NCBI GenBank assembly: GCA_028689015.1
Contig: JAQTXC010000005.1
Location: forward strand, 3,107 to 67,106
Reading direction: 5' to 3'
DNA length: 64,000 nt
Source of the DNA: Dechloromonas sp.
Lineage (GTDB): Bacteria > Pseudomonadota > Gammaproteobacteria > Burkholderiales > Rhodocyclaceae
Position numbers and translations under genes: made by a program. Under the pieces are notes generated by a model. The model was not told where the DNA came from and made no database searches. It saw only the letters and a list, made by a program, of their open reading frames with translations. Below are positions 1 to 64,000 of this stretch, piece after piece. The first letter of the stretch is position 1. Every line of letters begins with the position of its first letter.

Positions 1-2
1 CA

Positions 3-167
3 CGGCAAGACATCGCCGAAATCACCGACCTGCGCTTTGAAACCATCTCCAGAATCATCAAGCAACTGGAACGCGCCGGCACTCTGGACCCGATCCGCCT
101 CGCTGGCATTCATGCCACCCGCAGCTTTCACCTCGCGGGGCAAGCCTGCCCCGCTCGCGGCGCTTGA
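3..167 (+). CDS. 3' end of a Crp/Fnr-family transcription regulator (partial, runs off window start)
   Basis: Frame 3 reads RQDIAEITDLRFETISRIIKQLER...GA*, a typical Crp/Fnr C-terminal HTH (R-Q-D-I-A...E-T-I-S-R); TGA at 165-167. Confidence 0.75.
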   Translation, partial: RQDIAEITDLRFETISRIIKQLERAGTLDPIRLAGIHATRSFHLAGQACPARGA

Positions 168-182
168 ACGTAAAATAGCGGG

Positions 183-887
183 ATGTTCACGGATTCCCTG
201 AATCTCCCGGCAAGCCAGCCCGAATGGCGGCGCAGCGGGCGCTTCTTCCTGATCGCCCTGGGCCTGCATGGCATGGCACTGGCTTATCCCCTGCATCAAG
301 CGCTGCACAGGGAGGCCGAAGCCTTGCCCGTGATGCAGGTGCAATTGGGCAGCGCCAAGTCGGTACCCACGCCGCTACCGCTTTCTGCAGTACCGCCCCC
401 CCAAAAGCAGACTGCCAGGCCGCAAGCTACACCCCGGAAAACGGTCATGCAGGTCGCAAAATCCCCGACCCAAACAGCAACGCCCCCCCTCGTTCCAAGT
501 CCTGTTCCGGTTGAAAATACCGTGCCAACGGCCGCCGTAACCACTACAGCACCGCTTGCCAGTGCCCCCATCAAGGCTGCCCCAGCCGCCGGCAACGCAC
601 CACTCAGTCCGGTACGCTTTGATGTGGCCTACCTGCAGAATCCAGCGCCGGCATATCCGGCAATCTCCCGCAGGCTGGGCGAGGAAGGGCGCGTACTGTT
701 GCGCGTCAAAGTCAGCGCAGAGGGCGCGCCGCTTGCGGTCAACCTGGAAAAAAGCAGCAATTTCGCCCGTCTGGACGACTCTGCCATTCAGGTCGTCAAC
801 CGCTGGCGCTTCGTCCCCGCCAAACGCGGCGACGAAGCCATCGAAGCCTCGGTCATTGTGCCGATCGTGTTTCGGCTGGAAGGGTAG
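183..887 (+). CDS. tonB: TonB-family energy transducer
   Basis: N-terminal TM anchor with LHG motif, Pro-rich linker, TonB C-terminal domain (PAYPAISRRLGEEGRVLLRVKVSAEG...WRFVPA). Confidence 0.9.
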   Translation: MFTDSLNLPASQPEWRRSGRFFLIALGLHGMALAYPLHQALHREAEALPVMQVQLGSAKSVPTPLPLSAVPPPQKQTARPQATPRKTVMQVAKSPTQTATPPLVPSPVPVENTVPTAAVTTTAPLASAPIKAAPAAGNAPLSPVRFDVAYLQNPAPAYPAISRRLGEEGRVLLRVKVSAEGAPLAVNLEKSSNFARLDDSAIQVVNRWRFVPAKRGDEAIEASVIVPIVFRLEG

Positions 888-2556
888 GGTTCTCAAGCGT
901 CACATCGGCCAGTCGAATGGAATTGGAAAAAGCCTCAAGCAAACTCCGCGACTCCCTCAATTGATTCTCAAAGTGAGTGGTACCCTCTTTTGGGTTAAGG
1001 TTTATGACAGTTTCCTGCATCTTTTTATAGAGTTCTGAACCTCCGATTTCCAAGGCATCCAGTTGCAGTCCGTTGATAGCGCGTTTCCGGTTGCGAATTG
1101 TTTCGATGTCCGCCTGAATGGCGTCATCGTACATATCAAAAACCTCCTTAAGCCGCTCTTCAAGGCGCTGCATAACATCGCCATTCTGATTAATCTGGAC
1201 AAAATGCTCCATCAGCGGCCGGCCACGGTGGGCAACGCTTCTGCGCTGGGTTGAACTGTAGGCACTAATCCCCGCAACAGGAATGTCCTCATACTCTAGC
1301 ACGCTCTCCACTTCGTCCATGATGCACTCTAGGTCGTCCTCTGGCCTAAGATCTGCTTTGTTGAGCACCACATAGACTGAGCGATGCTCAACGCCAATCT
1401 CCTGAATGAAATCCAAGTCCGAGTCCGGGATGGTCCCGTTTGCGTCAAGGCCAATGAGCCAAATTATGGCGTCGGATTGTTGCGCGAATTGCACCGCGGT
1501 TTGTTTGTCGCTCTGGCTGTATTCGCCTGCTGTGGCCGGAGGGTTATAGCCGGGGGTGTCAATGAAACAAATGTTGCTGAAATAAGCGGGGTCCATCTGA
1601 ATGCCCACGCACATGAAGGGCATGAGGCTTTTGAGATCAAAGCTGAAAGAGTTAATGAATGCGTGAGAAATGCTTTTGTAGAACCCCACGTCCAAATCAA
1701 TGTGACCACCATTGGCGGAGTAACCGCGAATCAAGCGCTCATTGGTTGCTAGGACATAACTCGGGATCGCCGTGACGGGCTGGAGACCGACGGCCAGGCG
1801 AATTTCACGATCAAGAATGAAGCTGTTAATGAACTCAGATTTACCACTACTGAAACCGCCGACAATGCCCACGATAGTTCGCTTAAATACGTCCGGAAAG
1901 CCTACAAGTAGGCCTAATTCCTGTTCGATTGACTGCAGCATCAGTAGCGCCTTTGCTTCGGCGGCCAAGGAAGACTCTGATTCCGCAAAGACCATGTAGT
2001 CGTTCGCCAGCACTTGCCGGAAACGGGCTAGCCCCATATTTTCTGGGGGGTGTGCGGCTAGCAGTTGTGAAATGAGTTGGAAACGAGTCCAGGTGTCGCC
2101 GTGTCGCTGCTCCAGTGCTTTTAGCTCAGCCGCCAGTTTTTGTGAGGTCTCCAACTCATTGGCGAGGGCCAATTCGGCGGCTTTTCGCTCTTGGACGACT
2201 TGGTTATGGTTTGTTGCCAATGTGTCAAAGCGTATTCGCGCCTGCTCACAGTCATGTTGGTGCTGCGTCTGGGATTGATTCAACAACAGCTGCAACCCCT
2301 GAAAGTCATGCCGCGATTGCGCAAGTTCGGCGTTGGTAGCGGCCACGCGTTCGGTAAGGTGCAAGTGCACTTGGGTCAGGGCCTGAAACTGCTCCTGCGT
2401 GTTCTGGTGCGCTCGTACTAGAGCCTCGTGCCGAGTGTCCGCAGTGCGAAGATCCTCAACAATAGCGTCGTGTAGCGACTTTCGTCGCCAGACAAACAGT
2501 CGCGTCAGTTTTACAAGGTGTATAAATAGGGAGGGAGGGAGCAATTCGGACATCAT
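853..2556 (-). CDS. Dynamin-like GTPase 3 (N-terminal coiled coil, central GTPase domain)
   Basis: G1 GGFSSGKS, G2 PVT, G3 DTPG, G4 NKAD; long heptad-rich N-terminal region; ATGA overlap with upstream gene. Confidence 0.85.
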   Translation of the reverse strand: MMSELLPPSLFIHLVKLTRLFVWRRKSLHDAIVEDLRTADTRHEALVRAHQNTQEQFQALTQVHLHLTERVAATNAELAQSRHDFQGLQLLLNQSQTQHQHDCEQARIRFDTLATNHNQVVQERKAAELALANELETSQKLAAELKALEQRHGDTWTRFQLISQLLAAHPPENMGLARFRQVLANDYMVFAESESSLAAEAKALLMLQSIEQELGLLVGFPDVFKRTIVGIVGGFSSGKSEFINSFILDREIRLAVGLQPVTAIPSYVLATNERLIRGYSANGGHIDLDVGFYKSISHAFINSFSFDLKSLMPFMCVGIQMDPAYFSNICFIDTPGYNPPATAGEYSQSDKQTAVQFAQQSDAIIWLIGLDANGTIPDSDLDFIQEIGVEHRSVYVVLNKADLRPEDDLECIMDEVESVLEYEDIPVAGISAYSSTQRRSVAHRGRPLMEHFVQINQNGDVMQRLEERLKEVFDMYDDAIQADIETIRNRKRAINGLQLDALEIGGSELYKKMQETVINLNPKEGTTHFENQLRESRSLLEAFSNSIRLADVTLENPTLPAETRSAQ

Positions 2557-4790
2557 GCGGCCTCCAGATCCTTGGCCATCCGTTGCAAGCGGTCAAGTGT
2601 CAGCAGTGCGTTATCGACCAGCCCTTCCAATTGCTCGATCCGAGTCTGCATGTCTTTGAAGAAATCGTCCCCAATAGAGCGTGGCAAACCATTGGCTATG
2701 TCATCCGTAAAGTCACGAATTTGGCGAGTAGCCTGCCCTTTGAGGTTCTGGAGAAGACCCTTGGCATCGTCCAAAAAATTGCGCGCCTCGCAATTTAGTA
2801 AATAACTTCCGTTACCCTTCAATTTGTGCAGCTCACTGCTGTCTAATTCAAATTGCGGGATTTCAATTTTGGAAACAAGGCCATTAACGGAGCGAATAAC
2901 GAGTGCTGGGTCGACATCGTCGCCAAGGTGCCGCCTAGCGGCCTGCGTGATCTCTTTTATGAGTTGCTGAAGAAACCGGTGCGTCAAGTCACTGCTCGAG
3001 TACCTCAAGGAGTTGGCTAACCCATTTGCGAAGTCATCGAGGCCGGCACGAACTGGGTTCAAGTACAGTTTGAACTCCCTATATGTGTATTCTTCCGTGC
3101 CACCTCCCCAGCCCCAATTTGCACCCTTGGCAACGATACTGTCACGGACACGGCTACGAGTTTCTCTTATCTCTTCTGAAGCACTTTTGAATGAATCCTC
3201 TGTTTCGTCGTAAGCGCTTTTCAGATCGGCGGTAAGCGTCTTTTTAAGTTGATCTCGAAATTCTGGTACCCGTTCAGAGATAACTCCATCAAGGTCATGA
3301 GTTGCCACCGCGATCAAGCTATCGAGCTTCCGTCGCTGAGCCTTTAACTCATCGAGATCGGCATTCTTAACTTCCTGGAACTTGGCTTGAGTAAACTTCA
3401 GGAGGTCGGCGCGAAATGCCTCCAGTGCTGACGACTTTGCCCGTACCAATTCTGCGCGTCGTTGCTCGATTATGTGGTTCTTTTGCTCTCTGACCTTTCC
3501 CAGTACCCCACGTAGCGCGGCAGTGTTGGCAAGTAAGTCCAGGTTGGCGCGACAACGGTCAGCGTTGTCCGGTGTAAAAAAATCCTGGTAGTGAGCCTGC
3601 AGGTTTTCCCAGGCCTTGCGCTCACCGCTGTCCCATCCATCCTGTTGGTCAAAACGAACCGACAAGCTGTGACACACACCGGACGTGTGTAGAACCTTTC
3701 CGGTGCCACGCAGGATCAGTCCGTCAAAAGTGCTTCCTATTTCCGGATGCTGGCTCTTCAGACGCTGCAGCGTGTCAACCATGTGCGAGCTGAGGGTCTG
3801 AGTGATTTTTTCCAGCGAAGCTTGCAGGGTGGGTTGGCGGGTGTCGCTGCCATAAAGCTGGTTATCAACCTGGCTGGCGATTAGGACGAGCTCCTGGACG
3901 CCCTCCTTTTGAGTGATCCGGCTCATAACCTCAAGGTCTTGTTCACTGAGGAACTGTCCTGCAGGGCTGACAATAAACACCACGTCACAATCCTTGAGCA
4001 GATTGGTAGTCCGCTCCTCACGGGACTGCACAGGGTCGTTCAGGCCCGGGGTATCGATAATCCGGACATTACGAAGCGATTCTAAGGGCAGGAAAATATC
4101 AACGCTCTTGGTTAGAGGCATGTAGCTGCCTTCTGCACCAACATATTCGAGCAACTGGCTGGCTAGCGAGTTTGCGTCTTCCGCCTGGAGCTGACCCAGA
4201 TTGCCGAGGTCCGTAAGGTCGACCCCAGATGCATCAATGCGTTGCCATTGATCATGCGCAGCGGCTAGCGATTGCTCTGCCTGCACGGCACGCAGCGCGT
4301 TTTTCTCGACCTGGTTCCAGAATTCATCGTCTTCACATGTCTGGCCATTTTGCTGTCGGCGTCGGCGAAGAACATCTACGGCCTTGGCCCGCTCTTCAAC
4401 AAGTCTCGCCTCGAAGCGTTTGGCGTCCTTCTGGATATTTTCCAGATCTGCAGTGCTGTAGAACTGGACTTGAGCGCCGAATGAATCCGCATGGGTGAGA
4501 GTGGTTAGGGCTGCGGTCATAGGCGTGGCAGCCCGGGGAAGAATATTGTGACCGTCGAACACCAGAGCATTGAGCAAAGACGATTTGCCCGCCTTAACTC
4601 GGCCTACCACACCGATCTGCAGCAGCCGGTTTTCTTCGGTCAGCTTCTCGAACGAACGGGCCAATTCCTCGGGGCGCCCAATGGCATGTTTCCTGATCCA
4701 GTGAGCAATATCTTTTTCCAGTTCCTGGTGATATGTCTCCATCCAATGGTGGAGCCGTTGGTTCAGATCAAGGACGTCCTTTGCATTCAT
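2553..4790 (-). CDS. Dynamin-like GTPase 2
   Basis: G1 GRVKAGKS, G2 PMT, G3 DTPG, atypical G4 SQVD; long helical C-terminal stalk; 745 aa. Confidence 0.85.
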   Translation of the reverse strand: MNAKDVLDLNQRLHHWMETYHQELEKDIAHWIRKHAIGRPEELARSFEKLTEENRLLQIGVVGRVKAGKSSLLNALVFDGHNILPRAATPMTAALTTLTHADSFGAQVQFYSTADLENIQKDAKRFEARLVEERAKAVDVLRRRRQQNGQTCEDDEFWNQVEKNALRAVQAEQSLAAAHDQWQRIDASGVDLTDLGNLGQLQAEDANSLASQLLEYVGAEGSYMPLTKSVDIFLPLESLRNVRIIDTPGLNDPVQSREERTTNLLKDCDVVFIVSPAGQFLSEQDLEVMSRITQKEGVQELVLIASQVDNQLYGSDTRQPTLQASLEKITQTLSSHMVDTLQRLKSQHPEIGSTFDGLILRGTGKVLHTSGVCHSLSVRFDQQDGWDSGERKAWENLQAHYQDFFTPDNADRCRANLDLLANTAALRGVLGKVREQKNHIIEQRRAELVRAKSSALEAFRADLLKFTQAKFQEVKNADLDELKAQRRKLDSLIAVATHDLDGVISERVPEFRDQLKKTLTADLKSAYDETEDSFKSASEEIRETRSRVRDSIVAKGANWGWGGGTEEYTYREFKLYLNPVRAGLDDFANGLANSLRYSSSDLTHRFLQQLIKEITQAARRHLGDDVDPALVIRSVNGLVSKIEIPQFELDSSELHKLKGNGSYLLNCEARNFLDDAKGLLQNLKGQATRQIRDFTDDIANGLPRSIGDDFFKDMQTRIEQLEGLVDNALLTLDRLQRMAKDLEAA

Positions 4791-6547
4791 GGCTGAGTCT
4801 GCTTGTAGAGGGTTTCCTTGGCCAGGCCTTGAAGCTCTACTCTGACAGAAAGGAGGTGGGCAACTTGCTGCTCTTTCGCCTGGCCATCTTGGTGTCGGTT
4901 GGACATTAATTCATCGATGATTCGTTGTTTTTCGCCGATCTCGCGCTCGAACTCTGCACTAACTTGCGCGACCAGTTCATCCAGTTGCTCGTTCAATAGG
5001 GTTGGCAGCTTGTACCTCAATTCACGCTTGACTGCGGGAATGATCTCGTTCATTACTTTCTGTCGGAGTTGGTCTCTCTGGCGACCTTGATTGATCATGG
5101 CCAAGATGTCCGGTAAAAAGATAATGGCCAGTTCGATCAGGGGATTGACCACGGATGTGGTTACGGCCAAGATCGTTGTCAAGCCTTGGTAAGTCACTTT
5201 GGGCAGTGGCTGCCCTTCTTTCCAGTTGTTATCTTTCTTCAGTTTTTCCAACTCTCGCGAGTTGCGCTCGGCCAACGAACCGCTCCAATGCCCAACGGTT
5301 TCCACTGTTTTATGTAGGGTACGATTGATCTTGTCCGACATATCGCCCAGCCAGTTCTGGTCATTATTGAACGCTCCCATAGCGTTGCCCAGATTACCCA
5401 GCGACTGGGTGAAGTCGGACACGACCGAGCGACTTATGAACTCCATCTGGTCCTTTATGGTGCGAGTCATCGCGCTCCGGACTACCTCCGAGATGATCCG
5501 CGAGAAACCCTCCTGGTTGCTCGACAAGCCTGCATTTACTAGCTCTTCACGGACATTCTCTAGTTCGCGCCCGGAGTCAGAAACACAGCGTTCCACCATC
5601 CGGTCCAGTTGCTGGTTGCGTAGGTCAGCAAGGATATCGTCCCGCTTACGTTCAACTTTGCGGATGCCGTCCGCTAGTTCGCTCAAAGCATATTCATTCT
5701 CCGCTTGGTTCTTCTTTAATGAGGTTAACGCCAGATTAATTTGGCTGATAAGCGAGTGGGTGAGGTCCTTCAGGCGATCCTCGAACAGTTGCCGAATGAT
5801 GCGTTCAGGCTCCAGCCTCGTCAGCAAATCGGCCAGCCGTACCCCATCGTCAAGACCAACGCGCGTTAAGGGGTGGACGTTGGCGAAGGCAGACTTGATT
5901 TGCTCGCTGATCAGATCCGACACTTCATTTATCTGCTCTTCGGAGCGGAGGTTTACCTTATTCAACAGGAAAGTGAAATCACGCCCGTAGGTCTGCAAGT
6001 CATCCAGCTGACGCATCATTGATTGGGTGATGTTGCCGTCTTCGATGCTGGTGACTACGATAAAGTGCACGCCGCGTGGAAGGTAATAGGCAATAGCCTT
6101 GTTGTGATTGGCAAGCGACGACCCAAAACCGGGCATATCCACCAACACCAGAGAAGTTAAAGCCTCAAGATGCGGGTTATCCAGGTACAACTGCAGGTGG
6201 GTAAACTCGCGTGCCCTAGCCTTGATGTTTGCTAGCCCGCTCACGTTAAGACGCTCGCTACTACCATCTGAGCGCAGAGCGAGGAGGTGCGGGTCGCTGC
6301 AGTAGCGTAGTTCGGTCGCTAGTTCCGTTTCTGGGGTGAGGCCAACACCCAAGACATCTACCCCTAGGAATGCATTGAGCAAACTGCTCTTACCAGCACT
6401 GAAGGCACCAATGACGGGTACCAACAATTCGATGTGGCTTATGTCTTCCTTTAGCAGCTGTAGTTCATTGGTTTGGAGAGGAGTTTCGCCGATCAGTTTA
6501 ATCACTGCTTCGAGGTAACTCAGGTACGCGCGTTGGGTATTCAACAT
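4787..6547 (-). CDS. Dynamin-like GTPase 1 with C-terminal hydrophobic membrane segment
   Basis: G1 GAFSAGKS, G2 PET, G3 DMPG, G4 NKVN; helical stalk and hydrophobic GLTTILAVTTSVVNPLIELAIIFLPDILAMI; AAGGA RBS upstream. Confidence 0.85.
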   Translation of the reverse strand: MLNTQRAYLSYLEAVIKLIGETPLQTNELQLLKEDISHIELLVPVIGAFSAGKSSLLNAFLGVDVLGVGLTPETELATELRYCSDPHLLALRSDGSSERLNVSGLANIKARAREFTHLQLYLDNPHLEALTSLVLVDMPGFGSSLANHNKAIAYYLPRGVHFIVVTSIEDGNITQSMMRQLDDLQTYGRDFTFLLNKVNLRSEEQINEVSDLISEQIKSAFANVHPLTRVGLDDGVRLADLLTRLEPERIIRQLFEDRLKDLTHSLISQINLALTSLKKNQAENEYALSELADGIRKVERKRDDILADLRNQQLDRMVERCVSDSGRELENVREELVNAGLSSNQEGFSRIISEVVRSAMTRTIKDQMEFISRSVVSDFTQSLGNLGNAMGAFNNDQNWLGDMSDKINRTLHKTVETVGHWSGSLAERNSRELEKLKKDNNWKEGQPLPKVTYQGLTTILAVTTSVVNPLIELAIIFLPDILAMINQGRQRDQLRQKVMNEIIPAVKRELRYKLPTLLNEQLDELVAQVSAEFEREIGEKQRIIDELMSNRHQDGQAKEQQVAHLLSVRVELQGLAKETLYKQTQP

Positions 6548-6947
6548 GGGAAAGATTCCTTGTGTTTGTCGGTTACTAATTTTTTATAAAATATTGTCAT
6601 TTGCATGAGGCCGTCCTAGCAACAACTTAATCCGGGGACTAGGTCCAGGCATATCTCAAGCGCCAGGCTTCCCGGCACCTTGTGCATTCAGAGGTCGAAA
6701 TGAAACGGTAGGTGCTTGGTGCTTTGCACCCAATTCAAAAGTTGCGAGCCCAAATTGGAGAAGTCCTTCTTTCGCCAACCAAAGTGCCCATTTGCCGCTA
6801 AATGACATCTTTAAGCAGCCGTTTGTAAGAGGGACCCTTCGGTGGATAAGATGAGTATCGCACTATCAGCTTTTCCTGATGCGGATGTAATCTGGCAATG
6901 TAAATCATGTCCAGCGTCACCTAAAATTTATCCAAATTAGCCGTTCT

Positions 6948-7133
6948 TCAACTAAACACAATACGCAACATATCAAGGGGTGTAGGCAATCGCCTCAATA
7001 GCTGTTTACAACCGCATTTCTCGCATTGCTTAACGATGTCTCCCGGCAGCAGTACATCACTCATCGGCGCGACAGTCTTTTTCCACCCGCAAGACTGACA
7101 GACATAGGTCATCGGTTTTGGTCGAATCGGCAT
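6948..7133 (-). CDS. Small Zn-ribbon protein (61 aa)
   Basis: CQSC...CEKC pairs; GGAG RBS 6 nt before ATG at 7133; starts 24 bp after the WYL stop. Confidence 0.75.
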   Translation of the reverse strand: MPIRPKPMTYVCQSCGWKKTVAPMSDVLLPGDIVKQCEKCGCKQLLRRLPTPLDMLRIVFS

Positions 7134-7157
7134 ATGAGTCTCCAATAAGCAGAACCA

Positions 7158-8153
7158 TCACACATCGTAATTTCGGCACATCGCTTTAACGATCTGCGCA
7201 ATTTCATTCCGCAACTCCGCCGGCCCTTCAACGATCACCTGATCCCCAAACCCCAGCAGCCATACCCGCAGCGCCTTGGTATCCGCAACCGTTGCGGTGA
7301 TCGTTACGCTGCCATTCGGATGCTCATCAATTTTTTGATCAGGGGCCAAAAGCCTTTCAGTCACGCTGGGCGCGGCGCCCTGACTGAAGGTGGCTACCAG
7401 CCTGATCGGCCCCCCTTCGCCCACCTGCCAGCCAAAAGCGCCCCCCTGGATGTACGCCTCCAGATCGAACCCTGCTAGCGGCACGATGTCCGTTTCCTGC
7501 AACTCGGCTGTGGCAATTCGATGCAGGGCCAACTGCCGGATATCGGTGTAGCTACCGATGGTTGCCACCAGATAAATGATCTGGTTTCTCACCACCAAGC
7601 CCAGCAGGTTGATGACATAGTTTTTGACTTGCGATCCCGTGCGCGGGACGTAATCGATACGCAGTTGCTTGTTAGTCAGCAAGGCTCGCGAGACACGTTC
7701 CTGAATGGCTTCATCAACGAGGGGAGGCATCAGCGCTTGCCCGGCGGCGAGGACGCGCACCTTGTTACGCCATGCCCCCAAACCACCATCCTGCTGATCG
7801 AGCACTCTCTTGGCCGTATCGAACCAGGGAGAAAGTTGCCCGAGGCTGGCCGCTGGCAGCAGGGCATGGAGGTGTTTCTCCGCCAGATGGAACACCAGCG
7901 CGGTCAACGGCTCCAGCGTAGGTAAATCCAGCTGCGGCGCATCAGGCCGCCAACTCCACCCTTGAGGCTTTGAATCGTCGGAACTCAAGGGCAAGGCCCG
8001 GGAGAGGTTGACCAGATCCCGCTGCACCGTGCGCAAATTTACCTGGAAGCCGGAGGCCTCGAGACGCTCCAGCAAGGATTTTGCGTCAATGCGTTTGGGT
8101 GGCCGCGGAATTCCCCGAAGCATGCACCACTGGCGTAACAAGGCATCACTCAT
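7158..8153 (-). CDS. WYL-domain transcriptional regulator (wHTH-WYL-WCX; BrxR/CapW-like architecture)
   Basis: N-terminal HTH RTVQRDL; WYL-like core (LRIDY...IIYLVA...LALHRI); WCX-like end (LRVWLLGFGDQVIVEGPAELR). Confidence 0.9.
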   Translation of the reverse strand: MSDALLRQWCMLRGIPRPPKRIDAKSLLERLEASGFQVNLRTVQRDLVNLSRALPLSSDDSKPQGWSWRPDAPQLDLPTLEPLTALVFHLAEKHLHALLPAASLGQLSPWFDTAKRVLDQQDGGLGAWRNKVRVLAAGQALMPPLVDEAIQERVSRALLTNKQLRIDYVPRTGSQVKNYVINLLGLVVRNQIIYLVATIGSYTDIRQLALHRIATAELQETDIVPLAGFDLEAYIQGGAFGWQVGEGGPIRLVATFSQGAAPSVTERLLAPDQKIDEHPNGSVTITATVADTKALRVWLLGFGDQVIVEGPAELRNEIAQIVKAMCRNYDV

Positions 8154-8184
8154 GGCGAATCGGGGTGCAGTTCGGGAGGAATGT

Positions 8185-8231
8185 GAAAGGCATGGGCGTA
8201 TGACTATAGCGCATGCCTTTCGATTTATGAA
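8185..8231 (-). promoter_or_regulatory. Sigma70 promoter of the WYL gene with overlapping inverted-repeat operator
   Basis: Minus strand TTCATA(8231-8226)-N17-TATAGT(8208-8203); perfect IR GAAAGGCATG(8185-8194)-N17-CATGCCTTTC(8212-8221) flanks the -10. Confidence 0.65.
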
Positions 8232-8246
8232 ATGCCTTCCGCGTAG

Positions 8247-8266
8247 GCGAATGGAATTCCATTCGC
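8247..8266. repeat. Perfect 20-bp palindrome GCGAATGGAATTCCATTCGC
   Basis: Directly visible; lies between the small ORF stop and the WYL promoter. Confidence 0.85.
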
Positions 8267-8278
8267 AATGCCACGGAT

Positions 8279-8404
8279 TTATTCAGCGGATGCCTTGCGG
8301 ATCTTTTCGAAGTACTTGGCCAGCGAGATGGTTGATACGACTCCCGCCACAAAGACGATGGCAAAGGCAGTCAAATGTTCAAGTGGGGAATTGGTTGAAT
8401 ACAT
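8279..8404 (-). CDS. Unannotated 41-aa single-TM peptide
   Basis: MYSTNSPLEHLTAFAIVFVAGVVSTISLAKYFEKIRKASAE*; AGGAG RBS 5 nt upstream; below the 60-aa cutoff of the ORF track. Confidence 0.55.
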   Translation of the reverse strand: MYSTNSPLEHLTAFAIVFVAGVVSTISLAKYFEKIRKASAE

Positions 8405-8567
8405 AGGAGCTCCTGGGCTGTGTCAGCGCGTTTCAATGCAAAGCAGTTTGACAGCCAGTAGCGACAGAACACGTCGTATACCGCTCCGCCGAAACACCTC
8501 GTCACCTCCGGCGGGAAGACTGTAGTTTCGGATTGCTTGAAAATGCGCCTGGCCAACAAGTAGCGGC

Positions 8568-10202
8568 TTACCCCAGGCGCGCCAACAAACACGCGGCAGC
8601 CGTTTGGTGCATGACCAACACCAGCTTCATCGAACTACGCGTTGCCCCGACAAACAGTTTGCGCAAAGCCTTGTCGTCCAGCACGTCACAATCTATTTCG
8701 GTCAGGATGATCGCCGGTGCCGCCTGACCCTTGAAGCGATAGACCGAGTCCACCAGGACATCGCCATCGGTGTACACCGGCTGGCCCAGTAAGTCGTATT
8801 CGCCGGTGAAATGGCGCAATGAGGTTGTTCCGAGTTTGTCGAGGGTGGTCAGGTGCGACTGCTCCCGACCGTGATAGCTGATGATGGCCAAATCATGTTT
8901 CTTGAAACCGGCGGCATAGCATAGCCGGATGCCTTCCTTGACCCGGGCAAACATGCCCGCGGTATCCTCGTAATCCAGAATTTCAATGTCCTCGCCAATA
9001 AAAGGAGAGGCCGCTTCGATGTCCACATGGCCCGGCATCAAGCGCTTGAGCAAATCGACCACGGGCCGGGGACTGCGATAATTGGTGTTGGCCCGCATCG
9101 TGATAAAACCCGGCAAGGCAATGGGCGTGCGGCCATAGAGGTTCTGCACCGGGTCCTCCAGCCAGACAATGCGAGCCTCCGTTCGCGCATGACGGAAAAT
9201 GAAGTCACGCCATTTTTCGGAAATATCCTGCCCCTCATCCACGATCAGGGTATCGAACAGGAAGCTGGCACCGATTGGTAACTCAGCCGCCCGTTTCTGA
9301 ATTTTATCGAACGCATCGGGTTGACCGTAGTAAGGCACTTCTCCGGCATGGCGGATACGTTGCTCGCAAAGCTGATGGAAGGTCACTGCCAAACCGCCAC
9401 GAGGCGCGATCCGGCTGAAATGGTCGGCCAGTGGCCGGTTGTAACAAACATAGAGCGGGCGCTTGCCAGCCGCCAAACTAGCCCGAAACTCAGCCAGGGC
9501 CAGTTGCGTCTTCCCCGACCCGGCAGTGCCCGTGACCCGCAAGCGAAATGGCTCGAACTCCAAGCGTCTTGCCCAATGTGCCAAGCCACCGGAAATTCGG
9601 GTCACCAAGGCCTTGGCCTGCCCCATCAGCGCGCTGACATCCGGCTCAAGCTGGATCAGGTCGCGCAAGAATGCGTGCACCTTTGCCGTTGCCGGGGTTT
9701 CCTCGCGCAGCGGAAGCAGTTTCTCGACAATTTTGCACAATTGCCCACGTCGACCGGCGTCAACAATCCGTTCAGGCACCAGCCCAGCCGTTTCCGGTTG
9801 CTTGACGGCGTAATCCGGGCAATAGAGCAGGGCATCCGTGTGAATCAGGGGAATGTCACCCCGCGTGGCGAGCTTGCCTCGCAGATTGCTGACCATGCGG
9901 GAAATCTGCACCGCGACATTTTTTGATTTGCGAGGATATTGCTTTACCAGACCCTCTGGCGTTTCCTCCAGAAATCCACATTTCTGCTCGATCAGCAGCA
10001 AGTCCCCCGCGCAATTCACGACAGCAAAATCAATTTCCCCATAAATCGCGTGCTGTCCATCCATGCCTGTCCAGTGCACGCCGTGATACACGCTGTAGTC
10101 ATCTGGCAGTCCCTCTGCCAGGATTTCAAGCGTCTCAATTTCGCGCTTCGCTGCACCTGTCACTGCGAGTTCACGCCAACCATCGGGAATGATGCGGGCC
10201 AT
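8568..10202 (-). CDS. NERD nuclease fused to SF1 (UvrD-like) helicase/ATPase
   Basis: NERD motif EID...LLIEQK; Walker A GTAGSGKT; Walker B LIVDEGQD; motifs EDPVQNLY, NYRS, RFKG, FVGATRS. Confidence 0.85.
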   Translation of the reverse strand: MARIIPDGWRELAVTGAAKREIETLEILAEGLPDDYSVYHGVHWTGMDGQHAIYGEIDFAVVNCAGDLLLIEQKCGFLEETPEGLVKQYPRKSKNVAVQISRMVSNLRGKLATRGDIPLIHTDALLYCPDYAVKQPETAGLVPERIVDAGRRGQLCKIVEKLLPLREETPATAKVHAFLRDLIQLEPDVSALMGQAKALVTRISGGLAHWARRLEFEPFRLRVTGTAGSGKTQLALAEFRASLAAGKRPLYVCYNRPLADHFSRIAPRGGLAVTFHQLCEQRIRHAGEVPYYGQPDAFDKIQKRAAELPIGASFLFDTLIVDEGQDISEKWRDFIFRHARTEARIVWLEDPVQNLYGRTPIALPGFITMRANTNYRSPRPVVDLLKRLMPGHVDIEAASPFIGEDIEILDYEDTAGMFARVKEGIRLCYAAGFKKHDLAIISYHGREQSHLTTLDKLGTTSLRHFTGEYDLLGQPVYTDGDVLVDSVYRFKGQAAPAIILTEIDCDVLDDKALRKLFVGATRSSMKLVLVMHQTAAACLLARLG

Positions 10203-10261
10203 AAGCCTTCCTGAATTATGAGGAAAGCATCGAGCTTAATGCATTCATCAAGCCGCGACCA

Positions 10262-10548
10262 GACGTGACGACGGGGACCGAAGTCCCCGCCGGCTATCTT
10301 TGGTAACAAGGCTCTAGCAGCCCCGGCTAACCGTTTTTAGGCGGCAATAGCGAATTGCTCATCATTGGCAATTATGGATTTGCTTCATTAACGTCGATCG
10401 CCTGACGAGTTGCCTGCGCACCTTTGTCCGCCCTGTCGAAACCAGTACACCCCCAACCAAACACACTGCAGTCAATGCCCTTGGGTGGAGGTGAGGGGAA
10501 TCGAACCCCTGTCCAGAACGCCTCCAGATTGCTGGAATTACAACCATG
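10262..10548 (-). ncRNA. ssrA: Circularly permuted (two-piece) tmRNA gene
   Basis: Minus-strand order: acceptor piece ending T-arm AGGGG-TTCGATT-CCCCT plus CACCTCCA (10486); about 31-nt intervening segment; 5' acceptor strand GGGGGTG (10454) giving a G3:U70 pair; tag ORF ANDEQFAIAA* (10369-10337); terminal cUUCGg hairpin. Outer ends approximate. Confidence 0.95.
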
Positions 10549-10554
10549 CTTTCT

Positions 10555-10583
10555 ATTATGGGGGCGACGGTCGCATTGTTCAA
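10555..10583 (-). promoter_or_regulatory. Sigma70 promoter of ssrA
   Basis: TTGAAC(10583-10578)-N17-CATAAT(10560-10555), just upstream of the acceptor piece. Confidence 0.7.
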
Positions 10584-10613
10584 GACATCACCGTCGGTCC
10601 CAGGCTTCGCGGT

Positions 10614-11165
10614 TCAGCGATGGCACCAGGCCCGGCGCTGGTCATGACCACTCAGGCCACGCTGGCTTTCGCTGGCAGCCAGCGTCGACCGCACCCGACG
10701 AGTCGTCCCGTCAAACAAAACATTGAAGCGGGCCGGCTCGCCCCAGTCGTCGCAATAACGCCACTCCCAGACCCGTTCGTCACGGGCCGAGAAATACACC
10801 GTCCAGGCGGGAATCGGCGGCCCCAGCAGTTGCAGCACGGCCAGTTCATCCATGCCCGGTGCGATGCGGGCGAAGTGCCGGGGATCGAGAACATTTTCCT
10901 GGCTGAGCAAGCGACCACTGGCATCGCTGCGCAGCATCCAGGTATGAAAACCCATCGGTCCGCGCGGATAGACACGCACCTGTTCGCCATTTTCAGCCTG
11001 CCAGTGCATGGCCGGCGCGCCGATCATGCGCTCAACATCAGCCACCGTACTGTGCCCCAGCGTGAAACCCTGGCCACCATAGCCGGCGCAAGCCGATAAC
11101 AGTGACACCAGCACGGCAATCAGGCCACAGCGGGCACGCGCCCCCACCACCCGGCGGGTTGCCAT
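10614..11165 (-). CDS. Lipoprotein with two SmpA/OmlA-like repeats
   Basis: Lipobox LLSAC; repeats STVADVERMIGAP and MDELAVLQLLGPP. Confidence 0.7.
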   Translation of the reverse strand: MATRRVVGARARCGLIAVLVSLLSACAGYGGQGFTLGHSTVADVERMIGAPAMHWQAENGEQVRVYPRGPMGFHTWMLRSDASGRLLSQENVLDPRHFARIAPGMDELAVLQLLGPPIPAWTVYFSARDERVWEWRYCDDWGEPARFNVLFDGTTRRVRSTLAASESQRGLSGHDQRRAWCHR

Positions 11166-11166
11166 C

Positions 11167-11763
11167 TCAGCCGCCGTTCTGATAACTCAACAAACGCTCG
11201 CAATAACGGGCGATCAGGTCAATTTCCAAATTGACCTTACTTCCCGGCTGCAGGCGGTTGAGGGTGGTGTTTTCCAGGGTATGGGGGATCAGGTTGATGG
11301 TGAAATCGTTGCCATTGACCGCGTTGGTGGTCAGGCTGGTGCCATCGACAACGATCGAGCCCTTGCGGGCGATGTATTTAGCGATGTCTCCCGGCACCCG
11401 GATTTCAAGCAGTCGGTTGTCACCGACAGGATCGAAACGCAGCACTTCGCCAACCCCGTCGACATGGCCGGAGACCAGATGACCGCCGATGACGTCCGCC
11501 AGCCGCAGCGCCTTTTCCAGATTAACCGGCCCCGGCGCATCAAGACCGACCGTGCAGGACAGGGTTTCCGGCGAGACATCGACCATGAAGCAGTTGCCTT
11601 CCTTGGCCACCACGGTCAGGCAGACGCCGTTATGGGCAATCGAGTCACCCAGCGCCACATCATCAATATTCAAGGCAGCGGCGTCGACATGCAACCGATA
11701 GCCGACTTCGCGCGGGGTGAGTTCGGTGATGCGGCCGACCGCCGCGACAATTCCAGAAAACAT
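11167..11763 (-). CDS. ribE: Riboflavin synthase alpha chain
   Basis: MFSGIV N-terminus, GDSIAHNGVCLTV, GHLVSGHVDG, VNLEID. Confidence 0.95.
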   Translation of the reverse strand: MFSGIVAAVGRITELTPREVGYRLHVDAAALNIDDVALGDSIAHNGVCLTVVAKEGNCFMVDVSPETLSCTVGLDAPGPVNLEKALRLADVIGGHLVSGHVDGVGEVLRFDPVGDNRLLEIRVPGDIAKYIARKGSIVVDGTSLTTNAVNGNDFTINLIPHTLENTTLNRLQPGSKVNLEIDLIARYCERLLSYQNGG

Positions 11764-11835
11764 GGCAATAAACCCGTCAGACGAAAAATGGGCACTTTAG
11801 CACGTCGACCGCGCACATCCGGCGCGGGCGCCGGC

Positions 11836-13545
11836 TCAAAACTCGGCGACTTTGCCGTATTTTTTGGCGACCGTCACATAGAGATTGCGGGCGGCAGCCA
11901 GCTTGGGGCTCTTGCGATCACGGGCCTGCGCCTGGCGTAGATAGGCCAGCGCCCGCAGCGCCAAGTCCTCATCCCAGCCCTGACGATCCAAAAGCGTGTA
12001 AATCGACTTGGCCGCATTAACCAGGAACTGCAGGTTGGGCACTTGGTCGGCCGCCTGCATCAGCAATTTGACGGCCTCAGCCAGATCACCACTGCGTGCT
12101 GCTAGCACGCCTCGATTATTGAGTTCGATAATTTCACGCTCAACCGAGGCCAGCAAGGCCTTGCCAGCGTCGGCCCGGCCGGTTTTCTCGAACACACGAT
12201 GAATGTGACCCAGCAAATGGGGGTCATCGTTATTCTCCGCCGCCACCTGACGCATTAATCGATGACCCGCCGCATCATCCCCACTGCCGTAGCAGGCATG
12301 CGCCAGATCAACCAGCAAACGGTGCGAAGCATGACCGCCGTTCTGAGTCAGCTCACTGCCAAGCCGCTGCTGTGCCAGCTGCGCCTGCTCCAACAGCGGC
12401 TTGGCCTTGTCCGGCAAGCCTTCGCTTTGCAGACAAAGACTCTCAATGACCAGTGATGCCAGTTCCAGTTGCTTGTCGTAACGGCATTCTCGCTTCATGT
12501 CCGTCATCACTCGCCGGGCCGCCTCGGCGTCGCCGCGCGCCACCAGGGTGCGCGACAGGTTGGCAAAATCATCGACTGTCTGCAGGCTGGAGCCATGACT
12601 GCGTTCAAGCACTTTGCCGAAGGCTTTTTCGGCAGCCAGCAGATCATGATTGCGCAACGCCACATCCCCCACCATGCGCTGGCGCATGGTGTTGTGCGGC
12701 GAGGCGTCGGCGGCCCGTTGCAGCGCCTGCTGGGCATCGTGTAAGCGCCCTCGCGCCTCGTTGACCGCGGCTAAAAAATCGTAGGCTCCCAAAAATTGCG
12801 GCGCATCGACCAGGACTGCTTCAGCCAGTCCGGCGGCTTCATCAAGCGCCCCACGCTCACGCAGGCTCTTGGCCAGCCCCATGCGCGCCCAAGGCACAAC
12901 CTTGCCTTCAAGGACCTGCCGATAAACCGCTTCCGCCTCGTCGCTACGGCCCAACTGATGCAGCAGCTCTCCTTTGAAACGCAGGCCGTCGTACATATAC
13001 ACGGGCTGCTGCTGGATGACCCGGTCACACGCCAGAATGGCCTCTTCCAGCGCCCCGTGATTGATTTTGTCGTAAATATGGCGCAGCACATACTGCCGGA
13101 AGATGGTCCGCACCAGACGACCTTTGAGTTGCTCAGCGGTAAAAGGCTTGACCAGGTAATCATCCGGTGCCAGCTCGGCCAGGGCAACGACGTTGCTGTA
13201 GCTGCGTTCGCTGGTGATGATGACGTAGACCGTCCCGAGCGGAATCAGGTGGGCGTAACGCAATTCTTCCAGCAACTGCTGGCCGTCACGACCATCATCG
13301 AGAATGAAGTCGGACAGGATGATGTCGAAGCGATTGGCCCGTACCTGACGGATAACTTCGGCGGAATTACCCGCCCCATGGACCGCAGTCACGCCAAGGC
13401 TCCCCAACATCAGACGCAGGGAATCACGCGCCGGCGCGTGACGATCGACGATCAATACCCGCTTCTTGGTCAACGATTGCTGCAAGATGAGCAGCATATC
13501 GTCATCATCGAGCGCGCTGGGAGACTTTCCGACTGGAGATGGCAT
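11836..13545 (-). CDS. Response-regulator receiver domain plus TPR repeats
   Basis: REC (RVLIVD...IILSD...YLVKPF) followed by TPR-like helices; start placed at ATG 13545 because the ORF-track extension overlaps mnmG. Confidence 0.8.
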   Translation of the reverse strand: MPSPVGKSPSALDDDDMLLILQQSLTKKRVLIVDRHAPARDSLRLMLGSLGVTAVHGAGNSAEVIRQVRANRFDIILSDFILDDGRDGQQLLEELRYAHLIPLGTVYVIITSERSYSNVVALAELAPDDYLVKPFTAEQLKGRLVRTIFRQYVLRHIYDKINHGALEEAILACDRVIQQQPVYMYDGLRFKGELLHQLGRSDEAEAVYRQVLEGKVVPWARMGLAKSLRERGALDEAAGLAEAVLVDAPQFLGAYDFLAAVNEARGRLHDAQQALQRAADASPHNTMRQRMVGDVALRNHDLLAAEKAFGKVLERSHGSSLQTVDDFANLSRTLVARGDAEAARRVMTDMKRECRYDKQLELASLVIESLCLQSEGLPDKAKPLLEQAQLAQQRLGSELTQNGGHASHRLLVDLAHACYGSGDDAAGHRLMRQVAAENNDDPHLLGHIHRVFEKTGRADAGKALLASVEREIIELNNRGVLAARSGDLAEAVKLLMQAADQVPNLQFLVNAAKSIYTLLDRQGWDEDLALRALAYLRQAQARDRKSPKLAAARNLYVTVAKKYGKVAEF

Positions 13546-13687
13546 GCGCGGAAAGTACTTGAGATCCCGTAGCCGAGCAAGACAAGCCTCGCGGTCGACG
13601 ACGGCAAATCTGTGATTTTTCAGCCACCTGACGTAAAATTCGCGGTCCTTTACCGCACTGCAGCAACGCTGCCAGAAAGCCCTACGC

Positions 13688-15586
13688 ATGCTGTACCCCA
13701 CCCGTTTTGACGTCATTGTGATCGGCGGCGGCCACGCCGGCACCGAGGCCGCGCTGGCCGCGGCGCGGGCGGGTGCGAACACACTGCTGCTGACGCATAA
13801 CCTGGATACGCTGGGGGCAATGAGCTGCAATCCATCGATCGGCGGCATTGGCAAGGGCCACCTGGTGCGCGAGGTCGACGCGCTGGGCGGGGCGATGGCA
13901 GCGGCGACCGACGAGGCCGGTATCCAGTTCCGCATCCTCAACGCCTCGAAAGGCCCAGCCGTACGTGCCACCCGCGCCCAGGCCGACCGCGTGCTGTACA
14001 AACAGGCGATCCGCGGTCGACTCGAAAATCAGCCTAATTTGACGATTTTTGCCGAAGCCTGCGATGACCTGATTGTCGAAGGCGAGCGCGTCGTTGGTGC
14101 CGTCACGCAACTCGGTATCCGCTTCATGGCCGAGGCCGTCGTCCTGACCGCTGGCACTTTCCTCAACGGCAAGATCCACGTCGGGTTGGAAAACTATACC
14201 GGCGGCCGCATGGGCGATCCGCCGTCAAACTCGCTGGCCGCCCGGCTGAAGGAGCTGAACCTGCCGCAGGGCCGCCTCAAGACCGGTACGCCACCGCGCC
14301 TGGACGGCAAGACCATCGACTTTTCGGTGATGGAAGAACAGCACTCGGACAACCCGATGCCGGTCTTCTCCTTCCTCGGCAATGCCGCCCAGCACCCGCG
14401 CCAGCTGCCGTGCTGGATCACCGAAACCAACGAAAAAACGCACGACATCATCCGCAGCGGGCTGGACCGTTCGCCGATGTACACCGGCGTTATCGAGGGC
14501 GTCGGGCCGCGTTACTGTCCGTCGATCGAGGACAAGATCCACCGCTTCGCCGACAAGAACAAGCACAACCTGTTTCTTGAGCCGGAAGGCCTGACGACGC
14601 ACGAGATCTACCCGAATGGCGTGTCTACCAGCCTGCCTTTCGACATCCAGCTGGCCCTGGTCCGTTCGATTCGCGGCCTGGAAAACTGCCACATCCTACG
14701 CCCCGGCTACGCCATCGAATACGATTTCTACGACCCGCGCGGCCTCAAGGACACGCTGGAATCAAAGGCAATCAACGGCCTGTTTTTCGCCGGCCAGATC
14801 AACGGCACCACCGGCTATGAAGAAGCGGCGGCGCAAGGCCTGCTGGCCGGCATCAATGCCGTGCGCTACATGCGCGGCGAAGAGGGCTGGTGCCCGAAAC
14901 GCAACGAAGCCTACCTCGGTGTGTTGGTCGACGACCTGATCACCCGTGGCGTTTCCGACCCCTACCGGATGTTCACCAGCCGGGCGGAATACCGCCTGAG
15001 CCTGCGCGAAGATAACGCCGACCTGCGTCTGACCGAACAGGGCCGCCAACTCGGCCTGGTCGATGACCTGCGCTGGTCCGCCTTCTGCCGCAAGCGCGAT
15101 GCCATCGCCAGCGAGCAGGAGCGCCTGAAAACGACCTGGGTCAATCCGAAAATCACGCAGACCGACGATTGCACGCGCATCCTCGGCAAAGCCATCGAGC
15201 ACGAATACAACCTGTTCGACCTGCTGCGCCGCCCGGAAGTCAGCTATCGCCACCTAATTTCGCTGGAAATCGACGGTCGACCGCAAGAAACGCCCGAAAT
15301 CGACGAAGCAGTCATCGAACAGCTGGAAATATCGGCCAAGTACCAGGGCTACATCGACCGCCAGGCTGACGAAGTCGCCAAGTCCAGCAGCTACGAAAGC
15401 ACGATCCTGCCCCCGGCGCTCGATTACGACGCCGTCGCCGGCTTGTCGAACGAGGTCAAGCAGAAGCTCAAGCAGCACCTGCCGCAAACCATCGGCCAGG
15501 CCTCGCGCATCCAGGGCATCACGCCAGCCGCCCTTTCGTTGCTGCTCATCCATCTCAAACGCCACAAACTGTCCGCTGCCGCATGA
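13688..15586 (+). CDS. mnmG: tRNA uridine-5-carboxymethylaminomethyl modification enzyme
   Basis: [41 protein letters not shown]. Confidence 0.98.
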
Positions 15587-16209
15587 GTCATCCATTGACC
15601 CTGGCCACCGGCCTGGCCGAACTAGGCCTCGACCTCTCCGCTGACACACAGCAGCAACTCCTCGCCTTCCGCGACCTGCTGCTGAAGTGGAACAGGACTT
15701 ACAACCTGACCGCACTGCGCGATCCAGCGCAGGCGATCTCGCATCACCTGCTCGATTCGCTGGCCATCCTGCCGCATGTCGGCACCGGCCCGTTGCTCGA
15801 CGTCGGTTCGGGTGGCGGTCTGCCGGGCATCCCACTCGCCATTGCCCGACCCCAGCTGGCCGTTCGCATGGTCGATACCGTGCAAAAAAAAGCCACTTTT
15901 CTGCAACAGGCGGCGATTGAACTGGGTTTGAAGAATGTTGCGGTCGACCACGCCCGGGTTGAAGAAATGCACGGACAATACGCGCAGATCAGCTCCCGCG
16001 CCTTTGCCGAACTGAAAACTTTTGTCGAGCTGACCCGCCACCTGCTGGCCCCGGGCGGGTGTTGGCTGGCCATGAAGGGCATGCGTCCCGATGACGAAAT
16101 TGCCGCCCTGCCGACAGACATCATCGTCGAGCAGATCATTCCGCTGCATGTGCCCGGCCTCGCCGCCGAGCGCCACCTGATTCGCCTGGTTTTGCCAGGC
16201 GCGGATTGA
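15583..16209 (+). CDS. rsmG: 16S rRNA m7G527 methyltransferase
   Basis: [32 protein letters not shown]; follows mnmG. Confidence 0.95.
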
Positions 16210-16215
16210 AAAAAC

Positions 16216-16977
16216 ATGAAAGTAATCGCCATCACCAATCAAAAGGGGGGCGTCGGCAAGACGACCACCGCCGTCAATCTGGCCGCCTCGCTCGGTGCCG
16301 AAGGACAGCGCGTCCTGCTGATCGATATGGACCCGCAGGGCAATGCCACCACCGGCTCCGGCATCACCAAAAAAGAAGCGCTGCCCACCGTCTATCAATT
16401 ACTAATCGGCGCCGCGACGCTGACTGAAGTCTGCATCAAGACCGACTTTGCCTTCGACGTTCTCCCCGCCAATCGCGAACTGGCCGGTGCCGAGGTCGAA
16501 CTGGTCGAGCTCGAGCAGCGTGAATACCGGCTCAAGCAGGCACTGCAACAAAATCACGACGAATACGACTTCGTCCTCATTGACTGCCCGCCAGCACTCA
16601 ACATGCTCACGGTCAACGCGCTGGTCGCTGCAGATTCCGTGCTGATCCCAATGCAGTGCGAGTATTACGCGCTAGAAGGCTTGTCCGACTTGGTCGAAAC
16701 CCTGCGCAAAATCCGCCACCACCTCAATTCGCGACTGGAAGTCGAAGGCCTGCTGCGCACCATGTACAACGGCCAAAGCACGCTGACCCAGCAGGTATCG
16801 AACGAGCTCGAAACCCATTTCGGCAACAAGGTTTACAAAACCATCGTGCCGCGCAACGTCCGCCTGGCCGAAGCACCATCCTATGGCAAGCCCGTCATCG
16901 CCTTCGACAAAAATTCAAAAGGCGCCCAAGCCTACAGCGCACTGGCCAAAGAAATTCTCGAAAGGGTTGCAGCATGA
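16216..16977 (+). CDS. parA: Chromosome partition ATPase
   Basis: Deviant Walker A KGGVGKT, DPQGNA, DCPP, RLAEAPSYG. Confidence 0.95.
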   Translation: MKVIAITNQKGGVGKTTTAVNLAASLGAEGQRVLLIDMDPQGNATTGSGITKKEALPTVYQLLIGAATLTEVCIKTDFAFDVLPANRELAGAEVELVELEQREYRLKQALQQNHDEYDFVLIDCPPALNMLTVNALVAADSVLIPMQCEYYALEGLSDLVETLRKIRHHLNSRLEVEGLLRTMYNGQSTLTQQVSNELETHFGNKVYKTIVPRNVRLAEAPSYGKPVIAFDKNSKGAQAYSALAKEILERVAA

Positions 16978-17825
16978 TGAAGATGAAAGGACTCGGCCGC
17001 GGCCTCGACGCCTTGCTCGCCGGCAGCGATAAGCCACAGGGCGACGAGCAACGCAATCTCCCGGTCGACCGCCTGAAACCGGGTAAATATCAGCCGCGCA
17101 CCCACATGGACGATGACGCGCTCGCTGAACTGGCTGCTTCGATCAAGACCCAGGGCGTCATGCAGCCCATCCTGGTGCGCGCCATTGACCCAACGCCAGG
17201 CGCCGAGCGCTATGAAATCGTCGCCGGTGAACGACGCTGGCGGGCCTCGCAACTCGCCGGCCTGACCGAGGTCCCGGTCCTGGTTCGCAACATTCCGGAT
17301 GAGCAAGCGCTCGCCATGGCGCTGATCGAGAACATCCAGCGCGAAAACCTTAATCCACTGGAAGAAGCCCACGGCCTGCAACGCCTGATCGACGAATTCG
17401 GCCTGACGCACCAACAGGCAGCGGACGCCGTCGGCCGCTCCCGCCCAGCCGCGAGCAATTTGCTCCGTTTACTGCAGTTGACCGCCACCGTCCAGGAAAT
17501 GCTAATCACCGGCAAACTGGACATGGGCCACGCTCGCGCCCTGCTCCCCCTGGCCGCACCGCAACAGGTAGCGGTCGCCCAGCGCATCATCCAGAAAGGA
17601 CTATCGGTACGCGATGCCGAGCGCCTCGTCCAGCAAATCACCCACCCATCCAAAAAAGCACCCCAAGCACCGGTCGACCGCGATCTGCTGCGCCTGCAGG
17701 AAGAACTGTCAGACGTCATCGGCGCCAGCGTCGCCATTCGTAGCTCAAAAAAAGGCAGCGGAAAAATAACCATTGAATTCAACGATCTGGATCAACTGGA
17801 CGGCATTCTCGGGCGTTTGCGTTAA
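16974..17825 (+). CDS. parB: Chromosome partition protein
   Basis: GLGRGLDALL, QPR, AGERRWRA, IENIQRENL; ATGA overlap with parA. Confidence 0.95.
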   Translation: MMKMKGLGRGLDALLAGSDKPQGDEQRNLPVDRLKPGKYQPRTHMDDDALAELAASIKTQGVMQPILVRAIDPTPGAERYEIVAGERRWRASQLAGLTEVPVLVRNIPDEQALAMALIENIQRENLNPLEEAHGLQRLIDEFGLTHQQAADAVGRSRPAASNLLRLLQLTATVQEMLITGKLDMGHARALLPLAAPQQVAVAQRIIQKGLSVRDAERLVQQITHPSKKAPQAPVDRDLLRLQEELSDVIGASVAIRSSKKGSGKITIEFNDLDQLDGILGRLR

Positions 17826-17870
17826 AGCCCACAAAAGGGAGCAGCTATTGCGGTAAACCCCTAATTCTCA

Positions 17871-17900
17871 TTGACGCACCGCCGCGCACTCTTGTATCAT
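17871..17900 (+). promoter_or_regulatory. Putative sigma70 promoter of the atp operon
   Basis: TTGACG-N18-TATCAT upstream of atpI. Confidence 0.55.
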
Positions 17901-17942
17901 TTATGTCTGTGCGGCATAGCCGGTCATCGATTGCAAAGCACC

Positions 17943-18284
17943 ATGTTGAAAGCAATTTTTCTGCAGATAGGTGCAGCACTTATTACAGCAATCGGGGCTG
18001 GTGCAATTGTAGGAACGCGGGGGCTTGTTTCGGTGGGGCTGGCAGCATTGGCTGCAATTCTTCCCAACCTTCTCTTTGCCATCCGGCTGACGATGGTGAA
18101 CAATCGCCCCGGCGCATCGTACGCGGCGAATTTCTTCATCGGTGAGTTTCTGAAAATTGCAGCCACCGTTGGATTACTAGTAATCGCCATCACGGGTTAT
18201 CCCGAGATGCATTGGCCCAGTCTGATGATTGGGCTTGCGGTTGTCTTGCATGCTGGTTTTATAGCGTTTTGGAAGAAATCCTGA
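17943..18284 (+). CDS. atpI: ATP synthase protein I
   Basis: Small hydrophobic protein with GEFLKI motif directly before atpB. Confidence 0.85.
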   Translation: MLKAIFLQIGAALITAIGAGAIVGTRGLVSVGLAALAAILPNLLFAIRLTMVNNRPGASYAANFFIGEFLKIAATVGLLVIAITGYPEMHWPSLMIGLAVVLHAGFIAFWKKS

Positions 18285-18286
18285 TT

Positions 18287-19153
18287 ATGTCTACAGCAGG
18301 CCACGAAGCAGCAGCGAACGCGCCCACCGCCGGCGAATACATCGTTCACCACCTTACGCACTGGAACTCCACCGGTCACGCCCAAAAGGACGTTATCGAC
18401 TTCAGTGTAATTAACATCGACACCATGATCTTCTCCGTCCTGATGGGCGTGGTGGGTCTGTTCGTTATGTGGCGCGTCGCCAAAAGCGTCACCTCCGGCG
18501 TTCCTGGTCGCATGCAGGCCGCCGTTGAAATCGTTCTCGACATGGTGAACGAGCAAGCCAAGGGCATCGTGCATAGCGCCGAATCCCGCAAGTTCGTCGG
18601 CCCCCTGGCGCTGACCGTGTTCATCTGGATCTTCCTGATGAACTCGATGGACTTCCTGCCGCTCGACCTGCTGCCGACCTTGTGGCAGACCATTACCGGC
18701 GACCACCACGCTTACTTGCGCATCGTTCCCTCGGCTGACCTGAATGGCACCTTGGGTATGTCGATCGGCGTACTGCTGGTCTGTGTTTATTACAACATCA
18801 AAATCAAGGGCTTCGGCGGCTGGGTGCACGAACTCTTCACCGCCCCGTTCGGTAGCCATCCACTGCTCTACCCGGTGAATTTCGCCATGCAAATGATCGA
18901 ATTCCTGGCCAAAACTGTTTCGCACGGCATGCGACTGTTCGGCAACATGTACGCTGGTGAGTTGGTGTTCATGCTGATTGCCCTGATGGGTGCCGCCTGG
19001 TCGGCCAGCGCCACAGGGGTTTCCCTGTTCGCCGGCCACATCATTGCGGGCTCGATCTGGGCGATCTTCCACATCCTGATCGTTGCACTGCAAGCCTTCA
19101 TCTTCATGATGCTGACCCTGGTTTACGTTGGCCAAGCACACGAAGCACACTGA
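18287..19153 (+). CDS. atpB: F0 subunit a
   Basis: NIDTM, MNSMDFLP, RLFGNMYAGE, LQAFIFMMLTLVY. Confidence 0.97.
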   Translation: MSTAGHEAAANAPTAGEYIVHHLTHWNSTGHAQKDVIDFSVINIDTMIFSVLMGVVGLFVMWRVAKSVTSGVPGRMQAAVEIVLDMVNEQAKGIVHSAESRKFVGPLALTVFIWIFLMNSMDFLPLDLLPTLWQTITGDHHAYLRIVPSADLNGTLGMSIGVLLVCVYYNIKIKGFGGWVHELFTAPFGSHPLLYPVNFAMQMIEFLAKTVSHGMRLFGNMYAGELVFMLIALMGAAWSASATGVSLFAGHIIAGSIWAIFHILIVALQAFIFMMLTLVYVGQAHEAH

Positions 19154-19196
19154 TTTATCTGTAGTTTTTGTTTTATCTTTACTTACTTAACCTTAG

Positions 19197-19457
<261 letters not shown>

Positions 19458-19498
19458 TCGCGCCTCTTCGATCAACCGTTTAAAAGAGGACTAGAACC

Positions 19499-19969
19499 GT
19501 GAATCTGAACGCAACGTTGTTTGCACAGCTCGTTGTGTTCTTCATTCTGGCGTGGTTCACGATGCAATTCGTGTGGCCCCCCATTGTGAAGGCGCTCGAC
19601 GAGCGTGCGAAGAAGATCGCGGATGGACTGGCTGCTGCCGAACGTGGCAAGCAGGATCTCGAACTGGCCACCAAGCGTTCGACGGAGTCTCTCCGCGAAG
19701 GCAAGGAAAAGGCTGCTGAATTGATCGCCAACGCTGAAAAGCGGGCGGCTCAACTGATCGAAGAAGCCAAGCTCAACGCCAAGGTCGAAGCTGACCGTGT
19801 CGTTGCCGGCGCCAAAGCTGAAATCGAACAGGAAGCCGTGCGTGCCAAAGAGCAACTGCGCGAACAAGTGGCAGGCTTGGTCATTACCGGCGCCGAGCAA
19901 ATTCTGCGTCGCGAGATCAACGCACAAGTCCATTCCGACATTCTGGCTACGATCAAACAGGATCTGTAA
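19499..19969 (+). CDS. atpF: F0 subunit b
   Basis: NLNATLFAQ...FVWPP...IADGL; GTG start. Confidence 0.97.
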
Positions 19970-19974
19970 AGCTT

Positions 19975-20508
19975 ATGGCTGAATCCGTCACCATCGCTCG
20001 CCCCTACGCCGACGCCGCTTATCAGCTGGCCAAGGAATCCGGGGCCCAGGGCCTCTGGTCGCAGCGCCTGCAACTGCTGGCGCTGATCGCCCAGGACGGG
20101 GACATGGCTACGGTCATGAGCAATCCCCGGCTCTCCACTGAGCAGATTGCCGAATTGTTTATTTCCTTGTCTAACGACAATGATGCAGTTTTGGGCAATT
20201 TCGTTCGTACCCTCGCAGAAAACCGGCGTCTCGCACTCCTGCCGGAGATTTCCCGGCTTTTCGAAATGGCCAAGAGCCAGGAAGAAGGGGTCAAGGAGGC
20301 GGTGGTGCATTCCGCATTCCCCATTGACGAAAACCAAGTGGCTGCCCTGCTGCAACAGCTGGAACCCCGCTTCGGTACCCGCCTCATTGCTCGCGTCGAA
20401 CTCGACCCGAGCCTGATCGGTGGCGTACGAATCGCAGTGGGTGACCAGGTGCTGGATGCTTCAGTCCGCGGCAAACTCGACGCGATGGCCGTGGCGCTGA
20501 ACAACTAG
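19975..20508 (+). CDS. atpH: F1 subunit delta
   Basis: TIARPYA, LIGG, DASVRGKL. Confidence 0.97.
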   Translation: MAESVTIARPYADAAYQLAKESGAQGLWSQRLQLLALIAQDGDMATVMSNPRLSTEQIAELFISLSNDNDAVLGNFVRTLAENRRLALLPEISRLFEMAKSQEEGVKEAVVHSAFPIDENQVAALLQQLEPRFGTRLIARVELDPSLIGGVRIAVGDQVLDASVRGKLDAMAVALNN

Positions 20509-20517
20509 GAGAATTTC

Positions 20518-22056
20518 ATGCAGTTGAATCCTTCCGAAATTTCTGAACTGATCAAGAGCAAGATCCAGAACCTGCAAGGCGCATCGGAAGTGCGTACGCA
20601 GGGCACCGTTGTTTCCGTCACTGACGGTATCGTTCGTGTGCATGGCTTGCAAGACGTTATGCAAGGTGAAATGCTGGAATTCCCCGGCAACACCATCGGC
20701 ATGGCACTCAACCTCGAGCGCGATTCCGTCGGCGCCGTTATCCTCGGCGAATACGAGCATATTTCAGAAGGCGACGTGGTCAAAACCACCGGCCGCATTC
20801 TGGAAGTGCCCGTCGGACCGGAACTTCTTGGCCGCGTGGTCAACACCCTCGGTCAACCGATCGATGGTAAAGGTCCCATCAACGCCAAGGAAACCGACAA
20901 GCTGGAAAAGGTCGCCCCAGGCGTCATCTGGCGTAAGTCGGTGTCCCAGCCGGTGCAAACCGGTCTGAAGTGTGTGGACTCGATGGTGCCGGTCGGTCGC
21001 GGTCAGCGCGAGCTGATCATTGGCGACCGTCAGACCGGCAAGACCGCTGTTGCGGTCGACGCCATCATCAACCAGAAAGGCAAGAACCTCTTCTGCGTTT
21101 ATGTGGCAATCGGTCAAAAGGCCTCCACTATCGCCAACGTCGTTCGCAAGCTGGAAGAGCATGGCGCGATGGAAAACACCATCGTCGTTGCCGCCTCGGC
21201 CTCCGAATCCGCTGCACTGCAATACTTGGCACCGTATGCCGGTTGCACCATGGGTGAGTACTTCCGCGATCGCGGCCAGGACGCCCTGATCGTTTATGAC
21301 GATTTGACCAAGCAGGCTTGGGGCTATCGTCAAGTTTCCCTGCTGCTGCGTCGTCCGCCAGGCCGTGAAGCCTATCCGGGTGATGTTTTCTATCTCCACT
21401 CCCGTCTACTGGAGCGTGCAGCTCGCGTTTCTGAAGCTTGGGTTGAGCGCTTCACCAACGGAGAAGTCAAAGGCAAGAGTGGTTCGTTGACCGCCCTGCC
21501 AGTGATTGAAACCCAGGCAGGTGACGTTTCCGCTTTCGTTCCGACCAACGTGATTTCGATTACCGATGGTCAGATCTTCCTGGAAACCGACCTGTTCAAC
21601 GCTGGTATCCGTCCCGCGATCAACGCCGGTATTTCGGTGTCCCGCGTCGGTGGTGCCGCTCAAACCAAACTGATCAAGAAGCTCGGCGGCGGTGTTCGTC
21701 TGGCCCTGGCTCAGTATCGCGAACTTGCTGCTTTTGCCCAGTTTGCTTCCGACCTCGACGAAGCCACCCGCAAGCAGCTAGAGCGTGGCCGTCTGGTGAC
21801 CGAGCTGATGAAGCAGGCCCAGTATTCCCCGATGAGCATCTCCGAGATGGCCGTGACGCTGTACGCAGCGGACAAGGGCTACTTTGATGATGTCGAAGTC
21901 AAGCGCGCGCTGGAATGCGAAAAGTCCTTGATCAGCTACCTCAAGGCCAATTGCGGCGATGTCATGAACACCATGGAGTCGAAGGCTGACCTCGACGGCG
22001 AAACTGAAAAGGCCCTCGCCGCCGGTATCCAGGCTTTCAAGAACACCTGGGCTTGA
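20518..22056 (+). CDS. atpA: F1 subunit alpha
   Basis: [21 protein letters not shown]. Confidence 0.99.
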
Positions 22057-22071
22057 TCTTAGGAGAACGCC

Positions 22072-24376
<2,305 letters not shown>

Positions 24377-24404
24377 TGCAGTATCAGCAGAATAGGAGCC
24401 AGCA

Positions 24405-24830
24405 ATGGTTATGACCGTTCATTGTGATGTCGTCAGTGCCGAAGAATCCATTTTCTCCGGCCTGGTGGAAATCGCAGTGTTCCCCGGCGAAGCCGGGGAA
24501 CTGGGCATCCTGCCAAAGCACACACCGCTTCTGACCCGCATCAAGCCCGGCACCATTCGTTTAAAGGTGCCGGACAACAGCGAGTTCGAACTGGTCTATG
24601 TGTCCGGTGGCATGCTTGAGGTACAACCCGACATGATTACCGTGTTGGCGGATACCGCGATTCGCGCCCACGATCTGGACGAAGCCAAGGCGCTGGAAGC
24701 CAAGAAGCATGCCGAGGAAGCCCTCGCCAATCGGCAAGCAGAAATGGATTACGCCGCCGCCGAAGCCGAACTGGCTGAAGCGATCGCCCAGTTGCAAACG
24801 ATTCAACGTCTGCGCAAGCACACGCACTGA
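24405..24830 (+). CDS. atpC: F1 subunit epsilon
   Basis: [16 protein letters not shown], last gene of the operon. Confidence 0.97.
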
Positions 24831-24844
24831 GATCGATTGCCATG

Positions 24845-24873
24845 AAAAAAGCAGCCTGCGGGCTGCTTTTTTT
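24845..24873. terminator. Bidirectional intrinsic terminator between atpC and ubiJ
   Basis: AAAAAA-GCAGCC-TGCG-GGCTGC-TTTTTTT. Confidence 0.9.
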
Positions 24874-24933
24874 ATACGCTAATTTTTCAATGCCAAAGGA
24901 AGTCGACCGCCCCGCTGTCGAGCAACTCAGTCC

Positions 24934-25503
24934 TCAAAGCCGCCCAAAGCGCTTTTCCAGACGCGCCAGATCATCACGAAGACCATTCACTGCGGCCGAA
25001 AATTCCGACACTTCGTGAGCCGAAGGAAGCAAGGCGGCCTCTTCGACACTATATTCAGTAATATTTTCCGCCAGACTGCGGCCACCGCGCAGCAGCGCGC
25101 GGTTCAAACCCTGCGCCAGCAGTCTGAAACGACGGGCCGGAATATCACCAATCAGGCGCGCCACATCCCCCTCCGCATCCCACGATAAATTGCGAAATAC
25201 GAACGCCAGCGTTTCCGCAACATCGACTGCCCCCTGCAAACGAGCCGTTGCAAACAGGCGTTCACGGTCGACCAAGGCTTTGGCCGGAAAATCGTTCGGC
25301 AAACTCACTGTGACCGTGGGTTGCGACGATGGATCCGCCAAGGCCGTCAGGCCATCATTTTGAATTTGGTAGTGAATGTGCATCGCCCCGCCCTGCAGCG
25401 CCACCACCGCGCCAGCATGCGCCCGCAAGCGCTCACACGCCCACGGCGATTGCCGGAGCACATGATTGAGCGAACGGATGAATAAACGATCCAGACCCAG
25501 CAT
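24934..25503 (-). CDS. ubiJ: Ubiquinone biosynthesis accessory factor (SCP2 domain)
   Basis: SCP2-like N-terminus, WDAEGDVARLIGD, LRDDLARLEKR; follows ubiE. Confidence 0.8.
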   Translation of the reverse strand: MLGLDRLFIRSLNHVLRQSPWACERLRAHAGAVVALQGGAMHIHYQIQNDGLTALADPSSQPTVTVSLPNDFPAKALVDRERLFATARLQGAVDVAETLAFVFRNLSWDAEGDVARLIGDIPARRFRLLAQGLNRALLRGGRSLAENITEYSVEEAALLPSAHEVSEFSAAVNGLRDDLARLEKRFGRL

Positions 25504-25508
25504 GTGAT

Positions 25509-26246
25509 TTAAAATTTGTAACCGCGGTGCAGGGCGACCACACCCAGCGCCAGGTTGAAATACTCGACACGTTCAAGCCCGACGCCTTCCATGATCTGCT
25601 TCAAACTTTCCTGATCGGGATGCATGCGGATCGACTCGGAGAGATAACGGTAGCTGTCGGCATCCTGGGTCACCAGTTTCCCTACCCGCGGAATGATCTG
25701 GAAGGAGTAGAAGTCATAAACGGGGGCCAGCGGCTTCCAGACCTGTGAAAACTCAAGAATCAGCAAACAGCCCCCCGGCCGCAAGACACGGCGCATTTCG
25801 GCGATGGCTGCATCTTTATGAGTCATGTTGCGCAAGCCAAAAGCCACGGTCACGCAATCAAAGTAATCATCGGGGAAAGGCAGTTTTTCGGCATCGCATT
25901 GTGCCACCGGCAGCATGTAACCCTTGTCAGTCAGACGGTCGCGGCCACGGGCCAGCATCGCATTATTGATGTCGGTCAGCCAGACCTGGCCCTGCGGCCC
26001 GACCCGCTTGGCAAAGGCCAGTGACAAATCGCCCGTCCCGCCCGCGACATCCAGTACCCGGGCACCGGGTCGAACACCGCTGCGCTGGATGGTGAACGCC
26101 TTCCACAATCGGTGCAGGCCACCGGACATCAAATCATTCATCAGGTCGTAGCGACTGGCCACCGAATCGAAAACCTCAGCGACCCGCCGGGCTTTTTCCT
26201 GCTCGGCGACGGTTTCATAACCAAAATGGGTTGTTTCGTTTTTCAT
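25509..26246 (-). CDS. ubiE: Ubiquinone/menaquinone C-methyltransferase
   Basis: [34 protein letters not shown]. Confidence 0.97.
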
Positions 26247-26250
26247 CGTA

Positions 26251-26667
26251 TTAGTGCCGTTGACCGCAAGCAGATCCGGCGCTCCGGACTGAATTGTCAA
26301 TATCGCGCGATAAACCTTGCGCCGCCAGTTGTTCGAGATAAGTTGCCCACAATGCATCCGCGTGCACCGCCAGATTGTGGAGCAAATCCCAAGTATATAA
26401 ACCGCTGTCGTGACCATCGGAAAAAACCAGGCGCAGGGCATATGTTCCCACGGGTTCAATTTGCAACAGATCGACTTCCCGCTTGCCAGTCTGTAGCACT
26501 TCCTGACCCGGCCCATGCCCACGCGCCTCAGCGGACGGGGTGTACACCCGCAGGTACTCAAAACTCAGCCGATAACTTGCTGTGTCGTAAATCAATTCCA
26601 GTTGCCGCGACGTCTGATGCAACCGGATCTCGGTCGGTATCGGCGTGTCTTTTTCCATGCCTGCCAT
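26251..26667 (-). CDS. DUF971 / gamma-butyrobetaine hydroxylase-like domain protein
   Basis: [34 protein letters not shown]; usual neighbour of ubiE. Confidence 0.85.
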
Positions 26668-26719
26668 GCGATTCCCCAATTCAAGCCCGTTAGTTTAGCG
26701 CAGCCCCAGGCAGACGTAC

Positions 26720-28309
26720 TCAAGCATCGCTGTAGCTCACCCGATCAAAATCGCTGCCCCGCTGCAGGATGTTCAACATTCGCAAGCGCCCCAGGCGCTT
26801 ATCCTGGCGCGTCTCCAAGGTCCGGCTGGCCTGGTACAGACCCAGCGGCAGCACCAGCGAAGGTTCCTCGCCCACCCCGGGCACCGCAGGTAACTTGAAG
26901 GCCACCGCATAGCGGAGTGCCGGAACACCCTCGCTGGGCAAAGGCAGCAAGCGAACCGCCAAGGCTTGCGGCAACCCCGGCAGGATGGACAAGCCACAGA
27001 CCAGGGCACCCGCCTGATTCTCGACCAACCAGGTGACATGCGCCAGAAAAAAGCGTTTGCTGTCCGGCGGACAGACCGCGACCAGTTGCCCGTGCTGCAA
27101 ACTATGCCCGGGCCCATCGCGGCGCAGCCTGAAACCACTCGCCGAATGGTTAAGAACACGCCAGCTTTCGGTCTGTTCCGCAACATCCAGCGGCACGACA
27201 GCAGCTGCAACTTTGTCCCGGAAAATGTGTAATTGAACATGGTCACCACGGGAATATGCTTGCCGGCTATCCTGCGCAACAAAGGGCTGACCTGCCACCT
27301 GCTGATAAATCGCCTCCAGGCCACTGGTCAGGCGTGCCTGACCGTCGCTGGCAAAACGCCGGAAACGACGAACGGCGAGACTCTGACTCCACGGCGCAAC
27401 CAAGGACTGCAGCAAATGGATGACCTTGCCGGCCGGCTCCTCGCCCAGACCCAGTTGCTCTGGCCGCGATGTCTTTTTGAGTTTAGCCAGGGCATGGCGC
27501 GCCTCACGACCGACCGCCCGGATATCGAATAAACGCAAATTGGCCGTCGTCTCACCAGCGCCTTCCGCCGGGCACAGCGGCACATCGCGGTCCAGATGAA
27601 TGGGCAGCGTTCTTTCCTCGCTCACCGGCGGGCGTAATACCTGAGCCTTGCTTGACCATAACTCAGCCCAGCGCCGAATCATGTCGATGTTGCGTGCCCC
27701 CTGACTAGCAGGTCCCGCCAGATCACTCAACAAAATACTGGCGTAGGTGGCCAGACAACAAGTTTCAGCCGATGCCATAAAGCGGTCGGTGACCGACCGC
27801 TCCGCCAAGGACAATTCTTCAGCAACCTTATACGCCGCATGCACGGCCAGCCAGCAACCACCGACCAGTTCACGGCAGGCGCGGTAATGCTCAAAAATCA
27901 GCCGGCCGTTGTAGTAGAGACAACGCTGCAAGACCTCGGCCAGAAACTGCTGGGCATCGCTACTCGGTGGCGGCATGTCAACGCGCTGGGCGCAAAGTGC
28001 ATAGGCCTGCGCCATGCGTTGCAAGACCGCCTGGCAACGCAGGAAGGCCAGAGTCTCCAACTCACTCAGCGGAACGGGCCGCTGGCTGTAGTGACGAGCC
28101 AACTCTTCCCGAACCCGGCCCACCCCGGCGCGTAACCGCTCCAGCACGCCGAACAACACGTCGGGTTGCGGTGGCACGCGCAGCAGGCTGTCCAGCAAGC
28201 TGAGAACACCCTGTTCATAACGGACCGGATCATCCACCGGCAGTACGGCCAGATAATCCGTCGCCGCCTGGACACTGCCGACCACCGGCGCAAGAGGCAA
28301 GCGACTCAT
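26720..28309 (-). CDS. Conserved hypothetical protein, helical N-terminus with PilZ-like C-terminus (FimW-like)
   Basis: C-terminal W-x-V-L-N-H-S-A-S-G...GQLV beta-barrel pattern recalled from PilZ-like/FimW proteins; not verified. Confidence 0.5.
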   Translation of the reverse strand: MSRLPLAPVVGSVQAATDYLAVLPVDDPVRYEQGVLSLLDSLLRVPPQPDVLFGVLERLRAGVGRVREELARHYSQRPVPLSELETLAFLRCQAVLQRMAQAYALCAQRVDMPPPSSDAQQFLAEVLQRCLYYNGRLIFEHYRACRELVGGCWLAVHAAYKVAEELSLAERSVTDRFMASAETCCLATYASILLSDLAGPASQGARNIDMIRRWAELWSSKAQVLRPPVSEERTLPIHLDRDVPLCPAEGAGETTANLRLFDIRAVGREARHALAKLKKTSRPEQLGLGEEPAGKVIHLLQSLVAPWSQSLAVRRFRRFASDGQARLTSGLEAIYQQVAGQPFVAQDSRQAYSRGDHVQLHIFRDKVAAAVVPLDVAEQTESWRVLNHSASGFRLRRDGPGHSLQHGQLVAVCPPDSKRFFLAHVTWLVENQAGALVCGLSILPGLPQALAVRLLPLPSEGVPALRYAVAFKLPAVPGVGEEPSLVLPLGLYQASRTLETRQDKRLGRLRMLNILQRGSDFDRVSYSDA

Positions 28310-28746
28310 TGCGGAAGGTCTGGCAAGGCGGCCAGCGCCTGCTGCATGGCAGCCGCCAACTGCGCCGCCGACACCTTTGGTCGTAGCCCGGTCGAATCAC
28401 GCTGGCGCCGCCCCCAAATGGGTTCAGGAAAATGCGGGTCGTCGGCCCAGCGCGGAATGATGTGCCAATGCAGGTGCGGCACCATATTGCCAAAACTGGC
28501 CAGATTGATTTTCAGGGGATCGTAGAGCTGACGCAGCACCGCCTCGACCGCGAACACGACCGCCATCAGCGCCTGCTGCTGCGCCGTGGACAAATCACTC
28601 ATTTCGCGGACATGGGCCGTCCAGATGACCCGGCAAAACCCGGGATAGTCGGCCTCGTTGACCAGAACAATCCGACAGGCCGGCGACGACCAGAGCAACT
28701 CGCCCGCCGTCGTCGAACACAGTTCACACCGCCCGGTTTCGCTCAC
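28306..28746 (-). CDS. HIT family protein
   Basis: GNMVPHLHWHIIPR histidine triad. Confidence 0.93.
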   Translation of the reverse strand: MSETGRCELCSTTAGELLWSSPACRIVLVNEADYPGFCRVIWTAHVREMSDLSTAQQQALMAVVFAVEAVLRQLYDPLKINLASFGNMVPHLHWHIIPRWADDPHFPEPIWGRRQRDSTGLRPKVSAAQLAAAMQQALAALPDLPQ

Positions 28747-28825
28747 CTCGATCTCCCTTGCTCATCGCGCTCTGGCTGTCCGATCCGGCCCTACTGGCCC
28801 CCAGGGTCAGTCCGCACGCAACCGC

Positions 28826-31800
28826 TCACAACAATACGCGCTCGATCCCACCACGATTGGCCTTACCGACATAGTCGGCCATCCAGTTGTCACCCAGCAA
28901 GTGCTTCGCCATTTCAACCACGATGTAGTCAGCCTGCGTTCCGGCATCGTCATCATAACGTGACAGACCCTGCAGACAGGCGGGACAAGAGGTCAGGATC
29001 TTGACCTCGCCCTGGAAACCATCGGCCCGTAATTTCTCGGCCCCTTTCTCGATTTCCTGCTGCTTGCGGAACTTCACCTGGGTGGCGATATCCGGCCGCG
29101 AATAGGCAAATGAACCGGAGTCACCGCAGCAGCGATCAGTCAGCGGCACATCCTGACCCATCAAGGCTTTGGTAACGGCCAACGGCGTATAGGCCTTCAT
29201 CGGTGTGTGACAGGGATCATGGTACATGTAGCGCGTCCCTTCGACGCCCTCGAGCTTGACGCCCTTCTCCATTAGATATTCATGGATATCTAGCAGGCGG
29301 CAGCCCGGGAAAATCTTTTCGAACTGGTATTTCTGCAACTGATCCATGCAGGTTCCACATGAAACAATCACCGTCTTGATGTCGAGATAATTCAACGTGG
29401 TGGCAACACGATGGAAGAGCACGCGATTGTCGGTGGTGATCTTCTGCCCCTTGTCCTCGTCACCCGAGGATGTCTGCGGATAACCGCAGCACAAATAACC
29501 AGGCGGCAGCACCGTGGTGGCACCGACCTGATAGAGCATCGCCTGCGTCGCCAAGCCGACTTGCGAGAACAGGCGCTCGGAACCGCAGCCCGGAAAATAG
29601 AAAACGGCATCCGACTCATCGGTCGTTTTGTGCGGATTGCGGATGACCGGGATGACCTTGTCGTCCTCGATGTCGAGCAGGGCCCGCGACGTCCGTTTGG
29701 GCAAATTGCCCGGCATGGGCCGGTTCAGAAAGTGGATGACCTGCGTCTTGACGCTCGGAGCGCCGAGCGTTGCCGGCGGATGGGCGCGGCTATCCTGAAC
29801 CAGGCCAATGGCCTTGGCCGCCTTGTGGGCCAGGCGCTGCGCCTTGAAACCAAAGTCCATCATTACGCCGCGCATCAGCTTGATGGTCGCCGGATCCTTC
29901 AAATTAAGATACGTCATCGCCGCCACGGTCCCGGGACTGAAGCGCTTTTTGTCCTGCTTGCGCAGGAAATTGCGCATCGCCACCGAAACATCACCGAAAT
30001 CGATGTCGACCGGGCAAGGTTTGACGCAACGGTGGCAGACCGTGCAATGGTCGGCCACATCGTTGAATTCGTCGAAATGCTTGAGCGAAATACCACGCCG
30101 GGTCTGCTCTTCGTAAAGGAAGGCCTCGACCAGCAACGAAGTCGCCAGAATCTTGTTGCGCGGTGAGTAAAGCAGGTTGGCCCGCGGCACATGGGTCGAA
30201 CAGACCGGCTTGCATTTACCGCAACGCAAGCAATCCTTGACCATGTCCGAAATCTTGCCGATCTCGGATTGCTCCATGATCAGCGACTCGGTACCCAGCA
30301 AGCTGAACGACGGCGTATAGGCATTGCCCAGGTCGCCACCGGGCATCAGCTTGCCCTTGTTGAAACGGCCTTCCGGGTCGACCTTTTGCTTGTAGGCGCG
30401 GAAAGGGCCGAGTTCTTCTTCGGTCAGGAATTCCAGCTTGGTGATGCCGATGCCATGCTCGCCGGAAATGACGCCATCGAGCGAACGCGCCAGATGCATG
30501 ATGCGCTCGACCGCCTTGTTGGCGGTTTGCAACATGTCGTAATTGTCGGAATTGACCGGGATGTTGGTGTGCACATTGCCATCGCCGGCATGCATGTGCA
30601 GGGCGACAAAAACACGGCCGCGCAGCACGTCCTTGTGGATGGACTCAATGCGTTCGAGGATGGGACGATAGACCCCACCATCGAAAATTTTGGCCAGCCG
30701 CGCCTTCAACTCCTGCTTCCACGACGTACGAACCGAATAATCCTGCAAGCGATGGAACAGGATCGGATTCGCCGCCCGATTGGTCAACTCGCTGGCCACC
30801 ACACCGTAGGACGCAAAACGCGACTCAGCCTCGGCCAGCGGCAAGTCGAGGTTGTCGAGCAGCCATTCCCAGCGCAGGCGAACCGCAGCCACATAATCGA
30901 GCGCCGCTTGCTGGCGGTCGCCAATCAGCACCTCTTTGTCGAGATTGGCATCGCCCGCATGCAAGGGCAACTCACCTTGCAGGAACGCAGTCAACGCGTC
31001 GCACAGGGCCAATTTGTTCTGCGTCGACAACTCAATATTAATGCGCTCGATGCCATCGCAATAGTCGCCCATGCGCGGCAGCGGAATCACCACGTCTTCA
31101 TTCACCTTGAAGGCGTTGGTGTGGCGGGAGATGGCGGCGGTCCGCGAACGGTCAAGCCAGAATTTCTTGCGCGTTTCGCCGTCGACCGCGATGAAACCCT
31201 CGGCAGCCCGCAGGTTGCACATGCGGACGACTTCTGACGCAGCGGCCATCACCGCCTTTTCATCGTGGCCGACGAGATCGCCGATCAGCACCATTTTTGG
31301 GCGACCGTGGCGCTTGGCCTTGGTGGCATAGCCGACAGCCTTGACGTAGCGCTCGTCGAGGTGCTCCAGACCGGCCAGCTGCACACCAGCGGCATGCCCG
31401 GCACCGCCCGGCTTGAAGTAATCGGTGATCTCGACAATGGCCGGCACGGCCTCGCGCACCTGGCCGAAAAACTCTAAACAGACGGTCCGCGCCACCGGCG
31501 GCATTTTGTGCAGCACCCAGCGGGCAGCGACGATGATGCCGTCCGTGCCTTCCTTCTGCACGCCGGGAATGCCCCCAAGGAACTTGTCGGTCACATCCTT
31601 ACCCAGCCCGGTCTTGCGGCAGGCCGCTCCGGGCATGGTCAGGACCTCCTCGCCGAGCAATTTCCTGCCGCTCGGATCGAAGCGCTTGACGCGGAACTCG
31701 ACATTTTCCTGCTCGTGGATCTTGCCGTAGTTGTGATTGACCCGCTCAATCTCCAGCCAATTGCCATCGGGGTCGACCATCTTCCACCAGGCCAGATTGT

Positions 31801-32701
31801 CGAGCGCCGTGCCCCACAGCACGGCCTTTTTGCCACCCGCGTTCATGGCGATATTGCCGCCGATGCAGGAAGCCGAGGCCGAGGTCGGGTCGACCGCAAA
31901 CACGCGGCCAGCCAGCGAGGCGGCTTCGGACACCCGGTCGGTCACAACACCGGCGCCGGTGCGAATGCTGGCGTACGGCGTTTCATGGCCAGCCAGCACC
32001 AGCTCCTCAACCGGACCGATATCGATCAGTTTTTCGGTATTGATCACCGCCGAATACGGCGTCAACGGCACAGCGCCACCGGTGTAGCCAGTGCCGCCGC
32101 CGCGCGGGATGATGGTCAGACCAGCCTCGATGCAACCGCGCACCAGATGGCCAATCTCTTCCTCCGTATCCGGATAGAGAACGACGAAAGGATATTCGAC
32201 GCGCCAGTCGGTGGCATCGGTGACGTGCGAAACGCGGGCCAGGCCATCGAAGGCGATGTTGTCACGACGGGTATGCTTGCCGAGAATTTTCAGCGTCTTA
32301 CGCCGCAAGTCCCAGGTTTCGGAAAAACGCTGGGCGAAGCGGTCGACCGCAAGATGCGCCGCTTCAATCAAGACCTTGACCTTGGTCGACCGTTCCGGGT
32401 CCTCCGCCGCGCTCTCCGCCCGCCGCCGCTCGACTTCGCGCAGACGATGGCGCAAGGCCTCAACCAGCGCATCACGCCGCTCACGGTTATCAAGCAGGTC
32501 GTCTTCCAGATAGGGGTTGCGCTGCACCACCCAAATATCGCCCAGCACTTCGTACAACATGCGGGCGGAGCGCCCCGTCACGCGTTCGCTACGCAACTCA
32601 TCAAGCGTCGCCCAGTTATCAGGGCCAAGCAGGCGGATGACGATTTCACGATCGGAGAACGACGTGTAGTTATAAGGAATTTCGCGCAGGCGGGCAGTCA
32701 T
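28826..32701 (-). CDS. FAD-linked oxidase with Fe-S and CCG domains (DUF3683/DUF3400-type)
   Basis: [55 protein letters not shown] motifs. Confidence 0.9.
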
Positions 32702-32845
32702 GGAAGCAGCCGTGGTCCGTCAAAAGGTGGATTTTAGCGTATTGCAACGCAACACGCGGACTCGGTAGACCGGGTCCGGCAGTCAAGGTTCAGGGCTGCC
32801 CCGTATTGACCTGATTTCCCGTGGTCAACACAGCGCCGCCCCTGT

Positions 32846-33262
32846 TCATGCCGCCTGCACCAGCAGCCAGTAACGGGCAAATTTGCCAGCGGCCATAAAT
32901 AGACAACACGGCAGCCAGTGCAAACGCAGCCAGCCGGCGGCCAAGCACAGCGCATCGCCGACCAGCGGCAACCACGACAACAACAGGACGGGGCTGCCCC
33001 AACGGACAAGCTGGGCCTGGTACGGCAGATTGTCCATCCGCTGCCAGCGCGGCAGGTAGCGGCCACACCCCCACGACGTCAGGCCACCCGCCGTATTCCC
33101 CAGTGTCGCCAGCCAGAGCGCGGTCGACGCCTGTTCCGGGTGAATTTGCAGGAAACCCCACAACACCGCCTCCGAGCCGCCGGGCAATACGGTCGACGCC
33201 AGAAAACTGGCTAAAAACAAGCCACTCAGTCCCTGTTCCGCCGTGACGTTTAGCCACTCCAC
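32846..33262 (-). CDS. YqaA/DedA-like inner membrane protein
   Basis: FLASTVLPGGSE, GNTAGG, SWLPLVGDAL; GTG start at 33262 chosen to avoid overlap with ilvA. Confidence 0.85.
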   Translation of the reverse strand: MEWLNVTAEQGLSGLFLASFLASTVLPGGSEAVLWGFLQIHPEQASTALWLATLGNTAGGLTSWGCGRYLPRWQRMDNLPYQAQLVRWGSPVLLLSWLPLVGDALCLAAGWLRLHWLPCCLFMAAGKFARYWLLVQAA

Positions 33263-33299
33263 CCGTAGAATCCCCCTTTTGCCTTGTTGAGCTGCACGC

Positions 33300-34832
33300 A
33301 TGCACCCGGATTATCTCGAAAAAGTCCTCAATGCCCAGGTTTACGATGTGGCGGTCGAAACGCCGCTCGACCTGGCCGGCAATCTTTCGGCCCGGGTTGG
33401 CAATCGCATTCTGCTCAAGCGCGAGGACATGCAGCCGGTCTTTTCATTCAAATTGCGCGGCGCCTACAACAAAATCGCCAGCCTGTCGGCCGACAAGCTC
33501 AAACGCGGCGTCATCTGCGCCTCGGCCGGCAACCACGCCCAGGGCGTCGCCCTGTCGGCCGCCAAGCTGGGCTGCCGGGCAGTCATCGTCATGCCGGAAT
33601 CGACACCGAACATCAAGGTCGACGCCGTGCGCCGGCGCGGCGGCGAAGTGGTGCTGGCCGGTTCGTCCTACGACGATGCCTATGCCAAAGCGCTGGAACT
33701 GGAAAAAGCCGAGAAACTGACCTTCGTCCATCCCTTCGACGATCCAGAGGTGATCGCCGGGCAAGGCACCATCGGGCTGGAAATCCTGCGCCAGCATTCG
33801 CGCCACAATGGCCCGATCGAGGCGGTATTCTGCGCCATTGGCGGTGGCGGCCTGGCAGCCGGGGTGGCCGCCTACATCAAGCGCCTGCGTCCGCAAATCA
33901 AGGTCATCGGCGTCGAAACCTTCGATGCCGATGCCATGAAACGCTCACTAGCCGCCGGCAAGCGGGTTCGCCTCGATCACGTCGGCCTCTTTGCCGACGG
34001 CACCGCCGTCAAGTTCGTCGGCGAGGAAACCTTCCGCCTGTGCCAGGAATATCTCGACGAAGTCATCCTGGTCGATACCGATGCAATCAGCGCCGCGATC
34101 AAGGATGTCTTTGAAGACACCCGTTCGATCCTCGAACCCTCCGGCGCCCTGGCCGTGGCCGGCGCCAAGGAATACGCTCGCCAGCACACGCTCAAGGACA
34201 AGAATCTGGTCGCCATCACCTCCGGCGCCAACATGAATTTCGACCGCCTGCGTTTTGTCTCCGAGCGCGCCGAGTTCGGCGAACAGCGCGAAGCCGTCTT
34301 CGCCGTCACCTTGCCCGAGAAACCCGGCGCTTACAAAAAATTCCTCGCCCTGATCGGCAACCGCAACGTCACCGAATTCAATTACCGCTATCACACCGCC
34401 AGCGAGGCGCATGTTTATGTCGGTGTGCAGGTGGTCGACCGCAAGGAATCGATCAAGCTGGTAGACAGCCTGCTCAAGCACGGCTACCCGACACTGGACC
34501 TGACCGAAGACGACCTGGCGCGCAACCACGTCCGCCACATGGTCGGCGGCCACGCCCCGGCTGTCTGCCAAAATGGCCTGCGCGAACTGATCTACCGCTT
34601 CGAATTTCCCGAACGGCCGGGTGCGCTGATGAATTTCCTCACCCAGATGAGCGGCGGCTGGAACATCAGCCTCTTCCATTACCGCAACCATGGCGCCGAT
34701 TACGGCCGGGTACTGGTCGGCATCCAGGTGCCGACCGACGACCTGGCCAGCTTCAGCGCCTTCCTCGACAAGCTGGGTTACACCTATTGGGACGAAAGCA
34801 GCAACCCGGTCTACAAACTTTTCCTGGGCTAA
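33300..34832 (+). CDS. ilvA: Threonine ammonia-lyase, biosynthetic
   Basis: FSFKLRGA (PLP Lys), SAGNHAQG, two C-terminal regulatory ACT-like repeats. Confidence 0.97.
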   Translation: MHPDYLEKVLNAQVYDVAVETPLDLAGNLSARVGNRILLKREDMQPVFSFKLRGAYNKIASLSADKLKRGVICASAGNHAQGVALSAAKLGCRAVIVMPESTPNIKVDAVRRRGGEVVLAGSSYDDAYAKALELEKAEKLTFVHPFDDPEVIAGQGTIGLEILRQHSRHNGPIEAVFCAIGGGGLAAGVAAYIKRLRPQIKVIGVETFDADAMKRSLAAGKRVRLDHVGLFADGTAVKFVGEETFRLCQEYLDEVILVDTDAISAAIKDVFEDTRSILEPSGALAVAGAKEYARQHTLKDKNLVAITSGANMNFDRLRFVSERAEFGEQREAVFAVTLPEKPGAYKKFLALIGNRNVTEFNYRYHTASEAHVYVGVQVVDRKESIKLVDSLLKHGYPTLDLTEDDLARNHVRHMVGGHAPAVCQNGLRELIYRFEFPERPGALMNFLTQMSGGWNISLFHYRNHGADYGRVLVGIQVPTDDLASFSAFLDKLGYTYWDESSNPVYKLFLG

Positions 34833-34847
34833 ATGCATTTTTTGCAT
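34833..34847 (+). promoter_or_regulatory. Candidate LysR-type (CysB/Cbl-like) binding site upstream of cysK
   Basis: ATGCA-TTTTT-TGCAT dyad containing T-N11-A, about 50 bp upstream of a TAGACT -10 with a weak -35. Confidence 0.4.
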
Positions 34848-34924
34848 AAGAAACTGAAAATTGATTCTTTTCTCAGCAAAGTCCGGCCTTTAGACTGCGC
34901 CTAAACTTACCGGGAGTCGTACCG

Positions 34925-35857
34925 ATGAAAATTGCTCAAAATGTCACCGAACTGGTTGGCAACACGCCACTGGTCAAGCTCAACCGTGTCACCACCGGCA
35001 CTGGCGCAACCGTCGTCGCCAAGCTGGAGTTCTTCAATCCTGGCCACAGCGTCAAGGATCGCATTGCCATCGCCATGCTCGATGCGGCACAAGCCGCCGG
35101 CCAGATTGGCCCGGACACGGTCGTCCTAGAACCAACGTCCGGCAACACCGGCATCGGCTTGGCCATGGTCTGCGCGGCACGCGGCATCAAGGCGGCTTTT
35201 GTCATGCCGGAAACCATGAGCCGCGAACGCAAGCTGTTGCTGAAAGCCTACGGCGCCGAGTTGATCCTGACGCCGGGCGGAGAAGGCATGGGCGGCGCGA
35301 TTGCCAAAGCCCAGGCGCTGGCCGAAGCCGACCCCAAATATTTCGTGCCTCAACAGTTTGAAAACCCGGCCAATCCGGCCGTCCACCGCAACACCACCGC
35401 CGAGGAAATCTGGTGCGACACCGACGGCCAGGTCGACATTTTCGTTGCCGGCGTCGGCACCGGCGGCACGGTCACCGGTGTCGGCGAAGTGCTCAAGGCA
35501 AGGAAACCCGGCGTACAGATCGTCGCCGTCGAACCCGATGCCTCGCCGGTGCTGTCCGGTGGCGCCAAGGGGCCGCACCCGATCCAGGGCATCGGTGCCG
35601 GTTTCGTGCCGGGCGTGCTCAATACCACCGTTTACGATGAGGTGATCCGCGTCAAGAACGACGACGCCTTCGCCACCGCCCGCCAGATGGCGACCGAAGA
35701 AGGCCTGCTGGTTGGCATTTCTTCCGGCGCCGCGACCTTCGCGGCACTCGAACTGGCCAAGCGTCCGGAAAATGCCGGCAAACTGATCGTTGTCATCATT
35801 CCGTCCTTCGGCGAACGTTATTTATCGACCGCGCTGTACCAGCATCTTGAGGTCTAA
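34925..35857 (+). CDS. cysK: Cysteine synthase A
   Basis: [38 protein letters not shown]. Confidence 0.97.
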
Positions 35858-35880
35858 GTCCGTGCGGCGCCCCCTCTAAA

Positions 35881-37044
35881 ATGGCGACGCAGGCCAACCC
35901 GGCGGCTGGCGATTTCGACCACATCGTCGATCGCCGAGCTTCCGAATCCATCAAGTGGGGCAAGTACGCCGGGCGCGATGTGCTGCCTCTCTGGGTCGCC
36001 GACATGGACTTCGCCGCGCCGCCGGCCGTGATTGATGCCCTGCAACAGCGCATCGCCCACGGGGTTTTTGGTTATGGCGAGGCGACGCCGTCGTTGAATC
36101 AGGCGGTCATCGACCATCTGCAGCGCGAGTACAACTGGACGATCGCCGCCGAATGGATCGTCTGGCTGCCCGGCTTGGTCAGCGGCCTCAACATTGCCTG
36201 CCGCAGCGTCGACGGTGCCGTCCTGACCGCGACCCCGATTTATCCGCCGTTCTTGTCTGCCCCGCGTTTTTCCGGTCGTCCCCTGCAGCAAGCGCCCCTG
36301 TCCCTGGGCGATGCCGGCTGGCAGTGGGACAAAAACGCCTTGCAAACAGCGTTGACCGCAGACACCGCCCTCTTCCTGCTCTGCCACCCGCATAACCCGG
36401 TCGGCCGCTGCTGGAAACGTGATGAACTACTTGATCTCGCCCACTTTGCCGAACAGAACGACCTGATTGTCTGTTCGGACGAAATTCACTGCGGCCTGAT
36501 CCTTGATGCTGACAAACGTCATACCCCCTTCGCCAGCCTGAACCCGGCCATCGCCCGCCGGACCATCACACTGATGGCACCGTCAAAAACCTTCAACATT
36601 CCCGGCCTGGGCTGCGCCTTCGCGGTCATCAGTGATCAGGCCCTGCGCCGGCGTTTCCGTCGCGCCATGGATGGCATCGTGCCGCACATCAATGTGCTCG
36701 GCCTGGCAGCTTGCGAAGCCGCCTACCGCGACGCCGAAGACTGGCACCGCGCGTTGATCACCTACTTGCGCGGCAATCGTGAGCGCGTGCTGGCCACGGT
36801 CAACAGCCAAGCGGGCGTTAAAATGGCGGCGGTCGAAGCCACTTATCTGGCCTGGATCGACGTCCGCGCCCTTGGGCTGGCAGAGCCGGCGGCACATTTC
36901 GAGGCACATGGCCTGGGTTTGTCCGATGGAGCGGATTTTGGCGCGCCAGGCTGGTTACGGCTCAATTTTGGCTGCCCCCGCCGCACGCTGGACGAAGCTC
37001 TGCAACGTTTTGTCGAGGCCTGCCAGAACGCCCCGGCGCAATAA
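35881..37044 (+). CDS. MalY/PatB-family PLP C-S lyase
   Basis: LWVADMDF, HNPVGR, SDEIH, APSKTFNIPGL. Confidence 0.92.
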   Translation: MATQANPAAGDFDHIVDRRASESIKWGKYAGRDVLPLWVADMDFAAPPAVIDALQQRIAHGVFGYGEATPSLNQAVIDHLQREYNWTIAAEWIVWLPGLVSGLNIACRSVDGAVLTATPIYPPFLSAPRFSGRPLQQAPLSLGDAGWQWDKNALQTALTADTALFLLCHPHNPVGRCWKRDELLDLAHFAEQNDLIVCSDEIHCGLILDADKRHTPFASLNPAIARRTITLMAPSKTFNIPGLGCAFAVISDQALRRRFRRAMDGIVPHINVLGLAACEAAYRDAEDWHRALITYLRGNRERVLATVNSQAGVKMAAVEATYLAWIDVRALGLAEPAAHFEAHGLGLSDGADFGAPGWLRLNFGCPRRTLDEALQRFVEACQNAPAQ

Positions 37045-37080
37045 ACAAGGTACGCCCGAACGTCCGTCAGACCGGCCTGA

Positions 37081-37665
37081 TCAGCCGGCACAGCGGACAG
37101 CCCCCGCCTCGGTGACCAGCCAGTCCAGCCGCTGATCGTGCGCCTCTGGCCGGATGCTGGGCAGACGATTGATCTCGAAGCCAACGCCGACGGCCAGCGG
37201 CCGTGGGGTCAACGCCGCCAGCGTCCGATCAAAATAACCACCGCCATAACCCAAGCGGTAACCCGCACCATCAAACCCATTGAGCGGCAACAAGATCATG
37301 TCCGGCCACAGCCAGTCTCCATCCACCGGCGTTGGAATGCCATAGCGGTCGGCCTGCAGTTCGCTACTGGCCGACCATTCCCGAAAAGCCAGCGGCTGTT
37401 CCGGCCTGACCACCACCGGTAGCGCGGCCCGCCGGCCTGCAACACACCAGCGATCGACCACTGCCCGCACATCCGCCTCCTGCTTGATCGGCCAGCATAG
37501 AGCCAACACCTGCGGCGGCGGCAACGCGGCCAGCAAATGCGCGACAATGCGCGCCGACCACGCCGCATGCGTCGCCGGGTCGAGCGCCTGCCGGCGCTGC
37601 TGCAATTCGCGCCGGATGGCTTGACGCCACGCCGTGTTATCCTCAATTCGCCCTGTCATCAGCAT
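37081..37665 (-). CDS. 5-formyltetrahydrofolate cyclo-ligase
   Basis: PLNGFD..GYRLGYGGGYFDRTL; exact start uncertain (37665 or 37659). Confidence 0.92.
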   Translation of the reverse strand: MLMTGRIEDNTAWRQAIRRELQQRRQALDPATHAAWSARIVAHLLAALPPPQVLALCWPIKQEADVRAVVDRWCVAGRRAALPVVVRPEQPLAFREWSASSELQADRYGIPTPVDGDWLWPDMILLPLNGFDGAGYRLGYGGGYFDRTLAALTPRPLAVGVGFEINRLPSIRPEAHDQRLDWLVTEAGAVRCAG

Positions 37666-37673
37666 AATCTAAC

Positions 37674-39611
37674 ATGAAGCTTCGCCTCCTCTTTGCCCTC
37701 CTCGTCGTCTCCATTGTCTGCCCGCTGCAGGCCGAGGAACGCGGTGATCGCGCCTTTCTCGCCACCCGCGACGCCCTGAAAAACGGCAAACTGGACCAAC
37801 TGGAACAGAATCTGAGTGCAACCGCCGGCCACCCGCTGGCAGCCTATGCCGAAAACTATCGGCTGCGCGCCCTGCTGGGGCGCAACGAACCAAGCGGCAT
37901 TCCCGATTTTCTGGCCGCCCATGACGGCAGTTACGTCGCTGAAAAACTGCGTGCTGACTGGTTGCGCTGGGCGGGCAAACGCGGCGCTTGGGATCTGATC
38001 CTGGCTGAATACCCCAAACTGCAGGCCGCTGAAACCGACCTGACCTGCTACCAGCAACAAGCCCGACTCAACCTGGGTGAAACCGTCGTGCTCGACGAAA
38101 TCGCCAGCCAGTGGCTGACCCTGCTTGAACCACCAGAAGCCTGCCAGCCCTTGCTGGCACATCTGGTGAACAGCCAACGCGTCAATCACGATGCCATCCT
38201 CACGCGGGCCCGCCGGCAGATTGAAGCCAACCGCGACAGTTGGGCCGCCCGCAGCCTCGCCTATTTGCCGGATTCCCTGGCCCCCAACAGCCAACGTTTT
38301 GCCCAGGCCACCAAGAGTGGCATGGCCTTTCTCGCCAAACAATCCGGCAACTGGTCGGCCAGCCGCGCCGAGCGCGAACTCACCCTCTACGCCATCCAGC
38401 AAGTGGCCGGCAGCGATCCTGGCATCGCCGCCGACCAACTGACCCAGCGTGAAAGCCGCCTGCAAGCCGACGAAAAGCACTGGGCCTGGAGCCAGATTGC
38501 CTTGCAAGCCGCTCGTCGCCATTTGCCTGAAACCATTGACTGGTATGGCAAAGCAGGCAATACCCCGCTCTCCGACGAGAACCGGCAATGGAAAGTCCGC
38601 GCAGCGCTCCGCGCCCTCGACTGGGCGCTGGTCCGACGCAGCATCGAAGACATGCCCGCCGAACTTGCCGCCCGTCCGGAATGGATTTACTGGCTAGGTC
38701 GAGCCTACAAAGCCGGCGGCCGGACTAGCCAGGCCGACGCGCTGTTTGGCCGGATCAGCCGACAAGCCAATTTTTACGGCAATCTGGCCGATGAAGAACT
38801 GGGGCTGACCATCACACCGCCCCCGCGGGCTCGTTCGATCAGCACGGAGGAGGCGCAGGCAGCGCGTGACGTGCCCGGACTGTCGCGGGCACTGACCTTC
38901 TTCCGCCTTGACCTGCGCCTTGAAGGCGTACGCGAGTGGAATTGGAGCTTGCGTGGCATGAACGATCGCCAGTTGCTGGCCGCCGCCGAACTGGCCCGAC
39001 AGCACCAGATCTGGGACCGGGCAATCAATACCGCCGACCGCACCCAGCATGAACACGACTATAGCCTGCGTTTTCTCGCACCTTACGGCGACCAGGTACG
39101 CCCGGCGGCCCGCGAACAATCGCTGGATGACGCCTGGGTCTATGGCCTGATGCGTCAGGAGAGCCGTTTTATCACCAGCGCCCGGTCGACCGTGGGCGCC
39201 TCCGGCTTGATGCAATTGATGCCCGCCACCGCCAAATGGGTCGCCAAGAAAATCGGCCTGCGCGATTACAGCCACAGCCGGGTCAATGACACCGAGATCA
39301 ACGTGCTGCTCGGCACCTCCTACATGCGTCTGGTTATGGAAAACCTCGACAACCATCCGGTACTCGCCTCTGCCGCTTACAACGCTGGCCCCGGCCGCGC
39401 CAAGCGCTGGCGCGCCGAGCGACCGCTGGAAGGTGCCATTTATGCCGAAACCATTCCATTTAGCGAAACCCGCGATTACGTCAAAAAAGTCATGAGCAAC
39501 GCGGTGTATTACTCGACCCTGTTCAACGGCAAGCCAGATTCCCTCAAGGCGCGCCTGGGCACAGTCGCTCCGACCAGCGGACAAGCGATGAAGGATGCCG
39601 ATCTTCCTTGA
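37674..39611 (+). CDS. slt: Soluble lytic murein transglycosylase
   Basis: Signal peptide, superhelical region, MRQESRF, GASGLMQLM, AAYNAGPG, ETRDYV. Confidence 0.93.
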   Translation: MKLRLLFALLVVSIVCPLQAEERGDRAFLATRDALKNGKLDQLEQNLSATAGHPLAAYAENYRLRALLGRNEPSGIPDFLAAHDGSYVAEKLRADWLRWAGKRGAWDLILAEYPKLQAAETDLTCYQQQARLNLGETVVLDEIASQWLTLLEPPEACQPLLAHLVNSQRVNHDAILTRARRQIEANRDSWAARSLAYLPDSLAPNSQRFAQATKSGMAFLAKQSGNWSASRAERELTLYAIQQVAGSDPGIAADQLTQRESRLQADEKHWAWSQIALQAARRHLPETIDWYGKAGNTPLSDENRQWKVRAALRALDWALVRRSIEDMPAELAARPEWIYWLGRAYKAGGRTSQADALFGRISRQANFYGNLADEELGLTITPPPRARSISTEEAQAARDVPGLSRALTFFRLDLRLEGVREWNWSLRGMNDRQLLAAAELARQHQIWDRAINTADRTQHEHDYSLRFLAPYGDQVRPAAREQSLDDAWVYGLMRQESRFITSARSTVGASGLMQLMPATAKWVAKKIGLRDYSHSRVNDTEINVLLGTSYMRLVMENLDNHPVLASAAYNAGPGRAKRWRAERPLEGAIYAETIPFSETRDYVKKVMSNAVYYSTLFNGKPDSLKARLGTVAPTSGQAMKDADLP

Positions 39612-39642
39612 TTCACACAGGCCACATACCACTTTCGTCATA

Positions 39643-39672
39643 TTGACAGAGCATAAATTAGCGGTCTAAGCT
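39643..39672 (+). promoter_or_regulatory. Putative promoter of the pilin cluster
   Basis: TTGACA-N18-TAAGCT upstream of the PilE-like gene. Confidence 0.4.
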
Positions 39673-39712
39673 CGCCTCTCTGGACGTATTATGCAAAACG
39701 AGAGGCAGTATC

Positions 39713-40138
39713 ATGGGCAACACATCGGCAAGCCGCCATGGCTTTACCCTCATTGAGTTACTCATCGTCATCGCGATCATCGGCATCCTGGCCGCCATCG
39801 CCATGCCAAGCTATACCAACTACATCCGCAAGCAGGAATTGCGTGCAGCAGAGAGTAGCTTGGCCTCGATGACCCTGGCCATGGAAAACCGCTACATGCA
39901 AAGCTTCAGCTATGCGGCGGCAACCACTACAACAGCCGACAGCCAGAGCACCCTGACTGGCTGGGCACCGTCCCAAAACAAGTTTGACTACATCATCCTG
40001 ACCAAGGATGACAGCGCCCGCACCTACACCTTGCAAGCCAGCGGAACCGGAACCATGGCGGGCTGCACCCTGAGCATCACGGAGTCGAATGTCCGTAGCG
40101 GCCCCGGCTGCTTCGGCTTCAGCAGTTGGAGCGAATAA
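39713..40138 (+). CDS. Type IV minor pilin, PilE-like
   Basis: Class III signal G|FTLIELLIVIAIIGILAAIAMPSY; C-terminal Cys pair. Confidence 0.9.
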   Translation: MGNTSASRHGFTLIELLIVIAIIGILAAIAMPSYTNYIRKQELRAAESSLASMTLAMENRYMQSFSYAAATTTTADSQSTLTGWAPSQNKFDYIILTKDDSARTYTLQASGTGTMAGCTLSITESNVRSGPGCFGFSSWSE

Positions 40139-40645
40139 ATGCCCCTCGTGCATGCGCAGCAACCGCGAGCCGATAGCGGCTTCACATTGATCGAGCAGAT
40201 GATCACCATCGCCATTCTGGCTCTGATCGCAGCAACCGGACTCCCCTTGACCAGCGCTTGGATTGATCAGTCAAAGGCTGGGCAGGCCGCTGCCCAGATC
40301 AGAAACGCCTACAACAAGAGCCGGGCATGGGCATTGCGCAGCAACGAAGCCTGGCTGTGCCTGAGCAACGGCAGCCTCTATGTTTTCGACCAGAAACCAA
40401 GTGCCTGCACTAGCACCGGCGCCCGCTGGCAGGCTGAACTGGCAGGCGGCAGTAGCACTCGCGTATTGCTCGGCGATGTCAGCAGTGACAGCAAAACCCA
40501 GCCAACGGACCTGTCTTGCCTGGCTTTCGACAACCGCGGTTGGCCCAAAACAGACAGCCTCGGCAGTACCGCCTGCGCCGACCGCAGCACGAGCACAATC
40601 ACTGTCGTCCGAGGGAGCGCCTATGTTTCCAGCAGCCTTTACTAA
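40139..40645 (+). CDS. FimT/GspH-like minor pilin
   Basis: G|FTLIEQM; FDNRGWP; four Cys. Confidence 0.8.
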   Translation: MPLVHAQQPRADSGFTLIEQMITIAILALIAATGLPLTSAWIDQSKAGQAAAQIRNAYNKSRAWALRSNEAWLCLSNGSLYVFDQKPSACTSTGARWQAELAGGSSTRVLLGDVSSDSKTQPTDLSCLAFDNRGWPKTDSLGSTACADRSTSTITVVRGSAYVSSSLY

Positions 40646-41108
40646 GCGAATTAATCACCCGCAAGCCGGCAACACGCTACTTGACGCCTTGATCGCCATG
40701 ATCATCACCGCCGTCATCGCTCTGGGCAGCATCCTGATCTCGGCCAAAGCCAGCGTCGCCCAGCGCCAAAGCTTTGCCCAGGAACAAGCCGCAGTGCAAC
40801 TACGTGCCTTGATGAACTCGGCCCCATCCGCCGCTGGTACCCCCCTGATTGATCAATGTGCCACCGGCGCCAAAACAATCCAGCAAACGATCACGATCAA
40901 AGGCACAAACCTGGCAGTCACCGTCAACTGCGAATCGATAGGTGAATCCCTGCTGGTGCAAAATAATGCGGGCGGCCAGCAAACGCTGGACCTGCCAGAG
41001 GATCTACCCGCCAAATACCAGCTCAGCATGTCCGTTACGTCCAGCGATTGGTTTGGCGAGGACGGCGCGATGAAGGTGGGTCACAGCACATCCACCAAAA
41101 CACCATGA
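40623..41108 (+). CDS. PilV-like minor pilin
   Basis: QAG|NTLLDALIAMIITAVIALG; start at ATG 40623. Confidence 0.7.
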   Translation: MFPAAFTKRINHPQAGNTLLDALIAMIITAVIALGSILISAKASVAQRQSFAQEQAAVQLRALMNSAPSAAGTPLIDQCATGAKTIQQTITIKGTNLAVTVNCESIGESLLVQNNAGGQQTLDLPEDLPAKYQLSMSVTSSDWFGEDGAMKVGHSTSTKTP

Positions 41109-41869
41109 ACCCGCTACGTTCATTACCGGGCACCCGGCAACAAGCCGGGGTGTCCTTGGTGTCACTGATGATCGGCCTGTTACTCGGCTTGATGTCGGTG
41201 CTGGCCGCAGTATCGCTTTTTCGCACCCAGACCCAGCAAGCCCGGACCAGCCAAAGCATGGCAAAAACCCTGGAAGCACAAACGCTGTCGCTGCAGGTCG
41301 CCGAACTCGAAATACAACGCGCTGGTTTTGGCCTTGAAGACAGCGATGGTCATGTCGCAGGCACACCCAATATTGACTTCGTCCTGCTCAGCGCCAGCCG
41401 CCCCGGCAGCACTCAAGGTAGCAGTGCACAGAGCCTGAGCGGCACCCGACAGACCATCTCAGCCACTGTCAGTTCAGGCAATGCCGTGCTCTGGCGCTGG
41501 CGTAATCCGGAGAACGGCGCCTATGTATGCGCGGGCTTGATTGGCTACGATGGCGGCCTGCAGGCGCTGACCGATACCGCCTGCACCCAAAGTAGCGATC
41601 TGGCCAGCCAGGCATGGCCAAGCACGGCCCTGCGCAGTATTGCCGCCAACACAACCCGCCTCAGCGTCGACTTTAAGGTGCAATCGGGAGATTGCAGTCC
41701 CTATGGTCACAGCAGCGCAAGCGCATCACTTTTTGTCACACTGACTGTCACGCCGGACGTCACGGCGACTGATTCACCCTGGAATTCCACTGACAGCAGC
41801 CAGCGAGAGAACAACCGGACCACTTTGGAAGCCAGCAGCAATTTTTGCCTGACGGGAATCCGCTCATGA
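41105..41869 (+). CDS. PilW-like minor pilin
   Basis: QAG|VSLVSLMIGLLLGL; EIQRAGFG; ATGA coupling at both ends. Confidence 0.75.
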   Translation: MNPLRSLPGTRQQAGVSLVSLMIGLLLGLMSVLAAVSLFRTQTQQARTSQSMAKTLEAQTLSLQVAELEIQRAGFGLEDSDGHVAGTPNIDFVLLSASRPGSTQGSSAQSLSGTRQTISATVSSGNAVLWRWRNPENGAYVCAGLIGYDGGLQALTDTACTQSSDLASQAWPSTALRSIAANTTRLSVDFKVQSGDCSPYGHSSASASLFVTLTVTPDVTATDSPWNSTDSSQRENNRTTLEASSNFCLTGIRS

Positions 41870-44022
41870 CGACACACTCCCCCCTCTCTCCACGACGCCA
41901 GCAACGTGGAGGCATCAACATGCTTCTGGTCAGCCTGGCCGGGCTCGCGGCCCTCGCGGTGACTGCCAACAACATGGGTGCCATAGGCAGCCATCAGGAG
42001 AGCAACCTCACTTTTCATGCCAATACGCAAGCCAGCACCCGGGCCTGGCAAGGGGTGGAAATCATCCGTCTTTACCTGGAACAAGCCGGCACCACGATTA
42101 CCACCGGAGAAAAGATCAGCGTACCCAGCCAAGGCGGACTATCAGCCACCCTGAGTATGATCCAGCAACAAGCGGCAGATGGCACCTGGAGTGAGGTCGC
42201 CAGTATCGATTCGACCAAGCCCTATCGCGTCCGGGCGCAAATCCAGTCGCAGGCGGGCATTGCCAGCCGCGCGATCGAGACGGTTTATCTCTACAACCCG
42301 AGCAGCAATACCGAAACACCGACCAGCACACCGGACATCAAGCTGGAAAGCGTGTCGATTCACTCCAATCTGATCCTGCAAGGGGGCGTCAATATCAAGG
42401 GGAGTACCAACGGCAACTTCATGGTCGATGGCAATGCCGACTTATCGGGATCGGTCACCGGCATCAACGAACTGTGTGCCACCGGTGACGTCAAGATACA
42501 AAGCGGCATCACGGTCAACCGGGTGTGCTCGAACAAATCGGTGACCATCAGCCAAGGCGCCACCATTCTTGAAGTCATCGCCATTGGCCAGGTCAACCTG
42601 AACAGCGGTCGAGCAACCGTCGACCAGGTACACTCCAACGCCGACGTGATCTTTGGTACCGGCGGCACCACGGTCAATACGGTCAACACCAAGGGCAACG
42701 TCACCATCACCAGCGGGAGCGGACAAATCACGGGCACCCTGAACAGCGAAGGCAATGTGGTCTGGAAAAACACCTTTGCCGGCAACCTCATCAATGCCAA
42801 CGGCAACGTCGAGTATCGCCCCAACAGCGCTGCCACTATCAACAGTCGTGGCAACGTCACCTTATTAGCTGGCGACAGCAGGGTTCAAAATATTTTTGCC
42901 TTGGGCTGGATCGATCTGCAAAGCAGTTGGGGAGCAGGGGTGACCGGGCAGCTTCGCGGGGGCAGTTGGGTCAATTGGAAAACAGGCAATACCATTGTTG
43001 ACGGCATCGTTCGCGGCGACATCAAGGGGACTGCCGCGAGAGCCTGGGAGCCTATCGTCAACGTGTTCAAAAACCCCAATCTGGTGATCGACATTCCGCT
43101 CGTTTCGGTCGCCGTCATTGACCCCATCGTGATGGAACGGCCGGAGATCGACGCCAATCAATTCAAGGACTCAGCCAATTACGTTTTTTTCTACGAAAAC
43201 GGTAAGAGAAAAGTCACCGTCCGCAATGTAGACGGCATTGACAACGGCACCTACTTCATCGCCTCGTACACCACCAACAACAAGAACGATTATTTGTGCA
43301 CCGCCGTGGACAGCGCAGGCAAGTGCAGTGCACCGACCACGCCCGGCAAAACCCTGTGCATGGGTTTTGGTAACGGAAATGCCTGTTTTGACCAGTCGAG
43401 CGCGGGAAACTGGGTTTTCAACGGACAGAGCATGGCCCCGGGAACCGCTTGGTTTGAAGGCAATCTCAAACTAGCCAACGGCACCTTCATCAATACCTTT
43501 CTGGCCACCGGAAACATCAACATTACGCAGGGCAGCGTCAAGATTTATTCGCCCAATTACGCTGGTTATGCTGGCGTGTGCACCGATAGCAAAGGCTTTG
43601 TCAACACCGACAGTCGCCTGGCCGGCATCAAACCGAAAAATTATTGCATCAACGACACGTTTGAAGCTTTGCCCCTTGGCAACGTCGCCTTACTGGCAGG
43701 CAGCTACACCGGCAGCACTTTTCAGGGCGGCGATATCGCACTCAGCGCCAGTAACCAAATCTACGGCACGATCATGGCAGGCGGCCTGCTGAAAACCAGT
43801 GGCAGCACCAAAATCGTTGGCGCCCTGGTCGTTGCCAACACCCCGAAATCGAGCGCCAGCACCACCATTCAGGGCGGGGTCACCATTGACCTCGGGGAAT
43901 TGCCCAGCACCTTCGACCCAACCTGTGATGGCAGCGACTGCAACAGTGGCGGCACCCCAACAACCTGTAGCGGCAGCACCTGTAACGCCTCCGCAACCGT
44001 ACTCTGGAGTCGCTACCTTTAA
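41866..44022 (+). CDS. PilX-like prepilin fused to a large Gly/Asn-rich beta-helix-like domain (candidate tip adhesin)
   Basis: QRG|GINMLLVSL hydrophobic N-terminus, no E5; repeated N-x-x-G-N-V units; Cys-rich C-terminus; 718 aa. Confidence 0.65.
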   Translation: MTTHSPLSPRRQQRGGINMLLVSLAGLAALAVTANNMGAIGSHQESNLTFHANTQASTRAWQGVEIIRLYLEQAGTTITTGEKISVPSQGGLSATLSMIQQQAADGTWSEVASIDSTKPYRVRAQIQSQAGIASRAIETVYLYNPSSNTETPTSTPDIKLESVSIHSNLILQGGVNIKGSTNGNFMVDGNADLSGSVTGINELCATGDVKIQSGITVNRVCSNKSVTISQGATILEVIAIGQVNLNSGRATVDQVHSNADVIFGTGGTTVNTVNTKGNVTITSGSGQITGTLNSEGNVVWKNTFAGNLINANGNVEYRPNSAATINSRGNVTLLAGDSRVQNIFALGWIDLQSSWGAGVTGQLRGGSWVNWKTGNTIVDGIVRGDIKGTAARAWEPIVNVFKNPNLVIDIPLVSVAVIDPIVMERPEIDANQFKDSANYVFFYENGKRKVTVRNVDGIDNGTYFIASYTTNNKNDYLCTAVDSAGKCSAPTTPGKTLCMGFGNGNACFDQSSAGNWVFNGQSMAPGTAWFEGNLKLANGTFINTFLATGNINITQGSVKIYSPNYAGYAGVCTDSKGFVNTDSRLAGIKPKNYCINDTFEALPLGNVALLAGSYTGSTFQGGDIALSASNQIYGTIMAGGLLKTSGSTKIVGALVVANTPKSSASTTIQGGVTIDLGELPSTFDPTCDGSDCNSGGTPTTCSGSTCNASATVLWSRYL

Positions 44023-44095
44023 TCCTGGGGGCATCGCGAAGGGCAGATTTGCCGTAGAATCCTCGCTTTCAGAAATGTAAATACCGGGGTTACAG

Positions 44096-45058
44096 ATGGA
44101 CATCAAAAAGGTTCTGCTGCTGGGGGGTAGTGGTTTTGTCGGTACCTACATCGTCAACCGTCTGTCGCAGCGCGGCATCGAAGTCACCGTGCCGACCCGG
44201 CGGCGCGAACGCACCAAGGCGCTGATCATTCAGCCCGGGGTCGAGATGCCGGAAGCCAATATCCACTGCGAAAAAACACTGACCGAATTGATGCGCGGCC
44301 ATGACGTCGTGATCAATCTGGTCGGCATTCTGCACAGCCGCGATGTCAAGCTGCCGTATAGCGCCGATTTCGCCCAGGCACATGTTGAACTGCCCAAAAA
44401 AATCATCGCCGCCTGTCAGGCCAGCGGTGTTCGCCGCCTGGTTCATATGAGCGCCCTCAAGGCCGATCCCAAGGGGCCATCCGAATACCTCGCCTCCAAG
44501 GGCGACGGCGAAGCGATCGTACTGGCTGCCCGCGATCGCCTGGACGTCACCGTCTTCCGGCCGTCGGTTATTTTCGGCCTGGGGGATTCTTTCCTGTCGA
44601 TGTTCGCCAGCGTGCTGAAAAAAGCGCCGATCTTCCCGCTCGGTTTCGGCCACGCCCGATTCCAGCCGGTGTGGGCGGCGGATGTCGCCGATGCCTTCGT
44701 CGATTGCCTGAGCAACGACGCGACCTTCGGCCAGGCTTACGACCTGGTCGGCCCGACGACCTACAGCCTGCGTCAACTGGTCGACTACACCGCCGAACTA
44801 ACGGGCAGCCGGGCCCGTATCGTCGCCTTGTCAGAAGGCTGGGCCTATCTGCAAGCCGGCCTGATGTGGCTGGCCCCGAATCCGCTGATGTCGCCGGACA
44901 ACCTGCGCTCAATGCAGGTCGACAGCGTCTGCGACGGCCCATGCCAGCCACCGGCCCACTGGCGACCGGCCGCCCTTGAAGCCATCGCTCCGACTTACAT
45001 TGCCCGCAGCACGCCGAAGGGCAAGCTCGACAGCTTCCGCTTCCGCGCTGGTCGCTGA
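44096..45058 (+). CDS. NDUFA9-like NAD-dependent epimerase/dehydratase
   Basis: GGSGFVG, INLVGIL, YLASKGDGE, RPSVIFG, FQPVW. Confidence 0.9.
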   Translation: MDIKKVLLLGGSGFVGTYIVNRLSQRGIEVTVPTRRRERTKALIIQPGVEMPEANIHCEKTLTELMRGHDVVINLVGILHSRDVKLPYSADFAQAHVELPKKIIAACQASGVRRLVHMSALKADPKGPSEYLASKGDGEAIVLAARDRLDVTVFRPSVIFGLGDSFLSMFASVLKKAPIFPLGFGHARFQPVWAADVADAFVDCLSNDATFGQAYDLVGPTTYSLRQLVDYTAELTGSRARIVALSEGWAYLQAGLMWLAPNPLMSPDNLRSMQVDSVCDGPCQPPAHWRPAALEAIAPTYIARSTPKGKLDSFRFRAGR

Positions 45059-45074
45059 GGACCGACAGGCAGCC

Positions 45075-46313
45075 GTGCAGGTCTTCATCGTCGGCGGTGC
45101 CGTCCGGGACGAACTGCTCGGCCGGCCGTGTGACGACCGCGATTACGTGGTCGTCGGCACGACCCCGGACGCCATGCTGGCGGCCGGTTTTCGACCCGTC
45201 GGCAAGGATTTCCCGGTTTTCCTGCACCCGACGACCCAGGCCGAATACGCCCTGGCCCGCACCGAGCGCAAAAGTGGCCATGGTTACCATGGCTTCACCT
45301 TTCACGCGGCGCCAGATGTCACGCTGGAAGAAGACCTCGCCCGCCGCGATCTGACCATCAATGCCATGGCACGCGGCGCTGACGGCTCGCTGGTCGACCC
45401 CTTTCACGGTCAACGCGACCTAGCGGCCAAAATCCTCCGCCATGTTGGCCCGGCCTTTGCCGAAGACCCGGTACGTATCCTGCGAATTGCCCGCTTTGCT
45501 GCCCGCTTTGCCGATTTCAGCATTGCACCGGCCACCCTGACCCTGATGCAGGACATGGTCGCCAGCGGCGAGGTTGATCACCTGGTTGCCGAGCGGGTGT
45601 GGCAGGAACTGGCCAAGGGACTACTGGAAGACAAGCCGTCGCGCATGTTCGAGGTTCTGCGTTCCTGTGGGGCGCTCAAGCGTCTGCTACCGGAAGTCGA
45701 TGCCCTGTTCGGCGTGGCTCAGCGCGCCGAATACCACCCCGAAATCGATACTGGCATCCATACCATGATGGTCATCGACCAGTCGGCGGTATTCGGCTAC
45801 CCGCTCGCGGTGCGCTTTGCCGCGCTCTGCCACGACCTGGGCAAGGCCACCACCCCAGCCGACGTACTGCCCCGGCACATCGGGCACGAACAGCGCAGCG
45901 CCCAATTGACCGAAGCACTGACCGCCCGCCTGCGCGTTCCCAACGAATGTCGCGACCTGGCCCTGCTGATGGCGCGATACCACGGCAACATTCATCGCGC
46001 GGCTGAATTGCGTCCCAACACCCTCGTCGAACTATTTGAAAAAACCGACGCACTGCGTCGCCCCGAGCGCTTTGAACTATTGCTGGCAGCCTGCTGCTGC
46101 GACTACACCGGCCGCGGCGGTTGGCAGGATCGGGCCTACGAGGCACCGCAACGACTGCGCTGCGCCCTGCGCGCGGTCAACACCGTCGATGGCGGAAAAA
46201 TCGCCCAGCAATGCGTTGACCGCGGCGACATCCCACAGCGCATCCACGCGGCGCGCGTTGCCGCCGTTCGCCTGGCCTTACAGGAGACGGCTCAGCAACC
46301 AGAGCAAGGCTGA
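45075..46313 (+). CDS. cca: Multifunctional CCA-adding enzyme
   Basis: VGGAVRD...DRD, RRDLTINAM, EDPVRILR, HD domain (H...HDLGK); GTG start 45075. Confidence 0.96.
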   Translation: MQVFIVGGAVRDELLGRPCDDRDYVVVGTTPDAMLAAGFRPVGKDFPVFLHPTTQAEYALARTERKSGHGYHGFTFHAAPDVTLEEDLARRDLTINAMARGADGSLVDPFHGQRDLAAKILRHVGPAFAEDPVRILRIARFAARFADFSIAPATLTLMQDMVASGEVDHLVAERVWQELAKGLLEDKPSRMFEVLRSCGALKRLLPEVDALFGVAQRAEYHPEIDTGIHTMMVIDQSAVFGYPLAVRFAALCHDLGKATTPADVLPRHIGHEQRSAQLTEALTARLRVPNECRDLALLMARYHGNIHRAAELRPNTLVELFEKTDALRRPERFELLLAACCCDYTGRGGWQDRAYEAPQRLRCALRAVNTVDGGKIAQQCVDRGDIPQRIHAARVAAVRLALQETAQQPEQG

Positions 46314-46475
46314 AAAAATCAGTGTCGACGCAAACGGGAAGGTATAGGCTCGACCACGCCAGCGAAAGGCCATGTCGCCCGGCAACTGACCAAAGCGAAT
46401 GAAACGGGCCAGATGGGGCGTGACCAGACCCAGCAGAAAGATCGCCAGGACCAAGGTCAATATCCATTTGAACAT
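46278..46475 (-). CDS. DUF2905-like small membrane protein
   Basis: GQLPGD...FPFAS pattern. Confidence 0.75.
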   Translation of the reverse strand: MFKWILTLVLAIFLLGLVTPHLARFIRFGQLPGDMAFRWRGRAYTFPFASTLIFSALLWLLSRLL

Positions 46476-46530
46476 CGGCGCCGCCCAATTTGAAAACCCG
46501 CATTAGACCACGGCGAAAGAAACAATCCCC

Positions 46531-47337
46531 ATGATTACCACGCAGCACATCGGCGGCATCGAACTTTTCAGCTGCCGAACCCGGAAAAAAAAACCCGGCC
46601 CGGAATTGCTCTTCGTTCACGGCGCCTTCGCCGGCGGCTGGATGTGGACCGAAACCTTCATGCCCTTCCTGGCCGACGCCGGCATCAGCAGCCATGCCTT
46701 GTCGCTGCGCGGCCACGGCGGCAGCACGGGGCGGGACCACATCCACGGCCACTCGATCGCCGATTACGTCGACGATGTGCGGAGTATCGTCGACCATCTG
46801 GCCGGCGACCCCCTGCTGGTCGGCCATTCGATGGGTGGTTTTGTGGTGCAGAAATATCTTGAGCATTACCAAGCCCCCGGCGTGGCGCTGCTCTGCTCAG
46901 TGCCTCCACAAGGCTTGATCGCGGCGCAATTTCATCTTCTGATGCAAAAGCCGCAGCTCTTTCTGGAAATCAACCGCATCATGAGCGGCGAATACACCGA
47001 TACCGACACGCTACGCGACGCCTTGTTTGCCGGCGAAGCCGATGAAGCCATGCTGGCCACCTGGCTGGCCCGCATGCAGCCAGAGTCGCAACGCGCCCTG
47101 TGGGACATGTCGATGTTCAACCTGCCCAATCTGTTTGCCATGCACCAACCGCCGATGCTGATCGTTGGCGCTCAGCATGACGTTCTGGTCCCCGCCTTTC
47201 TGGTGCAGACCACCGGCCACACCTACCGCCAGCCGGCGCACATCCTGCGCGATATGGGGCATGCCATCACCCATGAAAAAGAATGGCCGCAGGTTGCGGC
47301 CATGTTGTGCGACTGGGCCCGGGAGATCAAGCCTTGA
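46531..47337 (+). CDS. Alpha/beta hydrolase
   Basis: HGAFAG, LRGHG, GHSMGG nucleophile, D and H (MGH) triad residues. Confidence 0.9.
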   Translation: MITTQHIGGIELFSCRTRKKKPGPELLFVHGAFAGGWMWTETFMPFLADAGISSHALSLRGHGGSTGRDHIHGHSIADYVDDVRSIVDHLAGDPLLVGHSMGGFVVQKYLEHYQAPGVALLCSVPPQGLIAAQFHLLMQKPQLFLEINRIMSGEYTDTDTLRDALFAGEADEAMLATWLARMQPESQRALWDMSMFNLPNLFAMHQPPMLIVGAQHDVLVPAFLVQTTGHTYRQPAHILRDMGHAITHEKEWPQVAAMLCDWAREIKP

Positions 47338-47518
47338 CGTCGACCGCCGCGCCCAGATTCGGAGGATTGCTCGACACCGCCGGCAAGGCCTGGACCAACT
47401 GGGCCGCCGCCTGCGCCTGCAGGTCGAGTGCTTTTTTCAAAACCAGCGTGTTGACCGCGTCACCGGTTTGCGACTGCGACAACGCACTGCTTAAACTGCC
47501 GATTGCACTTAAATCCAT
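47327..47518 (-). CDS. YjfB-family small protein
   Basis: VLKKALDLQAQAAAQLVQAL...NLGAAVDVKA. Confidence 0.8.
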   Translation of the reverse strand: MDLSAIGSLSSALSQSQTGDAVNTLVLKKALDLQAQAAAQLVQALPAVSSNPPNLGAAVDVKA

Positions 47519-47568
47519 CTTGCACTGACTCCTTTTCGGTCACACACTGTTCGCTCAGTGTAGCCGCC

Positions 47569-48540
47569 ATGCCTGACAACGCAATGACCAAGACGCCCGC
47601 CACCGCTCCACAGCCAGCCACCACCGAGACCTCCCGCCATCGCCGCGGCCAGTCATCCTCGTTGGCCGACGATATCGCCGCCCTGGAAGCCTCGCTGCTA
47701 GCCGACATTGAAGCCTTCGACCTCGATGCCGCCGAACGCAAGCAGCGCCAGGACACCCTGAATACCGTCGGCGGTGGCCTGCGGGCAACCGCCGCCAGCT
47801 TTCCCGACATTGCGCCCGGCAGCACTTGGCGCACCCCGGAAGCCCACAAGGCCGAAACCACCCGCCAAGCCACCGCCCAGATCAGCCAGGACGGTGATCT
47901 GTTGACGCAATTGCGGCAGCAGGCCAATGCCCAGCAAGCAGCAGAGCGCGATGCCAGCCGCCGCCAGGCGGTCCAGGACGACGATCTGGATCGGGCACTG
48001 CGGCAGATTTTTCAGTATTTGCATGAGTTGACCCAGCAACTGAACATCCTCAAACCAACCATCGCACACCACTACCCGGTGGCTGACCAGCAAGTACTGC
48101 GCGAACTGGTCTGGCAAGAAGGTTTTGCCGACTACCGGACGCAAGATCAAGCCAGCGGCAACCGCGCCGAATTGGTCAGCCTGGGCATTCGTCTGGACGG
48201 TGCGCCATCGTTCAAGATCGAGCGGGAAGGGCCGGCTATTGAGCGCTTACGAACCCAGTTATTCGACTGGGGGCTGCGCTTCAACTGTCGCGAATTTCAT
48301 AATGCGCGGCGTTATGTCGAGCGCGCCGAGTTCGAGATCAGTGGCAGCCTGAGCGTCAACATCCGCTGGCAGGCCAACTTCGCGCAGGGCCGACTGCTGT
48401 TTGAAGCCCGCAACCTCGAACGCCTGGGGACGGTTCAGCACCACGTTCGGCCAAGCGCGGTCGACCAGGCCTTGCTCGAAGAATTGGGCCGCCTGCTGCT
48501 GGGTCAGCGCAGCCGCTTCCGCGAACTAGCACGGCGCTGA
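47569..48540 (+). CDS. Hypothetical protein
   Basis: Long ORF with host-like codon use; no motif recognised; start uncertain. Confidence 0.6.
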   Translation: MPDNAMTKTPATAPQPATTETSRHRRGQSSSLADDIAALEASLLADIEAFDLDAAERKQRQDTLNTVGGGLRATAASFPDIAPGSTWRTPEAHKAETTRQATAQISQDGDLLTQLRQQANAQQAAERDASRRQAVQDDDLDRALRQIFQYLHELTQQLNILKPTIAHHYPVADQQVLRELVWQEGFADYRTQDQASGNRAELVSLGIRLDGAPSFKIEREGPAIERLRTQLFDWGLRFNCREFHNARRYVERAEFEISGSLSVNIRWQANFAQGRLLFEARNLERLGTVQHHVRPSAVDQALLEELGRLLLGQRSRFRELARR

Positions 48541-48549
48541 AACATGGCC

Positions 48550-49707
48550 TTACAGGCGATGGCGCTGGTCGCCGCGACTAAAGCCGCACAGCGTATCCGG
48601 AATACCGCGTCCAATGGCAATCACCTTGAAGAGTTCGCCCATTTCGTGCGGCATCAGCAGCTGATTGGCGGCGGCCGTCTGGCGAATGTAGGTCTGGCTA
48701 CCGAGCTCAATATCGGCCAGACGATCGAGTAATCCGCAATTGAGCAGGAAGTTGCCTTGGTTGGCATAGCCCAGCAGATCGAGCCCAGCACCGTGTGCGG
48801 CAGCGATTATTGCCGTGAAATCAACGTGGACCGTGACATCCTGCAAACCCGGCAAGTAAAACGGATCGGGATGGGCATGGTGTCGATAGTGGCACATCAG
48901 TGTGCCGCGACCACGTTGCGGATGATAGAACTCATGGCGCGGGAAGCCATAATCAATCAGCAACAGCGCACCACACTGCAAACGATGCGCCCACTCGGCC
49001 GTCCAGGCCCGGGCCGCCAGACCAATTTCACTCTCGAACCCCGGCGGCACGGTGCAGGTCGCTGCAATTTCCTGGGCCGCGACCAGCAAGGCGCCGCTCG
49101 CCGGCCGTTCGTTCCACGTGAAACGGCCCGCTGCATCGACCGTGACGCCCCGCTCGAAAATGCCGTCGGCGCGCCAGGCCACCACCTCAGCCGGCAGGGC
49201 ATCGAGTAACTCGTTGGCTACCACCACCCCAGAAAAACTGTCAGGCAAGCGATCGAGCCAGCACACCCGGTCGATCAGGTGTGGCGCGGCAGCCAACAAC
49301 GTCTCGCGCTGACGCTGACGCAGGTCGGGGGAAAGATCGAGAATATGGTAGTGATCGGGCAAAGCATGGCGTGCTTCCAGAGCCAGTAGCAGGTCAGCCG
49401 CCAACCGGCCAGAGCCAGCACCCACTTCCAGCACCGCCGGGGCGGACATCGCCATGATTTGCGCCACCTGCGCGGCCAGCGCCTGGCCAAACAGCGGGCT
49501 CATCTCCGGGGCAGTCACAAAGTCACCGGCCGCCCCAAATTTACGCGCCCCCGCCGTGTAATAGCCCAAAGCCGGCGCATAGAGCACCAATTCCATATAG
49601 CGGGCAAAGGATAAATGGCCGTCTGCCGCCTGCACCGCGTGCACGATCAAATCGGACAGACGCTGGCTATGCGCCAGCGCATCGGCATCAGGGGCAGGCA
49701 TTGCCAT
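48550..49707 (-). CDS. MidA/NDUFAF7-family SAM-dependent methyltransferase
   Basis: GDFVTAPEMS, EVGAGSG, ANELLDALP, LIDYG, QDVTVHVDF. Confidence 0.92.
   Translation of the reverse strand: MAMPAPDADALAHSQRLSDLIVHAVQAADGHLSFARYMELVLYAPALGYYTAGARKFGAAGDFVTAPEMSPLFGQALAAQVAQIMAMSAPAVLEVGAGSGRLAADLLLALEARHALPDHYHILDLSPDLRQRQRETLLAAAPHLIDRVCWLDRLPDSFSGVVVANELLDALPAEVVAWRADGIFERGVTVDAAGRFTWNERPASGALLVAAQEIAATCTVPPGFESEIGLAARAWTAEWAHRLQCGALLLIDYGFPRHEFYHPQRGRGTLMCHYRHHAHPDPFYLPGLQDVTVHVDFTAIIAAAHGAGLDLLGYANQGNFLLNCGLLDRLADIELGSQTYIRQTAAANQLLMPHEMGELFKVIAIGRGIPDTLCGFSRGDQRHRL
49110..49125. promoter_or_regulatory. parS: parS centromere site
   Basis: CGTTCCACGTGAAACG fits the chromosomal parS consensus (GTTNCACGTGAAAC); parAB is in the same window. 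Confidence 0.8.
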
Positions 49708-49798
49708 GGGAAAGCCTCAAAAGGGGCGAATTTTAGCCTGCACTCGCCCCCGGCAAGCGGTGCAGTGTGATATTTTTCCGGCATTAACGGAGGGCAAA

Positions 49799-50941
49799 AT
49801 GAAAATTCGGCAACAAACGTTCAGCACCCAGCAAGACATCCAACATCTGACCCCAGCCTTTGCCGATATTTCGCCCGCCCTGGTGATCGTCTTTGCTGCG
49901 GTCGACCACCTGGCGAGAGCCGATTTCCTGCCGGGTCTGCGCCAGCTTTTCCCGAGCAGCCAATTGCTCGGCTGCTCCACCGCCGGTGAAATCACGGCGC
50001 AAGGCGTAGATGATGGCAGTTGCACGATCACCGCCATCGAGTTTACGAATACCGCCGTGCGCAGTGCCAGTACCGTGCTGAGTGACATGGCCGATTCACA
50101 AGCGGCCGGTCGCCGCCTTGGCGCAGCGCTGGCCGCCCCCGACCTGAAAGCTGTTCTGGTATTCGGTCCGGGCGTGGCAATCAACGGCAGCGCCCTGGTT
50201 GATGGCATGACCGACGTGCTCGGCCAAAACATCCCGATTACCGGCGGCCTGGCCGGCGATGGCGGGCAGTTCCAGCGCACGCTGACCCTGGGTGAGGCAG
50301 GCGTCAGTCACCAACATGTGGTGGCCGTCGGCCTGTGTGGCAGCGGGCTGCGCTTCGGTCACGGTTCCTTTGGCGGCTGGGAGCCCTTCGGCCCGGCCCG
50401 CAAGGTCACCCGCTGCGTGGGCAATATGCTCTACGAACTCGATGGCGAGCCGGCGCTGGCCATCTACAAACGTTATCTCGGCGAACACGCCAAGGGCCTG
50501 CCGGCCTCTGGCCTGCTTTTTCCCTTCGCCATGCTCGGTGATGATCACAGCGCCGTCGGCCTGATCCGTACCATCCTCGCTGTCGACGAAGCGACGGGCA
50601 GCCTGACCTTGGCCGGTGAAATCAAGGCCGATGGCTATCTGAAACTGATGCATGCCAGTACCGAGAAGCTGGTCAATGGCGCCGAAGCCGCCGCCGAAGC
50701 CGCCGCCGACATGCTGGCCAGCGAGAGTGATCAACTGGCCATTTTGGTCAGTTGCGTCGGCCGGAAACTGGTCATGGGTAATCGCGTCGATGAAGAAGTT
50801 GAGGCCGTCGCAGATGTGCTGGGACAACAGGCCTGCCTGACCGGTTTTTATTCCTACGGCGAAATCAGCCCATTCACGCCGGGTGCCGCCTGCAAGCTGC
50901 ACAATCAGACCATGACCATCACCTGCCTCAGCGAAGCCTGA
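49799..50941 (+). CDS. FIST-domain sensor (NosP-like)
   Basis: GCSTAGEI, GGLAGD, SCVGRKLV, GFYSYGEI, LHNQTMT. Confidence 0.9.
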   Translation: MKIRQQTFSTQQDIQHLTPAFADISPALVIVFAAVDHLARADFLPGLRQLFPSSQLLGCSTAGEITAQGVDDGSCTITAIEFTNTAVRSASTVLSDMADSQAAGRRLGAALAAPDLKAVLVFGPGVAINGSALVDGMTDVLGQNIPITGGLAGDGGQFQRTLTLGEAGVSHQHVVAVGLCGSGLRFGHGSFGGWEPFGPARKVTRCVGNMLYELDGEPALAIYKRYLGEHAKGLPASGLLFPFAMLGDDHSAVGLIRTILAVDEATGSLTLAGEIKADGYLKLMHASTEKLVNGAEAAAEAAADMLASESDQLAILVSCVGRKLVMGNRVDEEVEAVADVLGQQACLTGFYSYGEISPFTPGAACKLHNQTMTITCLSEA

Positions 50942-50951
50942 GCGCCCGACC

Positions 50952-54101
<3,150 letters not shown>

Positions 54102-54163
54102 ACTGGCGGCCCTTTTGTCTTGCTCGCCGCTTCGACTCAACGTTCCGGCCATCGTCGACTCTC

Positions 54164-55039
54164 ATGGCACTATCGAACTCTCTGCAAAAACTGCAAAAAT
54201 CCCTGGAAAGCCGTACCGGCAAGGCCATCATCGACTATCAGATGATTGCAGACGGCGACACCGTGCTGGTCTGCTGCTCAGGCGGCAAGGACTCGTACAC
54301 CTTGCTGGCCATGTTGATGGCGCTGCAAAAGCGAGCCCCCGTCCGCTTCAAGCTGATCGCGATGAATCTCGACCAGAAACAACCAGGCTTTCCCGAACAC
54401 ATTCTGCCGGCCTACTTCGCGTCGATCGGCATCGAGTATCGCATCGTCGAGGCCGACACCTACTCGCTAGTCAAGGAAAAAGTGCCGGAAGGCAAGACCA
54501 CCTGCTCGCTCTGTTCCCGCCTGCGGCGCGGCATCATCTACCGCACGGCCAAGGAATTGGGTGCCAACAAGATCGCGCTCGGCCACCACCGCGACGACAT
54601 GGTGCACACCCTTTTTCTCAACATGCTGTTCGGCGGCAAGCTCAAGGCCATGCCACCGAAGCTGGTCACCGACGATCAGGCACACGTCGTCATCCGGCCA
54701 TTGGCCTATTGCGCAGAAGCCGATATCGCCCGCTTCGCGCGTGGCATGGATTTCCCGATCATTCCGTGCAATTTGTGCGGCTCGCAGGACAATCTGCAGC
54801 GCCAGAAAATAAAGGAAATGATGGCTGACTGGGACCGCCGCTTTCCGGGTCGTACCGAAGCGGTCTTCACCGCCATGCAAAATGTCGTTCCCTCGCACCT
54901 GGCTGATCGTGGCTTGTTCGATTTTGCCGGTTTGACAGTCGACACCATCGTCGACGAGGGAGATATCGCTTTTGACCCCCCCACCTTGCCACCCGCTGCA
55001 ACGTCCGCAGCGGTCAACTGGTTGACCCCGGCCCCTTGA
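54164..55039 (+). CDS. ttcA: tRNA 2-thiocytidine(32) synthetase
   Basis: [21 protein letters not shown]. Confidence 0.95.
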
Positions 55040-55090
55040 GCAAGGACCTCGTATAATCCAGGCGATTGCCACCACTTCCGGGGCCATAAA

Positions 55091-56005
55091 TTGACTGACA
55101 GCCACCCGTTTTCCATCCTTCTGCTCGCCGATATCCCCGGCGCCAAGCGCCTGCACGCCAGCCTCCGTCCCGACGAAGCAGCGCATGCCATCGAGCGCTG
55201 CAGCAAACGCATGGCACGATCCATCGATGGTTATTCAGGCCAATTTCTGCACCAGGTCAACGACGAGTTGCTGGCCCGCTTCACCAATGCGGACGAGGCT
55301 TTGCTCGGAGCCTTTGACATGCGACAGCGGATTGCTGACCTACCGCCGGTCGGCGGTCTGAGTCTGGCCGTTCGCATCGCCTTGCACGTGCAATCTGACG
55401 CAGCGCAAGCACAACAGGAAGTCAGCCAACTGGCCAAACTGGGCGAAGGGGGAGAAATCCTCTGCTCAGCACCTTTCGTCACTGCCTTGACCGGAACCCT
55501 GCCCGCCGACCTGGTTTATCTTGACCCGGCACGGCTGGGTGGTACGGTCGACACCGCCAATCATCCATTTATTGTCCATCGGCCGAATGCTCATGCCACA
55601 CCGGCCATGTCCGTCGCCATAACGCCGAACCTGACGCCGCCACCCACGCCCCCGCTGGTCCCCAGCAGCCCCGCCCCGACTAGCGAACGACTTTGCCTGC
55701 GCTATCGCGGCAAATCCCTGCTACTCGATGACAAAACCCCTTTGCTGACCCTGGGCCGCGACAGCCAGAACATGCTAGTCATTGATGACCGCAAGGCGTC
55801 TCGCCAGCACGCTCGCATTGAACGACGGGCCGACGGCTTTTATTTTTGTGACAACAGTACCAATGGCAGTTATTTGCGCGTCGCCGGCGATTCGGAACAA
55901 ATGGTACGCCAGCAAGCTGTCCGTATACATGGACAGGGGCAACTCTGCCTAGGTAGTTCGTGCAACGATCCGAGCGCTGAAATCATCGAATTTGAGCCCT
56001 TATAG
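55091..56005 (+). CDS. Degenerate class III nucleotidyl-cyclase-like domain plus FHA domain
   Basis: ADI...VNDE cyclase-like N-terminus; Pro-rich linker; FHA GR...SRQHA...NSTNG; TTG start. Confidence 0.75.
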   Translation: MTDSHPFSILLLADIPGAKRLHASLRPDEAAHAIERCSKRMARSIDGYSGQFLHQVNDELLARFTNADEALLGAFDMRQRIADLPPVGGLSLAVRIALHVQSDAAQAQQEVSQLAKLGEGGEILCSAPFVTALTGTLPADLVYLDPARLGGTVDTANHPFIVHRPNAHATPAMSVAITPNLTPPPTPPLVPSSPAPTSERLCLRYRGKSLLLDDKTPLLTLGRDSQNMLVIDDRKASRQHARIERRADGFYFCDNSTNGSYLRVAGDSEQMVRQQAVRIHGQGQLCLGSSCNDPSAEIIEFEPL

Positions 56006-56069
56006 GGCCATTGGCCCGGGCTACTTGCCTGGCAGCAGTCGTCAGCACGCCAGGCCAGATGACAGCGCT

Positions 56070-56426
56070 TTACTGGCTAGCCGCTGCGTCGGCCGTGCAC
56101 TTTTTCATAAAACTACTGCGGGCCGCACCCGCCAGCTTTTTCTCGCTGGCCTTGGCCTGGCAGGGATTGGCCCCGGCATCACTAACCGTCCCGCGGCATT
56201 TTTTGACGAAACTGTTGCGCGCAGCCCCGGCCAGCTTCTTTTCCTTCGCCTTGGCTTCGCAAGCATCTGGTGCGACAGTCGCCTGATCAGCCTGACATTT
56301 TTTGATGAAGCTGGTCTTGGCCGCCCCGCCCAGTTTCTTTTCTGCCGCCCGGGCTGCGCAATCCGGCGCCGCCTGGGCCGTACCGACAAAAATTACGGTC
56401 AACACCAATCCAAACAATTTTTTCAT
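56070..56426 (-). CDS. PsiF-repeat secreted protein
   Basis: Signal peptide and three C-x6-KKL-x-GAA-x2-F-x-KKC repeats. Confidence 0.85.
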   Translation of the reverse strand: MKKLFGLVLTVIFVGTAQAAPDCAARAAEKKLGGAAKTSFIKKCQADQATVAPDACEAKAKEKKLAGAARNSFVKKCRGTVSDAGANPCQAKASEKKLAGAARSSFMKKCTADAAASQ

Positions 56427-56447
56427 CGCACACTCCGCTGGGTTTAA

Positions 56448-57389
56448 TCAGGTTTCGTCATCAAGCATCATACGCTGTTGGCGTACGACAAAGTCATTCA
56501 TACTATCAATTCCACGGAATTGCAGGATCGTGTTGCGCACCGCCGCTTCTAATAGCACCGCCAGATTACGGCCGGCCGCCACGGGAATCACCACCTTGCG
56601 AATCGGTACCCCAAGAATTTCCTGCGTTTGCGCATCTAATGGCAAGCGCGGCGCATCACTGGTCAGCGAGGTTTTCTGCAGATGAACGATCAGTTTCAGC
56701 TTCATCTTGCGCCGCGACGCGGTTTCGCCAAAGATGGTCCGAATATTAAGAAGCCCGAGGCCGCGCACCTCAAGAAAATCACGCAACATGCCGGGGCAAC
56801 GTCCTTCGATTGTCGTTGGCGCAATACGGGCCATCTCGACCACATCGTCGGCGACCAGGCCGTGGCCTCGTGAAATCAGCTCAAGCGCCAACTCTGACTT
56901 CCCCAGCCCGGAGTCGCCAGTGATCAGTACGCCCATGCCCAGAACGTCCATGAATACCCCATGCAGGCTGACCGTATCCGCCAGGCGCGACGACAGGTAG
57001 ATGCGCAGTTGATCGATGACCGCCGAGCACGGTTTCGGTGAAATGATCAGCGGTGTGCAACTGAGCTGACAGGCTTCAATCAACAGGGGTGGCGGCGCCA
57101 GGCCATCCGCAATAACGATGGCTGGCGGTCGTGCCTGCAGCAGATCATTGAACATCTGGCCAAAACGCCGATCACCGATCCGAACCGCCCATTCCAACTC
57201 GGCCTGGCCGATGACTTGTAAGCGCTCGGGGTGAATGATGTTGATGTGGCCGACCACATCGGCGCCGTAGTTATTTGACACCTTGATTTCGATCCGCCGG
57301 TCTTCCCCATGGCAGATCGTCCAACCCAGCAGCAATTTCTCCCGGTTGTCTTCGTAAAGCTGGGCGAGGCTAATGTGCGCGAGCGGCAC
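56448..57389 (-). CDS. hprK: HPr kinase/phosphorylase
   Basis: GDSGLGKSE, LVADD, LEVRGLG, GRNLAV. Confidence 0.96.
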   Translation of the reverse strand: MPLAHISLAQLYEDNREKLLLGWTICHGEDRRIEIKVSNNYGADVVGHINIIHPERLQVIGQAELEWAVRIGDRRFGQMFNDLLQARPPAIVIADGLAPPPLLIEACQLSCTPLIISPKPCSAVIDQLRIYLSSRLADTVSLHGVFMDVLGMGVLITGDSGLGKSELALELISRGHGLVADDVVEMARIAPTTIEGRCPGMLRDFLEVRGLGLLNIRTIFGETASRRKMKLKLIVHLQKTSLTSDAPRLPLDAQTQEILGVPIRKVVIPVAAGRNLAVLLEAAVRNTILQFRGIDSMNDFVVRQQRMMLDDET

Positions 57390-57392
57390 GAC

Positions 57393-57839
57393 TCACTGAC
57401 TGAACAAGGCCATCACGGCGGCTGGATCAACAGCGACTTGCAATGCTTCGCGGAACGCTCGATCGGAAAAGCGTTGCGCCAGTTCGGAGAGAATCTGCAA
57501 GTGCTGCTCGGTGGCCTGTTCGGGCACAAGCAAGACAAACAACAGGGAAACCGGCCGGCCATCGGGTGAATCGAAGGGAATCGGACTAGCCAGGCGAATG
57601 ACGGCCCCGGCCGCCTGCTTGAGGCCCTTGATCCGGCCGTGCGGAATGGCGACGCCCTGGCCCAAGCCAGTCGAGCCCAGTTTTTCACGGGCAAACAGGC
57701 TATCAAAAATGGCGGAACGGGCCACGCCCAGGCGATTTTCGAACAACATGCCAGCCTGTTCGAAAACGCGCTTCTTGCTGCCGGCATCAAGATCAAGCAG
57801 TACCTGCTCAAGCGACAGAATATTGGTGATTGGGTTCAT
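57393..57839 (-). CDS. ptsN: PTS IIA-like nitrogen regulatory protein
   Basis: REKLGSTGLGQGVAIPHGR. Confidence 0.95.
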   Translation of the reverse strand: MNPITNILSLEQVLLDLDAGSKKRVFEQAGMLFENRLGVARSAIFDSLFAREKLGSTGLGQGVAIPHGRIKGLKQAAGAVIRLASPIPFDSPDGRPVSLLFVLLVPEQATEQHLQILSELAQRFSDRAFREALQVAVDPAAVMALFSQ

Positions 57840-57890
57840 GGAGAGACAAAAGCAAAGGCCGTGACAAATTCGTCACGGCCATTGAGGGGC

Positions 57891-58214
57891 TTATTCAGCA
57901 ATGTGCAGAGCCGGCTTGTCACCGCGGTGATGATCTTGCATCTTCTGCTTGTATTTCTGAACCTGGCGGTCCAGCTTATCGAACATGGCGTCAATTGCGG
58001 CATAGAGATCATCGCCGGATTCTTCGACATGCATGTCCTTGCCTGGCACATGGACTGTGACTTCCGCCTTTTGCTTCAATTTCTCGACGGAGAGCACAAC
58101 ACTCACGCCAGTCACCTTGTCAAAATGGCGAACGACGGGATCAAGCTTGTTTTCGACATAGTCGCGCAGGGCGGGGGTAACGTCGATATGGTGACCACTG
58201 ATCTGCAGATTCAC
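57891..58214 (-). CDS. hpf: Ribosome hibernation promoting factor
   Basis: [25 protein letters not shown]. Confidence 0.95.
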
Positions 58215-58229
58215 TTTTTTCTCCTCTCT

Positions 58230-59684
58230 CTACAGGGTCTTGCGTAAATTGACCGGCGGGATGTTGAGCGACTCGCGGTATTTTGCAACCGTGCGTCGGG
58301 CAACCACGATTCCCTGCTGGCCTAGTATTTCGGATAATTGGCTATCCGACAAGGGCTTCTTGCCATCCTCCGCCGAGACCAGTTGCTTGATCAGGGCACG
58401 AATGGCCGTGGCAGAACAGGCCCCACCGGTATCGGTGGCGACATGGCTGCCGAAGAAGTATTTCAATTCAAAGATGCCGCGCGGCGTCGACATGTATTTC
58501 TGACTAGTGACCCGCGACACGGTCGACTCGTGCAAACCCAGAATATCGGCAATTTCGCGCAGCACCAACGGCCGCATCGCCACCTCGCCGTGTTCGAAAA
58601 ATTGTTTCTGGCGTTCGACAATGGCTTGCGATACCCGGTGAATCGTATCAAAACGTTGTTGCACGTTCTTGATCAACCAGCGCGCTTCCTGCAATTGCCC
58701 GGTCATGTTGCCATTGCCACGTCGCTGACGGGCTAATATATCGGCATATAAGCGATTGATTCGTAAGCGCGGATAGGCATCTGGATTGATGTAGGCCGTC
58801 CACTTGCCTTTCAATTTCTTGACAATGACATCCGGCGTAATATAACGCGCTTCACTTTGTGCGTACGGCGCTGCCGGCCGGGGATTAAGGCCGGTAATCA
58901 AAGCATGCGCCGCCTTCAGATCCTCATCATCGCACGCGGTCGCCTTGCGGATCCGGGCAAAATCCCGGGCGGCAAGTAGTTCGAGGTGATCGGCGACAAT
59001 GCGCCTGGCCAGTCGAACATCGTTATCCAGTGGTAAGGCTTTGAGTTGCAACAACAAGCATTCGCGCAAATTACGCGCCCCGATACCCACCGGGTCAAAG
59101 CTCTGAATGTGACAGAGGGCGATTTCCAGCTCTTCCGGTTCAATTTCATATTCCGGCGGCAGCGTTTCCCACAACTCGAGCAGCGGCGTCGACAGATAAC
59201 CATCATCATCCAGCGCCTCAATCAGGAAGCGAACCAGGCTACGATCCCGGTCGCCGAGTTGTGTTGCCCCCAACTGCCAGCCCAGATGATCGCGCAAGCT
59301 GGGCGTTGTGGAATGCTGGTCGTGACTATCGCTATCGTCGTCCTCGTCCCGCCCGGCACCGCTGTAAGTGCCCGCATCGCTAGTCCACCGGTCGTCGTCG
59401 ACATCGGCCGGGGCACTGGGCATGTCGGACTCGTGCTCGTCCCGGGCTGGCGCCTCTTCACGTTCGTTCGCGGTCGACGTGCTCGGCGAATCAAATTGTT
59501 GGGCTCCGGCAAACGACTCACCGGTCGGCTCGTCTTCGCGCTCCAGCATCGGGTTTTCGAGCAGGTAACGCTCGATTTCCTGCTGCATTTCGACCGTCGA
59601 CAACTGCAACAGCTTGATCGACTGCTGCAGTTGTGGCGTCAGGGCCAGATGTTGGGAAAGTTTTAGCTGGAGTGTCGGCTTCAT
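58230..59684 (-). CDS. rpoN: RNA polymerase sigma-54
   Basis: TPQLQQSIKLLQL, HESTVSR, RpoN box ARRTVAKYR. Confidence 0.98.
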   Translation of the reverse strand: MKPTLQLKLSQHLALTPQLQQSIKLLQLSTVEMQQEIERYLLENPMLEREDEPTGESFAGAQQFDSPSTSTANEREEAPARDEHESDMPSAPADVDDDRWTSDAGTYSGAGRDEDDDSDSHDQHSTTPSLRDHLGWQLGATQLGDRDRSLVRFLIEALDDDGYLSTPLLELWETLPPEYEIEPEELEIALCHIQSFDPVGIGARNLRECLLLQLKALPLDNDVRLARRIVADHLELLAARDFARIRKATACDDEDLKAAHALITGLNPRPAAPYAQSEARYITPDVIVKKLKGKWTAYINPDAYPRLRINRLYADILARQRRGNGNMTGQLQEARWLIKNVQQRFDTIHRVSQAIVERQKQFFEHGEVAMRPLVLREIADILGLHESTVSRVTSQKYMSTPRGIFELKYFFGSHVATDTGGACSATAIRALIKQLVSAEDGKKPLSDSQLSEILGQQGIVVARRTVAKYRESLNIPPVNLRKTL

Positions 59685-59710
59685 GGGTGGTTCGGTGCTT
59701 CAGCCATCCG

Positions 59711-60445
59711 TCAGAGCCTGAAGTGCTCGCCGAGATAAACCTTGCGTACGCTTTCATTATCAACGATTTCGTCCGGCCGTCCAGCAGCCAGGACATTTCC
59801 GGCGTTGATAATGTAGGCGTGATCGCAGATTCCCAGCGTTTCACGGACATTGTGATCGGTGATCAGAACCCCAATTTGCCGCTCTTTCAAAAATCGGATG
59901 ATTTTCTGGATTTCAAGCACGGCAATTGGGTCGACCCCGGCAAAGGGCTCATCCAGCAGGATGAAGCGGGGATTACTCGCCAGCGCCCGGGCAATTTCCA
60001 CTCGCCGCCGCTCGCCCCCGGACAGCGCCGCCGCATTGACGTGGCGGACATGACCGATGTGCAACTCACCCAGCAAGGTCTCCAGCCGCTCATCGACCTC
60101 TCGCCGCGAAATTTTCAGCAATTCGAGAATGGCGCGGATGTTGTCCTCGACATTGAGCTTGCGAAAAACCGAAGCCTCCTGCGGCAGGTAGGACAACCCG
60201 GCTCGCGCCCGGCGGTGCATCGGCTGATGGGTCAGGCGTGCATCGTCGATAAAAACTTCACCCGCATCAGCAGCGACCAGGCCAACGATCATGTAGAAAC
60301 ACGTTGTCTTGCCGGCGCCATTCGGACCGAGCAAACCAACCACCTCGCCCGCCTTGACCTCGAAGGAAACGTCTTCAACCACCGTTCGCGCCTTGTAGCG
60401 CTTTTTCAGATTATTCGCTGTCAGCTTGGCTACCGGACTGCTCAT
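59711..60445 (-). CDS. lptB: LPS export ABC ATPase
   Basis: [50 protein letters not shown]. Confidence 0.96.
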
Positions 60446-60876
60446 TCGTCATCGACTCCGCACAAAACCCGACGGATAGCGTCGGACGAAAAGCCACGAT
60501 ACTGCAAAAATCGCATTTGCCGGGCCCATTCGCTCGCTGAATCGGGTAATTGTCCGAATTTTCGGGACCAGACTTGCTGACAGCGCACCCGCTCATCACC
60601 TGCCTCAGGCAAGGCCGTAGCGATGTCCACATCGCTCACGCCGCGCTGGCGTAATTCCTGACGCAGGCGGGCATCACCATAACGCAGCCCCCGCACCGCC
60701 ACCCGCTGCGTGGCGTAGCGAGCGTCGGACAACAAACCCGCTGCCTGCAGGCGATCCAGTTCACCCTCGAGCACAGCGGTTGATTCGGCTTGCGGCAACA
60801 GGCGCGACCGCAACTCGGCGCGACTGTAGTCACGCCGGGCCAGCAATTTGAGCGCCTGCCCACGCAAATCAGCCAT
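60442..60876 (-). CDS. recX: Recombination regulator
   Basis: [31 protein letters not shown]; start at ATG 60876. Confidence 0.93.
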
Positions 60877-61906
60877 CTGTTTCAGTTGCCTTGGTGGACT
60901 TGGTCGGCTTGATGACAGTCGTTCCCGCCGCCAAACGAATACCCGCTTCAATTTCCTGAGCAATTTCGGGGTGCGATTTGAGGAATTCGCGGGCGTTATC
61001 CTTGCCCTGGCCGATTTTTTCACCCTTGTAGGAATACCAGGCGCCCGATTTGTCGACCAACTTGTGAGCAACCCCCATCTCGACGATCTCGCCTTCACGC
61101 GAAATCCCTTCGCCGTACAGGATGTCGAAAATGGCTTCACGGAAGGGCGGTGATACCTTGTTCTTGACCACCTTGACACGGGTTTCGTTACCGATGACTT
61201 CGTCACCCTTCTTGATACCACCGATACGGCGAATGTCCATCCGCACCGAGGCGTAGAATTTCAGTGCATTACCGCCCGTCGTCGTTTCCGGCGAACCGAA
61301 CATGACGCCGATCTTCATCCGGATCTGGTTGATAAAAATGACCAGGGTGTTGGTTTTTTTGATGTTGGCGGTCAGTTTGCGCAGCGCCTGGCTCATCAGA
61401 CGGGCATGCAGGCCAACCATCTGGTCGCCCATGTCGCCTTCAATTTCGGCGCGCGGTGTCAGTGCGGCCACCGAATCGATAACGATGATATCGACCGAGC
61501 CGGAACGAACCAGCATGTCGGAGATTTCGAGGGCTTGTTCGCCGGTATCCGGCTGCGAGATCAGCAGGTCGCCGACATTGACGCCGAGCTTTTGAGCATA
61601 TTGCGGGTCGAGCGCGTGTTCGGCGTCGATGAAGGCGGCGACGCCGCCCAGCTTCTGCATTTCAGCAATGACCTGCAGACACAGCGTGGTCTTGCCCGAG
61701 GACTCGGGACCGTAGATTTCAACAACCCGGCCACGCGGCAGGCCGCCGACGCCGAGCGCAATATCCAGGCCCAGCGAGCCGGTGGACACCACCTGGATGC
61801 CTTCGTCGATTTCGGCATCGCCCATCTTCATGATGGAGCCCTTGCCAAACTGCTTTTCGATCTGTTGCAGCGCTGCGGCTAGCGCCTTTGCCTTGTTGTC
61901 GTCCAT
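60869..61906 (-). CDS. recA: Recombinase A
   Basis: [40 protein letters not shown]; start at ATG 61906. Confidence 0.99.
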
Positions 61907-62081
61907 GGTCTTACCTCGAAATGTTGAGCGGATTATGGCACAGGGGCCAAATATGGAACAAAAATTGCTGTCAGCCGTGTCGACCGCAAAATCGACCAAC
62001 TATGACAATTGATTATATCGCGACGTCAAAACCAGGCAATCAAGTTGCGTGTATCCTTGCAAGCCCACTCCGACACCAAAA

Positions 62082-62101
62082 TACTGTGTATTAATACAGT
62101 A
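62082..62101. promoter_or_regulatory. LexA (SOS) box
   Basis: TACTGT-GTATTAAT-ACAGTA = CTGT-N8-ACAG; overlaps minus-strand TTGCCA-N16-TATACT toward recA. Confidence 0.85.
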
Positions 62102-62168
62102 TATTGAGCCAGAAAGCCTTGGCAAGACAATTCTTCACCCCTGCACGCTGCCGCACACCCCTGCCTCG

Positions 62169-62843
62169 ATGAGCACACCCTACAGCCCCCCCTGCACCCT
62201 GCCGCTCATCATGTACCTTGACGATGACTTGCTGATCGTCGACAAGCCCGCCGGCCTGCTCTCAGTCCCCGGCCGCGGCGAGGACAAGCAGGACTGTTTG
62301 CTCAGCCGTTTGCGGCAGGATTTTCCGGAAATTCTCGCCGTCCACCGCTTGGATATGGCCACCTCCGGCCTGCTCGTCCTCGCCCGTCATGCCGACATGC
62401 ACCGTGCTCTGTCGCGCCTGTTCGAGAACCGGCAGGTAGACAAGCAGTATCGGGCGGTGGTCGATGGTTTACCCGGTGATGACCGCGGGCGTATCGATCT
62501 GCCGCTCATCTGTGACTGGCCAAACCGACCGCGGCAAATGGTCGACTTCACCATCGGCAAGCCATCGCTAACCTATTTTCGCGTTCTGGAACGCGACGCT
62601 GCCCAGCGCTGCAGCCTGCTCGAATTAACGCCAATCACCGGTCGTTCGCATCAGTTGCGCGTCCATCTGGCCAGCCTGGGACACCCTATTCTTGGCGACG
62701 ATTTATATGGTGGATTGACCTTCGATCGGGCACCGCGCCTGCTCTTACACGCTGCCGCCATCGGCTTTGACCATCCGACCCGCGGCGAGCGGATCGAAAT
62801 TGTCAGCGCCGCGCCCTTTGACTGCCAAACTGTCGCGCCGTGA
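62169..62843 (+). CDS. rluA: RluA-family pseudouridine synthase
   Basis: VDKPAGLLSVPG, HRLD, GRSHQLRVH, LHAA. Confidence 0.9.
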   Translation: MSTPYSPPCTLPLIMYLDDDLLIVDKPAGLLSVPGRGEDKQDCLLSRLRQDFPEILAVHRLDMATSGLLVLARHADMHRALSRLFENRQVDKQYRAVVDGLPGDDRGRIDLPLICDWPNRPRQMVDFTIGKPSLTYFRVLERDAAQRCSLLELTPITGRSHQLRVHLASLGHPILGDDLYGGLTFDRAPRLLLHAAAIGFDHPTRGERIEIVSAAPFDCQTVAP

Positions 62844-62894
62844 CCGTATAATCGGCCGGTTTTTGGCCCTTTTCCCCGGTTGACCGCACCATTC

Positions 62895-64000
62895 ATGTTG
62901 ATCTGGTTTGTTGCCCTCTACCTGCTGCTTTCAATCGCCATCGGCCTGGTCGCCGCGACCCGCGTGCATAGCGCCAAGGATTTTGCCGTTGCCGGGCGCC
63001 ATCTGCCACTGCCAGTCGTCACCGCCACCGTATTCGCTACCTGGTTTGGCGCCGAGGCCATTTTTGGCGTCTCGTCCACCTTCGTCAATGAAGGCCTGCG
63101 CGGCGTCGTCGCCGACCCCTTCGGGGCCTCGCTGTGCCTGATCATTGCTGGCGTCTTTTTCGCCCGCAAGCTCTACAAGCTCAACATTTTGACCCTGGGC
63201 GACTATTTCCGCCTGCGTTACAACCGCACGGTCGAGGTGCTGACTACGATCTGCATCGTGCTTGCCTATCTCGGCTGGGTATCGGCGCAAATCAAGGCCC
63301 TCGGCCTGCTGCTCAACATCGTCACTGATGGCGCACTGAGTGAAACACACGGCATGATCCTTGGTGCGATGATCGTTCTCACCTACACCACCTTGGGCGG
63401 CATGTTGTCAGTCGCCATCCTCGACTTCGTCCAGATGGGGGTCATCATCGGTGGCATGTTGTTTATTGCCTGGCTAATTTCCGGTCAGACCGGGGGGGTC
63501 ATGCCGGTCATCGAACATGCCTCAGCCGCCGGCAAGCTCGATTTTTTCCCCGATCCAGATCCCTGGCAGTGGCTGGCCTTCATCGGTGCCGGCCTGACCA
63601 TGATGCTCGGCTCCATCCCGCAGCAGGACGTTTTCCAGCGCATCACCTCAGCCCGCACCGCCCACATCGCGCTCTGGGGTTCGATCATCGGCGCCACCAT
63701 CTATTTCTGCTTCACCTTCGTCCCGATGTTCATCGCCTATTCGGCGACCTTGATCGACCCCGAACAGTTCAACGCCCTGATGATCAGCGACTCGCAGCGT
63801 GTGCTGCCCACCCTGATCCTGCAACACACGCCGGTCTTCGCCCAAGCCGTCTTCTTTGGCGCCGTCCTCGCCGCCATCATGAGTTGTTCGTCGGCAACAC
63901 TGCTCGCCCCGTCGGTTGCCTTTGCTGAAAACATTGTGCGCGGCTTTTTCCCGCACATGGGTGACCACCAGTTCCTGCGCGTCATGCGCCTGACCATCGT
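62895..64000 (+). CDS. Sodium:solute symporter (partial, runs off window end)
   Basis: MLIWFVALYL...DFAVAGRHLP...ATWFG...LGGMLSVAILDFVQ...AAIMS; SSS motifs; not in the ORF track because there is no stop in the window. Confidence 0.9.
   Translation, partial: MLIWFVALYLLLSIAIGLVAATRVHSAKDFAVAGRHLPLPVVTATVFATWFGAEAIFGVSSTFVNEGLRGVVADPFGASLCLIIAGVFFARKLYKLNILTLGDYFRLRYNRTVEVLTTICIVLAYLGWVSAQIKALGLLLNIVTDGALSETHGMILGAMIVLTYTTLGGMLSVAILDFVQMGVIIGGMLFIAWLISGQTGGVMPVIEHASAAGKLDFFPDPDPWQWLAFIGAGLTMMLGSIPQQDVFQRITSARTAHIALWGSIIGATIYFCFTFVPMFIAYSATLIDPEQFNALMISDSQRVLPTLILQHTPVFAQAVFFGAVLAAIMSCSSATLLAPSVAFAENIVRGFFPHMGDHQFLRVMRLTI

What the first reader, a model, noticed from the sequence alone, without database searches (positions are those of the whole stretch)
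853..10202. Candidate undescribed WYL-regulated defence/membrane-remodelling module: NERD-helicase, TM peptide, WYL, Zn-ribbon and three dynamins
Seen: seven co-oriented minus-strand genes sit between tonB and ssrA, and the dynamin part is visibly more AT-rich than the flanks. Established: WYL regulators such as BrxR and CapW repress adjacent anti-phage operons and respond to nucleic-acid ligands, and dynamin-like proteins (LeoABC/Eleos, DynA) have anti-phage roles. Inference: WYL senses ssDNA or nucleic-acid products, possibly made by the NERD-helicase, and switches on a three-dynamin membrane effector. I do not recall this exact combination being described.
Basis: partly seen in the sequence, partly recalled or inferred. 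Interest (0 to 1): 0.88.

Follow-up and report, generated by a model that had tools for sequence, protein, structure and literature searches.

The report
Three-dynamin cassette in WYL-headed defence slot
Next to the tmRNA gene of an Azonexus genome lies a swap-in slot for likely anti-phage genes, headed by a WYL-type regulator; here it holds a widespread but unstudied operon of three dynamin-like GTPases, while the neighbouring NERD-helicase is an ordinary conserved flank gene, not part of that operon.

Summary
The seven minus-strand genes and the low-GC dynamin block are real. They are not one seven-gene system.

- **Slot, not system.** Sister Azonexus contigs keep NERD-helicase, 41-aa peptide, WYL and Zn-ribbon at the same ssrA–tonB site. 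Between WYL/Zn-ribbon and tonB they carry different cargo: a PDC-M09-like pair or an unrelated NTPase trio.
- **NERD-helicase is a flank gene.** Orthologues occur in Accumulibacter (78%) and Azospira (61%) with no WYL or dynamin gene in the ±10 kb examined.
- **The cassette.** The DLP1-DLP2-DLP3 operon has translationally coupled genes. The copy shared with another metagenome carries only 31 bp upstream of DLP1.
- **Distribution.** It forms 70 clusters at 90% identity, with gene order 1-2-3 in nearly all complete loci. Its neighbours are rich in defence genes. The third subunit's family has 375 clusters at 50% identity.
- **Accessories.** Of 30 loci with adequate flanks, a WYL gene lies within 1.5 kb in 10, the Zn-ribbon gene in 11, and a NERD-helicase within 3 kb in 4.
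- **Not Eleos.** Eleos has two dynamins. Here there are three full GTPases. The first two resemble the Campylobacter DLP pair, and LeoA is never detected.

Best reading: an Eleos-like but distinct candidate membrane-acting defence system under WYL control. No function has been tested.

The parts
853..2556 (-). DLP3: third dynamin-superfamily NTPase, with an N-terminal coiled coil (aa 1-220), a G domain (aa 229-400) and a short C-terminal helical part. This is the variable subunit of the triad.
   Evidence: Pfam Dynamin_N scores 35.9 bits against a cut-off of 27. G1, G3 and G4 motifs are conserved in 60 family members. The best solved-structure match of the family profile is EHD2, E = 6e-6. The protein is 87% identical to the L016 DLP3, with a 28-aa coiled-coil deletion; the last ~12 residues are read from tonB-flank DNA. 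The family has 375 clusters at 50% identity with E <= 1e-30.
2553..4790 (-). DLP2: soluble dynamin-like GTPase with no hydrophobic segment. Its G4 motif is a variant, SQVD.
   Evidence: Pfam Dynamin_N scores 72.7 bits. The family profile matches C. jejuni DLP1 (5owv_A) at 6e-18 and Nostoc BDLP1 at 4e-11. Motifs are conserved in 84 members. No window of 19 residues exceeds the hydropathy cut-off.
4787..6547 (-). DLP1: dynamin-like GTPase carrying the only strong hydrophobic paddle or hairpin (aa ~455-490). It is the likely membrane-binding subunit.
   Evidence: Pfam Dynamin_N scores 58.5 bits. Kyte-Doolittle peak is 1.98 at aa 459. The family profile matches C. jejuni DLP2 (5owv_C) at 4e-13, BDLP1 at 8e-11, then mitofusins and IniA. 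There is a weak partial PADLOC LeoA hit, 1e-12.
891..6578 (.). The swappable three-DLP cassette (cargo). Its left junction lies at 891-912, inside the 3' end of DLP3. Homology to the second copy ends 31 bp upstream of the DLP1 start codon.
   Evidence: blastn: L016 matches window 912-6578 at 93.3-93.5% nucleotide identity. Sister contigs L110 and L112 match only 3-890 and from 6961 or 7024 onward.
6548..6947 (.). AT-rich 400-bp spacer between the Zn-ribbon gene and DLP1. It is unique to this locus and has no recognised promoter, terminator or RNA family.
   Evidence: GC is 45.3%, and blastn finds nothing in any fetched locus. No promoter-like or terminator-like site lies on the minus strand here. 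There is no Rfam match.
6948..7133 (-). 61-aa Zn-ribbon protein (CxxC...CxxC). It is an accessory gene linked to both WYL and the triad.
   Evidence: The family alignment is shown. The gene lies within 1.5 kb of the triad in 11 of 30 loci, and in 5 of those no WYL gene lies within 5 kb. It is intact after WYL in L112-115 and truncated in L110/111. It has a weak TIGR02605 match.
7158..8153 (-). HTH-WYL-WCX transcription regulator heading the cargo slot.
   Evidence: Pfam WYL scores 44.4 bits and WCX 63.3 bits. PADLOC WYL models match at 2.9e-27 and 3.9e-16. The family profile matches PafBC at 2e-19, DriD at 2e-13 and BrxR (7qfz) at 2e-4.
8185..8231 (-). Candidate WYL promoter (-35 TTCATA, -10 TATAGT), with the inverted repeat GAAAGGCATG-N17-CATGCCTTTC bracketing the -10. 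This is a putative operator.
   Evidence: The pattern occurs once in the window and in none of 100 shuffles. The repeat is conserved in L110 and degenerate in L112.
8279..8404 (-). 41-aa single-pass membrane peptide of unknown role, conserved alongside WYL and NERD-helicase.
   Evidence: Hydropathy is 2.25. Homologues occur in L001 and L016 and in L110-115, with a further profile hit in L040; orientation varies.
8568..10202 (-). NERD nuclease + SF1/UvrD-like helicase. It is a conserved Rhodocyclales flank gene at the edge of the slot, not part of the cassette.
   Evidence: Domain hits are. Only weak PADLOC hits were found: RTasNERD-Hel 7e-14 and C3a187 2.6e-8. Orthologues occur in Accumulibacter and Azospira with no WYL or DLP gene in the ±10 kb examined.
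10246..10596 (-). tmRNA gene (ssrA), the conserved anchor of the hotspot.
   Evidence: ARAGORN places it at 10246-10575 with tag ANDEQFAIAA. Rfam beta_tmRNA places it at 10266-10596 with 327.9 bits.
183..887 (+). TonB-family gene, the conserved distal flank of the slot.
   Evidence: Pfam TonB_C matches at 2.5e-19. The region is 98.8% identical to L110 up to position 890.

Best explanation
The region is a chromosomal hotspot for variable, probably defensive, cargo between ssrA/NERD-helicase and tonB in Azonexus.

**Shown: slot architecture**
- The slot is headed by a small conserved set: a 41-aa membrane peptide, an HTH-WYL-WCX regulator and a Zn-ribbon protein.
- Downstream cargo is exchanged by recombination between the conserved flanks.
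- In this genome the cargo is a horizontally acquired, lower-GC cassette of three translationally coupled dynamin-like NTPases.
- The NERD-helicase is a lineage-conserved flank gene.

**Shown: the triad**
- It is an independent, widespread, order-conserved operon enriched in defence neighbourhoods.
- All three nucleotide-binding motif sets are conserved.
- Only DLP1 has a membrane paddle.
- The DLP3 subunit is the one that varies. Its coiled coil changes length. It can carry ankyrin or WG C-terminal repeats in multi-DLP operons. It is present in three copies in one operon.

**Inferred: mechanism**
1. The WYL dimer binds the inverted repeat over its own -10 element.
2. This controls a transcript that reads through the Zn-ribbon gene into the DLP genes. 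The cassette segment shared with L016 carries only 31 bp upstream of DLP1.
3. By analogy with CapW, DriD and PafBC, ssDNA or another infection or damage signal bound by the WYL domain switches the operon on.
4. DLP1 and DLP2, which resemble the Campylobacter DLP pair, assemble with DLP3 on the inner membrane.
5. GTP-driven tethering, sealing or remodelling then blocks phage entry, replication-site formation or lysis. DLP3 supplies recognition or scaffolding.
For: **Slot architecture**
- Alternative cargos sit behind the same WYL gene. One matches PADLOC PDC-M09 A and B.
- The same cassette, 93.5% identical in nucleotides, lies behind a WYL protein only 50% identical in L016.

**NERD-helicase as a flank gene**
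-.

**The triad as a unit**
- 70 clusters at 90% identity, with order 1-2-3 in nearly all.
- Conserved G motifs. A paddle only in DLP1.
- Resemblance to Cj-DLP1/2 and BDLP1.

**Defence context**
- McrBC, type I R-M, a Gabija-like pair and Zorya-like genes appear nearby.
- PADLOC hits among 100 neighbour proteins include ZacA/C, type I REase, DrmD/DrmA, BrxH, DpdE, MkoA, IetA and HmaA.

**WYL linkage**
- 10 of 30 loci, L118 and L126.
- No spurious WYL or Zn-ribbon hits in ~450 kb of control DNA.
- A candidate operator and promoter.

**Published precedent**
- BrxR-family WYL repressors sit upstream of mosaic defence islands (PMC9122601).
- CapW senses ssDNA (PMC11662680, abstract).
- Eleos shows that paired dynamins can defend, and needs both P-loops (preprint 10.1101/2022.05.11.491447).
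- An ssrA-flanked core defence hotspot exists in P. aeruginosa (PMC10250203).

**DLP3 variability**
-.
Against: - No functional or expression data exist. No RNA runs hold this locus.
- A 400-bp AT-rich spacer separates the Zn-ribbon gene from DLP1 in this window. It could hold an unrecognised independent promoter, and no second copy of the operator half-site lies in it.
- About a third of triads have no WYL, Zn-ribbon or NERD gene nearby, so WYL control is optional.
- By sequence the WYL protein is nearer to the activators PafBC and DriD than to the repressor BrxR. The sign of regulation is therefore unknown.
- The closest solved relatives, Cj-DLP1/2, are thought to act in general membrane repair (PMC6104087). 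Some triads sit among housekeeping genes (L127).
- Defence enrichment was judged from a sample of neighbourhoods. It is not a genome-wide defence score.
Confidence: 0.6

Rival explanations
1. All seven genes form one integrated system. The NERD-helicase processes invading or damaged DNA into ssDNA, the WYL protein senses it, and this switches on the three-dynamin effector.
For: NERD-helicase homologues lie within 3 kb of the triad in 4 of 30 loci. In L001, L016, L017, L040 and L091 they appear with a WYL gene in different arrangements. The helicase has intact Walker A and B motifs and PD-(D/E)xK-like residues. WYL regulators are known ssDNA sensors.
Against: The same NERD-helicase, peptide and WYL set is kept with two unrelated cargos. 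Orthologues at 78% and 61% identity in Accumulibacter and Azospira have no WYL or DLP gene in the ±10 kb examined. 26 of 30 triad loci lack a NERD-helicase within 3 kb. The P. aeruginosa WYL + triad locus has none.
Confidence: 0.08
2. The triad is a general membrane-stress or membrane-repair machine, like B. subtilis DynA, mycobacterial IniA/IniC or the Campylobacter DLP pair. It would not be a dedicated anti-phage system, and its place in variable regions would simply reflect accessory-gene traffic.
For: The closest solved relatives are Cj-DLP1/2, BDLP1, mitofusins and IniA. The Cj pair is proposed to repair membranes. Roughly a third of loci show no WYL, Zn-ribbon or NERD gene nearby. L127 is inserted in an ABC transporter operon.
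Against: Distribution is patchy and horizontally transferred, and GC is lower. The triad sits in a slot that alternatively holds a PADLOC candidate system. Defence genes are frequent neighbours. It is recurrently coupled to WYL regulators of the defence-associated type. The DLP3 subunit diversifies through ankyrin, WG, Sel1/TPR and FGE-like repeats and through paralogy, which is more typical of recognition modules. DynA itself shows that the two roles are not exclusive (PMC8844932).
Confidence: 0.22
3. In this particular locus WYL and the triad are merely neighbours. WYL autoregulates itself and the Zn-ribbon gene only, and the DLP genes are expressed from their own promoter in the AT-rich spacer.
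For: A 400-bp spacer of 45% GC, unique to this locus, separates the Zn-ribbon gene from DLP1. No operator half-site lies in it. AT-rich foreign DNA often carries fortuitous promoters (general knowledge).
Against: No promoter-like or terminator-like site is found on the coding strand in the spacer. The cassette shared with L016 starts only 31 bp upstream of DLP1. In L016, L025 and L118 the WYL stop lies 63, 12 and 59 bp from the DLP1 start, which implies co-transcription.
Confidence: 0.2
4. The triad serves mobile elements rather than the host, for example in exclusion of or competition between plasmids and integrative elements at the membrane.
For: Copies lie on a P. aeruginosa megaplasmid and a Calditerrivibrio plasmid next to IS elements and integrases.
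Against: Most copies are chromosomal, with no conjugation genes within 10 kb. The Azonexus slot has no integrase and no att-like repeat.
Confidence: 0.08

Closest known systems
Eleos (LeoBC + LeoA dynamin defence system; Millman et al. 2022 preprint 10.1101/2022.05.11.491447; ETEC LeoABC, PMC4159319)
   Same: Both are operons of adjacent dynamin-like GTPases found next to defence systems. The P-loops are intact here, and Eleos requires them. There are weak PADLOC hits: DLP1 to LeoA at 1e-12 and DLP2 to LeoBC at 1.4e-8.
   Different: Eleos has two dynamins; the ETEC version has three genes but only two G domains. Here there are three complete G-domain proteins in a different order. The PADLOC hits cover only part of each model, and DLP3 has none. 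The LeoA structure sequence is not found by single sequences at E <= 1 or by family profiles at E <= 0.1.
Campylobacter jejuni DLP1/DLP2 pair (PDB 5OWV; PMC6104087) and Nostoc BDLP1
   Same: These are the best solved-structure relatives of DLP2 (Cj-DLP1, 6e-18) and DLP1 (Cj-DLP2, 4e-13). The genes are arranged side by side. Only one partner has a membrane paddle.
   Different: The gene order is inverted relative to cj0411-cj0412. A third, EHD-like NTPase with a coiled coil is always present. The genomic context is defence islands, with WYL and Zn-ribbon genes rather than a beta-lactamase-like gene.
BrxR / CapW family of wHTH-WYL-WCX regulators of defence islands (PMC9122601; PMC11662680)
   Same: WYL and WCX domains are present. 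The gene is co-oriented at the head of variable defence cargo. An inverted repeat overlaps its own promoter. The mosaic downstream content matches what was described for BrxR homologues.
   Different: Sequence similarity to BrxR is weak (7qfz, 2e-4) and is stronger to PafBC and DriD, which are activators. A Zn-ribbon gene and a 41-aa membrane peptide travel with it. Dynamin cargo does not appear in that paper's text: no paper in the library holds BrxR, WYL and dynamin together.
Core defence hotspot cDHS2 of Pseudomonas aeruginosa (ssrA-flanked; PMC10250203)
   Same: Conserved flanks include the tmRNA gene, and the content varies between related genomes.
   Different: The organism and flank genes differ. 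Here the slot has a resident regulator set, and no integrase or att repeat was found.

Membership tests
Eleos (LeoA + LeoBC) | Two adjacent dynamin-like proteins, with LeoBC sometimes split, giving two G domains in all | tested here: not met
   There are three separate full-length Dynamin_N proteins, each with its own conserved G1, G3 and G4 motifs.
Eleos (LeoA + LeoBC) | Proteins match the LeoA and LeoBC family models over most of their length | tested here: inconclusive
   In PADLOC, DLP1 matches LeoA at 1e-12 over model positions 293-531 of 559. DLP2 matches LeoBC at 1.4e-8 over about 60 N-terminal residues. DLP3 has no hit. The LeoA PDB sequence is absent from all single-sequence and profile searches. 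The PADLOC and DefenseFinder decision rules themselves could not be run.
Eleos (LeoA + LeoBC) | Protects against phage in a P-loop-dependent way | not testable with these tools
   This needs cloning and phage challenge.
Bacterial dynamin-like proteins (dynamin superfamily) | Dynamin_N G domain above the Pfam gathering score, with G1-G4 motifs | tested here: met
   Scores are 58.5, 72.7 and 35.9 bits against a cut-off of 27.
Bacterial dynamin-like proteins (dynamin superfamily) | Membrane-binding paddle or hydrophobic hairpin in the stalk | tested here: met
   This is met for DLP1 only (aa ~455-490, hydropathy 1.98). DLP2 and DLP3 have none.
BrxR/CapW-type wHTH-WYL-WCX regulators | WYL domain followed by a WCX dimerisation domain | tested here: met
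   PF13280 scores 44.4 bits and PF25583 scores 63.3 bits.
BrxR/CapW-type wHTH-WYL-WCX regulators | N-terminal winged helix-turn-helix | tested here: inconclusive
   There is no Pfam HTH hit at E <= 0.01. PADLOC model PDLC01457 aligns from residue 24. The N-terminal block around RTVQRDL is largely conserved, with R45 and L47 invariant and R41 nearly so. PDB profile matches begin only at about residue 142.
BrxR/CapW-type wHTH-WYL-WCX regulators | Binds inverted repeats at its own promoter and represses downstream defence genes; a ligand (ssDNA) relieves repression | not testable with these tools
   A candidate operator lies at 8185-8221 over the -10 element. Binding, sign of regulation and ligand are all untested.
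Core defence hotspot (variable cargo between conserved flanks) | The same flanks carry different cargo in related genomes | tested here: met
   Three cargos lie between WYL/Zn-ribbon and tonB: the triad (window), a PDC-M09-like set (L110/111) and an NTPase trio (L112-115).
Known NERD-helicase defence genes (PADLOC NERD+UvrD candidates, Gabija GajB) | Full-length match to a defined defence-system protein model | tested here: not met
   Only partial or weak hits were found: RTasNERD-Hel 7e-14, C3a187 2.6e-8, GajB at 2e-4 or weaker. Orthologues sit among housekeeping genes in Azospira.

The most novel reading that the evidence does not exclude
The DLP1-DLP2-DLP3 operon, often with the small Zn-ribbon protein, is a new and widespread anti-phage system distinct from Eleos. 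It would be a hetero-oligomeric three-dynamin membrane machine. DLP1 anchors it and DLP2 partners it. The fast-diversifying DLP3 acts as the recognition or scaffold subunit. Its variability shows as a coiled coil of changing length, ankyrin, WG, Sel1/TPR or FGE-like repeats, or several paralogues. In a third of cases the whole machine is wired to an ssDNA- or damage-sensing WYL regulator. The WYL-headed slot at ssrA would then be a plug-in socket for cassettes that carry little or no promoter DNA of their own.
Probability: 0.35. Interest if true: 0.72.

Novelty: new variant of a known kind. Interest (0 to 1): 0.55.

Why it matters
Only two dynamin-based phage defences are documented in the papers read here: Eleos, a two-gene operon, and DynA. 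The mechanism is unknown for Eleos.

A third architecture would give a comparative handle on how bacterial dynamins recognise infection and act on membranes. This one is conserved in gene order and spans hundreds of 50%-identity clusters. It also has a visibly modular third subunit.

The locus further shows a clean natural experiment. One resident WYL regulator set is found with three different downstream cargos, and at the DLP1 end the copy shared with L016 begins only 31 bp upstream of the start codon. That makes the idea of a regulated plug-in socket directly testable.

Homologues exist on P. aeruginosa plasmids, so experiments are practical.

Tried and rejected
1. **Genome-collection scan.** The scan with the full DLP2 alignment chose P-loop peptides and was swamped. 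Only L001 and L002 were useful. It was redone on metagenome contigs with a sub-alignment lacking the P-loop.
2. **Classical integrative island at ssrA.** No direct repeat of the tmRNA 3' end and no integrase was found. Rejected in favour of exchange through homologous flanks.
3. **RNA element in the 400-bp spacer.** There is no Rfam match and no homologue in any locus.
4. **Transcript evidence.** Only DNA metagenome runs hold the locus, and just one holds it completely.
5. **Is the third cargo (L112) a distant triad?** hhalign of the DLP2 profile against its 728-aa and 654-aa proteins gave only P-loop matches, with probability below 2%.
6. **WYL protein against solved structures.** The single sequence gave only PafC at 1.6e-3. 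A family profile was needed.
7. **NERD-helicase against solved structures.** Nothing at E <= 0.01.
8. **The 20-bp palindrome GCGAATGGAATTCCATTCGC after the peptide gene.** It is not conserved in L110 or L112, so it is not proposed as an operator.
9. **Second half of the neighbour-protein PADLOC scan.** The remaining 98 of the 198 neighbour proteins listed were not scanned, because the first 100 were already clear.

Full report
**1. What is in the sequence**

Seven ORFs lie on the minus strand between a TonB-family gene (183-887, +) and the tmRNA gene (about 10246-10596, -).
- NERD nuclease + SF1/UvrD-like helicase, 8568-10202.
- 41-aa single-pass membrane peptide, 8279-8404.
- WYL + WCX regulator, 7158-8153.
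- 61-aa CxxC...CxxC Zn-ribbon protein, 6948-7133.
- Three Dynamin_N proteins: DLP1 4787-6547, DLP2 2553-4790, DLP3 853-2556.

The three DLP genes overlap by 4 bp each, which suggests translational coupling. The DLP block is 52% GC and a 400-bp spacer upstream of DLP1 is 45%. WYL and NERD-helicase are 57-59%, and the window as a whole is 58.7%. Housekeeping proteins of the window cluster with Azonexus sp. sequences (Rhodocyclales), and the source contig is 87 kb.

**2. The seven genes are not one unit**

Exact-sequence look-ups of near-identical NERD-helicases returned sister Azonexus contigs with the same chromosomal frame: mnmG, ribE, ssrA, NERD-helicase, 41-aa peptide, WYL, cargo, tonB. The genes between WYL and tonB differ.
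- L110 and L111 carry proteins of 536, 193 and 331 aa.
- L112, L114 and L115 carry proteins of 728, 654 and 272 aa.

blastn places the junctions as follows.
- Homology to L110 covers window 3-890 (98.8%) and 7024-8479 (93.8%).
- Homology to L112 covers 3-886 and 6961-8404.
- The exchangeable cargo is therefore about 891 to 6960.

The L110 cargo matches the PADLOC candidate system PDC-M09, with component A at 2.5e-28 and B at 1.1e-13. The L112 cargo is two P-loop NTPases plus a coiled-coil protein. One NTPase has a sub-threshold Dynamin_N match. This cargo is not detectably related to the triad.

Conversely, contig L016 from another metagenome carries the same DLP cassette. It matches window 912-6578 at 93.3-93.5% nucleotide identity. 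Its WYL protein is only 50% identical and its NERD-helicase is very divergent. Cargo and head have therefore been recombined independently.

**3. The NERD-helicase is a flank gene**

Its homologues track Rhodocyclales phylogeny.
- In Accumulibacter (78% identity) it follows the biotin genes. It is followed by a VWA protein and then by strain-variable defence-type genes: an MmeI-like methylase, AAA_15/DUF4276, Fic and HNH.
- In Azospira (61% identity) it lies among housekeeping genes.

No WYL or dynamin gene appears within the ±10 kb examined in either case. In the survey below only 4 of 30 triad loci have a NERD-helicase within 3 kb. The proposal that this helicase makes the ligand for WYL therefore has no specific support. 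It is not formally excluded.

**4. The three-dynamin operon is the real entity**

A metagenome scan used a DLP2 sub-alignment without the P-loop. Together with earlier look-ups it gave 95 loci, which fall into 70 clusters at 90% DLP2 identity.
- Nearly all complete loci show DLP1-DLP2-DLP3 in that order, down to about 30% identity. A small clade has the order 1-3-x-2.
- Named records place the operon in Burkholderia, Pseudomonas, Stutzerimonas, Luteimonas, Komagataeibacter, Brachyspira and Calditerrivibrio. Close DLP2 homologues (41% identity, full length) also occur in Aeromonas.
- The DLP3 family alone has 375 clusters at 50% identity with E <= 1e-30.
- G1, G3 and G4 motifs are conserved in all three families.
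- Only DLP1 has a strong hydrophobic paddle, at aa 455-490.

Family profiles place the subunits as follows among solved structures.
- DLP1 is nearest to C. jejuni DLP2 and Nostoc BDLP1.
- DLP2 is nearest to C. jejuni DLP1.
- DLP3 is nearest to the EHD ATPases.
- LeoA never appears.

**5. Context**

The neighbourhoods read include several defence-type gene sets.
- McrBC (L017).
- Type I R-M (L025, L027).
- A Gabija-like pair (L026).
- An SNF2 helicase cluster (L021).
- Patatin (L029).
- Zorya-like EH-signature and DEAD helicase genes on a P. aeruginosa megaplasmid (L118).

A PADLOC scan of 100 neighbour proteins from 13 loci hit ZacA/C, type I REase, DrmA/D, BrxH, DpdE, MkoA, IetA, HmaA and GajB-like models at E <= 1e-10.

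Among 30 non-redundant loci with at least 1.5 kb on both sides:
- a WYL gene lies within 1.5 kb in 10, usually directly upstream and co-oriented;
- the Zn-ribbon gene lies within 1.5 kb in 11, and in 5 of these no WYL gene lies within 5 kb;
- a NERD-helicase lies within 3 kb in 4;
- about 10 have none of these.

The profile HMMs gave no spurious WYL or Zn-ribbon hits in about 450 kb of control DNA.

The Zn-ribbon family is also found on an Allochromatium plasmid and a small Citrobacter plasmid without WYL or dynamin genes. It is therefore an accessory gene with a wider range. It is intact behind WYL in L112-115, but has lost its second CxxC at the cargo junction in L110/111.

**6. Regulation**

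The WYL protein has WYL and WCX domains. Its family profile matches PafBC (2e-19), DriD (2e-13) and, weakly, BrxR (2e-4).

A promoter-like site (-10 TATAGT, 8203-8231) is bracketed by a unique 10-bp inverted repeat, GAAAGGCATG-N17-CATGCCTTTC (8185-8221). The repeat is conserved in L110.

The cassette shared with L016 begins only 31 bp upstream of the DLP1 start codon. In L016, L025 and L118 the WYL stop is 63, 12 and 59 bp from DLP1. Co-transcription from the WYL promoter is thus the likely general arrangement.

In this window the unique AT-rich spacer leaves room for an independent promoter, although none is recognised.

BrxR-family regulators are described as repressors sitting upstream of mosaic defence islands (PMC9122601). 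CapW senses ssDNA (PMC11662680). The sign of regulation and the ligand here are inference only.

**7. The variable third subunit**

Within triads, DLP3 length varies through its N-terminal coiled coil. The G domain starts anywhere from residue 229 to 468.

Other DLP3-family proteins lack the long coiled coil. They carry C-terminal WG, ankyrin, Sel1/TPR, FGE-sulfatase-like or helix-hairpin-helix domains.
- The ankyrin form sits in a normal triad inserted inside an ABC-transporter operon (L127).
- The WG form sits in a WYL-headed operon with one DLP1, one DLP2 and three DLP3 paralogues (L126).

This pattern suggests that DLP3 supplies recognition or scaffolding. That is inference.

**8. Comparison with what is known**

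Eleos is a two-dynamin operon; the ETEC version splits one gene but still has two G domains. The triad fails the gene-content criterion. It matches PADLOC Leo models only partially. It is better described as an Eleos-like but distinct dynamin system built on a Cj-DLP1/2-type pair plus a third NTPase.

The WYL head fits the BrxR/CapW way of working, without being a close family member by sequence. The site resembles the ssrA-flanked core defence hotspot of P. aeruginosa.

No paper in the searchable library holds both 'dynamin' and 'WYL domain', or 'BrxR', 'WYL' and 'dynamin'. In the annotated plasmid records read, the genes are labelled simply 'WYL domain-containing protein' and 'dynamin family protein'.

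**9. Verdict**

WYL-linked three-dynamin operons in a defence context are real and apparently undescribed. The seven-gene system and the helicase-to-WYL signalling idea are not supported.
- I rate it a new variant of a known kind, of moderate to good interest (0.55).
- No function has been demonstrated. The anti-phage role rests on guilt by association and on analogy with Eleos and DynA.

Noticed in passing
L112:7331-12340 (also L114, L115): An alternative cargo sits behind the same WYL/Zn-ribbon head. It is a 728-aa P-loop NTPase, a 654-aa protein with a sub-threshold Dynamin_N match (3.5e-5) and weak LeoBC/LeoA hits, and a 272-aa coiled-coil protein with weak ZorA-tail similarity. It looks like an uncharacterised three-gene cassette.
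   Followed up: partly
L110:13639-16893 (also L111): Another alternative cargo matches PADLOC candidate system PDC-M09, with component A at 2.5e-28 and B at 1.1e-13, plus a 193-aa protein with no match. Its insertion junction truncates the Zn-ribbon gene, removing the second CxxC.
   Followed up: partly
window 8279-8404; L016:3185-3310; L001:7760-7894 and 15351-15524: A 41-44-aa single-pass membrane peptide (MY.NNSPLE.LAAFAIVFV.G...) is conserved next to WYL and NERD-helicase genes in varying orientation. L001 has a second, more divergent copy. Its function is unknown, and it matches no family in Pfam, NCBIfam or PADLOC.
   Followed up: partly
L116:7001-7213 (Allochromatium vinosum plasmid pALVIN02); L117:4377-4577 (5.8-kb Citrobacter freundii plasmid): Unannotated homologues of the Zn-ribbon protein (profile E-values 3.5e-24 and 1.4e-15) occur on plasmids with no WYL or dynamin gene nearby. 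In Allochromatium the gene lies near RadC, VWA, DUF3150 and lambda-exonuclease genes.
   Followed up: partly
L126:3981-18083: A WYL-headed operon holds five dynamin-like genes: DLP1, DLP3 with 11 WG repeats, DLP2 and two further DLP3 paralogues. A MoxR-type AAA ATPase follows. DUF932, Rad52 and DUF2958 genes lie upstream.
   Followed up: partly
L127:3870-10790: A triad whose DLP3 carries C-terminal ankyrin repeats is inserted between the permease and ATPase genes of an ABC-transporter operon. A 69-aa ORF lies just downstream.
   Followed up: no
L119-L121, about 11700-21600: In Accumulibacter the orthologous NERD-helicase and a VWA protein border a strain-variable stretch with different defence-type genes in each genome: an MmeI-like methylase with ATPase_2/DUF234; AAA_15 with DUF4276; Fic with an HNH/ScoMcrA-like protein. 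This looks like a second hotspot flanked by the same helicase.
   Followed up: no
L098, L099, L102, L104, L106: A divergent clade (about 32% identity in DLP2) has the order DLP1-DLP3-(about 1.3-2 kb gap)-DLP2. In several cases Zn-ribbon and WYL lie downstream of DLP2 rather than upstream.
   Followed up: no
window 8243-8262: A perfect 20-bp palindrome, GCGAATGGAATTCCATTCGC, lies just after the peptide stop codon. It is degenerate in L110 and L112, so it is probably not a conserved operator. It may form a hairpin at the end of the peptide transcript.
   Followed up: partly
window 853-912: The last ~12 codons of DLP3 are read from DNA homologous to the tonB flank, so the cargo junction lies inside the gene. 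The stop codon overlaps the convergent tonB 3' end by 35 bp. Compared with L016, this DLP3 also has a 28-aa deletion in its coiled coil.
   Followed up: yes
window 10246-10596: ARAGORN and Rfam give tmRNA coordinates offset by about 20 nt at both ends (10246-10575 against 10266-10596). This was not resolved.
   Followed up: no

What the first reader, a model, noticed from the sequence alone, without database searches (positions are those of the whole stretch)
853..6547. Three full GTPase-domain dynamin-like genes coupled by ATGA overlaps
Seen: all three have G1-G3 motifs, and both junctions (4787-4790, 2553-2556) are ATGA overlaps, which suggests stoichiometric co-translation. Established: studied bacterial DLP systems are mostly pairs or fusions (DynA, Campylobacter DLP1/2), and in E. 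coli LeoABC the LeoB/LeoC genes form one split DLP. From memory, DLP3 resembles Helicobacter dynamin-like GTPases (ELxLLxxFPxxF...GGFSxGKS...DTPGxNP); this is unverified.
Basis: partly seen in the sequence, partly recalled or inferred. Interest (0 to 1): 0.75.

Follow-up and report, generated by a model that had tools for sequence, protein, structure and literature searches.

The report
Conserved three-dynamin GTPase operon
Three different dynamin-like GTPase genes sit head-to-tail in one tightly coupled operon that recurs in the same order in many bacterial phyla (including Helicobacter pylori), often beside a WYL-type regulator on islands and plasmids, and no catalogue or paper that could be searched describes it as a system.

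Summary
Three minus-strand ORFs (DLP1 4787-6547, DLP2 2553-4790, DLP3 853-2556) all pass Pfam Dynamin_N. Both junctions are ATGA overlaps.

The trio is a unit, not a local curiosity. The same three genes, in the same order and mostly overlapping or a few bases apart, occur in about 70 of 80 related loci from at least 10 phyla and on plasmids. G1, the switch-1 Thr and G3 are invariant in all three families.

The three proteins differ:
- DLP1 carries the only hydrophobic paddle.
- DLP2 is a full-length dynamin-like protein with a helical insert in its GTPase domain.
- DLP3 is a trunk-less "mini-mitofusin" fold with an N-terminal helix of variable length.

It is not Eleos/LeoABC. Leo HMM hits are weak and partial, and the LeoA structure is never hit. 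The closest solved relatives are the Campylobacter DLP1/DLP2 pair.

An HTH-WYL-WCX regulator and a small zinc-ribbon protein recur next to the trio. Here the island abuts tmRNA. Orthologues in H. pylori are co-transcribed.

Most likely this is a three-subunit membrane-acting GTPase machine carried as mobile cargo, probably for defence. The defence role is inferred, not shown. I rate it a new variant of a known kind.

The parts
4787..6547 (-). DLP1, 586 aa. Dynamin-like GTPase with G1 at residue 47, G3 at 137 and G4 NKVN at 196. It has the only strongly hydrophobic segment of the trio (residues 456-488, with conserved Pro469 and FLP 477-479), which is the likely membrane paddle or hairpin.
   Evidence: The closest solved relative is Cj-DLP2 5owv_C, E 1.1e-10.
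2553..4790 (-). DLP2, 745 aa. Full-length dynamin-like GTPase with G1 at 63, G3 at 246 and G4 SQVD at 306. It has a helical insert at about 113-217 inside the GTPase domain, a long stalk helix (423-536) and a beta tip (538-576) with conserved W561 and G563-G564. No hydrophobic segment.
   Evidence: AF2 pLDDT is 83.4. Best Foldseek matches are SynDLP, BDLP, Cj-DLP1 and IniA. Profile against PDB: Cj-DLP1 5owv_A, E 1.7e-17.
853..2556 (-). DLP3, 567 aa. It starts with a conserved N-terminal basic-aromatic motif (LVKLTRLFVWRRK) and a single long helix (25-167). Then come the GTPase domain (G1 at 233, G3 at 333, NKAD at 399) and a C-terminal helical hairpin (461-555). It has no trunk and no paddle. 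It is a paralogue of DLP1.
   Evidence: hhalign DLP1~DLP3, E 2.4e-34. AF2 pLDDT is 86.4. Best Foldseek matches are truncated mitofusin-1 constructs. The N-terminal extension varies from 81 to 572 aa.
4787..4790 (-). ATGA overlap of the DLP1 stop and the DLP2 start.
2553..2556 (-). ATGA overlap of the DLP2 stop and the DLP3 start. A GGAGG sits 4 nt upstream of the ATG.
6548..6947 (-). 400-nt non-coding stretch upstream of DLP1. It is the probable promoter and operator region and has an AT-rich palindrome at 6578-6595. No promoter was established.
6948..7133 (-). Small zinc-ribbon protein, 61 aa (CxxC...CxxC), a candidate accessory component. Homologues lie beside the trio in 25 of 80 loci.
   Evidence: No curated family reaches its cut-off.
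7158..8153 (-). WYL-WCX domain protein, 331 aa, on the same strand upstream of the trio and the likely regulator. HTH-WYL-WCX regulators are the most frequent conserved neighbour of the trio in other loci.
   Evidence: WYL 1.7e-11, WCX 2.8e-17, PADLOC WYL 2.9e-27. Recurrence is shown.
8568..10202 (-). NERD plus UvrD-like helicase, 544 aa. A neighbouring gene on the same island, and a possible separate defence candidate. It recurs near the trio in several loci.
10266..10596 (-). Betaproteobacterial tmRNA gene (ssrA). Its 3' end marks the island boundary.
   Evidence: Rfam beta_tmRNA, 327.9 bits. ARAGORN places it at 10246-10575.

Best explanation
The three genes encode a three-subunit, heterotypic dynamin-like GTPase machine that is inherited and moved as one cassette.

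Shown:
- All three are dynamin-family GTPases with conserved G1, switch-1 Thr, G3 and G4-like motifs.
- Gene order and translational coupling are conserved across phyla.
- The three proteins co-evolve.
- Orthologues in H. pylori lie on one transcript-sized RNA contig.

Inferred:
- DLP1, the only subunit with a hydrophobic paddle, anchors the complex on the cytoplasmic membrane.
- DLP2, a long soluble DLP with a GTPase-domain insert and a conserved Trp/Gly tip, is the bridging or oligomerising subunit.
- DLP3 is a duplicate of DLP1 that lost trunk and paddle and gained a coiled-coil spacer of variable length. Its spacer ends in a conserved basic-aromatic N-terminal helix. It would dock through that helix (as the N-terminal helix of Cj-DLP2 docks on Cj-DLP1) or touch the membrane, and would contribute a third GTPase head for nucleotide-driven G-domain pairing.
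- The outcome would be membrane tethering, sealing or remodelling.

The cassette is carried on islands, plasmids and ICE-like regions, is often under an HTH-WYL-WCX regulator, and often comes with a small zinc-ribbon protein. I therefore think its most likely role is protection against phage or other invaders at the membrane, as reported for Eleos and DynA. That last step is the weakest.
For: Domain and motif evidence:
-.
- G1, G3 and the switch-1 Thr are invariant in 70/70, 70/70 and 76/76 orthologues.

Synteny and coupling:
-.
- Taxa include Pseudomonas, Burkholderia, Neisseria, Campylobacterales, H. pylori, Fibrobacter, Latescibacterota, Spirochaetes, Desulfobacteraceae and Fusobacteriaceae.
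- Deferribacterota is added.

Co-evolution and family size:
- Spearman rho of pairwise identities is 0.83, 0.61 and 0.59.
- About 800 clusters at 50% identity match the DLP3 profile at E<=1e-30.

Architecture:
- (folds).
- (only DLP1 is hydrophobic).
- (DLP1~DLP3, E 2.4e-34).
- (variable spacer, conserved N-terminal motif).

Solved relatives:
- The Cj-DLP1/2 pair is the closest.
- Its docking-helix mechanism is described in PMC6104087.

Expression:
- One 5,879-nt contig from an H. pylori RNA-seq run spans L078 5797-11632, that is all three genes.
- Three further runs also cover them.

Context:
- WYL regulators are the only recurrent neighbour.
- ZnR is present in 25 loci.
- The window's island lies at tmRNA, with a NERD/UvrD helicase.
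- On a P. aeruginosa megaplasmid, WYL plus trio sit next to an EH-signature protein, a DEAD helicase and integrases.
- BrxL, IetA, ZacA, RM methyltransferases and transposases occur among the immediate neighbours.
- The trio is absent from phage collections.

Precedent:
- The two-gene dynamin system (Eleos) and DynA protect against phages.
- tmRNA-adjacent Pseudomonas islands carry dynamin-type defence cargo.
Against: - No experiment on any member was found. No complex, lipid binding or GTPase activity has been measured.
- The defence context is moderate, not overwhelming. Only the two genes on each side were surveyed in about 38 loci, and many neighbours are housekeeping genes (shikimate kinase, DHQ synthase, catalase, MdoG).
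- In H. pylori the DLP1 orthologue cluster has 2010 members and is transcribed in ordinary culture. That looks more like a resident function than a sporadic defence gene.
- Relatives have been linked to vesicle release (LeoABC) and host colonisation (Cj0411).
- In 57 of 70 orthologues DLP1 has Asn in place of the G4 guanine-specificity Asp, so it may not be a standard GTPase.
- A few loci lack one member (L069 has DLP1+DLP3 only; L068 has DLP3 without an upstream DLP1/2), so the trio is not obligatory.
- The RNA evidence comes from contigs, which may contain DNA carry-over.
Confidence: 0.55

Rival explanations
1. A resident membrane-maintenance or vesicle-forming system. The trio repairs or reshapes the cytoplasmic membrane under envelope stress, or promotes vesicle release, as proposed for DynA, IniA/IniC and LeoABC. 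Phage is not its specific target, and mobility is incidental.
For: H. pylori carries the trio almost universally (a 2010-member cluster) and transcribes it in culture. Many flanks are housekeeping genes. LeoA/B deletion halves vesicle cargo (PMC4159319). cj0411 is a colonisation factor. A Pseudomonas DLP mutant is impaired in fungal exudate (PMC6344628; it is not known whether this is the same family).
Against: The distribution is patchy and crosses phyla. The trio occurs on plasmids, ICE-like regions and a tmRNA island with lower GC. WYL regulators recur, and defence genes and transposases are neighbours. The genes are often frameshifted in H. pylori strains (338-340 aa DLP1 in HUP-B14 and J99), which is typical of dispensable genes.
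Confidence: 0.3
2. It is simply an Eleos (LeoA plus LeoBC) defence system with one extra, redundant dynamin gene, and so already catalogued.
For: PADLOC gives weak hits of DLP1 to LeoA (1e-12) and of DLP2 to LeoBC (1.4e-8). The same weak hits appear for trios from H. pylori, Leclercia and Fibrobacter. Eleos is also a DLP operon found in defence islands.
Against: The hits cover only part of the models; DLP2 matches positions 42-102 of 601. DLP3 has no PADLOC hit. The gene order differs: Eleos is LeoBC then LeoA. LeoA's solved structure (the paper; PDB 4AUR, code from memory) is not hit even at E<=1 by the DLP1 or DLP2 profiles, whereas Cj-DLP1/2, BDLP and IniA are. DLP3 is conserved and co-evolves with the other two, so it is not a redundant add-on.
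Confidence: 0.1
3. An assembly of paralogues without joint function: recent tandem duplicates or decaying copies that merely happen to overlap.
For: DLP1 and DLP3 are paralogues. Decayed versions exist, for example E. coli IncF plasmids with DLP2 in pieces.
Against: The three families are each only about 35% identical on average among orthologues, yet they keep order, coupling and invariant catalytic motifs across phyla.
Confidence: 0.03

Closest known systems
Campylobacter jejuni Cj-DLP1/Cj-DLP2 heterotypic pair (Cj0411/Cj0412; PDB 5OWV, 5OXF)
   Same: These are the closest solved relatives by sequence: DLP2 to Cj-DLP1 at 1.7e-17, DLP1 and DLP3 to Cj-DLP2 at about 1e-10. The order 'long DLP, then shorter DLP' is kept in DLP2-DLP3. 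It is a side-by-side operon of unlike DLPs. An N-terminal helix of the shorter partner is used for docking in Cj, and DLP3 has a conserved N-terminal helix.
   Different: There are three genes, not two. DLP2 lacks the 119-aa N-terminal assembly domain of Cj-DLP1 (its G1 is at residue 63, and the alignment starts at Cj residue 145) and instead has a helical insert inside the GTPase domain. DLP3 lacks a trunk and adds a long coiled coil. A WYL regulator and a zinc-ribbon protein are associated.
Eleos (LeoA + LeoBC) anti-phage system and E. coli ETEC LeoABC
   Same: An operon of dynamin-like GTPases found in defence or pathogenicity islands. P-loop mutations in either protein abolish defence in Eleos. 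There are weak HMM similarities.
   Different: Eleos is two DLPs; LeoABC is the same two with one split. Order and lengths differ. HMM matches are partial. LeoA is not found by profile search. There is no counterpart of DLP3.
Mitofusin / Fzo1 minimal GTPase-HD1 constructs and BDLP1 of Nostoc
   Same: The DLP3 model superposes best on truncated mitofusin-1 (GTPase plus first helical bundle), Foldseek E 2e-14. DLP2 matches SynDLP, BDLP and IniA over its full length.
   Different: Mitofusin constructs are engineered truncations. DLP3 is naturally trunk-less and carries an N-terminal helix of 81-572 residues.
WYL-type regulators of defence systems (BrxR, CapW) and PafBC
   Same: WYL and WCX domains in the window's regulator, with an added HTH in the relatives scanned, encoded directly upstream on the same strand.
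   Different: Only a weak sequence match to PafC (E 0.0016). The ligand and operator are unknown. What BrxR and CapW do is from my own knowledge, not tested here.

Membership tests
Dynamin superfamily / bacterial dynamin-like proteins | Large GTPase domain that matches Dynamin_N and has G1, G2 (switch-1 Thr), G3 and G4 | tested here: met
   All three score above the Pfam cut-off. G1, Thr and G3 are invariant in 70-76 orthologues each. G4 is NKAD in DLP3, SQxD in DLP2 and [S/N]Kx[N/D] in DLP1.
Dynamin superfamily / bacterial dynamin-like proteins | Helical neck (BSE/HD1) and trunk (stalk/HD2) following the GTPase | tested here: inconclusive
   DLP2: met, with a full-length match to SynDLP, BDLP and Cj-DLP1. 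DLP3: neck only, no trunk. DLP1: not modelled; the sequence aligns to the stalk part of the LeoA HMM (positions 293-531).
Dynamin superfamily / bacterial dynamin-like proteins | Lipid-binding paddle or membrane anchor at the trunk tip | tested here: inconclusive
   DLP1 has a conserved hydrophobic segment at 456-488, KD19 1.98. DLP2 and DLP3 have none. DLP2 instead has a conserved W/GG beta tip. Actual lipid binding was not tested.
Dynamin superfamily / bacterial dynamin-like proteins | Nucleotide-dependent oligomerisation and membrane remodelling | not testable with these tools
   Needs biochemistry.
Eleos (LeoA + LeoBC) defence system | Two-gene operon, LeoBC followed by LeoA, each matching its profile over most of its length | tested here: not met
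   There are three genes. DLP1, the first gene, is the LeoA-like one (45.9 bits, profile positions 293-531 of 559). DLP2 hits LeoBC positions 42-102 of 601 only. DLP3 has no hit. LeoA is absent from profile-against-PDB hits at E<=1.
Eleos (LeoA + LeoBC) defence system | Anti-phage activity that depends on both P-loops | not testable with these tools
   Experimental. Reported for the Bacillus vietnamensis system.
Cj-DLP1/DLP2-type heterotypic pair | Adjacent unlike DLP genes with detectable homology to Cj-DLP1 and Cj-DLP2 | tested here: met
Cj-DLP1/DLP2-type heterotypic pair | N-terminal assembly domain on the long partner that receives helix 1 of the short partner | tested here: not met
   DLP2 has only about 55 residues before G1, and the alignments start at Cj-DLP1 residue 145. 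DLP3 does have a conserved N-terminal helix, but its receptor is unknown.
Defence-island cargo (guilt by association) | Frequent co-location with known defence genes, and carriage on mobile elements | tested here: inconclusive
   WYL regulators account for at least 10 of 150 immediate neighbours. IetA, BrxL, ZacA and RM methyltransferases each occur once or twice. There are also a megaplasmid island, a plasmid, an ICE-like region and the tmRNA island here. Only the two genes on each side were surveyed and no background was computed.

The most novel reading that the evidence does not exclude
This is an uncatalogued, horizontally mobile immune module of up to five genes: a WYL regulator, a zinc-ribbon protein and three distinct dynamin-like NTPases. 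A membrane-anchored DLP (DLP1), whose G4 Asp-to-Asn change may shift it away from strict GTP use, a bridging DLP (DLP2), and a naturally trunk-less 'mini-mitofusin' (DLP3) on a coiled-coil spacer of tunable length would assemble into a three-headed machine. That machine would seal, tether or sequester membrane at the site of phage attack.
Probability: 0.35. Interest if true: 0.8.

Novelty: new variant of a known kind. Interest (0 to 1): 0.62.

Why it matters
Studied bacterial dynamin-like proteins are single proteins, pairs or fusions, and how unlike subunits cooperate is an open question shared with mitofusins and OPA1. A conserved three-subunit version offers a tractable natural model of division of labour among dynamin heads: one subunit keeps the membrane paddle, one is a natural 'mini-mitofusin', and one carries a GTPase-domain insert. 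If it is a defence system, it adds a second dynamin-based family beside Eleos. That family is present in clinically relevant hosts (P. aeruginosa megaplasmids, H. pylori, Aeromonas, Burkholderia), so it bears on phage-therapy host range.

Tried and rejected
- I looked for att-like direct repeats of the tmRNA 3' end bounding the island. None was found, and no integrase is present.
- The promoter and terminator scan is at chance level, so no internal signals were established.
- No RNA data exist for the window's own organism. It occurs only in landfill and wastewater metagenomic DNA runs, so expression was tested in H. pylori orthologues instead.
- DLP3 has no match in the GenBank phage collection or in IMG/VR.
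- The Leclercia trio DNA has no match in 5,426 complete E. coli genomes. E. coli IncF plasmids hold only a decayed relative.
- I considered that the 'dynamins' on the SBW25 tmRNA island I55 were the same family. They are a pair of 769 and 750 aa, so they are a different system.
- I considered that the Ferrovum trio shares the WYL-ZnR pair. Its upstream 340-aa and 63-aa genes are neither.
- The H. pylori island paper that mentions 'three DLP' proteins is descriptive. It concerns an accessory island in five strains and defines no system.
- The zinc-ribbon protein matches no curated family.

Full report
**What is there.**
- The region holds three consecutive minus-strand ORFs at exactly the coordinates given: DLP1 4787-6547 (586 aa), DLP2 2553-4790 (745 aa) and DLP3 853-2556 (567 aa).
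- Both junctions are ATGA stop/start overlaps. A GGAGG sits four bases before the DLP3 start.
- All three products exceed the Pfam Dynamin_N gathering score, at 58.5, 72.7 and 35.9 bits against 27.
- NCBIfam has no equivalog for any of them.
- Upstream on the same strand lie a 400-nt non-coding stretch, a 61-aa zinc-ribbon ORF (6948-7133), a WYL-WCX protein (7158-8153) and a NERD plus UvrD-like helicase (8568-10202).
- Next comes a betaproteobacterial tmRNA gene: 10266-10596 by Rfam at 327.9 bits, or 10246-10575 by ARAGORN.
- G+C is about 0.53 across 2-8 kb, against about 0.60 in the rest of the window.
- A TonB-like gene (183-887, +) converges on DLP3 and overlaps its poorly conserved tail by 35 nt.
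- The sequence comes from a landfill metagenome.
- So the trio sits on a roughly 9-kb island at the 3' end of ssrA. I found no integrase and no flanking repeats.

**The trio is a conserved unit.**
- A scan of one genome per species with DLP3 patterns gave 138 confirmed relatives, of which 80 loci were kept.
- tblastn with the window's proteins shows DLP1, DLP2 and DLP3 in that order in nearly every locus with enough flank.
- The taxa are Pseudomonas, Stenotrophomonas, Luteibacter, Marinobacter, Burkholderia, Neisseria, Pelistega, Thiothrix, Rahnella, Leclercia, Acinetobacter, many Campylobacterales, Helicobacter including H. pylori, Fibrobacter, Latescibacterota, Spirochaetes/Treponema, Desulfobacteraceae and Fusobacteriaceae.
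- It also lies on P. aeruginosa megaplasmids and on a Calditerrivibrio (Deferribacterota) plasmid.
- The DLP2/DLP3 junction overlaps in 55 of 77 loci. The DLP1/DLP2 junction is within 15 nt in 57 of 71.
- Exceptions carry insertions between DLP1 and DLP2: transposases, an EcsC-family gene in Neisseria/Pelistega, zinc-ribbon proteins in a Treponema, or a second DLP1 copy.
- Pairwise identities of the three proteins across 62 loci are correlated (Spearman 0.83, 0.61 and 0.59), so the genes travel together.
- A profile search of 1.84 billion representatives finds about 800 clusters at 50% identity with E<=1e-30 for DLP3.
- No member is in the phage collections.

**All three look catalytically competent, with one oddity.**
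- G1 (GxxxxGKS), the switch-1 Thr and G3 (DxPG) are invariant across 70, 70 and 76 orthologues respectively.
- G4 is canonical NKAD in DLP3 and SQxD in DLP2, where the Asp is invariant.
- In DLP1, G4 is [S/N]KxN. The Asp that reads the guanine base is Asn in 57 of 70 orthologues and Asp in 13.
- In Ras-type GTPases this change shifts specificity towards xanthine nucleotides. That is established knowledge and was not tested here, so DLP1 may not be a strict GTPase.

**The three proteins are different.**
- *Relationships:* Profile-profile comparison puts DLP1 and DLP3 closest (E 2.4e-34; DLP1 6-317 aligns with DLP3 185-528). DLP2 is more distant.
- *DLP1:* Only DLP1 has a strongly hydrophobic segment (456-488, Kyte-Doolittle 1.98) with conserved Pro469 and FLP. 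This is the expected place of a BDLP paddle.
- *DLP3:* The AlphaFold model is confident (pLDDT 86.4). It shows a short N-terminal helix, one helix from residue 25 to 167, the GTPase, and a C-terminal helical hairpin. Its best structural matches are the engineered 'mini' mitofusin-1 constructs (GTPase plus HD1), followed by EHD, IniA, BDLP and Cj-DLPs.
- DLP3 is therefore a natural trunk-less DLP. Its N-terminal extension ranges from 81 to 572 residues among orthologues. In most proteobacterial, campylobacterotal and several other lineages it begins with a conserved motif, L..L..F[FW].[FW][RK][RK]K.
- Fibrobacter and Latescibacterota versions instead have long C-terminal extensions.
- *DLP2:* The model (pLDDT 83.4) is a full-length DLP with a helical insert at about 113-217 inside the GTPase domain and a 114-residue stalk helix. 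Its beta-hairpin tip carries nearly invariant W561 and invariant G563-G564. It matches SynDLP, BDLP, Cj-DLP1 and IniA.

**Relation to known systems.**
- By sequence profile, the nearest solved proteins are the Campylobacter pair. DLP2 matches Cj-DLP1 at 1.7e-17. DLP1 and DLP3 match Cj-DLP2 at about 1e-10.
- The DLP2-DLP3 order therefore mirrors cj0411-cj0412, with DLP1 as an extra upstream paralogue that kept the paddle.
- In the Cj pair, the N-terminal helix of the shorter partner inserts into an N-terminal assembly domain of the longer one, and tetramerisation switches on GTPase and lipid binding (PMC6104087).
- DLP2 lacks that assembly domain but has its own insert, and DLP3 has a conserved N-terminal helix. 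A docking role is an inference.
[quoted passage not shown] LeoABC is the same with one gene split.
- PADLOC gives only weak, partial hits: DLP1 to LeoA 1e-12, DLP2 to LeoBC 1.4e-8 over 60 residues, DLP3 none. The same holds for trios from H. pylori, Leclercia and Fibrobacter.
- LeoA's solved structure is not hit at E<=1. The trio is therefore not Eleos.
- Nine literature searches found no paper that defines a three-DLP system.
- One comparative-genomics paper lists 'three DLP' proteins in an H. pylori accessory island without further analysis.
- Public annotation is uniformly 'dynamin family protein'.

**Context and likely role.**
- Flanks differ from locus to locus.
- The only recurrent neighbours are HTH-WYL-WCX regulators of two subfamilies, usually directly upstream on the same strand. 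They form 17 loci in the clustering and at least 10 of 150 immediate neighbours in the domain census.
- A homologue of the small zinc-ribbon protein lies beside the trio in 25 of 80 loci. It is either just upstream of DLP1 or just after DLP3, sometimes overlapping its stop. It belongs to no curated family.
- A NERD/UvrD-like helicase recurs in at least six loci.
- Other immediate neighbours include BrxL, IetA, ZacA, RM methyltransferases and transposases, but also ordinary metabolic genes.
- On a P. aeruginosa megaplasmid, WYL plus trio lie between an EH-signature protein with a DEAD helicase on one side and an IS30 and two integrases on the other. The EH-signature/DEAD pair is Zorya-like by my own knowledge.
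- In Ferrovum the trio sits among transposases and ICE-type genes.
- tmRNA-adjacent islands in Pseudomonas are known carriers of defence cargo, including a different dynamin pair.
- This pattern fits mobile defence cargo, and dynamin-based defence has precedent. The evidence here is still only association.
- Against it, the H. pylori DLP1 orthologue cluster has 2010 members. RNA-seq assemblies from several studies cover the whole trio, with one 5.9-kb contig from about 140 nt before DLP1 to about 290 nt after DLP3.
It also fits a resident membrane function.

**Verdict.**
- The best reading is a conserved, mobile, three-subunit dynamin-like machine with division of labour: anchor, bridge, and mini-DLP on a spacer. 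It is often accompanied by a WYL regulator and a zinc-ribbon protein.
- Its role is probably defence at the membrane, and possibly membrane maintenance.
- It is a new variant of a known kind: heterotypic bacterial DLP systems.
- The genes are common in databases, but the searched catalogues and papers hold no description of the system.

Noticed in passing
window 6948-7133 (-): A 61-aa zinc-ribbon protein (CxxC...CxxC). Homologues flank the dynamin trio in 25 of 80 related loci, either just upstream of DLP1 or just after DLP3, overlapping its stop in L029 and L069. No Pfam or NCBIfam family reaches its cut-off.
   Followed up: partly
window 8568-10202 (-): A NERD plus UvrD-like helicase next to the WYL gene. 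It hits the PADLOC models 'RTasNERD-Hel' (7e-14) and candidate 'C3a187 NERD+UvrD'. Homologues recur near the trio in L007, L020, L026, L037, L066 and L085. It may be a separate single-gene defence candidate or an accessory.
   Followed up: partly
window 5950-5961 (-), DLP1 residues 196-199: The DLP1 G4 motif is NKVN. Across 70 orthologues the guanine-specificity Asp is Asn in 57 and Asp in 13, which suggests altered nucleotide specificity.
   Followed up: partly
window 853-887: The convergent TonB_C gene (183-887, +) and DLP3 (853-2556, -) overlap by 35 nt. The last 10 residues of DLP3 are unconserved and modelled at low confidence, as if the island's edge lies right at the end of DLP3.
   Followed up: no
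window 10246-10596 (-): A betaproteobacterial tmRNA (tag peptide ANDEQFAIAA) lies directly beside the island. No integrase or att repeat was found, so the island may be a degenerate remnant.
   Followed up: partly
L074 5945-7590; J99 protein AAD06483.1: In H. pylori HUP-B14 and J99 the DLP1 orthologue is cut to 338-340 aa by a frameshift, while most strains have 548 aa. This could be strain-variable inactivation.
   Followed up: no
L039 6730-7587; L040 6540-7452: Neisseria and Pelistega loci carry an EcsC-family gene inserted between DLP1 and DLP2. A Treponema locus (L080 5728-7378) has two multi-zinc-ribbon proteins at the same place.
   Followed up: partly
L084 (E. coli IncF plasmid NZ_CP148424.1) 1848-9436: A decayed relative of the trio: DLP1-like gene intact, DLP2 in pieces, DLP3-like gene of 405 aa. 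It is followed by an 829-aa 'CFI-box-CTERM domain' protein.
   Followed up: partly
L056 4076-7619; L066 9773-12653: Some loci carry extra paralogues: two DLP1 copies in a Latescibacteria genome, and two DLP3-like genes in tandem in Undibacterium.
   Followed up: no
L014 12142-13191 and relatives (L009, L011, L015, L027, L061): In one Pseudomonas lineage an ADP-ribosylglycohydrolase gene sits just downstream of the trio on the opposite strand, beside the zinc-ribbon gene.
   Followed up: no
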